Source: Marsupella aquatica (Eukaryota > Plantae > Marchantiophyta). From it: 64,000 nt of DNA. This document shows, piece by piece, positions 1-64,000 of the stretch. The stretch is taken from positions 10,613,525 through 10,677,524 of the forward strand of contig OZ316896.1 of the NCBI GenBank assembly GCA_973895155.1. The letters run 5' to 3'. Made by a program: the position numbers and the translations under genes. Every line of letters begins with the position of its first letter. The stretch's first letter is position 1. The notes under the pieces were generated by a model that worked only from the letters and a program-made list of their open reading frames with translations, did not search any database and was not told the DNA's origin.

Positions 1-71
1 AAATCGGAATATCTAACCCTTGCCAAGAACTCTACACTTGTAATTCCTTGTAAAAAATGCTCTCATTGCCT

Positions 72-3000
72 TCACTGTGACATCTTTAAATGTACTTTCC
101 AATACAATCTTCTTTCAATTTCACTCATGGAGCGAGAAAGCATAACAATTTTCACCAAAGAATAAAAACCCTCATGAAGTAATGCACCAACTATGGCACA
201 AGCCCCAAATAATGTGTCATACACCATGTCTGCATATAGTGATGTCACTGCCATTTGAAATCCTTCATTTGACACGTTGGGGTCCAGACTTATAATACTC
301 AGGCATTATCTCCTCCATGCTCTCAACTAGACTCCTCCTTCAGTCTTGAGGACCAGTAATAAGGGATTGCATTAAATTGTACCTGCAATAATATGTGTCA
401 TGTCTCCTATCACATAGGCTTGCTGAACCCAAATGATTCCAATTCATTTGAGTTCATATTCTCAAAAAAATCCCCCAAATCAAGAAGGTACATAACCCAC
501 CTAAAGTGTGTTCTCCTCGGATTGTAAACATGCCAATGAATGAACTCATTTCCTTTCATAGATGGTATATTAAACTAATAGTGTTTAGAGTTCTGAAAAA
601 AATAATAACTTAGTAGAGAATATGCAAAATCATGTACAAACAATCAAAAATTGGGAATGTTAAGTACCACATAGGTCAAAATCCTCAAAAATCCTCTGTA
701 TATATTGATGACTTTTGCTGCAACACTTGCATGTGAATTTCATCCTTTGATGGACAAATGCCCATTGCATGAGCAATAGTTGCCATTGTCATTGGACGTT
801 GTACTTGTTGTTTCTTTAAAACAAGAAGAAACCTGAGTTGACCAACCACACGCACCTACAAAACCAGTCATGGAAAAAGTTACTTATATTGTTCAACATT
901 ATGACACAATGCACTCTGTCTATTAAAAATTTTCTAGTCTCATACTTCAAATTGGTAATAGTAATTAAGTGATTCAGGGTTATGTAAATCATTATGGAAG
1001 GGGGCCATCAATGAAAATAGGTGCTAGTCTCACATCTTTTTTGGATATCTCTGTAAAAAAAAATTAGATGTAAGGTGATGAAGTCCGAAAGTACCCTGCT
1101 TGAAAACCTCATGGAACTCCTGCAATTGAGTCATGATGTGACATGAACAAATGTAATTTCATACTTAATCATTGAGTAAATAATGTCAAAAATCCATCAT
1201 TGAGCTAATGAACTTCAAAGATTTGCACTAAGACAACTTACTGAAGAACCATTGAATAAACTTTTCCAAGCCCCAATAAGAAATCGAGTTGCGACACCAC
1301 CGGCATCCAGTGTCAAATTCATCCAATGTTGCTTCACCATCATGCATCACATAGGTCAGTTTTGCTGAGAAGTCAGCAAATATTTGTTGTTTCTTCATGG
1401 CATTTTGACACATCTTTCGAATCACAGACAATTCATCTCCATCGTAGAACTACACATACCATGACAAAAGTGTACAATTAGTTTACCTCAATCAATCATT
1501 ACTTTGTGAAAACCATTCATTGTCAACAAAACCAACAAAAGTAAAGCTATATAGGTCTATCCATGTATAATAGCCTGAACGCGTATCTAAAATGTTACCT
1601 GAATCTATATACATGTGGTACTTGCCGTTGGAATCGTCAAAATTGAAATAGTCCATTGTCAGAGATTTGATGGACTCTCAACGACACAATGCTTTGTAAT
1701 TTTTGTCTCTTTTTTGGCCTTTATGTACAAATCATCACAGTTTATTTGCAGTGGTGATGAAGGGCATTTTCCAATCCAGTCAATATATTCTTCTCATAGT
1801 GAGATGATCTGGGCTTCTGAAAATTTGCCCTTGGCAAATGAGTTTGGGCAATCCCTATCATAAGCAATCCAAGAATTTGTTGAATTATTACATATCAACA
1901 AATCCCTCAATGGACCCTGCTTAAGTTGAATGATTGCAAAGTAAAATTTTAAAATTGGTAGCAAGAGAATCCAATGGAGATGAGATGCAAGCTTTTGGTA
2001 ATTAATAAAATATACTTAGGAGGAAAAGTTTTCAGAATGACTAGCAAGAGAATTGCATAATAAGTTGATGAGGAAATCAAAAGGTCAACATTAAGGAGAA
2101 TCCCCATGAACAACTTAAAAAATGCATACCACAAAAATAAAACTTTCAAAAGCAATAGCAGACAAACATGGGAATAAGCCGATGGATAGATAGAAACCAA
2201 AAGGTCACAAAAATACACAACAGGAACTATGCTTTATATCAGAAACAATAGCAAGCAAACATTTGAATAAGTTGATTAATAAATCGAAACCAAAAGGTCA
2301 CAGAAATCCATTACAAATATAAAGCTTGCAAAACCAATGACAAACAAGCATTTGAATAAGTTGATGAGGCAGGGAAATAGAAAGGCCAAAAAATCCACCA
2401 CGAATGCCGGAAAATCAAAATTTTAGAAAACCTACTTTTATGACATAAATTTAGGATCCAAGAAAATTTAACACTATATATAATTAAGGCACGATGAATG
2501 CAAGAAAATCAAAGTTAATTTTAGAAATTAAAGTTAAGTTCATGAACTAACACCCCAATGATCGACAATGAAGACAGACATAAGTACTAGATCAGCCAGG
2601 CTAGCCAAATGATCATAAGTATGGACATAAAGGAATTGAACATTTGGAAGATCAATAATAGAGAAGGTAGTCTATACATACCTGAAAATGTGCAATGATG
2701 TCTCCAAATTAACACAAATAGATTTGGGATCAAGCCCCGGATCAAGCTCTTTTGTGAGTTTTTGTAGTTGTTCCCAAGCTTGTCATCTTGGAATTGCTCA
2801 TCCACCAAAATACTTCTCAAAATCAAACTTGGTATATGTACTCAAGCATTCTAACATATCCAGCATAGGTGCAACTTCATCCTCGAGCATTGCCTGTGTT
2901 AGTCCAAGTTTAGCATCTCTTCGATGTTGGAGGAATTCAATGTGGTGGCCAGCATTCCCACCTATTTCACTGCGTTCCTCTTGTAAGACAACATCAAAAC

Positions 3001-3700
3001 TTTGCCAAAACATCTCCTCTACTTCATCCGTTGACAATCCACAGTCAGAATTATACCTCTATCAAATTCCAAGAGTCGTTCTCTTGTTGTACAATAGGCT
3101 TTCAAGAAGGCGGTTGTTTCATTCCCCCAATCTATGGCATCGTCTTCCAATTCACCAATTGGTTCAACAACAAAATGTTGTGGTCCCCCACTCAGGGTGT
3201 ACCATGGACCTGTTCAAAGTTATACCCCAAATACAAGTGTGAGTACGTTTACATTAGGTGGCCTAGATTGACATTTGCCATGAACAATTGCAACAAGCTG
3301 TCAAAAGAATGTTTGGGTACCACAAAATTTGGAAGTTTGAGGAGAAAGGCCAAACACGTTGGTCGCCAAAATCAGAAGTCTCTCTAGGCAGCTTTAATAG
3401 TTTTAGCATGCATGCCTTCCTACTATACATCAACAAGTGTCATCCATGCAATATGAGAACCCTCACAAATTTGTGGTCAATTACGTGAGGTAGCCATGAA
3501 TGTGGGAAACAATTGACATAATGTAGTATAGTATGACAATTTTCAAAGGGATTGTCATAGGTGCGTCCCCGTTTCCGATCAATGCACTTCGACGGTTACA
3601 TCCCACTTGCTAGCTTTGCATGAACTCCCCTTTTTCTCTAGAAGTTTGGCTGCAATTTCGCACCCATGGCGACATAACATTTACTTAGGTCAATGCAACC
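72..3700 (-). pseudogene. Decayed multi-exon gene; C-terminal part weakly resembles a beta-class N4/N6 DNA methyltransferase
   Basis: Several minus-strand coding-like fragments (2798-3037, 1228-1431, 72-275) are separated by AT-rich intron-like tracts and contain stops and frameshifts. One exon reads KKDVRLAPIFIDGP[frameshift]FHNDLHNP (~1050-975, DPPY-like) and a later one reads SLYADMVYDTLFGACAIVGALLHEG (motif I-like). The family call is speculative. Confidence 0.3.
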
Positions 3701-5469
3701 TTGCGGACTGGTCACACATAAATTATTACTTTGCAATAATCTAGCATGCATTATTGGAAGACAAGATTTCAAACTTGTTTAAGCAATTGAACTTATGCAC
3801 AGGGCTAGGTTTTCCCTTCTAGTAAGGTCAATTTGGGAGGTGCATACAAGCTTCATTATGGGATTATAGTTGCATTAATTCAAATGGTTTGCAAGGCAAG
3901 TACCAAGGTCCTGACATCTAGGCACTTGAGGGAGAGAATATAGAATTTGGCACTTACACCACTGACAAAACTATTTACACTAGACATTAATTTACTCCCG
4001 GACAGACCTTACTTATTGTTGAAGGAATTTGCAAAGCATCAACTATATACATGAAGTTAGCTGTAGATAGTACTTGGATGAGCAAACCTACACAAAGGAC
4101 AAAGAGAGGGAATTAAGACAAAGGTCAACTTCAATGTACAACGCAATGATACATTTGCAATTTTCTCGAACTCTTCCTCCCCCACATCTTTCTGGCGGTA
4201 GTCTTAGAGCATTGACATGGCATTGGCATCAACAATTGACATTCCTTTTCAGGCCACCTCGGCTCCAAGTTTGCTCCTACTTTTGTCAAGATTGTACTAT
4301 ATCTAGCTTGTATAGCCTACCTTCCAGTATACTGCACCTAGTAACGGCTTCAAAGGAAATGTCTTCAGGTACTTAGTAAGTACGTTGTGCTTTTACAGAG
4401 CAAAATAGGAGGCCATATTAATTAGTGACACTTCATGTTTGTAGGATCACAAGTGTAGAACATCTTCAGAATTACTATGTTTCTTGGAGTTCTCCTGCAC
4501 TTGGTGAATTATGACAATATTTGGATAGATCAAGAGCCGAGCTTTAAGCAAATACACATGCATTAGCCTGGATGCTTATGTCATCCAACAATTCAACATT
4601 TAGGCTTAAATTGTAAGAGCAACAACAATCAATCATAATACTTATCGTGTGTGATCAATCTAGTTCACAATTGCAATTTGAGGATGAGAGTGAGGGGCTA
4701 TGCACAGAAGAGGCTAGGACTGAATTGTAAGCACATTTGAGAAGCACTGGCTAAGCACACAAAATCAGTGGCAACCCATCTCCATCAACAAATTAACGGC
4801 TACTTCAGGAAGGGTAAGGGTAAGAATGAGCTGAAGGAAGAGAGAGCATTGAGCATTGAGCTAAGTTGTTGTATATCAAGCGGCACTTTGCAGGGTCACA
4901 GGATTGCACATTGCCAATTTGCAAGTAGTAAATTCGTCACAGCCTCAATCCCCTACATAGTTCCTTGTATACTATGCAGCAGGTAATGACAGAGCAGGGA
5001 CACACGCTCCTTGGTGCTTTCAACACATATTAGAGGGTAGGATTGAGTTGTTATAGCAAATCCCAATCTTTGCTAAAGTCTCACATTCTGAAGGGCAGTA
5101 TTATGAAGGGCCGATGCACATACAAGATAGCCCAATTATAGATGCATATTTAGGCATGTTCATTGACCAAGGCTAATAATACCTCTCTATGATGCCTCCA
5201 GCCTTGGACTCAGACTGTCGGGTTCCAATACAAAGGGATGTTGTATAGAGGACTTCACCATCGCGCACTTTATTTTGGCGCCTTGAAGAGTCTTGGACCA
5301 GCGGAAAATGTGTCCATTTCTAACTTGCCCCACCTTGAGGCCAATTGTTGGTGGTTGTTGTAAATGGATTTGTAATGGTAAAGTTGATGGTGTACCTATG
5401 GATCTCATGATCACCAAAACTTAGCTCAAACAATACCAATTGAAGGAGAAAGTCTTTAATTACCCTATT

Positions 5470-5823
5470 GGTGGATTGCATGATTGAGGACTACCATTTT
5501 AGTCCTTTTTTCTCCATAAGAAAGGACTCCATGAGCACTTAATAGGAGTCCATGAGCATTGAATTTGCCATATATCCCTTGATGGCTAGGATTGAGTAGT
5601 TGAGATTGAAAGGTTAGATCTTGCATGCCAAGTCTTTTGGAAGTGTGTCCACACTTCTTGAAAGTCCTTACCTCTTGGAAGTGTGCCCAACATTTGTGGA
5701 AGTGTGTCATGAAATATTTTTTATCTAAGATGTGCCAATCTTGGCCGTTGACAGTCCTTGATTTAGTGAAAGGATTGGAGACTTTTTTGCCTCCTTTGGT
5801 AGTCCTCAATCATGCAATCCACC
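5470..5823. mobile_element. MITE-like element with perfect 27-bp terminal inverted repeats
   Basis: GGTGGATTGCATGATTGAGGACTACCA (5470-5496) and its exact reverse complement (5797-5823), with TATT on both flanks (5466-5469, 5824-5827). Confidence 0.6.
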
Positions 5824-6940
5824 TATTGTTTTCCTTTTTTGAACTCATTAATAAGCACATCCTCTTACAATCTACAGTGCGGATAATTCTCACATTTGTT
5901 GGTAGTGAGGTTGAATCCAACCATCTTCTTGGTGAGTGAGGCCACTCTATTGATCGATCAAACAAATGGCATAATTAAGTATCGTTTACTTTTAGACTTC
6001 TTGGCCGGGCTTGACAAAATGATAATATATAGAGTATGTTACATTGTATACTAGATACAGAGTGAGCAATATACCTGTTAGTAATTCTGTTGAGTCTGCC
6101 AAGTTGGACCTCCCATCCAACCAGCTTGAGGTGCCATCCAATGTTTCCAATTGAGATGTTGAGATACAGCAGTTTGAGCTCTCTGCTTGTGTATCAGAGT
6201 TCCAAGATTGTGATGGAGTTTCCAGAGGTTCTGACTCACGTTGAATTGGCTCATGCTTTGTTTCCAAAGCATCATCTAAACGACAAGATGCACCTTACGT
6301 TGTCAAATTTCAATCAATCTTTTGTATACCGGGCTGTACTCAAACAATACATGAGAGGTTTGCAACTTTCTTACCTTTTGCAACATGACCTTGATTTGTT
6401 TGCCCATTTGTTTGTCGAGTAGATCTGCGGCCTCCTTGTGAAGGCACAATCTTAGTTGCCCTTGTATTAGCCACTGCTTCCACATGGTAGCACTGGCTAA
6501 TTTGTTGTGGGGTCATCTGGTGAGTAGGATCCTAGATGTAGACCGCAATGAAAACTTAGTTACACAATAAATGTAAATAAATTATTTAAAAATACATTAA
6601 AAATAAATTTAAAATTAAGATAAATTAAATTGTAAATTTAATTTATGATATATCATGGGATGATATATCAAGGCTTGCTTAGACCAAAATCAATGTATTG
6701 TTGAAAAATTATAAGTTTTTGAAAATGCCAATTGATAGAATGTAAATACTTAGAACCCATTGGGATCCAGACAAAAAAAGAGGCTATTAATGGCCAGCCT
6801 CATTCATATGCGATGTGCAATTCAAAATGAACAGTAACACAAATTTAAATTCTTGCAAAGGAGTCCTGCATGCATGCTTCTGGCATCCTTAATTAGAGGC
6901 CTAGGGTTGTCATTTGGCTTATAGAGAGCTAAGAGATATG

Positions 6941-7365
6941 CCTATACGCTCCTCATTTCATAAAACATATTAATGCATAATTTATGTTAAAGGTTTGAAC
7001 TAAAGTGTGAAGTGTCTTAGATCTACAACAAGAGTTCCAAAACAGGCCTCTACACTCCTAATTTCATAAAACATATTAATGCATGATTTATGTTAAAGGT
7101 TTGATTTAAAGTGTGAAGTGTCTTAGATCTACATCAAGAGTTCCAAAACAGGCCTCTACACTCTTCATTTCATAAAACATATTAATGCATGATTTATGTT
7201 AAAGGTTTGAACTAAAGTGTGAAGTGTCTTAGATCTACAACAAGAGTTCCAAAACAGGCCTCTACACTCTTTATTTCATAAAACATATTAATGCATAATT
7301 TATGTTAAAGGTTTGAACTAAAGTGTAAATTCAGTGTATTAAATGTACAACAAGAGTTCCAAAAT
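6941..7365. repeat. Tandem repeat, 4 x 106 bp
   Basis: Near-identical units start at 6941, 7047, 7153 and 7259 (CCTCTACACTC...CATAAAACATATTAATGCAT...CAAGAGTTCCAAAACAGG). Confidence 0.95.
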
Positions 7366-9160
7366 AAGTGGGAAAATAGATTGTATTCTTCTATTTGGGA
7401 TTCTCAACTTAGACATCCACTTGTCCTAGGTTACAATGCAATATTGTACAACTATATATGTTTGCTATAACCATTGGTACAATTTCAGCATTTATAAAGT
7501 ATCAATAAAAACAAACTTAAACTACTGGTGACCAAGGGGCTTAGCCCAAAGATTGAGCAAGCTACATGGCTACACGAGAGTGTGTATGTCCATTACTTTC
7601 ACTTTCTAAATTAACCACTCCTTTTTGAAGGACTGGAGATGGAGTTTAGAAGCTATTGACCCCAATCCCCAAAGTTTTCCTTCATCTATGACTAGCTCAA
7701 GAGTTATCATTTCCTATTGTTAAGTTAATTTCTTGGCCTTTCAACTCATTCCACATGATCTATGCATCCAACATATTCCAATTCACTACTTCTCATCTTC
7801 CCCCTCTACCTAAAGCCAACCAGGAGATATGTCTTCATACACACTCCTCAATGGCTCATATGTTGCAAAATTAAAGTACTTAGTTCATGTGTGTGCTACC
7901 TTGGTATTTATTGTTATTATATGTTATAAAAAATAAATATCAACAAATGTGCTAAAACTTGGTGGTCATTCCCGTGGATGAAGAAAATATGATGAAATGA
8001 ATGGTTTAACAAGTTTTTAGTGGCTTAAAGATGGAACTCACATCTAGCTATAAAGACAATCAACAATCAACAAGTCATGCAACATGTTCCATGGAAAAAA
8101 AAGATGACTCTCAAAGCCCATCCAACAAGTTGCCATCAATTCTAGTAACAATAAGAAGGGTGATAAGCAATTGCTGATCTTTTCAGCCATGGTACATTAA
8201 CAGTCCACACAACTTAAAGAACTTTTCTAATCTGCCCACAAGTAGTGCCTCCTTGCCTAGTTAGCTTACAATAGTGCTTATAAATTGCACTTTCCAACCA
8301 TGCACTCTTTAGCTGCTGGAAATAGGGATTGAGAGTTAAATGAAAATAATACAGTCATGTGCATGTGTGTTTAATGTGATGCCATGACCTCTACCTTTGG
8401 CTTAATGTTGCCTAATGTTGCCAATGAAGACCTCTCAATTAGAGAGGCCCTTAATTTGCCACATCTTGTACGACCTATAGCAAAATGAAAACAATAACTG
8501 AATTGGTAATGAATGAAAAGACAAAAATGCCACAACATGATAAGGGTCAAAGTGGAAGCTCAACCTTGCTATGCTGCTTTAGGTCTATTGATGAAGCATG
8601 ATACATGCAGGTAACTACATTTCTTTTAAGTGTGCAGTTTTTTCCTAAAATGCTAGCGACAAGTTTCTTTTGGTTCCTTGGAAAATTTTAAGAAGGACAA
8701 GAAAAATATTTTGATGCGATTGAACCTTTTTTTTAATATTTAAACTATTTTATTCAGATTTGATTTAAATTATTTTCTAAAAATGATTTCCTTGAGATAT
8801 CAAGAAAGTTCAGAATGTAATCAATCAAATGTGCCCCGATGTTAGTTATATACTTTCAAAAAATGAAATTTGATAAAAACTTTGCCCACCCGTGCTTCCT
8901 CAACAAGTCAATTATATTTGTTCCCTTTCTAATCTGAAAAAAACACTGCAAGTATATTGTGCCAACCATATGCATCTTCAGTCCCTTACTCACCCAACAA
9001 CTCAAAACCAAAGGATAAAGAGTGAGTACCGTGGAAATTTCTATGCAAAAAGAAATTATTGTAGCCATTAGTGGTGAATGGAATTTGGTCCCTCTTCCAC
9101 CATAGGATTGTAGCGACCCAATATTGTTGATCTTCCGCCAAGAACAAATTGGGTTCTTAT

Positions 9161-9779
9161 TGTTAAGTATTGCTCTTAGTCTTGTGACTCATAGGTTATG
9201 GTAATTAGGCCAATCATAGTTAGAGACTTAGCCGAGGTTAGGTTAGTCATGTGTGACCTTGCATATATCAGGGCTAGTGTAAGCTGCTGGTACACGGTTG
9301 CTCATTGTAACGAAACAACTCGAGGAAGAGAAAGAGCTTGTGTGTTCGACTACTCTGAAGTAAAGTTGGAGTGCTCGTGTGGACGTAGCCTTAGAGAAGA
9401 GGTAAACCATGTATATGGATTGTGTCAACTACGTGAGCATGGTATGAGTCATGATTGTATCGTCGTAAAGAAAAGCTGTACTATATACCAACTCTTACTT
9501 CCATATTGGACTTCCCAGTTACTTTCTCTCTAAGGGCTAGTCACTATATAAGGACGCATCACCTTCACATAAAAGGAAAGTGTAATCAAACAATAGCAGA
9601 ACCACTCTCATTTATAATTAAAAATAAGTCAATATATTGCATCTACTTCTTTTGCCTTTGTACCATTTGGACAAATTTTGTTTGTTCTTCATTATACTTT
9701 GTTTGGCCATTTTCTATGTAATATATTGTTGTAGTTGGACTTACTCTCACCACTTAAGAACCAATATGTGGGTCCAACA
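9161..9779. mobile_element. Possible solo LTR
   Basis: TGTTAAG...CCAACA termini, an internal TATATAAGG (~9545) and LTR-like composition. No matching TSD found. Confidence 0.35.
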
Positions 9780-10645
9780 GGTCCGCAGGATTGGTTTAAT
9801 TTGGTTTCATATGAACTTAATTTTAACTCTCAAAATTCTTGCAACATACTCAGGGTTTATGACATTGATACCCACTAATGTCGGGTGATTGGGTTTGGGT
9901 TTGATGGTTATGTTTTTTACTTAACATAAGGTAACCATAAAACACAATTTTGGATCGACCGAGTCACACTTCTCGTTTAGCTCGATTCCATTTTTTTCCA
10001 AGGCAATACAATCTCCAATAAAACGACCACAAAATCAGAAAAACATTAGTTGCCTACATTGTATCGCCGCAGGAATGCAGGGAGCGATATATGCATCGGG
10101 TTTAACATTTGGAACGTAAAAAAGTCTGAATTGCAAGTAACTTGGTCCCAACCATGTAATCGAGGGTCGATCCTGCAACTTCTGATAAAATAGCAATTAT
10201 AACACAAATAGGTGATTCATATGTAAGTTGAATAAGTTACTCTCTATACGACATTATGAAATAGAGTGCAAGAAGTTGTACACTATAATTTCACCAGCCT
10301 GGCCAGGCTATATCATATAAGCGCATTAAATAATTATAATGACATCAAAATGAAGTGCGCATTTGTGTGCTGGATCCACACAAAGTCTTCATTCTATAAA
10401 TTTATTGGAGTCTTCATTCTAATCCAAAGTTTGGTTTGTGATAGAGTCGGGTCATTCTAGATGAATGCAAAGTGCGATAAACTTATCGCACCCAACTGAC
10501 CAATATTATTCTTGAGTATTGTTTTGCGACTCATCTTACTCCATGATGTCGTAGTCTTTCTAAATGAAAATAATAGAGAACTTAGATATATTTCCTTGAA
10601 TATCCAGTTTGATTCTTAGATGTGAATCTTGGCAAAATTATGTAC

Positions 10646-10905
10646 TTTTGAAATTTGAGGGATAAATCTATCGATGTTGATATTTTAAAATATATTTTTT
10701 CATATGGATGTTTGTAGTTTTGGAATTTAAGAGATAAATTTATCTGATGTTGGTATTGCAAAATGAATTTTCTCCATATGGATGTTTGCACTTTTGGAAT
10801 TCAAGCAATAAATTTATCTAATGTTGGTATTGCAAAATAATATTTTTTCATATTAATAATTGCAGTTTTGGAATTTAAGCAATAAATTTATGGATGTTGG
10901 TATTG
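10646..10905. repeat. Degenerate tandem repeat, about 4 x 74 bp
   Basis: Recurring TTTTGGAATTTAAG.ATAAATTTAT...ATGTTGGTATTGCAAAAT units. Confidence 0.8.
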
Positions 10906-11536
10906 TCGACAAGTATTTTTGTCATCCAAAGTTTTTACAATAGTTTTATCGGATTGCACATTGCGGTTGCGATAACGGCATGTTGACTATACATGTGTGT
11001 GGTTACTATAGTCTATTGTGGAGGTAACTATGAGGTAAATTTGACAAACCATGCGGTAACTTCATGTCGATTGTCATATAAAAAAGTTATGGTAAATAAC
11101 AAAAAATAGAAAGAATTGGAATTTGGTAAGAATTTTCATGATTGAAATCCGGAGTCCGATCCGAGTATCGGAATTTGTTCAAAAAATGGATATGAATTTC
11201 TAGATCAGACCATTCATATATTTTTAGAGAGCATGAATTTTGATTTGACGAACCCTTTTAGGGTCTAATTTTTCCATGATAAATTTAATGTTTGTGACCA
11301 TGAATTTAAGTGGTTTTGACCATTTTCAAATTTCTTGATTCAATCCAAACTCCGATAAAAATTACATTATTTTCTCAAAAATTGGTTTTTTCATGAGGAA
11401 AAATATCAATTTTGCAAGATTTGAAGGAAAATGAAAACACACTTCTTGTTTGCAAAAATAGTTATTACTCGATCTAAAATCTTGTTATAAGGAACCTTGT
11501 AAAATAAGCCTTTCATGGTTATGTTCCATATGATTA

Positions 11537-11680
11537 TCTTATAAAATAATTCAAAACAAAAACACAAATAAAAAATCTCAATAAGATAAATTAAGTAACT
11601 TGAGTAAGCTCCAAAACAAGATAACTATACCCATTGAGATTTATTATATATGTTTTTGTTTTGAATTATTTTAGACAAGA
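11537..11680. repeat. Small AT-rich fold-back (imperfect ~41-bp inverted repeat)
   Basis: TAAAATAATTCAAAACAAAAACAC...AAATCTCAAT pairs with ATTGAGATTT...TGTTTTTGTTTTGAATTATTTTA across a ~50-bp spacer. Confidence 0.65.
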
Positions 11681-12229
11681 CGTATTCTTTGTATTTTTAG
11701 ACTTTCGTATTATCTCCCCTTCCCCGCCTCTTAATATTCTCATAACTTTTTTAGAGCCCCCCTTCAACTGTATATTTATTTTTCAATCTTGCCAATCATT
11801 TGTTAACTGTATGTGTTGTTTTATCTTTATATTCAAGTTCTAATTAATTATCATGGATTATACATACCCTAAGATCTATATTCTCAAGAGACCCATTTGT
11901 GACAAAAAGGACTAATTCTTGGTCCACTACAGGAAGCTTTGCACAAGTAAAAAATATATAAGTGTATTATGTGGTTAAAAACACGTTTGTCATGTAGCCC
12001 CCTAATATCTCACCTATTCCTTTTGTCAATGCACTCATAAGTGCATGTCCATTCTCTAGGGCCAATAGTTTCAAACCAATGTATCAGGAGTTCATTTCAA
12101 CCCAGCCTGAGGGGGGAGATTCAGAGCCGTCAAGGAAATCAACTGCCAACACTTTGTCACACACTAAAGTTGTTGGACCTGGCAAACACACCCTCAAAAT
12201 TGGTCGAACACTCATTTGAATCCTTGCAA

Positions 12230-13300
12230 AAGAGAAGTCAAAATAGACTCGGCAAGCAATAGTACTCCTTGGAGCGTATAATTTTTCATTTCTCAACCAA
12301 AGCTCTGTTGTGCTCTAACTTCACTAGGATGTTGTCTAGTACTGGTATGTATTGACAAAGTTTGGTCTCATTCTGTCTAGGGAATGGGCTCTAGAAATTT
12401 CACAATCTTTGGTTTTATCTCTCAAACAATGCTTATCTTAGTGAGCATTTTACTCCTAAGTAGTTGAAAGTAGGGATATTCGGCAGTTAAGACTCCTATC
12501 ATACCATCATTGTATTAGGGACCTAGCTAAGATAACAATGTGTACCTGGATTTATTTGCAGATCTAGCAAGTCAGAGTTGGTTTTGATAGTGACAAGGGA
12601 GAGAAGTCGAAGGTGGCTTAGGAGACAAGAGTACCCCCTGTAGCGTTTGATTTTTAATTTCTCAACCAAAGCTTCGTTCGTGCTCTAACTTCATCAGAAC
12701 GTTGTCTACTGTCTTGAATATGTACACACAAAGTTTGGTCTCATTCCAAGTTGGGAATGTGGCTCTAGAAATTTCACAATCACTAGTTCTATCTCTTAAA
12801 CGCTGGTTACTTTAGTGAGTAGTTGATAACAAGGACATTCGGTAGCTACGACTCCTATCATACCACCATCTTGTTAAGGACCTAGCTAAGAAACCAATGT
12901 GTACTTGAACTTGTTTGCACATCTAGAAAATCAAAGTTGGTTCCAATAGTGGCAAGGGAGAGAAGTCGAAGGTGGCTTAAAAGGTAGGAGTATCCCCCAA
13001 AACGTCTGATTTTTCATTTATCAACCAAAGCTCCACTTGTGCTGTAACTTCACCACAACATTGTTTACTACTTGGGGTATGTACACGCAAAGTTTGGTCT
13101 TATTCTATTCAAGGAATGTGGTTTTAGAAATTTCAGAATCTCTGGTTCTATGTCTCAAAAGCTACTTACTTTAGTGAACATATTATTTGTGAATAGTTGA
13201 AAGTAGGGACATTAGGCAACTACAACTTCTATCATACCACCATCTTGTTAGGAACCTGGCTAAGAGGACAACATGGACTTGAACTTGTTGCGCAGATTGA
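12230..13300. repeat. Tandem repeat, about 3 x 360-370 bp
   Basis: TCAACCAAAGCT...CTAACTTCA...AAAGTTTGGTCT...TAGAAATTTCA recurs near 12292, 12661 and 13021. Confidence 0.9.
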
Positions 13301-13433
13301 AGTATGCAACTAATTTGTACATAAAACTTGAATAATAGTATTAGTTTGTGTATTATGAATGATTTGTTGGAAGTTATGATTTCAATATTTTTTGTGATTT
13401 ATAACAATTAGTTTTGATTATGGATGTGCAGGC

Positions 13434-14340
13434 ATGGCTCGTCCTAAACAATCATGTAGAAAAGATAAGGGCGAGGGGAGACATATAACTGTGTTTGGAC
13501 CACATGTTTTGAAGTTTTCACGTGAAATCTACCAAAAACCAGTCAATTGTTGTGCCATTTGTGATGATAGTGGAGAGTTGATCATTTGTGATGGACCATG
13601 TTTGAGACACTTTCATCTCAATCCACAATCTCTACATGTAACAAAAAATAATTGTCCAAGGGTGGGCCTTCCACCACCTTCTGGCCAACATGAGAATTGT
13701 GTTGAGTTAGGCCAATTGTAGTTAGGCTAACTCAGGTTAGGATTTAACTAAGGTTAGCAATGATATATGCATGTTGTATATTACCAGGGCTAATGCCAGC
13801 TCGTGATGGATCTTTAGTTCATTTTTGGAGTGGAGCAAGAGAGACGTAAAGGTCTCTTGCTTTTCCATGGATGTAGCCTCAGTAGTGAGATGAACCACGT
13901 ACTCGTTGTGTCAACTACAAGTTTTGTATGGTATTTACATGTGCATGATGTCTCGAGATAACGATTATCCTCAACAAAGTGGAAATGCAAAGATTGCATA
14001 CAAAAATATGCAAAGTGTGCCCAATGTGGAAACTTGGGAAATTTGGAAGGTCATCTTGACTCTCCAATATGTTTGAAAATATTGAGATAGATTTTGTGTA
14101 AGGTTTTTTTGCGTCGCATGTCTACCATCACATACCTCTATCTGCTCGTTACATACATACAAGGCATGTGGTGAACATGATGACCTCAATTGGATAGTGT
14201 GTAAGGTTTTTTTGCGTTGCATGTCTGCCACCACATACTTCTATTTGCCCGTTATATACATGCAAGGCATGTGGTGAACATGATGACCTCAATTAGACAG
14301 ATATTATCCATTGCATTCGATGCCCCACAATGTGGTATTT
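13434..14340 (+). pseudogene. NSD/EDM2-type tandem PHD zinc-finger remnant
   Basis: CCAICDDSGELIICDGPCLRHFH (ORF 13434-13721), WKCKDCIQKYAKCAQCGNLG (from 13980) and ICPLYTCKACGEH...IIHCIRCPTMW (14243-14335) follow the Cys/His pattern of the EDM2/NSD PHD cluster. Interrupted by stops, an intervening segment and a ~104-bp internal duplication. Confidence 0.7.
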
Positions 14341-17300
14341 TTACTTTTCAAAGGAAAGTCAGGCATAAGAATTTGCTTGCAACCAAAAGATATATGATCA
14401 CAGTGCCCCTGGGGTTGACAAATGATTCTTCTATTGTCATCTCCATCCTATCGATCTCACTTTGCATACCAATGTTCGTGATCATATTTCTTGGCTTTAA
14501 AGTTCATCAAATAGCTTGTTTGACTAAAACACCATTGGCAATCAAGTTAGCAAAGGACAAAAGAATGAAAGTTTTAAATTTTTCTTAAGAATATTTTGGA
14601 GTTATTAAAGTAACTTAGATTCACCAGATTTTGTATTCGGGCCAATGAGACCTTAAGCTTGATATAGTTTTGGAGAGTACAGAGATATAAATTTTGAAGA
14701 CAGCCTTGAAAAATATAGAGTCAACACATCAGTAGCTAACTTTCAATAGAGTACACATTTTTTGCTTTAAAGAGGAAGAACCTAAGGAGAGCAAAAATCA
14801 ATACTCAAATAAAATTATGAATAGTTAAAAGCTTTGGTAGAAGAACATTATGTATTTTTTCAGAGGTTAATCATACGTATGTTATGGGGCTTGCAATTGG
14901 GGAGCTTAGGTTTCTTAAACTAGGTTGAAAGCTTTACATTTTTATTCTAATCTAATAAGAATTGAAATTAATAAAGTATTAACAAAATAAATAGACATTT
15001 AAAATGCATGTCGGGTTAGTTACTGTGACTCAATCATTGGAAGATCAAGAACATGCAAATCAGAAAGTATGAAAATCAAAAGTGATATCTGGTGGGCTAA
15101 TTTATGGTGAAGGGTATTTACAAACAATAGGAAATAAAATTTGATAACAAGAAAATGATTGGTAAGTTTTTTAATTTAGAAAAAAAATTAAAAATTGATT
15201 TTTTTGGTGGGGGGGAAGATGTTGTGTTTTTACCCAAAAATATTTGTTTACTAACGCCCAAAGTTAGCCGAAAAATATTATGATTCAATTTTTGGTGGAA
15301 AAATATGATGTTTTAAGAAATATTTTTATATTGTTATTTTTTTTAGTAACAGTAAATTTTTGCTGGTAACAAGAAATATTTTGCTGGTACCAATAAACTT
15401 ATTTTCTGTTTACTGCCAAGCGTGCCATACCCTATGGTGATAAGGTGACCACTTCTCTTTTTGTCTCATCTTTTGTTACATGTATGCAATTTGCATACTT
15501 TAATTTTGTATTTGTTGATGAATTTATGAATACATTAATATAAACAATGTCCAAACTATGTCAAGAAATAGACATAACTAAAGATTAGGCTGTAGAAAAT
15601 AATTACGGACCTCATGAGAGATCTCTTCCAAAATTCTGACACCACAATGTGTCACGTCAACAACAACCATAACAAACAAGACTCATCAGTTTTGTGAATC
15701 AAACTTATAGTTTTCATTCTTGTTTGTGTCAATTTGGGTGTAAATTTTGGGACGTCATGTCGTAAAAAAAAGTAAAAATGCAAAAATGCAAAAAGCAAGA
15801 CGGTTAAAATTGTCACTATGTAACCATTTTAGTTACTTAATATCCAATTTTAAAACTTAAATTCAAAGATTTAAAAAGTATTTTTCATATAATAAATAAT
15901 GACTAATAATTAACTTGATAACTTCCTTGTTAAAGGGTAATTGGCACTTGGAGTAAAATTTCCAACCCTTTGCAATTAAAGTAAAATGCTAGTCATGATC
16001 CGAACTTGAGGTCAACAAATTGATATAATTTATTTGATTAGACATTCATCTAATTGCAAATGGACTTGCCACAGATTGAATTTTGATTCTTGTAGCTTGA
16101 GAAATTGGTTAGTAGCATGTAGCAAAAAGGCCTTATTTTGTAATTACAATGATGAGATATAATTGATGCAAAAGTAAATAAAAGGAGAAAGAAAAGACAA
16201 AATTCTCTCAACTCCAATATAGTATACAATCTATTATAAGATATTCATTATCATCATTATATTACTATATTTTGGAGACCATAGTTTTATGAGTAAAATC
16301 AAGCAAAATTGATATTTTAGTGGGGGTGAAACTTTCAAATTGTTTTTTTGGAGATCTTAGTGTTTGCCATTGATATGATTTGAATTCAATTTGAAATCAC
16401 TATGGTTCAAGATGTCAAGCAAAATATTGATTAATTAATAAACTATAATAAATTAGTAGAAATTCATTATCATTTTATGTTGATCAATAATCTTATTTGT
16501 GTAAGCTTAATTTAACGATCATCAAAATACAACAATCATCATCAAAAGCCAACCTCTTCCTAAGACTGAAGTTTAATTTTGTGAGCTCATCACTCTTACA
16601 TCTAAATTGAAAAAATTACGTATTCAATTTTTAATGAAATGATTGCTCGATGATTGGTTACTCTTTGAATATGGTGTTCACATCTTTTCCGATGTGAAAA
16701 TGAAGGAAGAGTTATCAAAATTTTATTTTGGTTTTCACTTGAACTTGGAAAAACTGGTGGTTGATTTGAGTCTTTTATTACCAATCAATGGAAAATGATA
16801 ATCCACTTGATCACTTTTCGGTAAATTTATCATTGTTTGGGAATGAGATTGCCATAGGGTATGGAAGATTTGTAAACATCTAATTTTATATATAAATCGA
16901 AAGGCAGATCATTTTGAAAAATTTGAAGAACAAAAAATCTCAATAAAGACATTTGCAAAGAGAAGCTTTCTTGATTGAGAGAGGATTTAGCCCACCCAAA
17001 ATAGAACGACATATTGTGTGGAAGGTGATACAAACTAACTTTTATGTCATGGATCCCTTGTCATCTATTGAAATCTGAAATGATAGTTCTACCAATAAAA
17101 TAATAAAGGAACGAATGAAAAGAGTTGTTCTAGAGGGCAATCAACCATTTCTAAGGCATTCAATAATTGATACCTACAATCATAAATGGACTGTTTGTAG
17201 AGTTGATTTGATATCAGCATTGATTGAACAATGCAAGTTGTGGGCCACTTGTGAATTGGAGACAAAGAAAATGAGCACATTAATTTTGTGAGTTAATACA

Positions 17301-17481
17301 GAGATAAGTTAAAAATTGTTGATACAACTTCGATTAGCGCATTGCAATTGAAGTTAATTCATGAGCAATGCTCCCATCAAATCTTATTTGAAATTGTTTT
17401 TCTACTATTTTGTGATTATTTTGGTCGGTAGTGAGAGGATTTTTGGATTGCAAGAATCTTTTCATGGATCTAAGTAAATAA

Positions 17482-17826
17482 TTACTTCAATACATTTCCA
17501 TACTCGATATTGTAAAACATGTTGTATCAACATATTCTTTATTTCTTACAAAGAACTATTATAAGATAGTTCATAATGATCATGATTGTAGTAAATACAT
17601 TATGTTTATGGCATCAAATCTCTCAATGGAAAAACGAGGTGGACATCTAGTTGTTATTGAGTATGGAATAAAGATTCCAATATTAGATGGGGATATTTTC
17701 ATTTTTTGTAAACAAGATATGCATGCCACCTCGTACAGATGTTTCTCTATAGAACCCGTGTATGTAGTTGGGATTGCAATTAATGAGAAGATAGGTGGTG
17801 CCTACACATTTTCAAATGAAAATTAA
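17482..17826 (+). pseudogene. TET/JBP-like 2OG-Fe(II) dioxygenase (DSBH core) remnant
   Basis: Stop-free frame +1 reads STYSLFLTKNYYKIVHNDHDCSKYIMFM...RGGHLVVIEYGIKIPILDGDIFIFCKQDMHAT. It has HxD at 17572-17580, GGxL..GD..F and a distal His, as in TET/JBP enzymes. The 2OG-binding Arg is not evident and the upstream part of the frame is full of stops. Confidence 0.6.
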
Positions 17827-17831
17827 TAAAC

Positions 17832-19447
17832 TATTAGACTCTATCCAACTTTACCCGTTGACCGGACCAGTCGGACACCCGACACAACTATATGTACACA
17901 CCATTCAAGACTCTATACACAGTTATTGACATTCACATCATCACACATTATCAGCACGAGAGCTCAACCACCGGAGCAAAGGAGAAAGAAAAGAAAACTA
18001 TGAAAGATTAAACAATTTTAAGTGGCGAATGGTGAAAAATCTAATTGAACAGGACTAAGGCGAATGAAGGCGAATGAAGAGTCAAAGCAAAAATGCAAAT
18101 GAGATCACAGAAGGAAGAATGAGCACACAGAAGTAAAAGAAGGAGGCTAAGAAACTTTCAAAGGGCTATGAAGATTGCAAGAAACAGGGAGTGAGGAATC
18201 AAACATGAACCCTTTAATAGAAGAGAGGAAAAATACCTTAAAAAGTGCAATCGAATCTGAATCCATTGAATCTCAATAGTGCAGAAGAATAATTTTGAGG
18301 AAAAGAATAAGGATGAAAGGCGAAGAGGTGTTGATTGATTGGATAAGAGCAGCAGATTGCAAATCATAAAGGATCAAAGGATAAGGCTAACCAAAGGCGC
18401 TACACAAAATCAAAGCTTAAGGAATGCCCTTAGAAACACCCACTTCCCTGCACTGAGTAAGACGATACAAAAGGATCAAAGGCATCAAGAAACAATTATA
18501 GAGAATTCAGGAATAAAACAGAACTGAAAAAATAGAAGGAGCCCTCTGATAAACGAAGGCGAAGAGCGAAAGCAAAGGCTACCAGCATAAGTGTAAAAAC
18601 GGAAGAGAAGAGATAGAAAAAAAGAGGAGATCTCCATAAGAGAACCTGAAGAGCCAAAGCAAGGCCGAACGAGAACACACGGGGCACAACCGCCACTAGA
18701 CAAATCTCACAACATTCAATCAAAAAACGTCAAGGGAACGTCGAAAAACCGCCGCTAAATGCATAACCCTCTTTAATTACAAAATCCGTCAAAGAGATTT
18801 CAGATACAAAGGAAAAGTTGCACTTAACCATAAACACACATTTAAGTGCAAAATCCCTAAGCGCATAATCCGTCAAAGAGATCTCACTTACAAAGGAAAT
18901 GTTACACCAAATAAGCGCACATAACCGCAAAACCTTCATAACTGCACACCGTAACAAAGAAAACTTAACTTTACAAAGCCGCATGTGCACTTAACCAGGG
19001 CACGAGTAAAGAATCACCCATAACTGTACACATTGCAAAACTTCATTACTGCACAATTTAACAAAGGAAAGAGACAATACAAAGGACATTTTCCAGTTAA
19101 CCAAATAACAAGGAAAACCTAAATCCTAAGTGCAAATTCTAAAATTGAATTCCAGATTTGCATGTCCTCTTCACCAAGACACACCCTACATGCCACATAA
19201 ATGTGTTTTGTCAACTTTTACTATATGTACTAGTACATACGCCCCAATTACCATTAAAAGGAACTTAGAAAGCTAGTGACATAGCAACCCTAGATGGCCA
19301 ACCTTGAGAAATTAACTTTTCCAGCCCTAGAAATCGATGGTAGCAATTACCTAGAATGGTCCATGAACCTCAAGGAGAACCCGACACAACTATATGTACA
19401 CACCATTCAAGACTCTATACACAGTTATTTAAATTCACATCATCACA
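17832..19447 (+). mobile_element. Internally deleted Ty1/copia (Bianca-like) LTR retrotransposon
   Basis: The 5' LTR (17832-17945) is followed by the PBS-like TTATCAGCACGAG. The gag N-terminus MANLEKLTFPALEIDGSNYLEWSMN (19294) is fused directly to a truncated 3' LTR (19379-19447, near-identical to 17877-17945). TSD TAAAC at 17827-17831 and 19448-19452. Confidence 0.85.
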
Positions 19448-19519
19448 TAAACATGATTCATATTTTGTTATATATTGATTTTGCTTGTCCATATGTATTT
19501 TTGCTTATTTTTGTAATAG

Positions 19520-21310
19520 ATGGATGCTCTCATAGTTTTAAAATCCCTTTATAAATCCACGGCATATTTTGTTAAAAATATTCTTATTTTAATATTGTAT
19601 ATGCAATGGCAACTTACTATACATTTTCTGACAAGTCTTGTTTTTTGTCTTGTGACTTTTGTTTTTCTGATAGAGATCTATAATTGTTCTAAAAAAGGTG
19701 GAATTATACACTGGAAAAATAAATTATTAGTTCATTGGAGTTTTGGAGAATATTTGGAAAATATATGGATACAGCAAACATCAATTCAATGTGTGAAGAT
19801 GTGATGGTAGACTCACTTCACATCGGTTACACTATGAAGGAATGTGCATTAGCACTTGGAATATGTCAAATTACCTTATGACGATGGTTGAAAGTATTTG
19901 ATAATGGAGAAAAATGTACCCAATATATACGTTTGAGGAGGTTGGGCAATTGATTTTAGAGTTTTTTCTCATATATGGATATGCAAAAGATTGCAGAATA
20001 AGAATGATAAAGGTACGATTATGAAGTGTTGGATACAAAGTTCCAAAAAAGCTTGTACTTGCATCAAGAGCACGCGAATGTCTAATATATTGGGTTTACG
20101 ATGTCACCAAAGCAATGCATATTTGGCATATGAACTGTGAGTAAAATTCAAGTATTTATATACTCTTATTTACATTGAATCAATCAATTTTGACTATATA
20201 TGATTCAGATAGTTTGTTCATGATCATGAAATTATCTACTAATTTATTTTTTAATCTCTTGTGCAACATATGACAAATTAGCAAATTTATGGAATTAGAG
20301 TTCATGGAGCTATCAATGGAGCTACACATTATGTTATGTATATGCATGTTGCATTAAATAAGAAAGCCCTGACTATTTATGAAGGGTATAAAAATGTGAT
20401 TCAAATATTTGGTCATCCTTTATTAATTAGTTCTGATTATGCGATTGAACATATTTTGGTCCAAAATAACCTTGAAAGGGCAAGACCAAATGCTCATAGT
20501 TTTCGCAAAGGTTTTTCAGTTCATAATCAGGTAGTATTTACACTCAATTATATGTTATCAAAATTATTTGCTTGATATGCTTATTAACATACTATTGTTT
20601 TGCCTATGGGACTTATGGGGGCCCGACGTTGCATTGGCCGCGATGCTGATTTGTTGTCTGTGTTGTTAATGCTTTATGTCTGCCCTCCCAGGGGTCATGT
20701 CATTTAGCTGGCTTTTTGATGGTCTGGTTGTTTCCCATCTATCACGGGGTTTTTGTGGCTTTAACTTATAAAAGAAAAAAACAATTTCAAGGAACATATA
20801 TACTAATTTTTTTACAATCAATATGATTTTTATAGAGGATTGATCGAAGCATTTTGGGGATCGGATTCTTGAAGAAACAAGGATTGGATGCCTTGCATAG
20901 ATACTCCATTGTTGCTGTACTTCTTCCATTTATTCAAAATGTTGTAAATGATATCATTCTAACATGGAATGCCCATACAGTGAGAGCGATGCGAGAACGG
21001 GGTGTGAACAGACCATCACACATTCCTCAATTTTCTTTTCAAGGAAGAGAAAGAGAATCTAAAATAATTTTACCTCCACCATATCGTGAAGAAGGTCAAG
21101 TTGATATTCAAGATGTAGATGATATTATTGAGACTATTGACACTGATTATTGGAATCATAATGATGATCATGGAAACTTTGAACATGATGTTAAAGATTT
21201 AGACGATGAGGTAAGTAAAGCAAAATGTATTTTATTTGGTTGCATATTCTTTTCATTAATTTCAAATTCACCAAATACTTGTTTTTTTGGTGTAGTGTCT
21301 TTGTGATATC
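19520..21310 (+). mobile_element. IS3EU-type DDE transposase (integrase core), intron-containing, decayed
   Basis: HTH-like GYTMKECALALGICQITL, then HIWHMN | YDKL..YGIRVHGAINGATHYVMYMHV, FGHPLLISSDYAIEH, GFSVHNQ |intron 20531-20835| RIDR and LLPFIQNVVNDIILTWNAHTVR. This matches the WHiDGhhKL..HGgIDG..DxGgEN..SvHNQRIE..WN.H signature. Contains stops and frameshifts. Confidence 0.8.
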
Positions 21311-22799
21311 TATGATTTTGCATATGAAACTAATCAGATTAGAGTCTCATTGGAGGAGGACAAGTTAAGAATGCATTTGTTGCTTTCTCTTGAATGTGAA
21401 AGTAGTTCTCATGCCACTATGGGGTTGACAGTCTATCTGTGTACATCAATAACTAAATTTTAATAATTTGCCAGAAGAAAGGTCACGGCTTTGAATACCT
21501 TGGACCAGACACTCCAAACTATCAAAAATAGAACTGGCCACACATGAAGTAAGTTCTTATGGGGAACTTATAAATGTGACATATTATATTGTATATTAAT
21601 CTTAAAGTAGATGATTGCAAGTTGTATTATTTTTATTAGTTTGGGTTTAATGTATGTTGCATGTGTCTGTTAATTCTCTATGGATTAGACTCTTTTTTGT
21701 CTTGCCTTTGATTGAACTCTTATTGTTTGTTTAACAGTTACCTTACTTTCTATTTTGCAGGTAAATTTTGCGATGAGACATGCTAGTACTTGAGAGACTC
21801 ACGCATGTTTTCCAAGGTGGGCGTCATGAGCAAGGGACCCCTAGGTTACTATTTAAATTAGTTAATTAATCAGAATGTCTTTGAATTTTCCATGGCTAGA
21901 GAAGAAATGAAGACCTGTATAATTGAAATGAACTTGAATTTAGGCTATGTTTAGTCATTTGTAATTTTTGTAACCCGGTCAACTACTTTGTCTATTATAA
22001 TATATATCTCCCAAAGAGTTAAATTGCAGTTGATTCAATTCTGACTGACCAGGGTACATCTTAGTAGTAATTTGCCATAGATAGACACTTTCAGGGAAAA
22101 ACTTAATGTGCATGAATTGGGGCCACCTAAGGTATTTCTTTTGAAATATTAGTTACACGAGGTAATGCAATGGGCATGCATATAAATGCATTCCAATGTG
22201 GGTAACAAAGTGGGTTTCAAAGACAAGCACAAGTTAGTAGTTGAAACCAACTTTGTGGCAACAGAGCTCCCAATGAAACAGTTAGAATATGACCAAGTCC
22301 ATATTTAGTCTGTCACTCACAAACACACATGCTTACCACCAAGATGATCCTCGTCTGATAGATTTGCACTACTCAATTTCATTTTTCATTTATTCTTGTT
22401 AATCAGTAATGTGGACCTCTTGAGTTGTGGCTTCTACTAGCCATGATAGGTGTTAGTTGATGTGGTTGTGCCTACACATTGACGCTTCAGTTGGGTGAGC
22501 TGATCAAGGTGACAAACTGACACGCTTCTTTGTGGATGGACAACAATTCACTATGATAAATGAAACTATAATAAAAGTCTTATGTATCATGTAGTCTTCC
22601 TTACTTTGGCCTTCATATGATGTAAACAAGAAAAACTCAGTTGATACACTAGAATTGTGGGAGCTTATATATGTGCCAGGTAAAATCCAAGCCTCTTTTG
22701 GCTCCTTCCAGTCTCTCTTGGCCGTCTATGCTGAAAAAGGGTGGACGTCCCAGACGTCTTTACAAAGGGGGCGTCACCTTATTGCCGTCCTGGCCACCT

Positions 22800-23850
22800 T
22801 CAGTTGGTTTAAGAAAATTAAGATCATCCTTTGGTCATAGGCTGGACATCCCAACTCAAGGAACATAATTCATATTTGGGCCGGCCACAATGTCTTCATC
22901 GTCTTGACTTTACTCAAAGATCTTGCCATCCTCATTAAACACTATGTAATTAAGGTTTGAAAATTTCTCAATTTAATACTTTATACCCCTTCTAGGAATA
23001 ACCACTATATCACACACCTCCTGCCCCTAGCAGTAGTTGATAGTTCACAATGCCCCCAACTGCCAGAACATTATTTTAGACCATACACTCTGCCTTGTTG
23101 GTTTGTCTTAAATTTGCATACAATCCTCCTGTCCCTCAAATCCAATATTGCTTGGGCAAAAGCCGTTCTTTGGTCATAGGCTGGACCTCCTTACTCAAGG
23201 GACATCACTAATATTTGGGCCGGCCACAATGTCTTTGCCATCTTGACATTACTCAAAGATCTTGCCGTCCTCATAATGCACTATGTGAGCCTGTTTGAAA
23301 AGTTTGAAAAATTCTCAATTTAATACTTTATACACCTTAGTTCTAGGAATGACCACTATATCACACACCTCCCGCCCCTAGCAGTAGTTGATAGTTCACA
23401 ATGCCCCAACTGCCAAAACATTAATTTAGACCATACACTATGCCTCGTTTGTTTGTCTTAAACTTACATGAAATCCTCCCGTCCCTCAAATCCAATATTG
23501 CTTAAATAAGCAAAACCCGTTCTTTGGTCATAGGTTGGACCTCCTTACTCAAGGGACATCACTAATATTTGGGTTGGCCACAATATCTTTGCCATCTTGG
23601 TTTTATTCAAAAATCTTGCCGTCCTCATAAAGCACTATGTAAGGTTTGAAACATTTGAAAATTTCTCAATTTAATACTTATACCCCTTCTGGAATAACCA
23701 CTATATCACACACCTCCTACCCCTAGTAGGAGCTGATAGTTCACAATGCCCCCAACTGCCAAAATATTATTTTAGACCATACACTCTGCCTCATTTGTTT
23801 GTCTTAAATTTGCATGAAATCCTCTCTTCCCTCAAATCCAATATTTCCCT
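22800..23850. repeat. Tandem repeat, about 3 x 340-355 bp
   Basis: CTTTGGTCATAGG.TGGAC...ACTCAAGG...CCACTATATCACACACCTCC...CCCTCAAATCCAATATT recurs near 22829, 23168 and 23522. Confidence 0.92.
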
Positions 23851-25765
23851 GAATCTGCATTTTGGTAACGCTCGTTCTCAAATCATTGAGTATGCATGTC
23901 TTAACCCTCCTAATGCAAGTGTCACTAAATTTGTCTAAGTAGAGGCCTTTTTGTGAGCAATAGTTGTGGAGCGCCACCTCTGCATGCCTTAGTTAGCACC
24001 TTGGCATGGAGGTGGAGCAACTTGCTATCAGACGTTACAAGTTAGTTCTCTATAGTGATCGGGACTATTGCAATTTATTTTGGTATTTGACAATGTACTG
24101 ATGATCTTAGTTGCACAAGAGGAAATTATCAAGAAGAGCTTGTTGGGGATCACCTTCAACATACAGTAGTCGCAAGAGAATCAACCAAGCAACAAAGCTT
24201 TGAATTTGGCCTAGAAATTAAAAGTAGAGTAGAGAAGAGGAGGGCGGACAATGGGTTCGTTTGTGCATCACAAAGACCTAGTGTAAACATCAATGATCTA
24301 AGGTAATTTTTCAAATTAAACTATTCATCCATAAGTCCTAAGTTGTTGGACCCCAAGTTTTCCATATGGAGCACCTTTGCATGAAACACCTTATTCATTT
24401 TTTAGCTGGTACTACAGCCATGCTGTCCAATACATGCAGGAAAACAAGGGCTACATAGGACAGCATTTTAATTTACAGCATGAATGCTTTATTAAAAAGG
24501 AAAGAGCTGCCCCTCAAAAAAGGTGGATCAACCTAGAAATTTTTGAAAAGGCTGTGAACCAAACACTAAGAAGGTAAATCATAATAAAATGGCTGACATT
24601 TTGGTTACAAGGTATTTGTTGATCCATATGAGAGTTCTTAATAATATGCCCACATGTAATAAGCTAGGTGAAATGATGAGACAACCATAGTAGATTAAGC
24701 CTTTAATTTGTACAACTTTATTTACAATGTCTACCAAATGGTAGCGCACTCCAATGGAAGATGGAAACAAATTGATCTTCTGAAAATGGTTTGACTAGGT
24801 TGGTGGTCCCCCTCGATAACCTCTATTATTTCCTCTTGTATCTTTGTAGCAATCACATTTTTTATTTTTTCTTAGAAGACACATCCTCAGTGCAAGCTAT
24901 GAACTAGAGTTATAGCTTGCACTGAGGAAAGTAAATTAGGCTACGTTCCAACAACAGATCAAGTAGGAGATTTCATACTCAAGTTAGGCCTTGATTGCTT
25001 CTGAACTTTGTCATTTTATTCCATCATAGGTTCAACAAATAATAATTCATCATCAGTTATAGCAAAAGACCCTCTAAGTATGGGTTCTTGTGTCAATGAA
25101 AGTAGTGTTAAAGGGTAGTGATGTTGTTATGGCTCAAGAGCTATCATATTGCAAAAATGGCTCTGAGATCCTCCAAAGTGAGAAGTAATGCCCTCAAGTG
25201 CATAATGTAAGAAATTATGGCTAATCAATCTACATGCAACATGCTCATCAACAACAACCTTCACCATAGTTTCTTGGTTATTCTTGTGAGCCAATTAAGA
25301 ACTCATCCCATTCTGGATCCCACTAGTTACTTAAACCACAACTGCCCTTCAAAAGCTACGGGTTACCTGTAGTTACCATTAAAAGGAGATTTTTCCTGAA
25401 ATTGTGGAGCAAACTGACATGCTAGAGGAGAACAATGATTGAAATGTGAAAAAGGGGGAGGTCTTGGACACTTCCCCTTATATATAGGGGAAGTTGTGGT
25501 TTAAGAGCTCCAAGGAGATATGAGTTGAATCTTCTCATCATCGTTTCCTTATTGCAATGGTAGATTGTAGAGCGGGTTTGATCAGCATCCAAGGTCTGCA
25601 AATTCAGTTCTTCATGTTTTTCAGCTTCAAGTTTATCCCTCTTAAGTGGTACCATAGTAGGATTGGGGAAACTCTCACTACTAGGGAGTAAAGTTACATC
25701 ATCAGTTATCAATCATCTCCATCAGTTGACCAGATATCAGTTGCCATGTCATCTTAGAGAGGGCG

Positions 25766-26070
25766 CCAAGTTGCCGCGCTGGAAAAAAATGCGAATTTTT
25801 TTTTGTTTTTTAATTGTTTTTCACAATGTGTGTCCGTACCGTACGGATACCACATCTCAGGAGACCAGCCAAGATGGCCAGGTGTCTGTACAGTACGGAA
25901 ACAAAATTATGTCAAATTTTTTTCCCCATTTTTTTTTGTCCATATGTCGATCTCAACGAGGTTAGCTGAGATTGAGTCAATCTTAGTTGCCAGCTTAGAT
26001 GCACAGAAGTGCGAAGGCCCCATCTCAACTGCTCAGCTGAGATACAAAAATTTCAAGGCGGCAAAACTGA
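25766..26070. mobile_element. Degenerate MITE-like insertion
   Basis: Imperfect inverted ends (AGTTGCCGCGCTGGAAAAAAAT vs AAAAATTTCAAGGCGGCAAAACT). An internal motif (GAGG.TAGC..AGATTGAG..ATC..AGTT) is shared with 38120-38168. Confidence 0.35.
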
Positions 26071-27635
26071 TAACTGATGATCCTCGCTACCCCAGTACGA
26101 GGTGCAAATGAATGAAATCCACTACTACTTTCATCTGCCAATTAATATCACCTTATTCACATTGTTCATTGTCTTCTATATATGAACATTAGTAGCCCAA
26201 GTAGGAGTAGAAGATGTTTTCCAAGACTCTACCCTAGGGAATCATTTGCAAGTTAGATTATTAGAATGGGATGGTAAAAAAGAAGGTTAATCTTTTAAAT
26301 ATAGTTGGGTTACTAATTATAACCAAAGACATGACTGTACTAAAGATATTTAATAATCTAATTTTGACAAAATTATGAATTGGCAAGGTACTCACTTTTT
26401 TTCCAAATTTGTATAAAAAAGATGCAAAGGGTTTTTAATTTAATTGATACATTTTGTTTGTAGAATAATTGTTTGTCTCACTATTTGTGGGGGCTTTACA
26501 CTAAGCGACTCCCCAAATGGACTCTTACCTCTCAAATTGGCAACTATAGAGTCTAGTTCTTAGCAAAATCTTGAGAGACTTCACCACTGGTTCATTTTGG
26601 TGAAGTCTCTACATCCAATTTGTCTACTCTCATCTCACTAAGCAATTGTAACCTTTGTCACTTATTCTTCACTGGTAATATGCAATATCCATGCCAATAA
26701 GCCTAACACAAATAACTTGTCGAGCAAGTAGGCTTACTTGCCCCTGTATTCTTTCACCAGATAAAACACAACATGTTGCAGAAATAATGCATTGATTCCA
26801 TCATACCAACCAAAGAGGTACAATGTTTACAATCCTATACAATACAATGCCTAGTGAAAATCCATGTCATGTAACCATAGTTAAATGTAATCATTGGCTA
26901 TCTCCCCATTGGTCCCTGAATGTTAGGGTGGTTTTTTGGCACGTAACAATAAAGCACATTGTGTAAAAATTATCATCCCAAAATTTACAGGTTCACATGC
27001 ACATGTTTTTTGATGGGGCAGGTTTTTTTAAGTACAACACTAGTACTTGTTTTGTGTGCAAACATTGTTTTGTATGGCGGTGCAATTTTTTATTTGGTCC
27101 GCTGGTCAAAACTTTAATTTATTAGTGGTTTTGGGGCCACATACTCTTATTTTTGAGGTTTCTTTTGCATAAGTATTTTTTTGTGCAACTTTTTTGTTGG
27201 AAAGTAAAATATTCATACATCATTGTATATTGTTAATTTTTTTTATGTGACTCTTTTATACCTTTTTTGGATTAAAAGTCACCCTCTAATTCTCCTGCAT
27301 TTTTCCTTGCCATTTCACTTCTTTCATAAAAGCGATCCCCATTTCCAAAACATAATATGTGCCACATGTTTACAATTTTTTCAAGCCAAAATCTAAAAAA
27401 ACAACCTTTTATTACCCTGCATTGAACTCTATGAAATTGCTTTGTCCAACCTATTATTCATAATCCCTAAATATTCTCTCCTTTTTTAACAATGGAGAGT
27501 GATTTTTTTTTCTTTGGAACTCGTACGATTTCACAATTTAAATAAAACACAATACCCTTTATCTTACATATTTGTAACATATGAGTGTTTTACTTAGAAA
27601 AACACTCTGCAACATTTGGTATTCCGTACTTATAG

Positions 27636-27935
27636 TTGTGATGCTCAATTATATATTAGAGGAGGATCCTTTGCACACTACCTGAGCCTTTTGAGATACG
27701 TAATCTATGGCCAGGAGACACTGCGCACCTGTGATGCCCAATTACATTTTAGAGGAGGATCCTTGCACAGTACCTGAGCCTTTTGAGATGTTGTATTCTA
27801 TTGCCATGAAATCACTGTACCTGTGATGCTCAATTATATTTTAGAGGAGGATCCTTGCACCGTACCTGAGACGTTTGAGATACCGTATAATATTGCCAGG
27901 AAGACACTATAACTGGCATGCTCAATTATATTTTA
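27636..27935. repeat. Tandem repeat, about 3 x 92 bp
   Basis: TGTGATGCTCAATTA...TTAGAGGAGGATCCTTGCAC..TACCTGAG units near 27638, 27730 and 27822, with a further partial copy near 28143. Confidence 0.85.
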
Positions 27936-28179
27936 ACTTTTAATTAGTTTGCCATTAAATATGTTTAAATTGATAATCTTTTCATGGTTTTTACAAATTT
28001 GCACAGTTTCATATAAAGACAACAAGTTCATAAAAATAACAAAAATAAGAATACATGAAAATCATGGTAATTTTTTTAATATGATAAAAATAAATTTATA
28101 AATTAAATATTTTTAGTGACAAAGAAATTAAATTTATTATATTTTAGAGGATCCTTGAACAGTACCTGAGCCCTATCCA

Positions 28180-28475
28180 GATCATGGGGCAAACTGGTAC
28201 CATTAAATTAGCTTTTGCTCAATATCATGGAGCATTGGCATAAGAAAGTATACCATTAAAATTAGCTTTTATCGCAAAATCATGGAGCAAACTGGTACCA
28301 TTGAAGATAGCTTATCCATAGATGTAATGAAAATTAGCTATTGCTCAAGATCATGGAGCAAACTGGCGCAATTAAGGATGGTATCCCAATCATGGAGCAC
28401 ACTGGCAAATGATGGTATCCTTTATTGCGCCAGTTTACTCAATGATGGCGCAATCATGGAGAAAACTGGCAAATG
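28180..28475. repeat. Short degenerate tandem repeat (TCATGGAGCAAACTGG core)
   Basis: The core recurs about six times with 45-75 bp spacing. Confidence 0.75.
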
Positions 28476-28584
28476 AAAGGAAAGCCAAAATGAACTGTGG
28501 AAAGGGGGAGGGGGGGGTGATCTTGGAGACATTGACTTGTATATTCTATTGTCTACCACCCAAAAAGTCTGGTACCTCTCTTCA

Positions 28585-28975
28585 CAAGGTGTGCATTTTT
28601 ATTTCCTTTTACATTTTTAGAATCATTATTTCAATACATTTGAGTATGATTGGGATAATTTTTATTTTATAAACCAACGGAATTCACTCTCCTCACTTTA
28701 AAGGTGTGCATTTTTATTTATTTACTTTTTTAGAATCATTGTTTCAATACATTTGAATATGATGGGATAGCTATGGAATTTATTATCAACAAACCTTTGA
28801 GTATGATGGGATAGCTTTTATTCCATAAACCAACGCAATTCACCCTCCTAGCTTTTCATAAACCAATGGAATTCACTCATAAACTTTAGAGGTGCGTATT
28901 TTTATTTCTTTTTACTTTTTAGAATATATTTGAATATGATGGGATAGCTATGGAGTTTATTATCAATAAAACCTA
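28585..28975. repeat. Degenerate tandem repeat (AGGTGTGCATTTTTATTT core), also dispersed
   Basis: Three copies here and a related copy at about 58389-58450 in a CFAP58 intron. Confidence 0.7.
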
Positions 28976-28997
28976 GACATGGTCTTAGAAAGGGCTA

Positions 28998-30052
28998 CCG
29001 TCTTCCCCTGAACACAAGGCCCGGGCACTATATTCGAATAGTGAGCCAAGGGGCGCTCTATTTGAATATAGTGCCCAGGCGTTGTGTTCGAGTTTGAAGT
29101 CAATGTTTTCATTTTTTGGACTTGTGGCGTTGTGTTCAAAATGTGACGTTGTGTTCAAATTTAAGGTAATGTGCTTGAATTTTGGCTTTGTGAGATGCAT
29201 GTAGGGTGTAAGTAGGAATGATAGGCATAGAAGTTATGTGTATTAGATTAGAGAGGAGTGTGTTCAAGTTTAGGTTTTTTGACTTCCCAACAATATTTGC
29301 TCAGGTCAAAGGATATGTAGCTAAATAATTAAACCACTGAAATTACACAAGGGGAGAAATCAAATTTCAATAGAAAACAAAACCTGACAAACTATACATA
29401 CCAAGTCTACTATTATCACTTAGTAAAACATATTCGTCCACTTTTCACAGTTGTTTGGTTTATTGTGGCCAATTTGCTTGTTTCTATTATTTAATTTTTT
29501 TTCATGCAGCCTGGAATGTTGGTGAGACTGCTTTGTTTCTATTGGAGTGCCTTGATCTTGAGGGCAATGGAAAATTGGAAATAAAGAAAGTGAATCATCA
29601 GACCTAATTATGCACTTAGGCACTATGGGTTTCTTTGACAAGATGCCGTGGCGTCAGTCAGAGGTTGATATGAAAGTCCGTTGAAAGTTCACACAACAGA
29701 AGAATATATTGATACTTCCGGATTGCTGCTTAACATTTTGGAAAGAGCACACCCTTCTCCGAGAATGAAGGATTTTGAAATTAGCTTGCATTTCTCAAAG
29801 GACGATGGATTTAGTAAGTTGAAAGTGCGGATGTGTCGGACTAATGTAAGTAACGTATTGTAGTTGCAATCCAGTTACCTTTCTCCTATAGTCACTTGTG
29901 CATTTTCGAACACAAAGTCAATTTCGAACACAGCGCCTGGGCGCTGTGTTAATATGGCAGTGTGTTTGAGTAAAATCGTCTTTTTTGCCTAAAGTCCCCA
30001 TTTTGACCATATTCAAACAGAGGGCCCGGGCGCTGTGTTTGGGGGAAGACAG
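28998..30052. mobile_element. Non-autonomous Tc1/mariner (pogo-like) DNA transposon
   Basis: Left TIR CCGTCTTCCCCTGAACACAAGGCCCGGGC matches the reverse complement of the right end, CTGTCTTCCCCCAAACACAGCGCCCGGGC. TA on both flanks (28996-28997, 30053-30054) and subterminal GCGCTGTGTTCGAA-type repeats. No transposase ORF. Confidence 0.8.
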
Positions 30053-30725
30053 TAGCTATATGGCAAGTGGTGGTTTAACGCCCGGCTGAGTTTCATGCTT
30101 TGTGGCCGCTGGTGCATTGCATTTCCGTTAAATAATCCACTTTAACCTCAACTTTCAAGTCCACTTGCAGCAAAAATTGGAAACTTCTTCTCCAAGCCCC
30201 CTGGGTTATAATCTCAAATCTTCCGTTTTGTGGACAGCTTCCAGTAGATCAAGCTGTTCACGTTTTGTAATTGATATATGCATGACTCAAGCCACCAACC
30301 TGATCATCCACCACAGTTCTTTGGACGTTGGAAAATTGGAGATGCAAAGTAATACACTTCTCCATTTTCGCAAGTGTTTACACCAATTTGCTTTGTTAAG
30401 CAGCTTCTGTCAAACTAAAATAATTTCTCCGAGTGTGTCACCATTCTGGAACTCAATAATGGGAAGAAAAGACGCCTTATCTTTAACCGGCTGACTTCTT
30501 TATTGTATCACAATGTTACACTTCAGCTCAGACCACCAATCTCGTACATAACTACGCCAATAAGTTGCCCTTTAAGCGCATGGGATACAACACTAACGAC
30601 TCTCACAGAAAAAATTGAAGGGTGACGAACTGGCCACCACCCAGTAATGTACACGAAATTCCGTACTTCACAACTTGAAGCATAGCCACTGGAGATCGAC
30701 TGAGTTTTGGGGTTGTTGCAAACCC

Positions 30726-33700
30726 CTACCTTTTTCTTCTTTGATACTTCTTTCTTGTAGTTTTGGAGCCACCAGGTCCAGATCCACCTTTTCTCACCTT
30801 TCCCCCAGTTGTTGCTCCACTGTCTCCCACCCTCCGTCTCTTTGGCTGAGATGAAAATTCAAAAACCATTCAAAGGACAAACATCAGTCAAATCCTCCAG
30901 AATCACATTAAGAATGTGGACTAGGTTGAAAAGCCCAGTTTGCCAAGCTATTTCGTAGAATCGTCCGTATCTCATCGTTGGCAATACTTCGAGCAATCAA
31001 CCCAACGAACTCAAAGCAAATCAAGCTCCTGGACACCGAACCTACCTTAGCCGAGAAAGTCTTCAAAGGATCATCATCACCACTCCTTTTATTCTTCCGC
31101 TTTACATAGTTTGTCTTAGATTGCCCCATGGCTGCTCTTGATATTTTCATGGCGCGACTTGCAGCCTCCGTGGTTGGATCTCGCAGATACTCAGGTACTG
31201 TTCGCAGATGAAAAGAAGGTTGCTTCTTGCTAAGTACTTTGTCATGCTTCAATAGCTCTGTACACAGATCAGACAAATATTAGTTATACACTGCTTTGCA
31301 TGTAGGGGAGAAAATTTCAAGAAATACATGCTATTGTGTGAATATTAAGAACCTCATCCCACACGCGTTGGTCAAAGGACTTTGACATTTACCAAGATCT
31401 GTGGGATTGTCCTCAAAATGAGCTTTTAGCCTGTACAGTAAAAAAAACACACATGAATTAAATTGGTTTCAGGATCAACCCCGCTCCTGCATCTTGTCAT
31501 AACATTCAGAATTTCAAGAAGCAGGAGAGTGATAACGCAAGCAGCAGAGTTGAGCAACTCAAAATAACTATAGTGATGACTTAAGTTCTAGAAAAGGAAG
31601 TAATACGATGGCCAGGAATCTGACGAACACATGAAGGTTGATCATTCAAATCCGAGGGAAACTGGACAGCACAAAATCAATAATCGATTCTGGAGGTCTG
31701 ATGTGTCCTGCTTAAACAAGAGGTTGGACCCCAACTTTTAAAAGCAAAGACTATGAGGTCCATGGAGAAGGGGCCAACTGGTAATAAATAACAGGTATAA
31801 TTGTAATCTATTTCTCTTGCAATGGATCTCTGGTAAAAGTCTTGGCTATAACATGAGTTACTCCATCTCACTACCCTGTCTAGCAGACTCTAAAGCACTC
31901 GTTGGTCTGGCCTGTTATCAATTAATTAGTGCATCTTCTGGCTTCTTGAAAGATTAATGAACTGGCCGTCAACATCCTCTGACCTTTATAAAACTTCGCC
32001 ACAGCATGAAATACGAGAGGGGCAACAATCAAGTGATCTACAAAGAGTGACACCAGAAGAATCGGCACCCACCTATCCGAATTCAAAATCTCCATGCGCA
32101 ACTCCTTGGCTCGTGCCTCCCGGACGGCAATTTTGGTCACAGTTCGTGCAACATCCTACGTGACCGAAACAGAAATAAGATTACAACGCGATCAAGTAAA
32201 AACTGTCATTTCAACAACTATTGGGGAAGAAACCGATAAAGTAACAAGGGGAACGCAAAACGAGATAGAAACAGGATCACCTCCGCTCTGTATCGTAAAG
32301 ACTCTATGGCAGCTGTTGTGAGTAATGGAAAAGGTGCTATATGTTTTGTATCCTTGCTTTCCGAAGTGCCGTCTAGAAGCTCTTCAATTCGATGCATGAC
32401 ATCGTCTTCTTCAGGCGATACCTGTACAGTAATCAGCCCAAACTTAGACTACGTAATGACCAATTATTTCACCGCTCTCCAAAATGATCGGAGCCAAACC
32501 CTTTCAATCATGACAAATAAAAAGGGCAGACCTTGAGGCAGACATACCAGAGAAACTGATATGCCTGAATTCCCAGCACGCCCGGTTCGTCCAATTCGAT
32601 GTACGTAGCCGGCGGCTGTAAGGGGCATATTGTAATTGACAACCTGTATATCGCAATGAAAACCAGGTCAGAAAAACACCCTAACCTTCCAATGTCATGC
32701 GCTGCAGGCTTGGAAATTTGTGGAGGTGTTTCTAAATCTACGAACAATCTTGCCATTCCTCCTGGTGGGCGGCCGATAAACCTTTTCAGTCCTTTGCTAC
32801 TTACTTTTCTTTCCATTCCTAACACGAATAACACAAATGGTCGCCAGGTCTTTGGGGTAGTTTGCTCAAGTCCACAAATCGATTCAAAGTCATGTACCCG
32901 GACTATTGCCCATGAAAATCTATGACTGTCAATGGTGTAATTTCGTACCGTTCGCACATTCTTGAAGTCGACCCCTCTAACTACACCAAATTCAGTGTCG
33001 GTTATGCGTTTCTTCAACTTCTTACTGGAAGGCTTTGCTTCTGCAGTCTCATCACCGTCCACTGTTGCCTTGTCGTCATCATTTCTGTGCATCGTTGACT
33101 TTCCATCATCCGTTGCTATTAGATAGTCAAAGAGCCCCACATTGAACTCCTGAAAACCAATGATAGAATGTCAGCTGCTAGAACTACCTAATCCTTGGTT
33201 CAAAATCAGCTGTGGATACTGATCGCGAACAGAAAAGAAATAAATGTTTGAGATTACAAATGTCACCCTCCCGACGTCGCCCTATCCGATGCACATACCT
33301 GCAGTATGTGCTGACGGGAGTTTTGCGGAAGCTCACCGTTCAGAACAGCTGACTTTATGCCAAACTGCGAGAAGAAGCACCACATATTCAGTAAACAGAA
33401 AATAACTGTAAAAATTCTGGCAGTAAGCCATCCTTTAGAGACATTTCCCATACAATTTTGGCTGAATGGTACTGGATACCTATACGTCCAGTGAGAGAGA
33501 GAGCCTAACATTTCTTGCGCGCTATTCATCAATTCAAGTAACCTAGCTCCATATGACGCAGCACAAAGACGAACTACTGAAAGCGAAAAGGGACTTTGTA
33601 CCATACCTGTTCAAGAAATAATTTGAGTCGAAAGCCCATATCTACTGTGTTGACGAAAATGAGACCCTTCTTTTGAATGAGCTCGAACCTGAGCAACCCT

Positions 33701-36666
33701 AGTACGTACAGAAGTTTATCCCTTGTTTTACACTTAATCTGCAGAAGAAAACATTATTTGAGCATCTCATGCATATTCCAAGCTGTATCCATGCACTAGA
33801 GAAGAGTCCGGCTTGTGTCTCTAACAAGCATTCTCTGCTACATCACATCACTCGATGATTTCAAAGAATAAAGATGCCCAGACTCAGGCCTACAAAAGAT
33901 TTCACGTCGAGCAATGAGTGGGTCAGATCATCGTGAACTTTGGGTTTATAAATTGACTGGAAACTGCACCAGTTGGGCACGGTCATGCCCACAACTCTGA
34001 TTACGGTCTACCTCAGTCACATCCAACTTCTACTGTCTAAATCAATGGGGCATAAGCTCATTCAACCACGAAACGAAACGAAATTCGTACCAGAAATTGT
34101 TGGACGGATTTTGGAACTATGCTATCATCTGTCAAATCCTCCATGAGGGTCAAAGTCACCGGATTGTGAAGAACAAGTTTTTTGAGCTTCTCAACGTCAG
34201 GACTGCAAGATAATTAAGAAGGTGATCAGACCCAACATCAGAATTTAGCTACCAGAACAGCGTTCTTTAAGGTACAAGTAGACTCGTGATTAACCGAAGT
34301 AAAAACAAAATAAGTTCAAGGACTTTCGTGTTTGGTCCAGGACGTGACAGCACTTGCAACAAACCTTGAAGTTGCTGACATGAGAAGACACTGACATCGC
34401 CTTGGCACGTGGGGAGCGAGCTTCCGTATGTCATCCTCGTATCCATAAGACAGGAGCAGATCAGCCTGCAGATGGAATGAAAATGGAATTTAGTGTTTGG
34501 CCTTCTTGCGAAGACGGGGGCATTGCCTGACTTTTTACGCTATTGTGCACGAAGTGTATGCGTGTGGGGATGCGGCACCAGGTCCTCACCAAGTTAACGA
34601 CAAAAAATTCGCAAAATTCGCACTGCGAACATATATTAAGAACTTAACCTTAGCAACTCTCTAAAACGTATTCATGGAAGGCTTCACTGGTAAAAAGCCT
34701 TTTCAGTTTGTCATGTATGAAGGGGATTTACGATAATCCTGAAACAAGCCTGTTTTAAACAAACTCAAAGCTACGTCAACAATCAAGGTGCAGATGGAAA
34801 AATGGTAACATCAATTAGGCTCTTTTCCAATCACAGGCGCCAATATGATGAAAGGTACCAACCTCATCAAGAACCAAGGTCGAAAGCGAACTCTGAAGAG
34901 CTGACGGCGGTAACAACTCATTCGTTATACATGCTGAGATCCGGGCTGGTGTAGCTACCACAATATCGGGTGGTCCTGCCATTGCTGCTCTCTTAACCAA
35001 ATTCATATCACCCGGTTCAGCAGAATCAGGCTACTGATATTTCCTTTATGAACTAGATGCCATGATCCCACAATATGCATAAATTTCATTACCATATACA
35101 GAAACACCAGAGTGCGAGAAAGAGAGGTCAAGAAACCAAACGAGATACTACATACCACACTGCCATATTGACAACCGACCGAACTTATAAGCAAAATTCG
35201 CCACTCTTAGAAAAGTAACGTCAAATTCTCCAAAAACCAGTGTTTGAAAGTAACGCAGAGGTTTGTAGGACATATATTGCCAAGCGTTTCGAATTCTCGC
35301 ATTTCATGGCTGCTACAGATACAGAACGCAGACTCAAAGGAATTCGAATGATACCGTCTCTGTGTAAGCTGGATCTTCTCACACCACCTGTCTAATTTTA
35401 TGTCCCCTGTCCAACTAGAACTTGTCGGAAAAGGCTAATTTATCCACCATTTCTTCTCTTAGTGCATGTGCTTTTCGGACAAAATATGTCGAGACAGCTT
35501 CCGAGATCCGAGTTAAATACATACCATAGTTTGAACAGACATGTTGGTGGTGAGCTGTACAACTTTTAGAGCCGCTCCACAATGTTCTAAGAGCCATCGA
35601 ACCTCATCATAAACCTGACCTCATGGAAAAACAGGAAAATGGCTCAGACCTCGTCACAAATGATAAATGCAGTTCAAAAAGGACGGTAGTATCTGAATTA
35701 AACGTTGAAAATTTGGGTAAACACGTTTAGCTTGAATAAATATTTGAAACTGTCCTCCTCATGATTTATGACAATTACTTTGCTACAGAGACACGCAGGG
35801 AAAGCTATTGCCACACTTTTCCCCGCTCCCCCACCCCCCCCCCCCCCGGTCAACTATACACTCTCACAAGCAGAAAAAGAGCAGTGCAACGCAAATCCAT
35901 GAATTGCAACCTAGTTTGCATTTGAGTTGCCCATTGAGACCCTTTTCAATCATCTCGATGACTACACAAATGGTCTCAGACAAAGAAATCTCAACTGGAT
36001 AACAAATGTTCAAAGGCTGAAGAGCATGAGATTGTTCTCGAAATAATCAAACTGGAGCGCACCTGTTGACAAAGCTCTCTCGTGGGAACGAGTACAAATG
36101 CTCTCGACCCTGCGCGGAGAGTAGTCTCGGGGCCGTCCCCAAGAATTTTGTGAACAAGCGGTAGAAGGTACGCGAGGGTTTTTCCTGACCCAGTTTTGGC
36201 CCTCGCAACGATGTCCTTCCCCTCCTGTTCCGGCCCAACAACCACAAAACAACACTCCAGTTACTAACTCTTCTCGCCCGAAAGTCCTCCATATGTGGAG
36301 TGCGACCAAACAGCAAAACCGCATCGCAGAGTTGAGAATTAAGGACGCCAAAAGCGTGACGTGGTAATTGTGCGAACTCAAGTGCGAGAGTCGCTACGGC
36401 CTGCTTTCAAACCAGTGAGATGAAACGGAAAAGCGGAAATGCGGAAGCGATTTGACGAACACCATAAATTCGAGCAGAGCTGAGAATCTTACGAGGATTA
36501 GAGGGATAGCTTTCAGCTGAATTGGAGTTGGTTTCATGAGCCCTTTCTTGATGACAGCGCGCAGCAGCCGGGGATCCAACCCCATCTCCTCGAACCCGAT
36601 TTCATCCTCTTGCTTCTCCTCTTCCCTCCCTCGTTCCGGCATTTTTTTCTCTTGTGAAGCTCCCAT
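30726..36666 (-). CDS. RH16: DEAD-box ATP-dependent RNA helicase 16 (DDX56/Dbp9 orthologue), 15 exons
   Basis: Exons 36666-36493, 36224-36063, 35614-35525, 34991-34863, 34465-34365, 34202-34091, 33738-33607, 33364-33299, 33149-32949, 32643-32548, 32421-32281, 32155-32073, 31430-31393, 31257-31046, 30845-30726. Motifs: Q motif (FEEMGL..PTPIQ), [17 protein letters not shown] across exons 4/5, [39 protein letters not shown]. Splice phases are consistent. Confidence 0.95.
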
Positions 36667-36909
36667 GGTTCCTTCCGCTTCTCGACCTCTGATCCCTCTA
36701 AAACCCTTCTCTACTCTGTGCTTCGATTCTCTCTGCAATCTCACAACTGGTGATTCCCCAAACCCTAAACCCTACTTTTGTCTCACCACGGTATGCAGAG
36801 AAGAAAGATGGACCAATTTGTAAAAGGGCCAGAACAAAGCACAATGGACTAAAAGCAAAAAAGAGGTCCAAAGAGTAAAAACTCAAAATAAGTGAGAGGT
36901 AAATATATT

Positions 36910-37010
36910 TGGTCAGTTGGCTAGGGGATTAGCCTAGAATCAAGGGCTTAGGTTAGTTGGCCAGGGGATTAGCCTAAAACCCAAAGGTCCCAGATTCAAT
37001 CCCCCTCCCA
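36910..37010 (+). mobile_element. Possible tRNA-derived SINE head (partly duplicated)
   Basis: GGT.AGTTGGC.AGGGGATTAGCCTA occurs twice, followed by the B-box-like GGTCCCAGATTCAATCCCC, just upstream of a (GT)n tract. No complete cloverleaf. Confidence 0.35.
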
Positions 37011-37028
37011 TATGCAAGGGTTGTGGCC

Positions 37029-37029
<1 letters not shown>

Positions 37030-37087
<58 letters not shown>
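37030..37087. repeat. (GT)n microsatellite
   Basis: Pure GT dinucleotide run. Confidence 0.98.
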
Positions 37088-37089
<2 letters not shown>

Positions 37090-38622
37090 TACTGGTTTCT
37101 CCTCATCCCCTAGCTAGTCCGCTTTGGGCTCTCGTTCAACCCTCTCTCCCTCCTGGTGTGGGTATGACCCCCTTGTGGATTACCTTATAGAGGTGCATGC
37201 TCCAGAGTTGATTGTCTATGCTCCAGAGTTGATTGTCTATCCTCTATTGGAAGGGTCAGCTTTGGTTTCAAGGCAACAAAAAAAGAAACAGAGTATATCT
37301 CAAGAACTTAAAAGAGGAAAAACTAAGAGAGCCGTCTTTCTAAGGTACCCTAGCAGTAGTTAAGTTTGCACAAATACTAATTATTTGAAAACAGTTTCGC
37401 ACACAGCAAACTGATATTCCAAAATTGTCTGACTGGAAAAATATGCTGGCCTATCTGACAAATGGGGCAAAAATAATTTGAAAACAGTCACAAAACTTTG
37501 ATGAGATTAGATGTTGTTAAGAAAGTGCTTTCGCTTGAAATAGGCAGTGAGCACAAGTTTTGTCTAGGTTTGAGTGAAACACCGGACAAACGACATTCAG
37601 AACAATTTTTCAGCTGGGAGTAATTTTAATGGCCACTTGTGGCAGTCTGAAAGCAATTTAAAATAACTTTTCATGATCAAAGATTGAACCACGTGACAAT
37701 AAGGGTATGGTAGATCGAAGACAAAAGCCCAATAAACCCCTTGGATGAGTAAAAGGGTGATTTTAAAGCTTTTTTCCAACTTTTTAGCCTGGTGGCCAAT
37801 GTCACCTTGTGTGAGTAGAAATGCTAAGAATATTTCTGACCTAATTCTCCAAGATTTGTTTTGATCATTAGATCTCCATAGATTCAAGACTAACCATCAG
37901 ATTCTGGCTAATGGGTCCGTAGATGGGTGGGAAATTGGCTAATCCAAGACTAGAAAAAATCTGGTAGCTTTTGACCAAAGGTAGTGAAAACTTTCTCAAT
38001 GAGTTGGAAAAATTTTGCCATTAAAAGAAACACTGATGAGTACCAAGAAACACCTTCAAAGAGTGGGTTTCAAGAGTCGGAGAAATATTGACATTTTTTC
38101 CTTTTTTCCTATATGCCCATCTTGGCGAGGCTAGCCAAGATTGAGCTCATCCCAGTTTCCAAGCCTTGATTCACCAGCTTAGGGTGAGATGATTGGCAGA
38201 GACAAGCTAAGATTTACGATAGTATTGAGCGGTATGATTGATAACTGATAAAATTGTGCACCTCTATATTGTATTTAGGGTTCTTTTGTTCTTGAAAGAC
38301 ATACGAAGGATTGTAAATGCTGCACAACAAATGAAAAACCATGGGCAGCAATGGTCCCTTGACTCTATCTGTGTACATTCTCAACAAGTCAAGATTTGTT
38401 TGTCTTGTTATTGTTGTAACATGTCCGCCTAGGGTTGGTCTTTGGATTTAGATCTTTTAGCCTGAGTGTCCTAATAAGGAGTCTCAAACCAGCTCATTTC
38501 CAGTGATTTCCTAAGACTGAAATGTTGCAGGCCAGGTCAAGGACCAAAATATGCGGATCCAGCCAAAGGTGACCATCAGTGACTCGGGCGATTACTGCAC
38601 CGGCTTTATAAGTAAGACTATG

Positions 38623-39360
38623 ATGATCCCACAATATGCATTACTTTCAGTGGGCACAGGTGTGCACAAATGACAGTTCAAGAAATAACGAGCAACTACA
38701 CACCAGACTGCTACATTCACAATGCACCGAACTGAAAGCTGAATCCGCCACTCCTTGAACAATAACGTCAAATCAGTTCTCCAAAAACTCAGTAATTGAA
38801 AGTCACACTAATTGAAATTACTAACTGTTCATCTGACTGAAGCAAAGGTTTCTAGGCATGGTTTCTAGGACAAACATTGCCCAGCGTTTCGGATTCTCGC
38901 ATTTCGTAGCTGCTAAACATACAGAACGCAGATCCAATGGAATTCGCCTCTCTGTAAGCTGGATCTTCTCACATCACCTTTCTACATTTATGTCCCGTGT
39001 CCCAAACTAGGTCTTGTGGTAAAAGAATAATTCATCCATATATTTCATCTCTTAGTGTATGTGCATTTGAGGCAAAAACGGTAGAGATAGCGCCCGAGAT
39101 CCAAGTGACATACCATAGTTTGAACAGAAATGGTGGTAGTGAGCTGTACAATGCTCTAAAAGCCATCGAACCTCATCACAAACCTAACCTCATGGAAAAC
39201 AAGAAAATGGCTGAGACCTAGTAGAACATGATAAGTGCAATTCACAAAGGATGCTAGTCGCTGGAGACAACGTTGAAAATTTGAGCGAAGTGGTTTTTCT
39301 TAGAAAACAATTGAAATTATCCTCCTGATGATTTATGACCCACAAGGAAAGCTGTTCCCC
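38623..39360 (-). pseudogene. Partial duplicate of RH16 exon 3 with flanking introns
   Basis: Collinear similarity to 35062-35812. The pseudo-exon (39183-39114) is 70 bp versus 90 bp (20-bp deletion) and keeps its AG and GT splice sites. Confidence 0.85.
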
Positions 39361-40047
39361 CAGACCCTCTTCAACCCCGCCGTGCATTCCATTATGGCTT
39401 AAGGTCGAGATTCCGCTGAAGGAATGCCTGGGCCTGCTACTATTCGTGCCTATTTGGACTTCCAAAAGTGACTTCTTGCCAGCTCAATCGTCAGCATCCA
39501 TAAGGCTTTTCTCACGTGTATGCAAAGAAAAATGAAGCTCGTTGTAGAAAGAGAATCGCCATCAAGCTTTTCAGCCGTGAATGATCTCTTCTTAACAATC
39601 TAAATCTATTAAGCCGCTATGCTTGTTTTTCACCGATGCAACGCAGGTTTCACAATCAGAATTACAACCTCTTCACAAGCAGTAAATGTGCAAGAAATCA
39701 GTAATTAGATCGTCCTTACAAGCCTTTGAGGCAGCTTTCGAACATCACTGGGAGGACCCAAATATCATGCCTAGAAACATATGTACAATTGTGAACGTAA
39801 GCTCTACTGTAGAAGACTTGCTACATATTTCACGCCAACCTTAGCGCCCGAAGAGAAGAAGTTATTGCAGCTTTCTTGTTGATTAGAGCTGGCGCTGTTC
39901 TACGGAGTGACAATTATTCCAGAGTCTCCAACCTCAACCATTCCCAAGAAGTATTTCCGGAGGTGCCAGGGTGAAACTAGCGCATCCCCTTCTGGATATG
40001 GTCTCCGGAAGGGACTATTGCTACTGTTCATGAATTCTGAGCAGCCT

Positions 40048-40650
40048 CTATACAACCTTTTTGATCACTGTGTCAACTTCACTGAAACAGTAATCTGGAA
40101 AATCAAAGTACTTCTCATCCGGCGAGCCCACCACGAAAGATTCTGGAAGGAAGTAATATGACATTGAGGGATCAGGAAACACGAACAAGCAGGGCAAGCT
40201 TCCGACCACCGTCTCGTACCAGACATGGGCCGTGGGAGGAAATGCAAAGCCCTTGCAAAGTCCAGCTCCGGGAACCTTCTCAACACCCACGTACACAGAA
40301 TTCGTGGTCCACTCTGGCGGCAGAGATCCCACTTCTGGGACGCTCATGAAGCACTGCTCCTGGGAAGGAATGTAGAGATACGTTCCACTGGGGATCTCAA
40401 ACATTACACAAGCCTCATCTGTTTCAAAACTTAAACAATATGTCGAACCTGCACTGTGATACACGGCCTGCCGCTTCTGACTCCAATCGTAGGCAAGAAA
40501 TCCAGTAGCTGATCCTGACTTTGTGGTGAAACTGACAGTGAATTCTTCTGGCCACGCTTTGGCGACAGGTGTTTCCACTGACCCTGCTTCTCCGCGGATG
40601 AACAAGGAAAACCCGACGAACAGGAAAACGATGACATTCATCGGTGCCAT
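40048..40650 (-). CDS. Secreted At4g14100-like / ependymin-related (EPDR-type) protein, single exon
   Basis: ATG at 40650, hydrophobic signal peptide, then WPEEF, AYDW, C..VGSLPPEW, YVG..LC, WYE..P and C-terminal FDFPDYCF, matching the family pattern. Confidence 0.75.
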   Translation of the reverse strand: MAPMNVIVFLFVGFSLFIRGEAGSVETPVAKAWPEEFTVSFTTKSGSATGFLAYDWSQKRQAVYHSAGSTYCLSFETDEACVMFEIPSGTYLYIPSQEQCFMSVPEVGSLPPEWTTNSVYVGVEKVPGAGLCKGFAFPPTAHVWYETVVGSLPCLFVFPDPSMSYYFLPESFVVGSPDEKYFDFPDYCFSEVDTVIKKVV

Positions 40651-43600
40651 TGGAGGTCGCACGACAGAGGATGTTAACCTCGTCACGTCGTTCGTGAACA
40701 GCTCGATAGGACCTTCAATTCCCTTCCGTAACCAACAGATGGCTGTGAAACATTAAGCAGTTCTCTGGGTGGAGCGCATTTGGAGAGAAACGAGATGGGC
40801 TTTGGAGAAAGGCTGCACGGCTGACAAGAAGCCACGACTCGACTCTTTGTGTACTCTTTAATGATTAGCATTGGCGGAATCTCCGAAAAAGTTCGTTAGA
40901 AGAATTTACTTTATAGTTTTGAACCTAATGTAGGCTAATCTACGGTTTCCATATGAGTTTCCTTGTACAGTAGTCTATGAAAACTGTGGAGAAGATGCGT
41001 GTTGGAGTGGTGAGCATCCAATCGAGGTCATGGGCTGAGTTTGCTGAGTCACGTCATGAGATGGATGGGTGTTGAGCATCCGGAAACGTTTAGATTCCAT
41101 CTGCCCCTAAGGTACCTTTTTGCCAAGACGAAAAGCCAAAGTTGTACGACAAACCAAAGCTCCTGGAAATGCGTGATCCCTGTACTCCGAATAAGGCGTG
41201 ACGGAAAGCCAGACTTTGATTTAAAGCTTATCCGCTTATTCCTTGGAGACACTATGGCGGAGCTGCAATGTAGACAGGGTTGCCATCCGATTGCAAAGAA
41301 ACTAGTATGCAATTTGTGTTAGATTTCATTGTCCTCTTCTTCACCATCTATGAATGCTTGAACTTGTCAAATTTGTAGTATCATTTTCTAGCCTGTTCTT
41401 GGAGCAGAATCAACACTTAAAGTTGCCAATACTCACATCCACTAAGAAGGCCAACATACGTGGTCCCCTAATTCAACAAACTTGGAAAGGAAGATCGCCA
41501 TTCTCTTGGCATCCCTCAGTCAAACGGTTGACATGAGATGATGGTGTATAATGACGGAGGTGGGAGTCTCGTCATTCATTGCCGGGAAGTCGTGGACCGC
41601 CTTCATTTGGGCTCCTCTTTGGGAAATGCCTCCATGCTGTCACCAAGTACAAAGTACTGTGCAAGCAGTTCCTGTAGTTGAGGAGGAGGGAATGTAGAAT
41701 CTTTTCTCCTGGAGGAACAAGAAGTACCTGCAGTCGGTCCGTCCCCCCTTCACACCCACTGCAGTCAGCCACCTACCCCTTCCAAGATGCGTGTCACCAG
41801 TGCAAGCCTTTTTTTGGAAAATCACACGTTTATATTATCTGCAGTCAGTGGAACGTTTGACAGCTTCGCCACAAAGGAGCCACCTGAAATGAATGTCGAT
41901 TTCATCACGGCTTCGTCCGTTTTTGACGGAGGATAAGAAAAAGGAGCTACTTTGAAATGAATGTCAATATCATTACTGCTTTCATTCAACGAGAAGCAGC
42001 TTCCACAAGCCCAGCAGCTTGCAGAATTCACATTGTTGTGAATTGAGCAACTAATGAACGGTGGACAGCAACGAGTCGTGGAATAGAGGAAAGGACGTTC
42101 TGAGTTTCGAGGAAAAGTGGATGACGAAAGGGTCATGTTAACAACAAACAGTGACTTCGCAGGAACTGATCACAATGTTCAAAACCAAATTTATTGCCCC
42201 ACCAGCTCGCTCCATCGTCACGTGACGTTCAGCACTCGAAATCTCAATTCTGTCACTATCGGCCCAATAGACATCCTTCAATGCGATGATGGATCGATCC
42301 TCAGTCTATCATTACATCCACACAGCGAAAAGCGACGCACAAATGCGAAGTACACATGTGCAGGAGAGAGACTGGTTGAGTCAGGTTTGCCGCGTTAGCA
42401 GCTACAGTACTGAGTGTTCTGCAGGGCTCAGCCAACATATCTGGCCGGACAGACAGCAATGGCACCAATTCATTCATGCTCATCCACGGTCGACATCTTA
42501 GTTGAATTCAGAAAGCGTTCTAGCACAACTAATCGTCCAGTAGATGTTAACAAGAATGCAGTTGAGCTTAGAAACCTGAGTTTTCCCTTGATGAAACACA
42601 CTTTCTGAGCTCAACGTGGCATAAAATCCTGTTCCAGCTTCTGAAGATGGCTCCACCTAGCCAGCGGTGGGGCCACGAAGGTTAACGTCAATGTGAGCAA
42701 ATTGGAGCTGCAGCCATGCTCCAGCTAGATGCCCGATAGACAACATACAGTGTGGACAATGAAGCAAGGGGCGTTCGCCCTGAATTGACATGACGCGTAG
42801 TTGGGGTCAAGAACATGTTGCTACATAGTCAGAAATTCACAAGCTACAATACTCGGAGCAAACACAAGTAGCAACTTAGAGAATTCTGCAGTGGTTTTGG
42901 TTTTTTAGTCTGTCACGCTAGACATCCAGAGCTGGAATCGACCGAGCTCCAGTCCAGTTCAAGCTCTGCACCGATTTGTTCTGCATCTCCATCTGTGTTC
43001 TTGGTGCGGTTCTGGAGTCCACTGGATTGACCGGAAACTGTCAGCTCTCGGCTTCAGAATCTACTCTTTTGGAATTCGGCACATGAGTGGGTATGAATCA
43101 ATTTCCCATGGAATGAAGATAGATTGACTTAATTAGTGGAAGTGTACATGTCTGAGTGAGTCATAAGGTGGATATGGGGGATTTGCATTGCTAGGAGGTT
43201 TAAGTTTTCCGCACGGTACTGAATCAGAGGAAACCATGACCGACGTATGGATTTCAAGTGCCCTTGACGAGGTCGAGAGGATGTTCCCGAGAACAGGGTG
43301 CTGTTGGTTTCATTGTTCTGATCTTGAATTGAGCAAAATGGCCTTGAGCATCAACACTGAATCGTAACTGATCGTGTGAAGTTATCCGAGCTGAGTATTG
43401 TTTGGAGTTGGGATTCAGAGGACTGGGCAGGGATGCCTCTATGTCCGGAATATATCTATAAATTTGATACCTTTGTTTTAGTGCTTTCGTCATAAATTTG
43501 AAGCAAAGTTTGGCAACCTCTGGACCGTATCAACCATTTTGATGAAATCTACATTGCTCTCTGCCCATTTCATGTCGTCAACACAGGGTGCACGCTAACA

Positions 43601-43783
43601 GTGAAATCTTCCCTTGAAATGATGAAGACGGATCAATGCTAAGACCCTCCTGCGGCTGTCTTCCCCAACCTGAGAAGATTCTCTGAACTGCTAACATCAG
43701 GTCACTGGACAGGTGCCTTTCTCTGCATATCGCTCAGTCTTAGAAGTCGGAATTGATTGCCAGCAACCCTTCGGTGTGGAGTC

Positions 43784-45448
43784 ATGGCAGGCTCACCACT
43801 GATCATGGCGATTTTGATGAAATTGTCCCTTAGTTTCTGGTTACTACTACTATTTCCCCTACCGATATTGGCCATCGCACCAGCTTCACCGGCGTGCGCA
43901 TCATCCAGATGCAGTGGCACCACTGGTGAGAAAAATAATGAAAGCGCAATTGGGCAGCCTTATTCTCGAGGTCTGGGACAAGAGCTTCTGAACACCAAAT
44001 TGGGGATACCACATCGTCCAAATCTAGATTCTCTCACTTTCAGAACTGCCAAGAGGGGCCTGAAGGCCGAGCTCATTCGGTACCATCATCAATCTTCCCA
44101 ACCTAACTCGTCGGAGATATCCTTGGACATCAAACGGAGCCTAGCCAGGGGAAGAAATCTGAAGTCCAAAAAGACGCCCAAGGCATCGCTGAAGGGGGCA
44201 GCTAAAAGGAAAAAACCCTATGAAGCCCAGCAACAACCAGTACTTGGATTGCACACGGATCTTGCAACAGTCGCCCCATTCGAGTACCTGATGAAGATCT
44301 CCATCGGCACTCCTCCCCAGCATTTGATGGCAGTGGCTGACACAGGCAGCGACCTCGTCTGGCTGCAATGCACGTCTCCCCCACGACTCGAGGACCAGCA
44401 GCAACAGCCATTGTTAGACAACAAACATATCTTCGACCCGTCCAACTCTAGAACATTCTCCAAACTGGCCTGCAACTCGAAGCCATGCCATCTCCTCAGC
44501 ATTCAATACAACGACTGGATCTCGTGCTCGGGATCCTCGAGATGTCGCTACTCTTACTTTTATGCGGACAACTCGAGCTCGACAGGTGACCTCGCTGTGG
44601 ACACTCTCCACATGAAAAGCATATCGCTGGGCAGCAAAATGGGAGGAGGAGAGTTGCTCGACTGGGCTTCTGTCCACAACTTCGCGTTCGGCTGCGGACA
44701 AAAACAATACAGCACCTCCATGTTGTACGTGAACGCCGACGGGGTTGTGGGTCTGGGCAAGGGTCCACTGTCGTTCCCTAGTCAGCTGGGAGCTCAATTT
44801 GGGAGACGGTTCTCATACTGTCTCGTGGATCGGGAGAAGTCCACAGTGAAGTCGAGTCCAATTCTCTTCGGGGGAATTGCTGTGCCAACAACGCCTGGCG
44901 TTCAGTACACACCATTCCTTGACAACCCTGTGTACCCGACCTACTATTACATCGGGCTTGAGCGAATTGAGGTGGGGGAGGAAGTTCTGGACATTCCGTC
45001 CGATGTTTTTGCGTTGAACTTGGGTGAAGGAGGTGGGGATGAGGGTGAGGGTGGCACAGTGATCGACTCCGGGACGACTTTCTCTCAGCTCGTTGCGCCT
45101 GCTTACACAGCATTGCTACAAGCTTTGAGCACGAGGATCAACTACAAGCGGGTCGCTGGATATTTCGATTTCTGCCACGATGTAACGGGCATTTCGAGGA
45201 ATCTGATTGTCGTGCCGCGCATCTCTTTCCATTTTAGTGAGGGCGCCAAGTTGGACCTCCCGTTCAAGAATGCCTTCATTCTGGTGCAGAATGATCCTGT
45301 GCAAGGGAAGACCACCATGTGCTTGGCTATGAACAACAGCACTGATTTGGGATTCACTATCATCGGGAACTACCAGCAGATTAACCACCTCATTCTGTAT
45401 GATCTGCAAGAGAAGCGCCTTGGAATTGTACCCCAGCAATGTGGATAA
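43784..45448 (+). CDS. A1 family aspartic protease (nepenthesin/CDR1-like), single exon
   Basis: Long ORF with signal peptide, EYLMKISIGTPPQ, catalytic DTGSDLVW and DSGTT, FSYCL, YYIGL and IIGNYQQ. First ATG at 43784. Confidence 0.95.
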   Translation: MAGSPLIMAILMKLSLSFWLLLLFPLPILAIAPASPACASSRCSGTTGEKNNESAIGQPYSRGLGQELLNTKLGIPHRPNLDSLTFRTAKRGLKAELIRYHHQSSQPNSSEISLDIKRSLARGRNLKSKKTPKASLKGAAKRKKPYEAQQQPVLGLHTDLATVAPFEYLMKISIGTPPQHLMAVADTGSDLVWLQCTSPPRLEDQQQQPLLDNKHIFDPSNSRTFSKLACNSKPCHLLSIQYNDWISCSGSSRCRYSYFYADNSSSTGDLAVDTLHMKSISLGSKMGGGELLDWASVHNFAFGCGQKQYSTSMLYVNADGVVGLGKGPLSFPSQLGAQFGRRFSYCLVDREKSTVKSSPILFGGIAVPTTPGVQYTPFLDNPVYPTYYYIGLERIEVGEEVLDIPSDVFALNLGEGGGDEGEGGTVIDSGTTFSQLVAPAYTALLQALSTRINYKRVAGYFDFCHDVTGISRNLIVVPRISFHFSEGAKLDLPFKNAFILVQNDPVQGKTTMCLAMNNSTDLGFTIIGNYQQINHLILYDLQEKRLGIVPQQCG

Positions 45449-45627
45449 CTGAGGAGCGGCCAGGCCCAACTTAACGTCATGTTTAATCTGACAGCTTTAT
45501 TGTCTCTAAGCTCGTCACTCTTCAGCAATCTGATTTGTACCCCAGCAATGCGGATAAGGAGCCAGGCCCAAATTACTTCAGTTTAATTGAAACTTTAGTG
45601 TCTCTAACCTCCTCACTCTTCAGCAAT
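45426..45627 (+). repeat. Tandem duplication of the protease stop codon and proximal 3' UTR
   Basis: TTGTACCCCAGCAATG.GGATAA...CACTCTTCAGCAAT occurs at 45426-45528 and again at 45535-45627. Confidence 0.85.
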
Positions 45628-47820
45628 GGGAGAGATCCAAAAGTCTCCTTCAATGCTGCTGCCGTAGAAGGACAAACATTCCCGTGCATGACACAACGAA
45701 TCCTGTACTCTTGATCTGGGATTCAAGTTCAAACACAGTCACGCCTGACACAACGAATACGGATTTCTGGAGTTGACTGGAAGTTCATACATGACTCATT
45801 TTGAAGTTGTTCACCATCAAGTTATTGCTGTCAGTTGTGATGGGAGTATTCACGTTTCTTAGCTCGGTTAGCAACGCAAGCAAATGTACCTGATTAGAAC
45901 TTGCGATACATGCAACTATGTGCATTTCACATCAGTCCAGCCTTTACCTTTCGTTCTGTTCAGACTGCAGTATCCGGTTCTTTGGGACTCTTACCTTCCG
46001 ACCGTTTTCTACAAGATTATGTCCTGATGCCCGTTATTAGTACTGAAAGTCTGGAAAGCCCTTTGCACCACTGAAGGTGCCTTACATTCCATCAAAACAT
46101 ATTTTGTACAGTGTGCACCCTATTTCTTGAGACCGACTCGAAACAAAAAAACCGTCGGAAGGAAGAGTGCCTTACATTACACTAAAACACTTACATTTGT
46201 ACTGGGTGCACCGTCTTTCTCGAGAGCGACTAGCAACACATTCTAGTCGGACAAAACTGATCAGAGCATTGGATGAAATGTGATACAAAACAAACTCTCC
46301 AATCCTTTAGTGCTGTTCTCCGGTATATCTCCGATTACCATCTTATGAAGTCCTGGAGTTCCCCTTGGATCAACCTTGGGACATTCCCTAGAGATGTCTC
46401 CAGTATGCAGGATTAGCATGTTATCAAGTCCTGGTACTTCAGCTCTGTTCCGAGCAGGGAATGCGATTTAAGCACATCAGTGATTTGTAAATAAATGTCC
46501 TAGACTCAGAGTGCGTCCCCCCACACTGTTGACCCTTTTTGCAGACAGTTCGCTCGTGCCAGAATTGGATATCTAAACGGATTTCCCTGTTTTCAAGAAT
46601 GCCAGTGTGCGCACTTCCCCCTCGGACCACGACTAACTCGACAAATTGAGTTCCTCAGGACAGTAAGTCCAGCTGGCGAACAAAATATGTGAACTCATAA
46701 ATTCGGCAAGCATTTTGACCTAAATCCGAAATAGACAATTCATTGTCACTAGGTTTCAATTGCACTCAATAAGAATCCAAAGGAGACGAGAATTACGAGA
46801 TCATTACTATTGAACGTCTGTAGATTCAAATCTGCGACGTGAGGACCCTGAAGCTTTCATCTACACTACACAGTCCAGTCTACCGCCCTTTCCACCAATG
46901 TTTCCGCAATAATTACACATGGTCCAGTGTACTGTACTTCACTGCAATTGCAGAGAGGACGAGACCCACAAAACAAAGAAGAATTTTAGACAACATTTCA
47001 ATTCCACTGCAGTAAAAGCGTTGTCGTGCAACAGGAGGCAACCTGGATTAGCCTAAAACCAATTGTAGCGGGTCACATTCTTTGAGACAAGATCAGTGGC
47101 GTTACCGACATAACGACCAGAAACACCAACTTTATACCTATATATGTTACAATTGCGAAATGGGATGAAAAAATGTGATCCGGAAAAGGAGCAAAATTAA
47201 GGCACTAAAAATTGGATTGCCGTGATCTATAGTAGTTAAACCTAACAAATTGCCTCGTCCTCCTACCTCTGGAACTTCCCCGTAACCGAGCGCAATGAAA
47301 TCAGGACAGCTTTGCTTACGTCCAGCTTGTCGTAGGACAAAGAAGGGACGCAAGGTGTGACCTGATAGTGAAACGCAGTAGAAGGCTTGGAGTCCAAGAA
47401 CGAGAAGCTATCATTAGAGTTCCAGCCAAATAATGTCAAAGCTTTCCAGCATGTTCGCAAGGTGCAAAACCATTTCTGGGCAGCCCCAACTCGCAAAACG
47501 CATCGAGCCATTCTATCGAGATGGACTCCATTTGGATCTTCATCCTAAGCGCCAAACTTTGTCCATCGGAGTAAGGACAGGGAAGGGCTCCGGCCCGGGT
47601 CTCATAGACGACCCACTCCTGTTTTTGTTACTTTGTATCTCTTCCTCTACATCTAAAGGCAGGCAATGTTATTTTCCTGAGAACCCTTTCCGTTCAAAAT
47701 AAATTTGAGAGCAACTACTCTAGGCATGGAAGCATCGGCGGGTATCTGTGCCCTTGCTCTGATGAATTCCAAATGAATTTATGTACTCGAAAACCATGAA
47801 CTAGAAAGATTTAACCTGTG

Positions 47821-49671
47821 TTAATCGGAAATGTGAACATAGGATTCGGCATCTCCCTCTCGACTTTTGCTATTCGATGGAGATAGAGACCTTTGTCGCC
47901 AATCCTTCAATTCTGGACTGCTGGAAGAGTGATTTGGATGCCGTCCATCCAACGAGACAGCAGCACCAGGACTGTTATCGACGGCAGCAGTCTGCGTGCC
48001 ATTACTGCCACTAGACGGCAATCGCCTCAATCCACCTTCAACAAGTTCACTCGGTTGTCTTGGAGTGGGCAAACGTGTGGCAGACCCATTGGCAGGGGCT
48101 TCCACATCGACCTTGCTTGCATCAGAGCTTCTTGCATCCGTTTCCGAAGTGAAGAATGGTCTCAAAAAGTTCTTATCAAGCGCTTCGAAATTAGCTTCCT
48201 GACGAAATTGCCGTAACTTCAATTTCAGCTGCTGGGTAGCATCTTCCGGATTGCCATCATCATCTTCGTCATCGTCGCTCGTTACCCTAAAACGCTCATC
48301 TTCCTCTGGATCCAGCCTCTCTCCCGGAAGCACAGCTGCATGGTTATCTCCCACAACATCCAGCTTTTCCAACACAGTGGAAGTCCCTCCGCCAACGAAG
48401 AGAACCGTGACGACAACGATTGCCGTGGTGGCAGTCACTATTGCTCGACCGTGGCCGTCTGGAAGGTCATGCACAGACTGCAAGGCCAATGCGAAAGCCA
48501 TGGCACCCCTGAGCCCTCCAAACCAGAGAGCTTTCTGATGTGCCAAAGGTATTTTCCTCGAGTCGGACCGGAAGAAGTTGACGATGTACGCACAAGGGAA
48601 GACATTTGCAGCCCTGGCGACGAGAATGAAGATAATGGAGAAGAAAATGAACCCCACATGGCCCCAGCTATGCTTCTCAATCGCAATGTCCACTCCCATG
48701 TATATGAACACAAAAGTCTCGGCCAGAGAGGAGATGAGATTGAAGAATCCAGCGGTGAAACTTCTTGTACTGTCCGAGAGATTTGAGAACGTGTAATGCT
48801 TCATCAGAATTCCACAAAACAGGATGGACACAATGCCAGACAGGCCTAAGCCCTCTGCCAGCATGTACGCAGCATAAGGAAACAAAACAATGAGACAAGA
48901 CTCTAGATTGTGTAGGCGGTTCACGGCAAGGCCCGTGTACTTGAATAGCAGAGCACAGATCAGAGCCACCGAAGTTCCTGTGAACATTGACCCCCCAAAT
49001 ATTTCAAAAAACCTCCAGACGCCGGCTAAAATGTTGTGGTGGGACGACGGATTGTGGCGAATGGACATGAAGCTACGGTAGAGAGATATCGCCACTGCAT
49101 CGTTTAGCACGGATTCTCCGAAAACTAGGGCATAGAGATTCACATCAGTCCCAAGCTCCTGGAAAATTCCCAGCACCGTGACCGGATCCGTGGCGGAAAT
49201 CAGGGAGCCGAAAATCAAGCTCTCTTGGAACGACAATCTGTACATTAAGAAGAACAATCCGCCGAGGTAAACCAGAATCCCCGTGATGATCGACGCCAGG
49301 AATGTCCCCACAATCGCGAATGTACAAATGGCACCGAAATTCGAGAAGAAAGGCTTGGGCTGGAGGCTGTAGCCGGAGTGGAAGATTATCGGGGGCAAGA
49401 GGACGAGGAAGAAGAACTCTTCCCGGAAGTTGAACCACTGCCGGAACCGTTCCTGCGTGTTAGAAATGTTCGCCACAGCACCGGCGAGGAGCCCGATCAG
49501 GAGCGATGCGCTGGCCTCGTGAAGGTAATAGATTTTGTGGCGCCGGAGTATGTGCCCCAACACAAAGGCCAGCCCGAGCATCACTATCTGCAGGAGGATA
49601 CTGATGCTCGCAATTTGCTGCTGGTCCGCGACGGGAGCCCCTGTCGGGGAATTCAATTCCACGTCTGCCAT
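47821..49671 (-). CDS. NHX6: Endosomal-class Na+/H+ antiporter (NHX5/6-like), no introns in CDS
   Basis: 616-aa uninterrupted ORF with [29 protein letters not shown] and [12 protein letters not shown]-terminal LLQIVML..F.LGH.LRRH and [11 protein letters not shown] are typical of NHX5/6. Confidence 0.93.
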
Positions 49672-50150
49672 TGCCGTGGAATCCGATTCCTAACACCCAA
49701 CCACTATCCCTTTTTACCTCCTTCACAACATGACCACAAACTTCTACTAATACTAGACCGCCTCCAATTGAAGGAGCACAACTCCGATTCAATCACCCTT
49801 GGAGCTGACAGATTAAGCTCCCCTTCCACTTCCTCCCACTGACATTGCCGTGGAATCCGATTCGAACCAACCTAATCCTATCCCTGCGTACCTCCTTCAC
49901 AGCATCACCTCAAACTTCTGCTGCTACTAGACCGTGCAGCCTACAATTGAAGGAGCACAACTCCAATTGAACTTCCCCCGGAGCTGACAGAAGATTAACA
50001 AGCTATCCTATCCCTTCTTACCTCCTTCGCAACATCAGCTCTAACTTCTGCTGCTACCAGACCGTGCAGCCTACAATTGAAGGAGAAAAACTCCAATTCA
50101 ACCAGCCCCGGAGCTGACAGAAGATTAACAAGCTCCCCTTCCCCCCCAAC
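49669..50150. repeat. Tandem repeat (about 3 x 130-170 bp) over the NHX start and 5' region
   Basis: CATTGCCGTGGAATCCGATTC at 49669 and 49843. CAATTGAAGGAG..AACTCC...GGAGCTGACAGA occurs three times. Confidence 0.85.
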
Positions 50151-50859
50151 CCACCGAAGCCAGATCGAATGTTAACCAAGCCAGGCACAGTCATGACGAT
50201 CATTCACTCACTCACACGCTTCGTAACAGAAATGGCCGAACACATACTGTCTTCAGCCGTACAAGTCGTGTTGAGCAATCGCTCCAGCAGCTCCGTTTTT
50301 TTGGGTTTCGTGCGGTCGGCCCTCCCCGCCAGAACTAATAATAATGCCACAACCCCAGTACCGTAAAGTCTTTCAATAGGTCACTCCATCGTCATTGGAC
50401 AGAAAGCGAATGAATACAATGCCCTGTTTTCCTCTTCCCTCCAGGAATTCCTCAGAACAACCATTCCAACTGAGCCCCATCGAACACGCCTCGGCCTGCT
50501 TGGAGCTAGAAAACGAACAAAGCATGTATGGAATTCTCCGATTCCTCTGGAATGAATTGAGCTCCAAGACTTTCCAGTCAAAGAAAGATGGAATGTAGTG
50601 CTTTCCCTCGAGTTATGCCGCCTCGCGTTTACAAGAAGGGCAGACTCACTCTGAGATTACTCTAAACCTCGATGCTCACCAAATCTGCCATCCTCAACAT
50701 CTGACAGCTTCACCGTCCTCCTCCTCCTCCTCCTTCCTTACCTTGCCGTGCTACTTCGGAAATTAGATCTTCCTGGGACCCGCCCACCACACCAAGGACG
50801 ACGAAAACGTGGAAAAAGCAGAGAGACAGAACAAAATCTTTGGCAACAATCGAACACCA

Positions 50860-51232
50860 GCAAAAGACACTGAGACTGGTCCGGAACTCGGGCACTTCCA
50901 AAATGTGTGAGAGAGAGGGAGAGAGAGAGAGAGACCGAACAAATCGTCTCTCGGCAATCGGAAATCAAGAGCTCAGACAGAGGAAAACTGGGTCAAAACT
51001 CGGGCACTTCCAAAATGTGTGAGAGAGAGAGAGAGGGAAAGAGAAAGAGACCGAACAAATCGCCTCTAGGCAATCGGAAATCAACAGCAGACAGACAGAG
51101 GAAAACTAAGTCAGAACTCCGGCACTTCCAAAATGTGAGAAAGACACAGAGAAACAGACAGAGAGAACAAATCGTTTCTTAGCAATCGGAACTCAAACAC
51201 AGAAAAACTGGTGCAAAACTCGGGCACTCAGA

Positions 51233-51263
<31 letters not shown>

Positions 51264-51330
51264 GGGAGAGAGAGAGCACATAGTCTCTTGGCAATCGGAA
51301 CTTAACACAGCAGACACAGAAAAACTGATG
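50860..51330. repeat. Tandem repeat, about 4 x 110-120 bp with (GA)n cores
   Basis: AACTCGGGCACTTCCAAAATGTG(GA)n...ACAAATCG..TC..GGCAATCGGAA units. Confidence 0.85.
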
Positions 51331-51799
51331 CTGAGGAGGAGGAAGAGAAACTCATTGCCTGCCTCTGCTTCCCCTGATTCGATCGAGTCATCGACCGACC
51401 CAGACACCGCCACAAGGACGGACGGACGGGCAGGCGGGAGCAGGGCTCTTTCTTTACGTTACTCCAAGCCAGAAAAAGCTGGACTACAGAGAGACTGGAG
51501 TACAGAAAAGACTCTGTTCGAAGAAGAATATGAGGTTTGTGGGTCTCACACAGAGTGATCATCAGTGATTCAGTTGAGTACTGGGGCACATTTGGCGATG
51601 TGCTGAGCTGAGGACTGGTGTGAGTGAATCAGCCGAGTCTGCCTTTGCCACATGGCAGGCACCCTTATTATTCAGCTCGACGGTGGAATGCTTTTGCGTT
51701 CACCCCCTACTGTAGTACTGTAGCTTAGCTTGCTCAGAGCCCCACACTGGGCCTCTGCCTTTGCAACTACAATAATATTAGGGCTCACACAGAGTGATC

Positions 51800-52370
51800 G
51801 CTTGTGGCTGGAAAGGAATGGCCCTCACTTTGGAACTATTATTGGGGGGTGATGGCTTGGGCGTAAAGAAATGGCCCCAAGTTTGGAACTATGAGGGGGT
51901 GATGGCTTCTGGCCCTAACTCTGACCTATTGGGGGGGGGGTTAAAGAAACGGCCCTAACTTTTGGAGACTGTTGGGGAGGTGACAGGTTTGGGCTGGAAA
52001 GAAATGGCAGCTAACTGTGGAAAAACTTGGGCTTGTCGAAACAGGGCCATAAGTAAGGTACTTGACAGGTTTTGGCTGGAAAGAAATGGCGCTAACTGTG
52101 GAACAACTTGGGTTTGTCGAAACAGGGCCATAGGTGAGGTACAGCCATGGACATAAATTAGCTTTATGGTAGGGACAAAAACCTTACGAGCTACCTATAT
52201 ATGTGCGATTCGATGTCCAAATCAATCACAGCCATAAGACCTTCATTATGGCAGTGCTTTGACATGCCCTGTAAGGGAAATGATGGTGTCTGGACATAAG
52301 AGATGGCTCTAACTTCAGGAACTATTGGGGAGGTAATGGCTTTTGGCCATTAAGAAATGGCTCTTACTTT
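51800..52370. repeat. Degenerate G-rich short tandem repeats
   Basis: Recurring GAAATGGCCCTAACTTTGGAACTATTGGGG.GGTGATGGCTT motif. Confidence 0.7.
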
Positions 52371-53329
52371 TTTCATAGGGTTCTGAAAAAACTAGTATTT
52401 CTTTAGACAATGGGAGTCTGTTGTACTACAGCTCAAGCATCCATTATTCTTCACTGGACGTTGTTGCTTTTAGATTCTCTAAACAAATAGTTTTTCCTGA
52501 CCAGCTTATGTGGTTGACTCCACACAGCTCCAGCCTTCATTATTCTTCACTAGAGTTTATTAAATCTAGAGCCTCTACACAAATTATTATTGGTCACCCT
52601 CCTATGTGGTTTAGTCCATAGCTTTACCAGGCTTTCCAGTTTGCTACTCACCAGCGTTTCAGCTTTTCTGTCTTAGTAAGGGACTCTGAGTTTTTTGGGG
52701 CTCTTAGGGCTGTCTTGCATATGATGGCCCTTGGAATTCAGGCCTTCTACATTCCCTAACATGGAGTGAGCAAGTAGACATGGTTTGTCCACAAGATCTC
52801 TGTAAATTATGTGTATGATTTGCTCTTGCAAAGTAAAGTTCTTTGTTTGTTATGAAATTTGAAGGTCTTGAAGGGAAGGGCTGGAAATGTTGCAGCCCCT
52901 GCCCTTAGCCCGGGCCCTTAGTTTCTCTCATCAGCTGCCGTCAGGTCTGCCTAGGGAGATGGGTCAGACATGAAGCACTCTCTCAATGATAAAGTGACAT
53001 GAGTGAATAAAAGGGCCTATTTTTCAAGGACCCTGTACATGCAAGACGGCCCTTAGGTCTTCCTAGGTTTTTCCTTGTTTTCTCTTCTTGACTAGGGCAT
53101 CTCAAAGGTCTTGGTTTTGGTTCCGGTTACTGCCACACCAGTTTTAGGAAAACGTCAGACTCACAAACCCTCCTACCACTTGTGACCAAAGTCCATAACT
53201 CATACTTTCAGGCCAGGCTTTTTTTGCAGGCCGTCAGGTTGGAGGCGCCATTAAACTGGGTCCCTGCCTCTTAATTTGTCTCTTTTTGTTCTTTGGCAGT
53301 GTGATATTGATAAGCCTTTGCCGACTTAA

Positions 53330-53570
53330 TATGGTCATCTTTTTCATATGGATGTGTACAAGGTTTTTTTAGATAGTTTCTTTACCACTAGCCTCTATAG
53401 ACTTATGGTCATGTTTTTCATACGGTTGTGTACAAGTTTTTTTTTTACAGAGTTCTCTACCACTAGCCTCTATAGACTTGTGCATGCTTCTCATATGGTT
53501 ATGTAAAGTCCTGATAAAATATTTTTCTTTCTTTTTCCTTCACTGGCCTCTATGCGACTTGTGGTCATGG
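53330..53570. repeat. Tandem repeat, about 3 x 75 bp
   Basis: TGGTCAT.TTTTTCATA.GG.TGTGTACAAG...CCACTAGCCTCTATAGACTT units. Confidence 0.75.
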
Positions 53571-55731
53571 GATATGATCATTCTTTTAGGCAAACTGTAT
53601 GAATTATGAATTTGGTGGTCTATGAATTTTTTATCTAACCTTAACCTAGTGTACATCAAGTTTTGGGGTTTGAGACCCCCTGTTGTTACATCTGATTATC
53701 CCATAGTATGTGCACAAGGGCTGAGGAAGATGGTCCTTGCCTGCTCTTCTACGTGTAGCATGCAAACTGAAAAGCTCTTGCATTTATAGATAACAACTAC
53801 GTTGTAAGTGTAGGCACAAAAGATTTGCACTTCCACATACGTTGCCATAAGTGCATTAATGACTATTGTTAGATCTTACATCTGGGTTTCATGTGCTGGG
53901 TGGTGGGGGGGGGTGACTTAGGTAAACCCCCTCTCTGCAGGGTCTCTGAAGTTGTGTAGTTCTATTAATTGTGTGGTCCATCCAAGCATCAACTTCTCAC
54001 ATCACCCTTCAACATCAAAACTATGCAAAAAAGCTAGAACCCACACCCCACCCAAAAGCAAACACAAACTCACTGTTGATTTCACATAGTGAAGAGTAGT
54101 AGCAATTTCTGACTTTAGCGTGGTTATCTTTTGCTAAATTTGGTGAACATTCAGTGCCTTGCTTGAGGGATCAAAATCATGCAAAACTAGATCTTCAACC
54201 AAAAGATTGAGGCCAGTGATAATTGGAAAGCATCAAGAACCTCAATCTGTTTCATTATGCCTTGAATTGCCTTGAAGTCTAAGTTATTGCAACAATTAGA
54301 ATTTCAATATGTTCAAGGTTATCAGATATATATGACATGTTAGTAGAGAAACTTTGTGTGCACATCTTGAAATAGCAATAGGTATATGGTCACATTGGAA
54401 GTAATCCTTTTCACAAAAGCATTGGTTTGGATAGATCAAATGTTAATTTCTTGGCCATTACAAATTCAGGGTACACTAGTGGTGGTGAAGTGTTGTAAAT
54501 TGCCAGAGGTATAGGACCAAATAATTGCTGCCAGTGTACCAGAGCAGCAATGATTTCTTGAAATCACAAAGGCTTTGAATGAGAAAACCAATTAATAGTT
54601 CATTATTACTTAGCTGAAGGCTTGAAGATTGGGATTCAGGCACAAACCAAGGGCACAAACCATGACCATGAGGTGGAAGTAACCAACACTAATATGGTAG
54701 ATGCATCAGGGAGGTTGGAAGAGATAGATAATCCATTTCACTATGAGGTGCATAATACTGTTATTCAGGAAGAGTGGCAGCCAATTTGCTGTAAGAGAAG
54801 AAAATTGAATCACCCTTCCAAACATAGGGTATTGACAGCAGTTGCAAGACAAGAATACACATTCCAAATCAAATTGATTTACTAGTCTCCAAAACCCCAA
54901 ATAGGGCAAGGAACAGAAAGTACATGTCAAATAGACAATTCAGCTTACCAGATAGGTCACTAAGAGAGATAATATGATACATGGAGCATTAATGCATCAA
55001 AAGCCTCAATATAACTATCTACAAAACCTGCGCTATTGCTATTCTGAACCAAAATGTTGTTCATCTTCCACCAAGTCAAAAAATACAACACAAAGCCAAT
55101 CTTTCTGGGCAGTGGGTGAGCTCCCCAAACTAGATGTCAACTGTTTACCAATGTCACTTTGAAGAAGGTGACAGCATGTGAAGAGCCTCCTAAGTAGCAT
55201 TTGTTCTTCAAAGGCTCTTCCAATAAAGCTGTTTTTGCACTGTCACAGGCTAACAAAAGTCCCCCAAATGAAGAGTGGAGGCTCAAGATCATGGATCCAA
55301 TGCAAAGGGCAGTGTGGAATAACATTCTTCCATATTGAAAATTGTAAGTGACAAAGCAAGAGATGAGCTCAAATAAACTTGTGTCCTTCACCAGGTCAAT
55401 AGTACAAGGGCCCTGCTGACAGCCCAAATCTTTTGGATGGGTGTGTGTCTCCATTGGAGAAATTGGTTTCTCAAGGGAGCTTGCAAAATATATAGATCAC
55501 ATCGCAGAATGATGGTCACTTTGTGGCAACGTGTTACATGGAATCTTGTTGCAGGCATAGAAGGAGTAGAGATATTAACATCACTCCAATGTTAGAGAAT
55601 GCATTGGGAGTGATAGTGGCCCCATGAAGTATGGAAAGAAGACACCAAACTCCAGCTATCCAAAATCAAATCCTGTTGCATGATGCAAAACAGAACAATC
55701 CAACTAAGAATTTCACAAAATCAAGGTCCCA

Positions 55732-58700
55732 TCATCTCCCCACCATCAAGGCAGATTTTATGGGTCTCATTGATGAAGTTGGGTGTCTGATGGATGAATG
55801 TGTGGTGGTAGGTCTCATCAATATATTGGACGGGGGCCTCAGTCCTTGATTGGAGGAAGGTGCACTCTGATTCTTTCTCCTTTGTCTGTCAAAGGCCTCC
55901 TTTTCCTTTTGCTCCAAGTATGTTCTCTTGGCATTGTTGAGTTCTTCATTCAAGCTCCGAATTTCAGCTCTGTGTTCCTCCACTCGAGTCTGGAAACAAA
56001 ATGAATATATCTTAGGCTCCCATTGTCCTTGATACTCTCTTAGCAGCAAGAACTCCTCTTCTAATTCCTAGCTTGTGTTGACAACACTGGGCAATTGACT
56101 TTTTTGTAAGTGCAAGGAAAATTTGTATTCTAGTCAGCACAGCAAGTTTCAGCACAGCAAGTTTACTGCTACCAACTAACTTTAAATGGGATATGAGAAA
56201 ATTGTTCCCTTTACTAAAGAGCCTGGAGATGATCCTCAAATAAATAAAACAGGCAACCTTCAAATTGTTTGATAACAATCCTCAATGCATGGGGAAATTG
56301 GGAACCAACTTGGGAACTTGCTTGGGAAGCATTTTAATTGAGCAAAGTGCTTATGTTTTGGAATGAAACTCAGGAATGAAATAAAAGCAAAGGCTGAGAC
56401 GGGCAGTGACCAGGCTGCCCTGCTGCACCCTCAACAATCCTGTATAATTCTCTAGGACCTTGATACAAATTCAAACTAGGTATTGGACCTAGCGTTTAGG
56501 GTGCTCAACTCCCCAGATCATAGGGGCAAAGGAGGCTACAAATCAGCCAGCCACAAGTCAAAACTGGAAAAATCAGAAATGTGAATACCACATTGTGGAG
56601 CAATGATAATGATGCTAGTTAGTTTTGTTTCTGGCCTGATGGCGGACTTTAAATTAATATGATCACTTTGATTCCTAGCTATCAGTTTAGACTTCCCTGG
56701 CTAAGTACTCCCTGAATGGATGGGGATCTGTCAGAAAAGGCAGTGATAACCATATCAACAAAGAAAGTCAAAGTAGGCAACCTTTAAGTGCTATTCAAAT
56801 GGAATGCCACATAACATAACCCGAAAGAGTAAGTTACAAAATCTATCCTTGCTCTAGATGAAATCTCCCATATGTCCAATAGTAACAAGACAAAAACATT
56901 TGATGGTCTGTGAACTAGCTCCTGTTGAGCAGCAATGCGGGGAGCAAATCAGGAAATCTTATCCTCTTCTTGCTATAGCAAAATTTCAAATCACTTACGC
57001 TCTCTACTTTTGAGGGAGGGTAAGACATCATGCACTGCTCCATGATGAAAGTGAGGAGCTTTGCCTGATAAAGATGAAGTTCAGATGACATGGCTTTCAA
57101 TTGTCGGGTCTTATCAGCAAGCTTCTTAGAGTAGCTATCCAGCTGTTCTGCAGCCTCCTCTGGACTTGGCCGACGAGCTAGAAGAGCATGCATCTCAATA
57201 TACAACTTTTCCTTCTGTTGTATCAAAATGTCCTTGTCTAAGACCTGCACACTCCAGTAAATGGCAAATTTAGTTGACACCAGTCTTCAAAGATCAATGA
57301 TCCGTATAAATATCTCTTGAAAAACAAGTTAGCCTTGTAGACTAGCTTCCATACTTTTATTTCCTCAAGAGATAAAAATTTGTATGGTTTTGTCTCTACT
57401 ATAGAAAGGTCACATTCCAGTCCACTTTGTTGCAGACTGAACCCTCGATCAAGGTGATGCAACCTTCACTCTTGTCATCAGATTTTTTTAGAAGAAATTT
57501 ACTTATATAGTACTTCGTAACTTTTCAAAACTATTCAATCTAGAATTTAACATATAAAATATATGCACCATAGGTTATTTTCTGATACCTCCTCTAATGC
57601 ACTTCAATAGTATTGTAGAAATTGAACTTTGCAATCAATACTGAAGCGTATACTGAAGAGTAAATTATCCAGAAACATCTCAAACCACTAGACTTCCATT
57701 CTGACACAAGTATGTACCTCCTCAGTCTTTTGTATAAGACGCTTCTGAAGTGTTTGGATTTTATGTATCATTTCAAAGGTAGATGGATCAGTAGCCTGTA
57801 ATGTCCTCCACCGATGGATGTTTTGAGGAGTCTCCAATTCTTCGGACAATGCTCTGACCTGCAAATGGATATGAATTATGATACTAATTATGGTGAACAC
57901 CTTCTACCTTATTTTGTCTTATTAGAAATATGAGTTCTGAATTTTCTTTTAAATTTGGCCTAGTGTATCATTTCACTTTGTATTGGTTTGAATTTAACAA
58001 ATTATCTAACCCCTTTAATTATTTCAAGTTTATGATTTTCATTTGATTTGATATGTTTTACTGTGAATAGCTTATCATGTATTAGATGAGATTTTTTTCT
58101 GCCATTCATTCTCTATTGCACGAGATGGTCAGACTCACTCAGACCCAGTGCAAACACCAGAGATGCCCTGTAGGTTATATGTCCATTGGTGAAAAACTTT
58201 CCAAACCTTATGGTTTAGAGGTTAACAGGTGTCACCTAAATAGTGAATCTTTCAATAGGGCCTAAAAGTAGAGTACAAAGCTAGAGTATAAAGCTAACAT
58301 ACTTCTATGTCAAACACAAAATACTATACGGACCTCTAGGGTACATCTTACAAGTTATGTACTTGTTTTTCACCTAAAAAGTGCGGTAAAGGTGTGCATT
58401 TTTATTCTATTTATTTATTTGATTCACTATTTTAATGCATTTGAATACTATGCTATAATTGCTATTTGATAAACTATTTAAATTAATTGGTAGTTTACAA
58501 AGGATACAATTGACATTATTGTCAATAAGTTAAAATAGCCGTGTCTTAGAACGAACATGCTATATGACGTTTGTAAATCCAAGAAACACAGAACTTGCAA
58601 ATTCTGTTCTTCTTGGGTCCTTCAAACTCTCTAGAGTGTGGACTGACAACTTACTGACATGAAAGGACCATAAAGGCCTCATTTAATGGCTGCCACTACA

Positions 58701-61700
58701 TGGCAAATCAGAGCATATGGTGTTTTTCAAACACAACAATAGTACATGTTTGTAAATTACAACCAAATGTCCCTCCCAAAGACCTGCATGGCTTCCAATC
58801 ATGCAAATTCATAATCCAAACTCTTTTGTAATAAGCACAAAACCATCAAACTACAGATAGAAAGAACTAAAACCTTGAGTTGTTCCCTTGTGAGTTCACG
58901 GCCAACATTATGAATCTCCTTCTTCAACACACCAGATTGGTTGACTGCTGCAGAGAGAATGACATGCTCGCGCTTAAAATCTGTCAATTTCAACTTCAGT
59001 ACTCTCAATTCGTTTAGCCGTTCCAAGTATTGAAGCCGTCCTTTGTCAAGAGTTGCTTGTTGAACCCTTATTTTCTCATACACTAACTGCAACTCTTCTG
59101 TTCTTCGAATCAGCTACAGGTCAATAAACAAGCCAAACCATTCATTGCCCAGTCACAAAAGTATGAACCTGCTATTGATAAAGTTGTCCTATACTATTCA
59201 TAAATCCAAGTGTATATTGAGAGGTAAAACAAAGGATCCAAGCATGTGCACTAGTAAGGCTGAGAGGTGAATGAAGTAGAAAATAAGCAGCTCAAATAAT
59301 CACATTGTTTAAACAACAGTTCATGAAGATACATAATGACATCAGCGAATGAAGTAGAAATAAGCTTCTCAAAGAATCTCATTGTTTAAACAACAATTGA
59401 AAGATACAAATTGATATCAGCAATTGGAGATATTTTAAGTGCTAGTCTAGCTTGTAACTTGTGATAGAAAGCTACAGTCTAGAGCTTATGGTCTGGAGTG
59501 AAGCCTGTAGACCATGACTCTGGTATAGCTGTCAGTGTCAGGTGAGGCAACAATGGGGAGGCAACTGTGTCCCTGAGCAAAGCTCGGGCAGAGAGGCTTG
59601 TTGGTATCCATAAAATTTAGCTTGCAGAGCTAGAGAGAATGAATATCTAAGTCTGTTGGGCAAGCATATCAGAAAAGAGATTGAAATTATAGTACACTGA
59701 CCATTAACACCAAAGTTACTTCCAGATATTGCACCGAAGGAATATGACATTAAGTAGGTATCTTGCCGAGCCATTTTTATGGCAATTATACTCAAGGCAC
59801 AAAATCTACTCAGAAGTACATCAATTCTCAAAGGGCTGGATTGGAGTTTCAAAGAGAGTTGGCAAAGGCTCTAGCACAAAGCATCCACTAGTCTCCATAT
59901 ATAATGATGAATCTAGGTCCATTCTCCAAAGCATTCAATCATGGCTATACAATGATAATATAGTGATGTTGTCCTTTCAAGGAACTAGATTTCTTTTGGA
60001 AAACCAGCCTTGGAAATTTCATTGGCCCAATGATATGGATTTGTAGTAGTCTATCTCTAAGTGCGCACTCCTAGGAAGAAGCATCTGGTGTGTGCTTAAC
60101 GCGGGTTTGCAAGTCTATGTGATTGGTGCAAAAATGTGGAATTGTGCATTTATTGGTAAGAGCTACAGTGTCTCCTTGTGCAAGGGCCCCTCTGTCAGTG
60201 AACATTCTTGTGACTTCCAAACTAAATTGTACAACCTTGTCTCGATCGCTGTCCTAAAAATGTTCCTCTACCCCATAAGTGCAATTTTTACTCTACTTCA
60301 AAATGTCATGCATTTATCAGTAACTGTAGTTTAAGGTGATTGTGCGCTTATTGATAAGTGTTCACTACAATTATCAAAGATTTGCACTTAGTTGTTGTTT
60401 AGAAAAGCTTTACAGGCCAGTTTGCCCTAACCAAAGCCAGAAAAGTACAAACTCCGTTAAAGGGATGTGTTGCAGTTAGCCTTGTTTTGCAGTTATTGAA
60501 TGTGCACTTATAGAGAGACAACTTAATTGACTGCATCTTATCATTAGACTTGAGGGCTTGCTTCAGCCTGTGACAAGACAATATAAAAACTTATGCTTGT
60601 CTTGCACTAATTTTCTGGAGCACTTAAATTAACTAAGAAACGAGAGAACCCAGTGGATTTTCAGGCTCGACAAGAACCTGTGCTGCCAGCAAATCACGTT
60701 CTGACTTTATGATAGCAAACTCAGACTCAATGCGTTCTTTTTCAGCCTTCATCTGACTCATGAGAAAATCATGAGTTTCTATCCTGGCAGTATGGCCTGA
60801 TATTCTTTCCTCAGCTTCTTTAATCTGCTCTTGAAGGCTGCTCAACTGCCCATTCAAGATATCTTTTTCCTTACCAATCTACAACAATAGATAATCCCCA
60901 TATAAGTTAGGCAATGGGCATAGTTTGTAATCAGTAAATCAAAATTTGCTTGTTTATCAACACATTTTTCAATGTGCAAGCGATTATAGAAATTTCTAGA
61001 GAAATGTGAATCTAGTGCAAACTGGTATAGACAACAAGCCCTTTAGGTGAATCTAGAGCAAACTGGTATAGACAACAACCCTTCACTCTGGCTCCTTCAG
61101 CAAAGGAAACACATACCCGAGTAATGTCATCTACTCCTTTTTCAAGTTGGGTGTCAGCTAGAGAAAGTTGCTCCTTTAGATGGTCTATCATCTGGGTTGA
61201 GATTGCAAGCTTGTGTTTGGCCTCCCTAATCTCATCCTGGGTTTGCACAAGATGTTTACTGTAGTTGTTCTTCTCCACCCGAACACTCTCATACATGGCT
61301 TTCTGTTGCTTAATCTGCATTTGGCTGCCTTCTATCTTTTTCTGAAGTTCTATGATCCGATACTCCTTTTCCTGCAACTCGTCAAGTGCCTGTACTAAAC
61401 AAAATCTTTGGATTAGAGAACAAAATAAGACTTAAGTTTGTAATGTATTATCCCACTTTCTGTGAGTGTTGAGCTAAAGAATCTTGCATCATTCACATTT
61501 GAAACTTAAGTTGATATTCATTATCCACTGTCTTGCTTGAAAGGTTAAATCTTGGTAGCTTTCATGGTAGAAGCCATTGAAACTGGACAACAATGATTGT
61601 TCCTGGATGCATCATGACTACACAGCATTACAGATGAAGCTCATTTAATTTCAGCTAATAGTTGGCGGCTTCTGAAAGTCACCCATGTGAGAGCTATGAG

Positions 61701-64000
61701 CTTTCATGTTTTTTTTTCAGGGTCAAAAAGGGACAGTAGCAGCAAAATTAATGAGTCTGGAAGTTGATCATTCAAGTAAAAGGTCCAATCTCAAGGTTGT
61801 TGATGCCCTTGCAGATAAGATCATTATTTACATTTGGTAAAGCTGGGCAAAAACCAAATAATTAAAGTCCAAGATTAAGATTGCTTATCAACAAAGACCT
61901 TTAGTGATTTTTAGGCTATAATCTGGGCTTGAACACCAAGTTAGTAGAGTTGGCTAGTGGCATATTCTCAACACACAGTGCTGAAAAAAATCAGGACATA
62001 CTTTCAGATAGTTTTTTGCTGAAGTAGAAGCCTCCTCCCCAACCTTCTGATGTTCTTTTTCAAGTTGTTGAATCTGCTTATCTTGTTTTTTGAACTGGGC
62101 TTTGAATTGTTGTACCTCCATCTCCAGATTGTGTATTACAGTTTCCTTAACTCTGATACTGTCCATATGTTTGATTGACAATTCTTCAGCCTGCATCACA
62201 AGTGAATTTGAGCTCTTGGAAAAGAAAACAGAATTCGTAAAAAAATATGTCTATGATAGGTAACTGACTGGTCCACTAAGGCCCCTTCTCACTTGCAATA
62301 ATGCCATGACTCAGACCTACCATTGAGAGTGAAAACCAAAAAAAAAAATGAGGTTGTTAACCCCATCAGTTATTTCCATAACATTGAAGCTTGTAGGCCT
62401 TGCCAAACTTGAACACGTATTTGGCGGGAGAGTTTTTTTCTCTCAGCCCCATGCTGAGTTGGGAATTTTCTGCCTGGCTGGCCTTGTGAGACACATTTTC
62501 AACTTGACAGCCCCACTGAGTGGTCTTGGTAACCTTGCTGAGTAGAAAAGTTACAGTCACGCAAATAACTGTTGGGAGTAACTGATACTTGATATCGGCA
62601 ACTCATTACTGATTATGTTCCCATACTCATGCCTCGGTCATGGTGTTCGATAGCCATAGGGTTTCATATGACCAAGAGGGAATAGGCTACAATCATTGAA
62701 GACAAATTGACTGTAGGGCCTCATCCAATGGAGATGATTGTAGTGATAATTTTGTAATGGCCAGATTACTCCACTCAAGACTCTCATCAATCCCGCGTGC
62801 TGTAGATCTTCACCTCAGTCTTCATTTTTGTCAAGACGTCACGCTCCCTTACAACTTCTTCCAGCCTTTTCTTTTCATTCTCTGTAAGCTTCCGCTGTAT
62901 TTCAGCTTCCTTCTCCAGTTGAATGATATCATTCTGAAGTTTTATTTTTTCATCTTCAAGCTCTTCCCTTTGCTGTTCCGTAAGTTTAAGCTTAGTCATG
63001 GTGGCCTCCCTCACCTAAATACATCATCCACTATGAATTGTCTGAAAAATATTGGAAAGCAGATTAAAGACAGCATCTTACATACTCTTAATATGTGATC
63101 TCCTTGTGAGTGAAGCAAATATATAACTTGTCATTTCAAGGTTTGTACGTGGCTCCCAAGTCCAAAAGAAATATCCGCAAACTTGGCTACAAACCCTTAT
63201 CAAGATCAAAGATTTTTAATCACCTTCTTACAACATTGGTTTGGGTATAATGAGGGACCATTTGAAGGGCCAGAAGTTCTGTATTGCATTCTGATGGTTA
63301 AAAGGAACTAATCCTCAAGCTCAACTGGCATTAGTCGCTAGCAATTATGTTTAGATTACAATTTGGACATAACCTACAATAAGTTTTGCTCAGATAATGA
63401 TGAGTGCCTGCTAGGGAGCACAAGGTGAGGATTTTGAGTACCTTCTTCACTTTGATAAGCTCTTCCCTAGCAGCATCAAGTTCTTCTTCAGTTGCCTTCA
63501 ACTCTAACAATTTTGAACTATTCTCTGCTAGAAGTTGGGTGTTGGATTTGAGTTGGTCTTCTAGATCATTCTGCAGCTTAGTAACCTGACCACAACGTTG
63601 AAAATTTTGAAACCCAAGTACCATTAGTGCACCACTTATGCCACTATCTGAAACTAGTCATCAAACAAAGACCATGACTCGTTTCAAATGTCAAAGCCAC
63701 AAATAATGCTGACCTCTCTGTTAACATGCTTAAATCAATGGACTCATGGTCTCTCATGATCATGGAATGCAGAGCCCCAAAACATATTAGAAGCCTGCGG
63801 CATAGGCAAACTCAATGCGGATAACACAACGTTCTCAAAGGTTGTGTTTGACAAACAACTTTGGTCTAAACAACGGGTCTAAGTATAAACATCTCCAGTC
63901 AAAATAATGATATGGACCTGAACATGCAAGGCATCCATCATCTTGGTAGATCTGTCAGCGGCACTCTTTTGTTCTTGTAGAGCCGTTTCTAGCTTGGCAC
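55732..64000 (-). CDS. CFAP58: Cilia- and flagella-associated protein 58 (CCDC147), 3' part; gene runs past the window end
   Basis: Coiled-coil exons >64000-63918, 63585-63442, 63014-62814, 62190-62002, 61389-61117, 60878-60678, 59113-58874, 57858-57718, 57244-57065, 55989-55732. Hallmarks ERDLLAAQLIRRTEELQLVYEKIRVQQ and ALSEELETPQNIHRWRTLQATDP..FEMIHKIQTLQKRLI. Confidence 0.9.

Follow-up and report, generated by a model that had tools for sequence, protein, structure and literature searches.

The window analysed here, a stretch of 64,000 nucleotides from Marsupella aquatica, holds a repeated unit, here in a decayed copy, with genes for a transposase, a TET/JBP-like dioxygenase and a PHD-finger protein. 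The unit is probably one IS3EU/GingerRoot element of at least 14 kb, since it is tiled without the copia insertion from 9065 to 27628, ends in TACGGAA and is followed by single-copy genes. We lean fairly clearly towards reading the window sequence as the decayed remains of what is likely one such transposon, whose dioxygenase is predicted to modify 5mC and to weaken silencing by the host. The land-plant host, a PHD cargo in place of an alpha-kinase and a dioxygenase family without the canonical 2-oxoglutarate Arg are new. Features are listed in Table 1.

Table 1. Features of the repeated unit in the window.
Feature	Position	Strand	Remarks
Repeated unit, probable IS3EU/GingerRoot-type DNA transposon	9065..27628		minimum extent; tiled by a collapsed form of ~90% identity
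Internal array, ~3 units of 359 bp	12231..13297	+	
Decayed gene with ~2.5 NSD/EDM2-type PHD fingers	13434..14368	+	PF23011, PF23004, NSD2 match, Cys/His pattern
Solo-LTR-like insert, TG..CA	13700..13976	.	277 bp, within PHD gene; missing in other copies
103-bp tandem duplication within second PHD	14090..14295	+	
Decayed TET/JBP-like dioxygenase, demonstrated part	17233..17826	+	HNDHD 17572-17586, distal His 17722, stop 17824-17826
Copia TSD, TAAAC	17827-17831 and 19448-19452		
Internally deleted copia-type LTR retrotransposon remnant	17832..19447	+	TSD on both sides; missing in other copies
Copia 5' LTR	17832-17945		part of copia remnant
Copia 3' LTR remnant	19379-19447		part of copia remnant
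Decayed spliced IS3EU/GingerRoot-type transposase	19723..21210	+	PF24764, HTH_28, motifs
WHMN	20124-20135	+	GT donor next, at 20137
rva_4 core	20282-20530	+	SSDY at 20429
GT-AG intron	20531-20835	+	in-frame join of SVHNQ to RIDR
WNAH	20965	+	transposase motif
Internal array, ~3 units of 350 bp	22829..23845	+	
Right terminus	27622..27628	-	reads TACGGAA (IS3EU motif TAYGG); multi-copy contigs stop at 27628-27629

The contigs of public runs contained a second form of the unit, about 90% identical to the window copy, which tiles from 9065 or further left up to a sharp end at 27628. Deducting the listed window-only insertions from this interval leaves about 14.2 kb. The second form has neither the copia nor the solo LTR, and its dioxygenase is joined straight to the transposase flank: the copia-free joint (17831 to 19466) was present in three of four runs, with a short side of at most 57 letters, and the LTR-free joint in the PHD gene (13694 to 13977) in all four. 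An earlier note on this DNA had proposed one large element at 13434-21800, to be given up if other transposase copies never carried the PHD or dioxygenase fragments. Other copies do join the dioxygenase end to the transposase flank, and together with the IS3EU-type terminal motif their joints uphold a single element; the interval proposed was too small.

Read depth, which is not to be equated with copy number, was about 4-5 times single-copy for the second form in two runs. In run X3 (single-copy median 29) depth was 140 at the PHD joint, 143 at the joint of dioxygenase and transposase and 144 for a transposase contig; the corresponding values in X4 (median 13) were 58, 60 and 61. Depths were uneven in X1 and X2, with 673 and 540 for PHD and 237 and 317 for the transposase. 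The four runs (X1-X4) belong to two studies, and the source of the assembly may be among them. No contig in these runs bridged PHD to dioxygenase, and the linkage of the PHD gene to the other two is given by the tiling and the matching depth; all bins from PHD to dioxygenase were multi-copy, with minima of 86.5 in X3 and 46.3 in X4. Genes past 30.2 kb were at single-copy depth. Positions 1-30 kb of the window form a CHG-depleted repeat pile with many nested insertions.

Multi-copy contigs terminated at 27628-27629 in X1, X3 and X4, and depth was single-copy at 28201-28450 and again from 30201 onward. The sequence at this point conforms to the terminal motif of IS3EU/GingerRoot elements (TA..TA, TAYGG..CCRTA), which was found at the right end only. 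All 15 fungal IS3EU consensus heads listed begin TAYGGA(A/G)G and five begin TACGGAAG; the right end agrees with these five at seven of eight letters. The chance of the 7-mer TACGGAA falling at most two bases from the end is about 1.5e-3. CTTATA, on the plus strand right after 27628, is a candidate TSD and is unpaired, as no match to it was found beside any TIR-like left end; positions 1-27000 were searched, and neither a left terminus nor a TIR partner or TSD was found. The left end may have been lost or may fall beyond the window. Of the termini that the earlier note had proposed to define by aligning copies, the right one was obtained from the contigs; the left end and the 6-bp TSD were not found. 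TACGG at 25894 was rejected as a left end because it lies inside an insert that other copies skip and has no TSD. Nor does a 92-bp array explain the contig end, since the break sits 8 bp ahead of it. Among the 12 loose ends listed (389 further exist) no differing flanks at 27628 were seen directly.

The copia insertion had been delimited exactly before, including its TSD; 67 of 69 bases are identical between its 5' LTR and 3' LTR remnant. The TSD of the solo-LTR-like insert (AATTG/AAGTG) is 5 bp long with one mismatch. Without copia the dioxygenase stop lies about 72 bp from the ATG at 19520, much as had been noted. The proposal that this ATG opens the first transposase exon is unsupported: the first recognisable transposase feature is an HTH near 19825 and other copies differ at 19523-19592. 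The arrays of about 350 bp described on both sides of the coding remnants exist, but blastn showed no relationship between the two (best E 1.3) and both sit inside the unit and not at its ends, so that they were rejected as terminal repeats. Other copies differ in the number of 350-bp units (joint 23326 to 22981). The window copy of the element is dead.

The transposase core matched PF24764 (rva_4) with E 8.7e-11 and 42.3 bits against a cut-off of 26, in agreement with the IS3EU-type, integrase-like DDE core recognised earlier; a match to HTH_28 at about 19825-19908 was weak (E 0.021). The SVHNQ-RIDR join and WNAH are motifs which we take to be typical of IS3EU transposases. At the positions that presumably correspond to the catalytic triad, this decayed copy has N (20133-20135) for the first D, D in SSDY for the second and D in RIDR for E. 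A word-index search with the core, an insensitive method, returned no homologues.

Homology of the dioxygenase was demonstrated over 17264-17823. The gene may start near 16600, but an extension upstream of 17233 was not significant and was rejected. A second dioxygenase-like match at 1555-1662 was weak and disappeared once a profile was used. The window peptide had no direct Pfam match, and an insensitive word-index search with it found no homologues. Fourteen homologues were obtained at E<=0.001 (best 1.7e-36), and an alignment search contributed one more, P0015. The earlier assignment to TET/JBP was substantiated by atlas features, with 22 of 30 matches in clusters containing PF12851 Tet_JBP (27-34% of members, among the matches listed), and by the fold of P0015. 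Against Pfam gathering scores the family reached at best 20.6 bits for PF12851 (34.9 needed) and 19.1 for PF20515 (27 needed), the latter matched weakly by four of 16 members. When the family profile was compared with PDB sequences, CMD1 was the sole dioxygenase among two matches (E 0.064); it is the best sequence-profile match of the family, weak at E 0.064-0.4. Locus scans of metagenome and viral contigs revealed no relatives, tblastn gave no match in phages, and the lone prokaryote match (L001, 21 residues) was judged to be chance.

The fold model is that of the homologue P0015 (pLDDT 62.9) and not of the window protein. Comparison with 48,161 chains by VIA placed TET2 at the top (Z 12.9, rmsd 3.8, 241 aligned) and NgTET1 second (Z 11.3, rmsd 4.3, 216 aligned), with CMD1 (Z 10.5, rmsd 4.0, 214 aligned) tied with PiuC and a PHD prolyl hydroxylase. 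The model thus suggests a DSBH fold nearest to TET structures. With Foldseek, generic 2OG oxygenases outranked CMD1 (rank 15) and no TET was among the matches listed; in a viral fold search, where generic oxygenases were numerous, a JBP1/TET protein of a phage took rank 2, which is supportive only. Likeness to TET2, NgTET1 and CMD1 (PDB 9hxv, 5cg8 and 7cy4) lies in the modelled fold with its Z-scores, in HxD...H and in an acidic residue soon after HxD. Identity to them is 8-10%, the Arg at the TET 2-oxoglutarate position is missing and the window copy is broken.

The HxD...H iron triad is present in the window copy (HND at 17572-17580, His at 17722); the proximal His is invariant in all 16 family sequences and the distal His in the 14 that reach that far. 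An Asp four or five residues past the proximal His is likewise invariant (16/16). In CMD1 and NgTET1 an acidic residue, D350 and D234, reads cytosine N4 (PMC7854593), and by its position the invariant Asp would be its counterpart. This makes thymine, named earlier as a possible substrate, less likely than 5mC, and we predict, with somewhat more confidence than reserve, that the enzyme uses Fe(II) bound by HxD...H and has 5mC as its substrate. In canonical TET enzymes an Arg of the last strand, 10-15 residues past the distal His, binds the C5 carboxylate of 2-oxoglutarate. Judged by sequence position, no Arg stands at +10 to +16 in any of the 14 sequences, and 12 of the 14 have one at +5.

The identification of an NSD/EDM2-type PHD remnant was confirmed by PF23011 PHD-1st_NSD (E 3.1e-7, 30.9 bits, cut-off 27), by a weak match to PF23004 PHDvar_NSD (E 0.0022) and by NSD2 as the top PDB match (E 2e-5). 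The peptide thus has an NSD-type PHD1 and a variant PHD in about 2.5 repeats. In the window the gene is interrupted by the solo-LTR-like insert and the 103-bp duplication; the piece begins at an ATG and spans the full 2.5-finger module known from EDM2, and other copies have an in-frame 3-bp insertion. EDM2 itself has about 2.5 PHD fingers and binds H3K9me2-containing marks (PMC7529245); the likeness is one of profile and description, and a survey of 143 ORF pieces between 5.8 and 30.3 kb showed no further EDM2 or NSD domain.

Kojima (2025, PMC12730594) described TET-carrying IS3EU transposons from rust fungi and Tuber indicum, so that of the combination believed undescribed in the earlier note the IS3EU-TET pairing was already known and the PHD cargo is new. 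The fungal elements and the window unit have in common an IS3EU-type transposase, a TAYGG-type terminus, a TET/JBP gene adjoining the transposase (co-oriented with it in three fungal families) and large size, 8.3-12.9 kb among the 15 listed in that source. All fungal families carry an oppositely oriented alpha-kinase, and their TET gene lies between it and the transposase, whereas in the window unit a co-oriented PHD gene occupies that side; no alpha-kinase was found in 143 + 82 ORF pieces of 1-30.3 kb of this decayed copy, whose left end was not found. The window unit also differs in its land-plant host, its length of at least 14 kb, its distinct dioxygenase family and the missing left end and TSD; a further likeness is the H-x-D-x-D region, which by eye resembles the PU type. 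GingerRoot DNA transposons occur in bryophytes and lycophytes (Cerbin et al. 2019, PMC6839031), and those of Selaginella lepidophylla and mosses share with the unit an integrase-like DDE, a seed-free plant host, a TA terminus and extra gene sequence. They are described there as 3.9-12.9 kb long with TIRs of 100-150 bp, which the window unit was not found to have, and with host gene fragments as their cargo; the main text does not mention PHD.

Capture of such fragments bears on the PHD gene, which might be a passively acquired piece of a host EDM2-like gene in one transposon (a Pack-GingerRoot), itself roleless, with only the dioxygenase or neither cargo functional. This is a serious possibility, though an unlikely one. 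Host gene fragments are reported in 22 of 77 GingerRoot elements (PMC6839031), the piece has just about 2.5 fingers without further EDM2 domains, and Kojima 2025 does not mention PHD (PMC12730594). However, the piece has its ATG and the complete module, other copies have an in-frame insertion there and lack the LTR, and capture usually goes with loss of the transposase (DDE retained in six of 22 capturing elements, PMC6839031), which is present here. The dioxygenase, for its part, could be a CMD1-like, ascorbate-using writer of a bulky 5gmC-like adduct instead of an eraser, possibly spliced with the PHD exons into a reader-writer. CMD1, its top profile match, cannot use 2-oxoglutarate as no basic residue holds the C5 carboxylate (PMC7854593), the corresponding Arg is missing from the family, and the PHD and dioxygenase genes are co-oriented. 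We consider this doubtful: the CMD1 match is weak, the Arg at +5 could stand in, the P0015 model is nearer to TET2 and NgTET1, and the long homologues P0011 and P0012 contain no PHD.

Two further explanations dispute the unit itself. A chance nest of unrelated repeats, later block-copied by segmental or tandem duplication, would suit the repeat pile, the missing left end and TSD and the lack of a spanning contig; it is improbable, as the unit ends precisely at an IS3EU motif matching its own transposase, the neighbouring genes are single-copy and the same TET and IS3EU pairing recurs in fungi (PMC12730594). That a smaller IS3EU element, from the dioxygenase to 27628, was inserted into a separate PHD-carrying repeat is very improbable. 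No left TIR or TSD match was found at 14400-19700, the bins from PHD to dioxygenase are all multi-copy and the three depths agree in X3 and X4, even though contigs bridge only the dioxygenase-transposase junction and the PHD joint has about twice the transposase depth in X1 and X2.

In the reading that we prefer, one transposon with a dioxygenase acting against silencing, the transposase, dioxygenase and PHD genes quite likely moved jointly, as a unit, by cut-and-paste. The Fe(II) dioxygenase would oxidise or otherwise alter 5mC in DNA. The altered base might then escape CMT/MET1 maintenance, or be repaired to cytosine, so that silencing of the element is weakened; this step we hold to be a little more doubtful than probable. 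By analogy with EDM2, the PHD protein could bind H3 tails in heterochromatin and guide or aid the dioxygenase, which is conceivable but unlikely. Counting against this reading, TET genes are regarded as passively transferred by Kojima (PMC12730594), and GingerRoot elements often capture pieces of host genes. Further, and in our opinion rather improbably, seed-free land plants would harbour a recently amplified IS3EU/GingerRoot lineage with a two-part anti-silencing kit: an EDM2-type reader and a TET-like family, not described before, in which the co-substrate site is rewired. Together they would find heterochromatin and alter its 5mC.

Land plants reportedly lack TET enzymes. No report of a plant TET-carrying transposon was found in the literature, and the TET/JBP surveys of Iyer et al. 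2013/2014 may mention early-land-plant members. The present unit adds land plants to fungi as hosts of TET-carrying DNA transposons. It is multi-copy and includes a TET-like gene, which offers a concrete, assayable candidate enzyme for DNA marks in seed-free plants. The absent 2-oxoglutarate Arg raises the chance of new chemistry. If true, the two-part kit would give land plants their first transposon-encoded enzyme that oxidises cytosine or modifies it in another way. VANDAL elements of Arabidopsis, which are MULEs, are also plant DNA transposons with a factor proposed to act against silencing; they belong to another superfamily, and their VANC, as cited in PMC12730594, is a regulator with sequence specificity and no base-modifying dioxygenase. 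A chromatin reader joined with a base-modifying enzyme would suggest an anti-silencing route unlike that of VANC.

The window contains a real, decayed element, probably of IS3EU/GingerRoot type, with TET-like and PHD cargo; its genes and how they adjoin, its repetition and one of its ends were observed. The IS3EU-type transposase remnant recognised in the earlier note was borne out by a PF24764 match of the core (E 8.7e-11), and a GT-AG intron joins SVHNQ in frame to RIDR. This copy of the transposase is probably dead, because the positions presumed to be catalytic read N, D, D. The neighbouring copia insertion spans exactly 17832-19447 between TAAAC TSDs, as had been proposed; its LTR parts are identical at 67 of 69 bases, and it carries a putative gag start of Bianca type and a putative primer site. 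With copia taken out, the dioxygenase stop codon lies ~72 bp before ATG 19520. This agrees with the ~75 bp claimed earlier, but the ORF at that ATG, then regarded as the putative first transposase exon, gave no transposase signal in a Pfam search. The earliest recognisable part of the transposase is an HTH near 19825.

Copies were analyzed in contigs from four public sequencing runs (X1-X4, two studies). X3 and X4 carry the exact window allele (no base differs over pieces as long as 1.4 and 3.7 kb, respectively) and may include the source sample of the window. Contigs aligned to 9001-28000 revealed a second form, repeated copies with 89-93% identity to the window, which differs from it around the ORF at ATG 19520. 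In the second form the PHD gene has no LTR insert (joint seen in all four runs) and copia is absent (joint 17831>19466 in three of four), the latter joint bridging the end of the dioxygenase straight to the transposase flank. Also missing are 9938-11487, 25319-25500 and 25673-26092. Pieces of this form tile 9065-27628, which comes to ~14.2 kb once all these inserts are subtracted; no contig among those listed for the four runs reached from PHD to dioxygenase. Depths relative to the single-copy median, taken from contigs among the matches listed and not equivalent to copy number, were 4.9, 5.0 and 5.0 in X3 and 4.3, 4.5 and 4.6 in X4 for the PHD joint, dioxygenase-transposase joint and transposase contig, and uneven in X1 and X2 (PHD 4.6 and 5.8; transposase 1.6 and 3.4). 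The proposal of a single element is carried by a direct joint for dioxygenase and transposase, and by tiling and depth for PHD. With all repeats of the stretch taken together, transitions toward A/T exceed the reverse 2.3-2.4-fold in the window in each of the four runs, consistent with a methylated copy having decayed.

Multi-copy contigs of X1 (aligned to 9001-28000), X3 and X4 (both on 26201-33700) end at 27628-27629, and depth is single-copy at 28201-28450 and across genes from 30201. The window at 27628 reads ...TTCCGTA, or TACGGAA on the opposite strand. In the available portion of Kojima 2025 (PMC12730594), IS3EU termini are TAYGG..CCRTA, and TAYGGA(A/G)G starts every one of the 15 Table S1 rows examined (of ~27). 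The 7-mer TACGGAA occurs 9 times in 30 kb, giving a chance of ~1.5e-3 within 2 bases. A 92-bp array begins 8 bp beyond the terminus. TIR/TSD searches of window 1-27000 found neither a left partner terminus nor a TSD, and the right end had no distinct flanks among the contig ends listed. Unlikely rival readings are a chance nest of repeats duplicated en bloc and a smaller element nested within another repeat; the terminal motif and the copia-free joint argue for the IS3EU/GingerRoot element. The ~350-bp arrays that the earlier note placed on both sides do exist, but they are internal to the repeated unit and unrelated to each other.

The dioxygenase peptide 17482-17823 alone matched nothing in Pfam and no sequence in PDB. 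Atlas searches placed 22 of its 30 feature matches in clusters bearing Tet_JBP; those with P0015, a folded homologue, gave Tet_JBP in 15 of 30 and PF20515 in 4, which is related, not independent, evidence. A full phmmer scan identified 14 homologues (identity 28-59%) that carry the match back to 17264 across one frameshift. The P0015 AlphaFold model (16-sequence alignment, pLDDT 62.9, pTM 0.66) aligned structurally with TET2 first (Z 12.9) and NgTET1 next (11.3), with third place shared by CMD1, PiuC and a prolyl hydroxylase (each 10.5); in Foldseek, generic 2OG oxygenases led and CMD1 ranked 15. The earlier TET/JBP-like assignment is favoured by these clusters and this fold, but the family's weak Pfam matches (PF20515 in 4/16, PF12851 in 2/16) are all under cut-off. 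Throughout the family H-x-D and the distal His are retained, as is one more Asp, invariant and placed at +4 or +5. For the Arg by which TET2 and NgTET1 hold 2-oxoglutarate, none of the 14 family sequences shows a counterpart at +10 to +16 after the distal His; in 12 of these 14 an Arg stands at +5. The gene is filed as TET/JBP-like rather than canonical TET. Since in CMD1 the Asp that follows HxD recognises cytosine N4 and discriminates against thymine (PMC7854593, in the portion available), 5mC is the likelier predicted substrate, and the thymine half of the 5mC/thymine oxidation suggested earlier loses ground. A CMD1-like writer, or a fusion protein, would be a less likely alternative.

The PHD remnant was confirmed as NSD/EDM2-type: in frame from ATG 13434 it matches PF23011 (30.9 bits, cut-off 27), with NSD2 as best PDB match. 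It is broken by a 277-bp TG..CA insert (13700-13976, 5-bp TSD nearly perfect), downstream of which lie a second finger, carrying a 103-bp duplication, and a third that is only half present (PF23004, E 0.0022). EDM2 is described, in the portion of PMC7529245 available, as having 2.5 atypical PHD repeats and binding H3K9me2, a likeness judged here from the Pfam and PDB matches; 143 ORF pieces of 5.8-30.3 kb contained no further EDM2 domain besides PHD fingers. A very high-copy repeat at ~9170-9600 is related to the solo-LTR-like insert of this gene.

The whole unit was quite probably mobilised by its own transposase, and the predicted dioxygenase would, on balance, modify 5mC. That this activity would loosen methylation-based silencing, as Kojima proposes for TET in fungal elements (PMC12730594, same portion), is slightly less than an even bet. 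Attachment of the PHD protein to heterochromatic H3 tails, assisting targeting, is less likely still; the PHD piece could instead be a passive capture.

TET-carrying IS3EU elements, each accompanied by an alpha-kinase, are already described from rust fungi and Tuber in that portion of Kojima 2025, which mentions neither PHD nor moss; the window element has PHD cargo instead. Of the combination thought undescribed, the IS3EU-TET pairing is therefore known and the PHD addition is unmentioned there. IS3EU is grouped with GingerRoot (PMC10045372), which occurs in bryophytes and lycophytes (Cerbin et al. 2019, PMC6839031), both as excerpted. The accessible part of PMC12344493 contained nothing relevant to this comparison, and a literature search, with the Iyer 2013 and 2014 surveys outside its scope, found no report of one.

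Other features of the window
Feature	Position	Strand	Details
Retrotransposon-like stretch, decayed	~1000-5400	-	
MITE-like insert	5467-5826		30-bp TIRs, 97% complementary
Tandem array	6925-7364		106-bp x4
Tandem array	27637-27935		92-bp x3
High-copy 1.06-kb element	28995-30055		47-bp terminal inverted repeats
233-aa ORF	40048-40752	-	start resembles signal peptide; no Pfam match
Na+/H+ exchanger, 621 aa	47821-49689	-	single uninterrupted ORF; PF00999, E 1.3e-63
CFAP58 exons (flagellar gene)	54500-64000	-	PF21771; match at 61012-61428, E 2.3e-17

The repeat pile (bases 1-30000) is CHG-depleted (observed/expected 0.46-0.77, against 0.82-1.29 beyond), and near 30000 both CHG depletion and G+C change abruptly toward the gene-rich part, whose first genes begin at ~30.9 kb. 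Past 52 kb CpG falls again with CHG unchanged, as expected from gene-body methylation. The high-copy 1.06-kb element has many different flanks per end (29 and 27 contigs in X3) and is a separate non-autonomous DNA transposon. The CFAP58 exons point to a host with motile sperm; a TAXi-type aspartyl protease is also encoded. These genes suggest a land plant of a seed-free lineage. In flowering plants, genes for endosomal NHX exchangers contain many introns, so the exchanger ORF may be a retrocopy or reflect lineage-specific loss of introns. The 233-aa ORF has what we take to be an ependymin-like appearance. The retrotransposon-like stretch had no Pfam support among 82 ORF pieces and presumably holds a Gypsy RNase H-like motif; coding-like frames of low complexity lie at 5830-6530 (-).

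Follow-up and report, generated by a model that had tools for sequence, protein, structure and literature searches.

TET homologues are stated in the searchable literature to be absent from plants, and in a 2024 review TET_JBP proteins are mentioned for green algae alone (PMC11065753). A full-text search for land-plant reports of Tet_JBP, PF12851 or PF20515 returned none, most subscription journals lying outside its coverage. Yet oxidised 5mC bases, of unexplained origin, have been measured in the DNA of plants. A short open frame in the 64,000-nucleotide stretch of DNA analysed here (the window) bears on this, since an earlier note had read it as a TET/JBP-like 2OG-Fe(II) dioxygenase in a land-plant genome. 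Does the frame belong to the TET/JBP enzymes, is it a gene, and how did it come to stand where it is found?

The host can be narrowed down from the other genes of the window. As judged from them, the window is plant DNA and is placed as far as Streptophyta, on account of the Atlas clusters nearest to an aspartyl protease (Table 1); the land plant of the earlier note thus stands as a streptophyte, with no finer placement. An exon of CFAP58, moreover, suggests a plant with flagellate sperm.

Read from stop to stop on the forward strand, the frame at 17482-17826 comprises 114 codons and translates as LLQYISILDIVKHVVSTYSLFLTKNYYKIVHNDHDCSKYIMFMASNLSMEKRGGHLVVIEYGIKIPILDGDIFIFCKQDMHATSYRCFSIEPVYVVGIAINEKIGGAYTFSNEN, followed by its stop. 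Re-derived in this way, it contains all the peptides that had been quoted from it previously; its motifs are HND (H31 and D33), GGHL, DGDIFIF and MHAT (H81). Among 1,835,955,588 representative proteins, phmmer detected 14 relatives with E<=1e-3, of which five reach E<=1e-10 and one, P0002, passes E<=1e-30 (121 aa, 59% identity, E 9.1e-35). The frame is far beyond chance and has a real protein family behind it. Word-seeded searches for homologues contributed just P0016 and P0017 to this family and found no further relatives among the longer proteins searched, and all ten relatives that were looked up in clusters (10/10) are singletons without names.

Table 1. Features of the window, with their positions, strand and the grounds on which they were placed.
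Feature	Positions	Strand	Basis or remark
TET/JBP-like dioxygenase gene, C-terminal remnant, 114 codons	17482-17826	+	translation, relatives, conserved columns
H31	17572-17574	+	first His of HxD
D33	17578-17580	+	Asp of HxD
D35	17584-17586	+	invariant second Asp
H81	17722-17724	+	distal His
R86	17737-17739	+	Arg five residues past distal His
Stop TAA	17824-17826	+	end of frame 17482-17826
Decayed upstream part of TET-like gene	17233-17481	+	still aligns to P0004; two frames, interrupted
Multi-copy unit, one diverged copy in the window, minimum extent	12300-23300	.	contig similarity and depth
1634-base stretch absent from abundant paralogue contigs; likely later insertion of other repeats	17832-19465	.	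contig joint
69-nt direct repeat	17877-17945 and 19379-19447		within the 17832-19465 stretch
Tandem repeats of ~360-373 nt, left side of unit	12231-13289	.	families D1, D4, D5, D7, D10
Tandem repeats of ~340-354 nt, right side of unit	22829-23845	.	families D2, D3
rve-like DDE integrase core remnant (Pfam rva_4, PF24764)	20282-20572	+	E 8.7e-11, 42.3 bits, cut-off 26
Putative full integrase gene remnant	19723-21303	+	ORFs 19723-19878, 19937-20137, 20282-20572, 20836-21303
PHD zinc-finger ORF	13398-13718	+	PF23011 PHD-1st_NSD, E 8e-7, 29.5 bits, cut-off 27
Intronless TAXi-type aspartyl protease	43757-45448		nearest Atlas clusters Streptophyta, 0.98
Na+/H+ exchanger	47821-49689		Pfam
CFAP58 coiled-coil exon	61012-61431		Pfam

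Conservation was counted in an alignment of 17 sequences (A3). The complete HxD...H triad that had been noticed in the frame is a property of the family: H31 is kept in 17/17, D33 in 16/17 and H81 in 14/14 of the sequences reaching that column. Around the first two ligands, D35 (17/17), Ser37 (14/17), an aromatic residue at position 39 (17/17) and Thr40 (14/17) are conserved, and past the distal His so are Thr83 (12/14), Arg86 (12/14) and Asn101 (13/15). Among these positions, from H31 to Asn101, the only departure of the window frame is Thr40, which is replaced by Ile; Pro47, conserved in the family as well, is also altered.

The window frame taken alone matches no Pfam family at E<=10 and no PDB sequence in a phmmer search. 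When 16 members of its family were scanned against 24,736 Pfam models, six matched Tet families, namely PF20515 (Tet-like 2OG-FeII_Oxy_6) in four members (best E 0.0014, 19.1 bits) and PF12851 (Tet_JBP) in two (best E 0.00029, 20.6 bits), at 14-21 bits and all short of the respective gathering scores of 27 and 34.9. No other oxygenase family was found for these 16 members, the remaining matches being two unrelated ones at chance level. Compared with 177,635 distinct PDB sequences, a profile of the family placed CMD1 of Chlamydomonas reinhardtii at the top of two matches (E 0.064), and a repeat profile returned CMD1 alone (E 0.078). The profile of a three-member subgroup gave no relevant match. 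In the resulting alignment H31, D33 and H81 fall on His345, Asp347 and His397 of CMD1, which are its iron ligands (PMC7854593). Along the same line, when the 30 nearest clusters of the ESM Atlas are considered, 25 belong to a Tet_JBP-bearing set, with scores of 0.94; in these clusters only 27-34% of the members carry the Pfam family, and the top-ranked one is an unnamed eukaryotic cluster.

Searches directed at phages and at environmental DNA gave little. The PHROGs scan of the 16 members yielded weak matches with unrelated names only, phrog_274 ('DNA endonuclease V') in four members (E 0.0074) and a 2OG oxygenase phrog in one (E 0.11). A tblastn search with P0008 found no match in 50,697 phage records, no related locus was found in the viral contigs searched, and none related to P0014 and P0017 in the metagenome contigs.

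The fold was approached through AlphaFold models of two full-length relatives, P0012 and P0016, and not of the window fragment; the models rest on 16-17 sequences. Both show the double-stranded beta-helix of 2OG oxygenases. For P0012 (mean pLDDT 53.4), Foldseek returned ACC oxidase, DAOCS, CMD1 and CcTet mixed at E ~1e-4, and a VIA re-ranking placed NgTET1, TET2 and CMD1 chains at all ranks from 1 to 13 (Z 10.3-11.7), followed by FTO (9.7). For P0016 (pLDDT 62.8, pTM 0.64), the top three Foldseek matches were all CMD1 (E 3.7e-4, TMq 0.38), and a search of 48,161 chains that is independent of Foldseek was led by TET2 (Z 11.6 over 228 aligned residues, at 4.7 A), with NgTET1 next (Z 11.0 over 197 residues, at 4.1 A) and PHD2 (Z 10.2), CMD1 (10.1) and AlkB (9.9) below them. 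The lead of the TET family over PHD2, AlkB and FTO thus amounts to 0.6-1.7 Z, in models with pLDDT of 53 and 63. In a BFVD fold search the matches were assorted 2OG oxygenases, a protein named JBP1/TET ranking no higher than seventh.

Given such figures, the family might instead belong to some other class of 2OG-Fe(II) oxygenase, prolyl-hydroxylase-like, AlkB/FTO-like or metabolic, its likeness to TET arising from the shared double-stranded beta-helix and the HxD...H motif. Every TET-specific signal is indeed sub-threshold, PHD2 and AlkB trail TET2 by no more than 1.7 Z when the fold is searched widely, ACC oxidase and DAOCS stand beside CMD1 at the top of the Foldseek list for P0012, and neither the Asp/Asn at His+5 nor the Arg at distal His+10 to +15, both typical of TET, is conserved. 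I regard this alternative as unlikely, for only the two Tet families emerge among oxygenases from the whole of Pfam, in six of 16 members independently; CMD1 is the best and sole relevant PDB sequence match; TET-family chains take ranks 1-13 for one model and 1-2 for the other; the alignments of the P0016 model to TET are longer, at 197-228 residues versus 152-175; and the nearest ESM clusters bear Tet_JBP. Metabolic 2OG oxygenases, the competitors that the earlier note had envisaged, did not give the best profile matches, and none was matched by sequence. Taken strictly, sequence profiles gave no significant match to the double-stranded beta-helix, whereas the fold did. The signals are weak but concordant: by profile, language model and fold alike the best matches are TET/JBP, as had been proposed, and none of them reaches a curated or conventional threshold. 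Most likely, the family represents a divergent offshoot of the TET/JBP nucleic-acid-base dioxygenases; the small fold margins and the modest models keep this kinship from being put more firmly.

If the kinship is accepted, the active-site sequence departs from that of known members at two places. The position His+5 varies, 10 different residues occurring there among 17 sequences, next to the invariant Asp at +4 (D35), and a one-residue shift of the loop is possible. In the profile alignment D35 pairs with Asp349 of CMD1 and the variable position with Asp350, whose equivalents in NgTET1 and TET2 bind N4 of 5mC. In CMD1 this contact is made by Asp350 itself (PMC7854593), and the fungal CcTET likewise deviates at the N4-binding Asp/Asn position (PMC12730594).

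The second place concerns the arginine that holds the co-substrate. TET2 Arg1896 and NgTET1 Arg289, 10-15 residues past the distal His, bind the C5 carboxylate of 2OG (PMC7854593). In A3 no conserved basic residue occurs at distal His +8 to +16, and an Arg stands at +5 (R86, 12/14). The earlier remark that the distal Arg is not visible holds for the usual interval of +10 to +15, where the family has no conserved basic residue, and needs correction in that R86 is visible nearby. As a basic residue at +10 to +15 is absent family-wide, the unusual pattern is not decay of this copy, contrary to one of the two explanations put forward with that remark. The other, an altered co-substrate, is possible and finds no support: Trp358, the residue of CMD1 that blocks 2OG (PMC7854593), aligns to a small residue, Ala44 in the window ORF, and so nothing points to the ascorbate (vitamin C) chemistry of CMD1. 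The conserved aromatic of the family was also considered as the counterpart of Trp358 and rejected, the alignment pairing it with Trp353.

Set against the known enzymes one by one, the family resembles CMD1, an enzyme of the green lineage (PDB 7CY4-7CY8), in that the HxD, a GG-x-[FL] strand and the H-G-T at the distal His line up and the models of relatives reach Z 10.1-10.9 with it; it differs at Asp350 (a variable position here) and Trp358 (a small residue here), and the profile E-value is only 0.06-0.08. Human TET2 and NgTET1 of Naegleria are the top structural neighbours, at Z 11.7 and 10.9 for P0012 and 11.6 and 11.0 for P0016, and the order and spacing of the metal triad agree with them, the His and the distal His lying 50 residues apart here and about 50 in NgTET1. 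To these two there is no sequence match; the family is without their Asp/Asn at His+5 and Arg at +10 to +15, and has conserved residues of its own instead, the Asp at His+4 and the Arg at distal His+5.

Is the frame, then, a gene? The C-terminal ends of the relatives P0002, P0012 and P0016 lie within a few residues of the stop at 17824, and the frame thus ends where the family ends. Its beginning is another matter, for its first Met is residue 41, downstream of the HxD. A tblastn comparison of 15 relatives with the whole window detected a single locus, 17264-17826, and no second TET-like copy in the 64 kb. The closest long relative, P0004, aligns with its residues 13-25 to 17233-17271 in the frame of the ORF, with residues ~15/25-74 to 17255/17264-17422 in a different frame, and from residue 74 onward from 17419 again in the frame of the ORF, which indicates frameshifts near 17263 and 17419. 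In-frame stops upstream of the open frame lie at 17294 and 17479, the latter, a TAA, standing where relatives have 'K-D-L-L-Q-Y'. An HMM built from seven longer members matches the window at its positions 233-426 of 438 only, that is at 17216-17826, and found no N-terminal half of the TET-like domain upstream, back to 12000.

That the 114 codons nonetheless constitute a working short gene is very improbable. They are open in DNA of 31% G+C and retain nearly all the family-conserved residues, yet the first Met lies past the HxD, reading in the relatives continues where the frame has its in-frame TAA at 17479, the beta-helix domain would lack some half of its length, and Thr40 and Pro47, lost here, are retained in paralogue contigs (see below). 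The stretch 17482-17826 is what stays open of a broken gene, its final 114 codons, and no enzyme is made from this copy. The dioxygenase of the earlier note is better called a pseudogene tail: two frameshifts and two stops interrupt the gene, its N-terminal half was not detected, and no Met precedes the HxD.

The earlier note also missed the setting of the frame, which belongs to a multi-copy unit and has the remnant of an integrase next to it. Four coded public runs (X1-X4, with two species labels) supplied Logan contigs for comparison with 16600-18100 and 12001-24000. Contigs matching the window exactly have depths of ~27-31 in X3; in X4 their depth is 10-12, with one at 3.8. A second set, 86-93% like the window over ~12.3-23.3 kb, has depths of 126-164 in X3 and 45-61 in X4, or ~4-5x those of the exact set, and covers 13493-14113, 14386-15603, 16612-17831, 20752-22230 and both tandem-repeat arrays. 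Depth being a rough proxy of copy number, these figures point to one diverged copy here and roughly four to five near-identical copies elsewhere.

Against the paralogue contigs, the window copy has extra stretches at 13694-13977, 14671-15435, 15604-16164 and 17831-19466. These coincide with very high summed depths (20350 in X1 at 18801-19200) and are likely later insertions of high-copy repeats. The joint 17831>19466, which skips 1634 bases and has 36 other letters between, was seen in three of the four runs, at depths of 304.5 in X2, 143.1 in X3 and 59.5 in X4, and is absent from X1. Two more joints fall in the tandem arrays, 13287>12556 reflecting a copy-number difference in the left one and 23326>22981 lying in the right one. 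A 25-letter string at a loose end of the paralogue contigs was sought elsewhere in the window and is absent.

What else does the unit carry? Between 8 and 30 kb, 143 ORFs with a minimum length of 45 aa were scanned against Pfam, and only two matches rise above cut-off, the PHD finger and the rva_4 integrase core. The PHD region lies inside the repeated unit, paralogue contigs covering 13493-14113 at ~5x depth; three Cys-rich ORFs near it gave nothing in Pfam even at E<=10. The rva_4 match spans profile positions 22-105, so that 84 of the 194 are detectable. The ORFs at 19723-19878, 19937-20137 and 20836-21303, which I take to be further pieces of the integrase, were putatively assigned by eye from motifs of this integrase type, and none of the three matches rva_4 even at E<=10. 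Matches to PIG-H, FtsK_4TM, Baculo_ODV-E27, Ribosomal_L32p and Peptidase_M99_m in the same 8-30 kb were below cut-off and were taken as chance.

The integrase region borders on the end of the TET-like gene, in the same orientation, both in the window copy and in the paralogues; in the latter, which lack the 1634-base stretch, ~230 bases separate the gene end from the first putative integrase ORF. In favour of a transposon speak the multi-copy state, the presence of the integrase, the adjacency on one strand that persists between copies, and the published precedents. The unit of 11 kb or more may accordingly be read as a past or present integrase-type DNA transposon, similar to IS3EU or GingerRoot, with the dioxygenase as its cargo. 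Whether the TET-like gene is cargo is close to an even call, perhaps leaning slightly towards yes. The main rival treats it as a leftover of an ordinary family of host genes, the unit being a segmental duplication with an unrelated integrase relic. A comparison of 1-17200 with 21300-64000 found no terminal inverted repeats or target-site duplications around the unit, whose copy here is about 8-14% diverged; the paralogue depth is just ~4-5x that of a single copy; and the PHD-finger ORF could be a fragment of a host gene. All this would suit a duplication, as opposed to the constant adjacency and orientation of gene end and integrase region, the inserted repeats of other kinds that set the copies apart, as is usual among dispersed ones, the rva_4 match well over its cut-off, and the fungal TET genes that ride on 11 transposon lineages including IS3EU (PMC12730594). 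A duplication is accordingly deemed the less probable origin, one nevertheless to be taken seriously, and cargo of an integrase-type transposon is the reading followed here.

TET-carrying DNA transposons of fungi were reportedly described by Iyer et al. in 2014. More recently they were assigned to 11 lineages, one of them IS3EU, whose DDE transposase is related to those of the IS3 family and which shows 6-bp target duplications and inverted repeats of >30 bp; some divergent TET types among them are detectable only via weak HHpred E-values and structure (Kojima 2025, PMC12730594). The unit described here is like these elements in that a divergent TET/JBP gene adjoins a transposase-type gene in a multi-copy unit, and its gene, like the divergent fungal types, is recognisable by weak profile signal and fold. 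It is unlike them in its streptophyte host, its undefined ends and the decay of the copy, as well as in the PHD-finger ORF that accompanies the TET-like gene, where fungal IS3EU families have an alpha-kinase gene (PMC12730594).

GingerRoot, a DNA transposon of the integrase type known from a clubmoss, falls into one group with IS3EU (PMC10045372, PMC6839031). In Selaginella lepidophylla, GingerRoot elements are 3.9-12.9 kb long, often with captured gene fragments, and have terminal inverted repeats of 100-150 bp, TA..TA ends and 6-bp duplications (PMC6839031). A plant host and an integrase-related DDE gene are shared with the present unit, in which rva_4 represents that transposase only putatively, whereas terminal inverted repeats and 6-bp duplications were not found around the unit of the window. 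The word 'dioxygenase' has 0 occurrences in the available text of the GingerRoot paper (PMC6839031).

By analogy with the fungal TET-carrying transposons, an intact enzyme of this family is predicted to bind Fe(II) through H31, D33 and H81, and would then act on the methyl group of 5-methylcytosine in DNA, by oxidation or some other modification, a change expected to counter the silencing of the element by methylation. Taken as a whole, the account comprises a broken-gene tail from a likely branch of TET/JBP, a repeated unit, a proposed role as transposon cargo and a predicted 5mC chemistry, and I consider it reasonably, if cautiously, favoured by the evidence.

A bolder extension would be that a streptophyte with flagellate sperm has mobile elements carrying a TET/JBP-type dioxygenase, a PHD finger and an integrase-type transposase, better-preserved copies of which still modify 5mC. 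This is speculative and, on present evidence, rather doubtful. If true, it would take TET-carrying transposons beyond fungi and protists for the first time and amount to a genuine TET-type enzyme family of land plants, and the better-preserved copies would be an enzymatic source of oxidised or otherwise modified 5-methylcytosine in a plant. More generally, should the unit be a transposon, the fungal strategy of a transposon that carries its own demethylase would extend to plants. Even as seen in a dead copy, a plant TET-like family is a concrete candidate source of the oxidised 5mC bases. Because the copy is inert and the family is assigned by remote homology, the value of the finding lies in the lead to such a family and not in the locus.

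The traces left in the window copy can be compared with its paralogues base by base. The paralogue contigs have one extra base at 17418, the site of the frameshift in the window, and a C at 17600 and at 17621, which restores the family-conserved Thr40 and Pro47. Over the compared sequence, A or T in the window facing G or C in the contigs is about three times as frequent as the reverse (in X1, A>G 132 and T>C 134 versus G>A 51 and C>T 33), and the CpG observed/expected ratio of the unit is 0.42. Taken together, these traces would be expected from methyl-cytosine decay of a silenced copy.

The copy of the repeated unit found in the window carries a marked base bias. Over 12001-24000, sites that differ from the paralogue contigs (public-run contigs read as other copies of the unit) have A or T in the window and G or C in the contigs about three times more often than the reverse; for X1, one of the public sequencing runs, the counts from window to paralogue contigs are 132 A>G and 134 T>C vs 51 G>A and 33 C>T. 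In the unit, the observed/expected ratio of CpG is 0.42, and TG/CA are in excess. The A/T bias, the CpG deficit and the TG/CA excess fit a silenced copy whose methylated cytosines have been deaminated.

The window's copy has probably also received insertions of very high-copy small repeats, for the short stretches in which the summed contig depth of the public runs reaches 1e4 to 1e5 (13601-14000, 15601-16000 and 18801-19200) coincide with pieces missing from the paralogue contigs. The 1634-base extra stretch (17832-19465), likewise absent from these contigs, has the copies of a direct repeat close to both its ends (see the table), the second of which truncates a short ORF that starts at 19294 with MANLEKLTFPALEIDGSNYLEW and presumably resembles the beginning of a copia-type gag.

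Features of the window outside the oxygenase frame
Feature	Position	Strand	Remarks
69-nt direct repeat	17877-17945 and 19379-19447		97% identity
103-nt tandem duplication	14090-14295		89% identity
74-nt tandem repeat, three copies	10695-10916		AT-rich flank
~92-nt tandem repeat, three copies	27637-27910		AT-rich flank
TAXi-type aspartyl protease, long single ORF	43757-45448	+	nearest Atlas clusters in Streptophyta, 0.98
Na+/H+ exchanger, long single ORF	47821-49689	-	PF00999, E 1.3e-63
CFAP58 central coiled coil ORF	61012-61431	-	PF21771, E 2.3e-17

The 103-nt duplication is located directly past the PHD-finger ORF, within a Cys/His-rich, coding-like stretch that gave no Pfam match even at E<=10.

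In the longest two protein relatives of the TET/JBP-like frame, P0012 (449 aa) and P0013 (457 aa), the oxygenase domain is preceded by an N-terminal stretch of about 170 residues; this stretch is without a Pfam match, and structure modelling predicts it only as low-confidence helices.

As to host genes, G+C is about 50% around both the protease and the exchanger. CFAP58 is a protein of cilia and flagella, and the ORF for its coiled coil therefore suggests a plant with flagellate sperm, which would set it apart from conifers and flowering plants.
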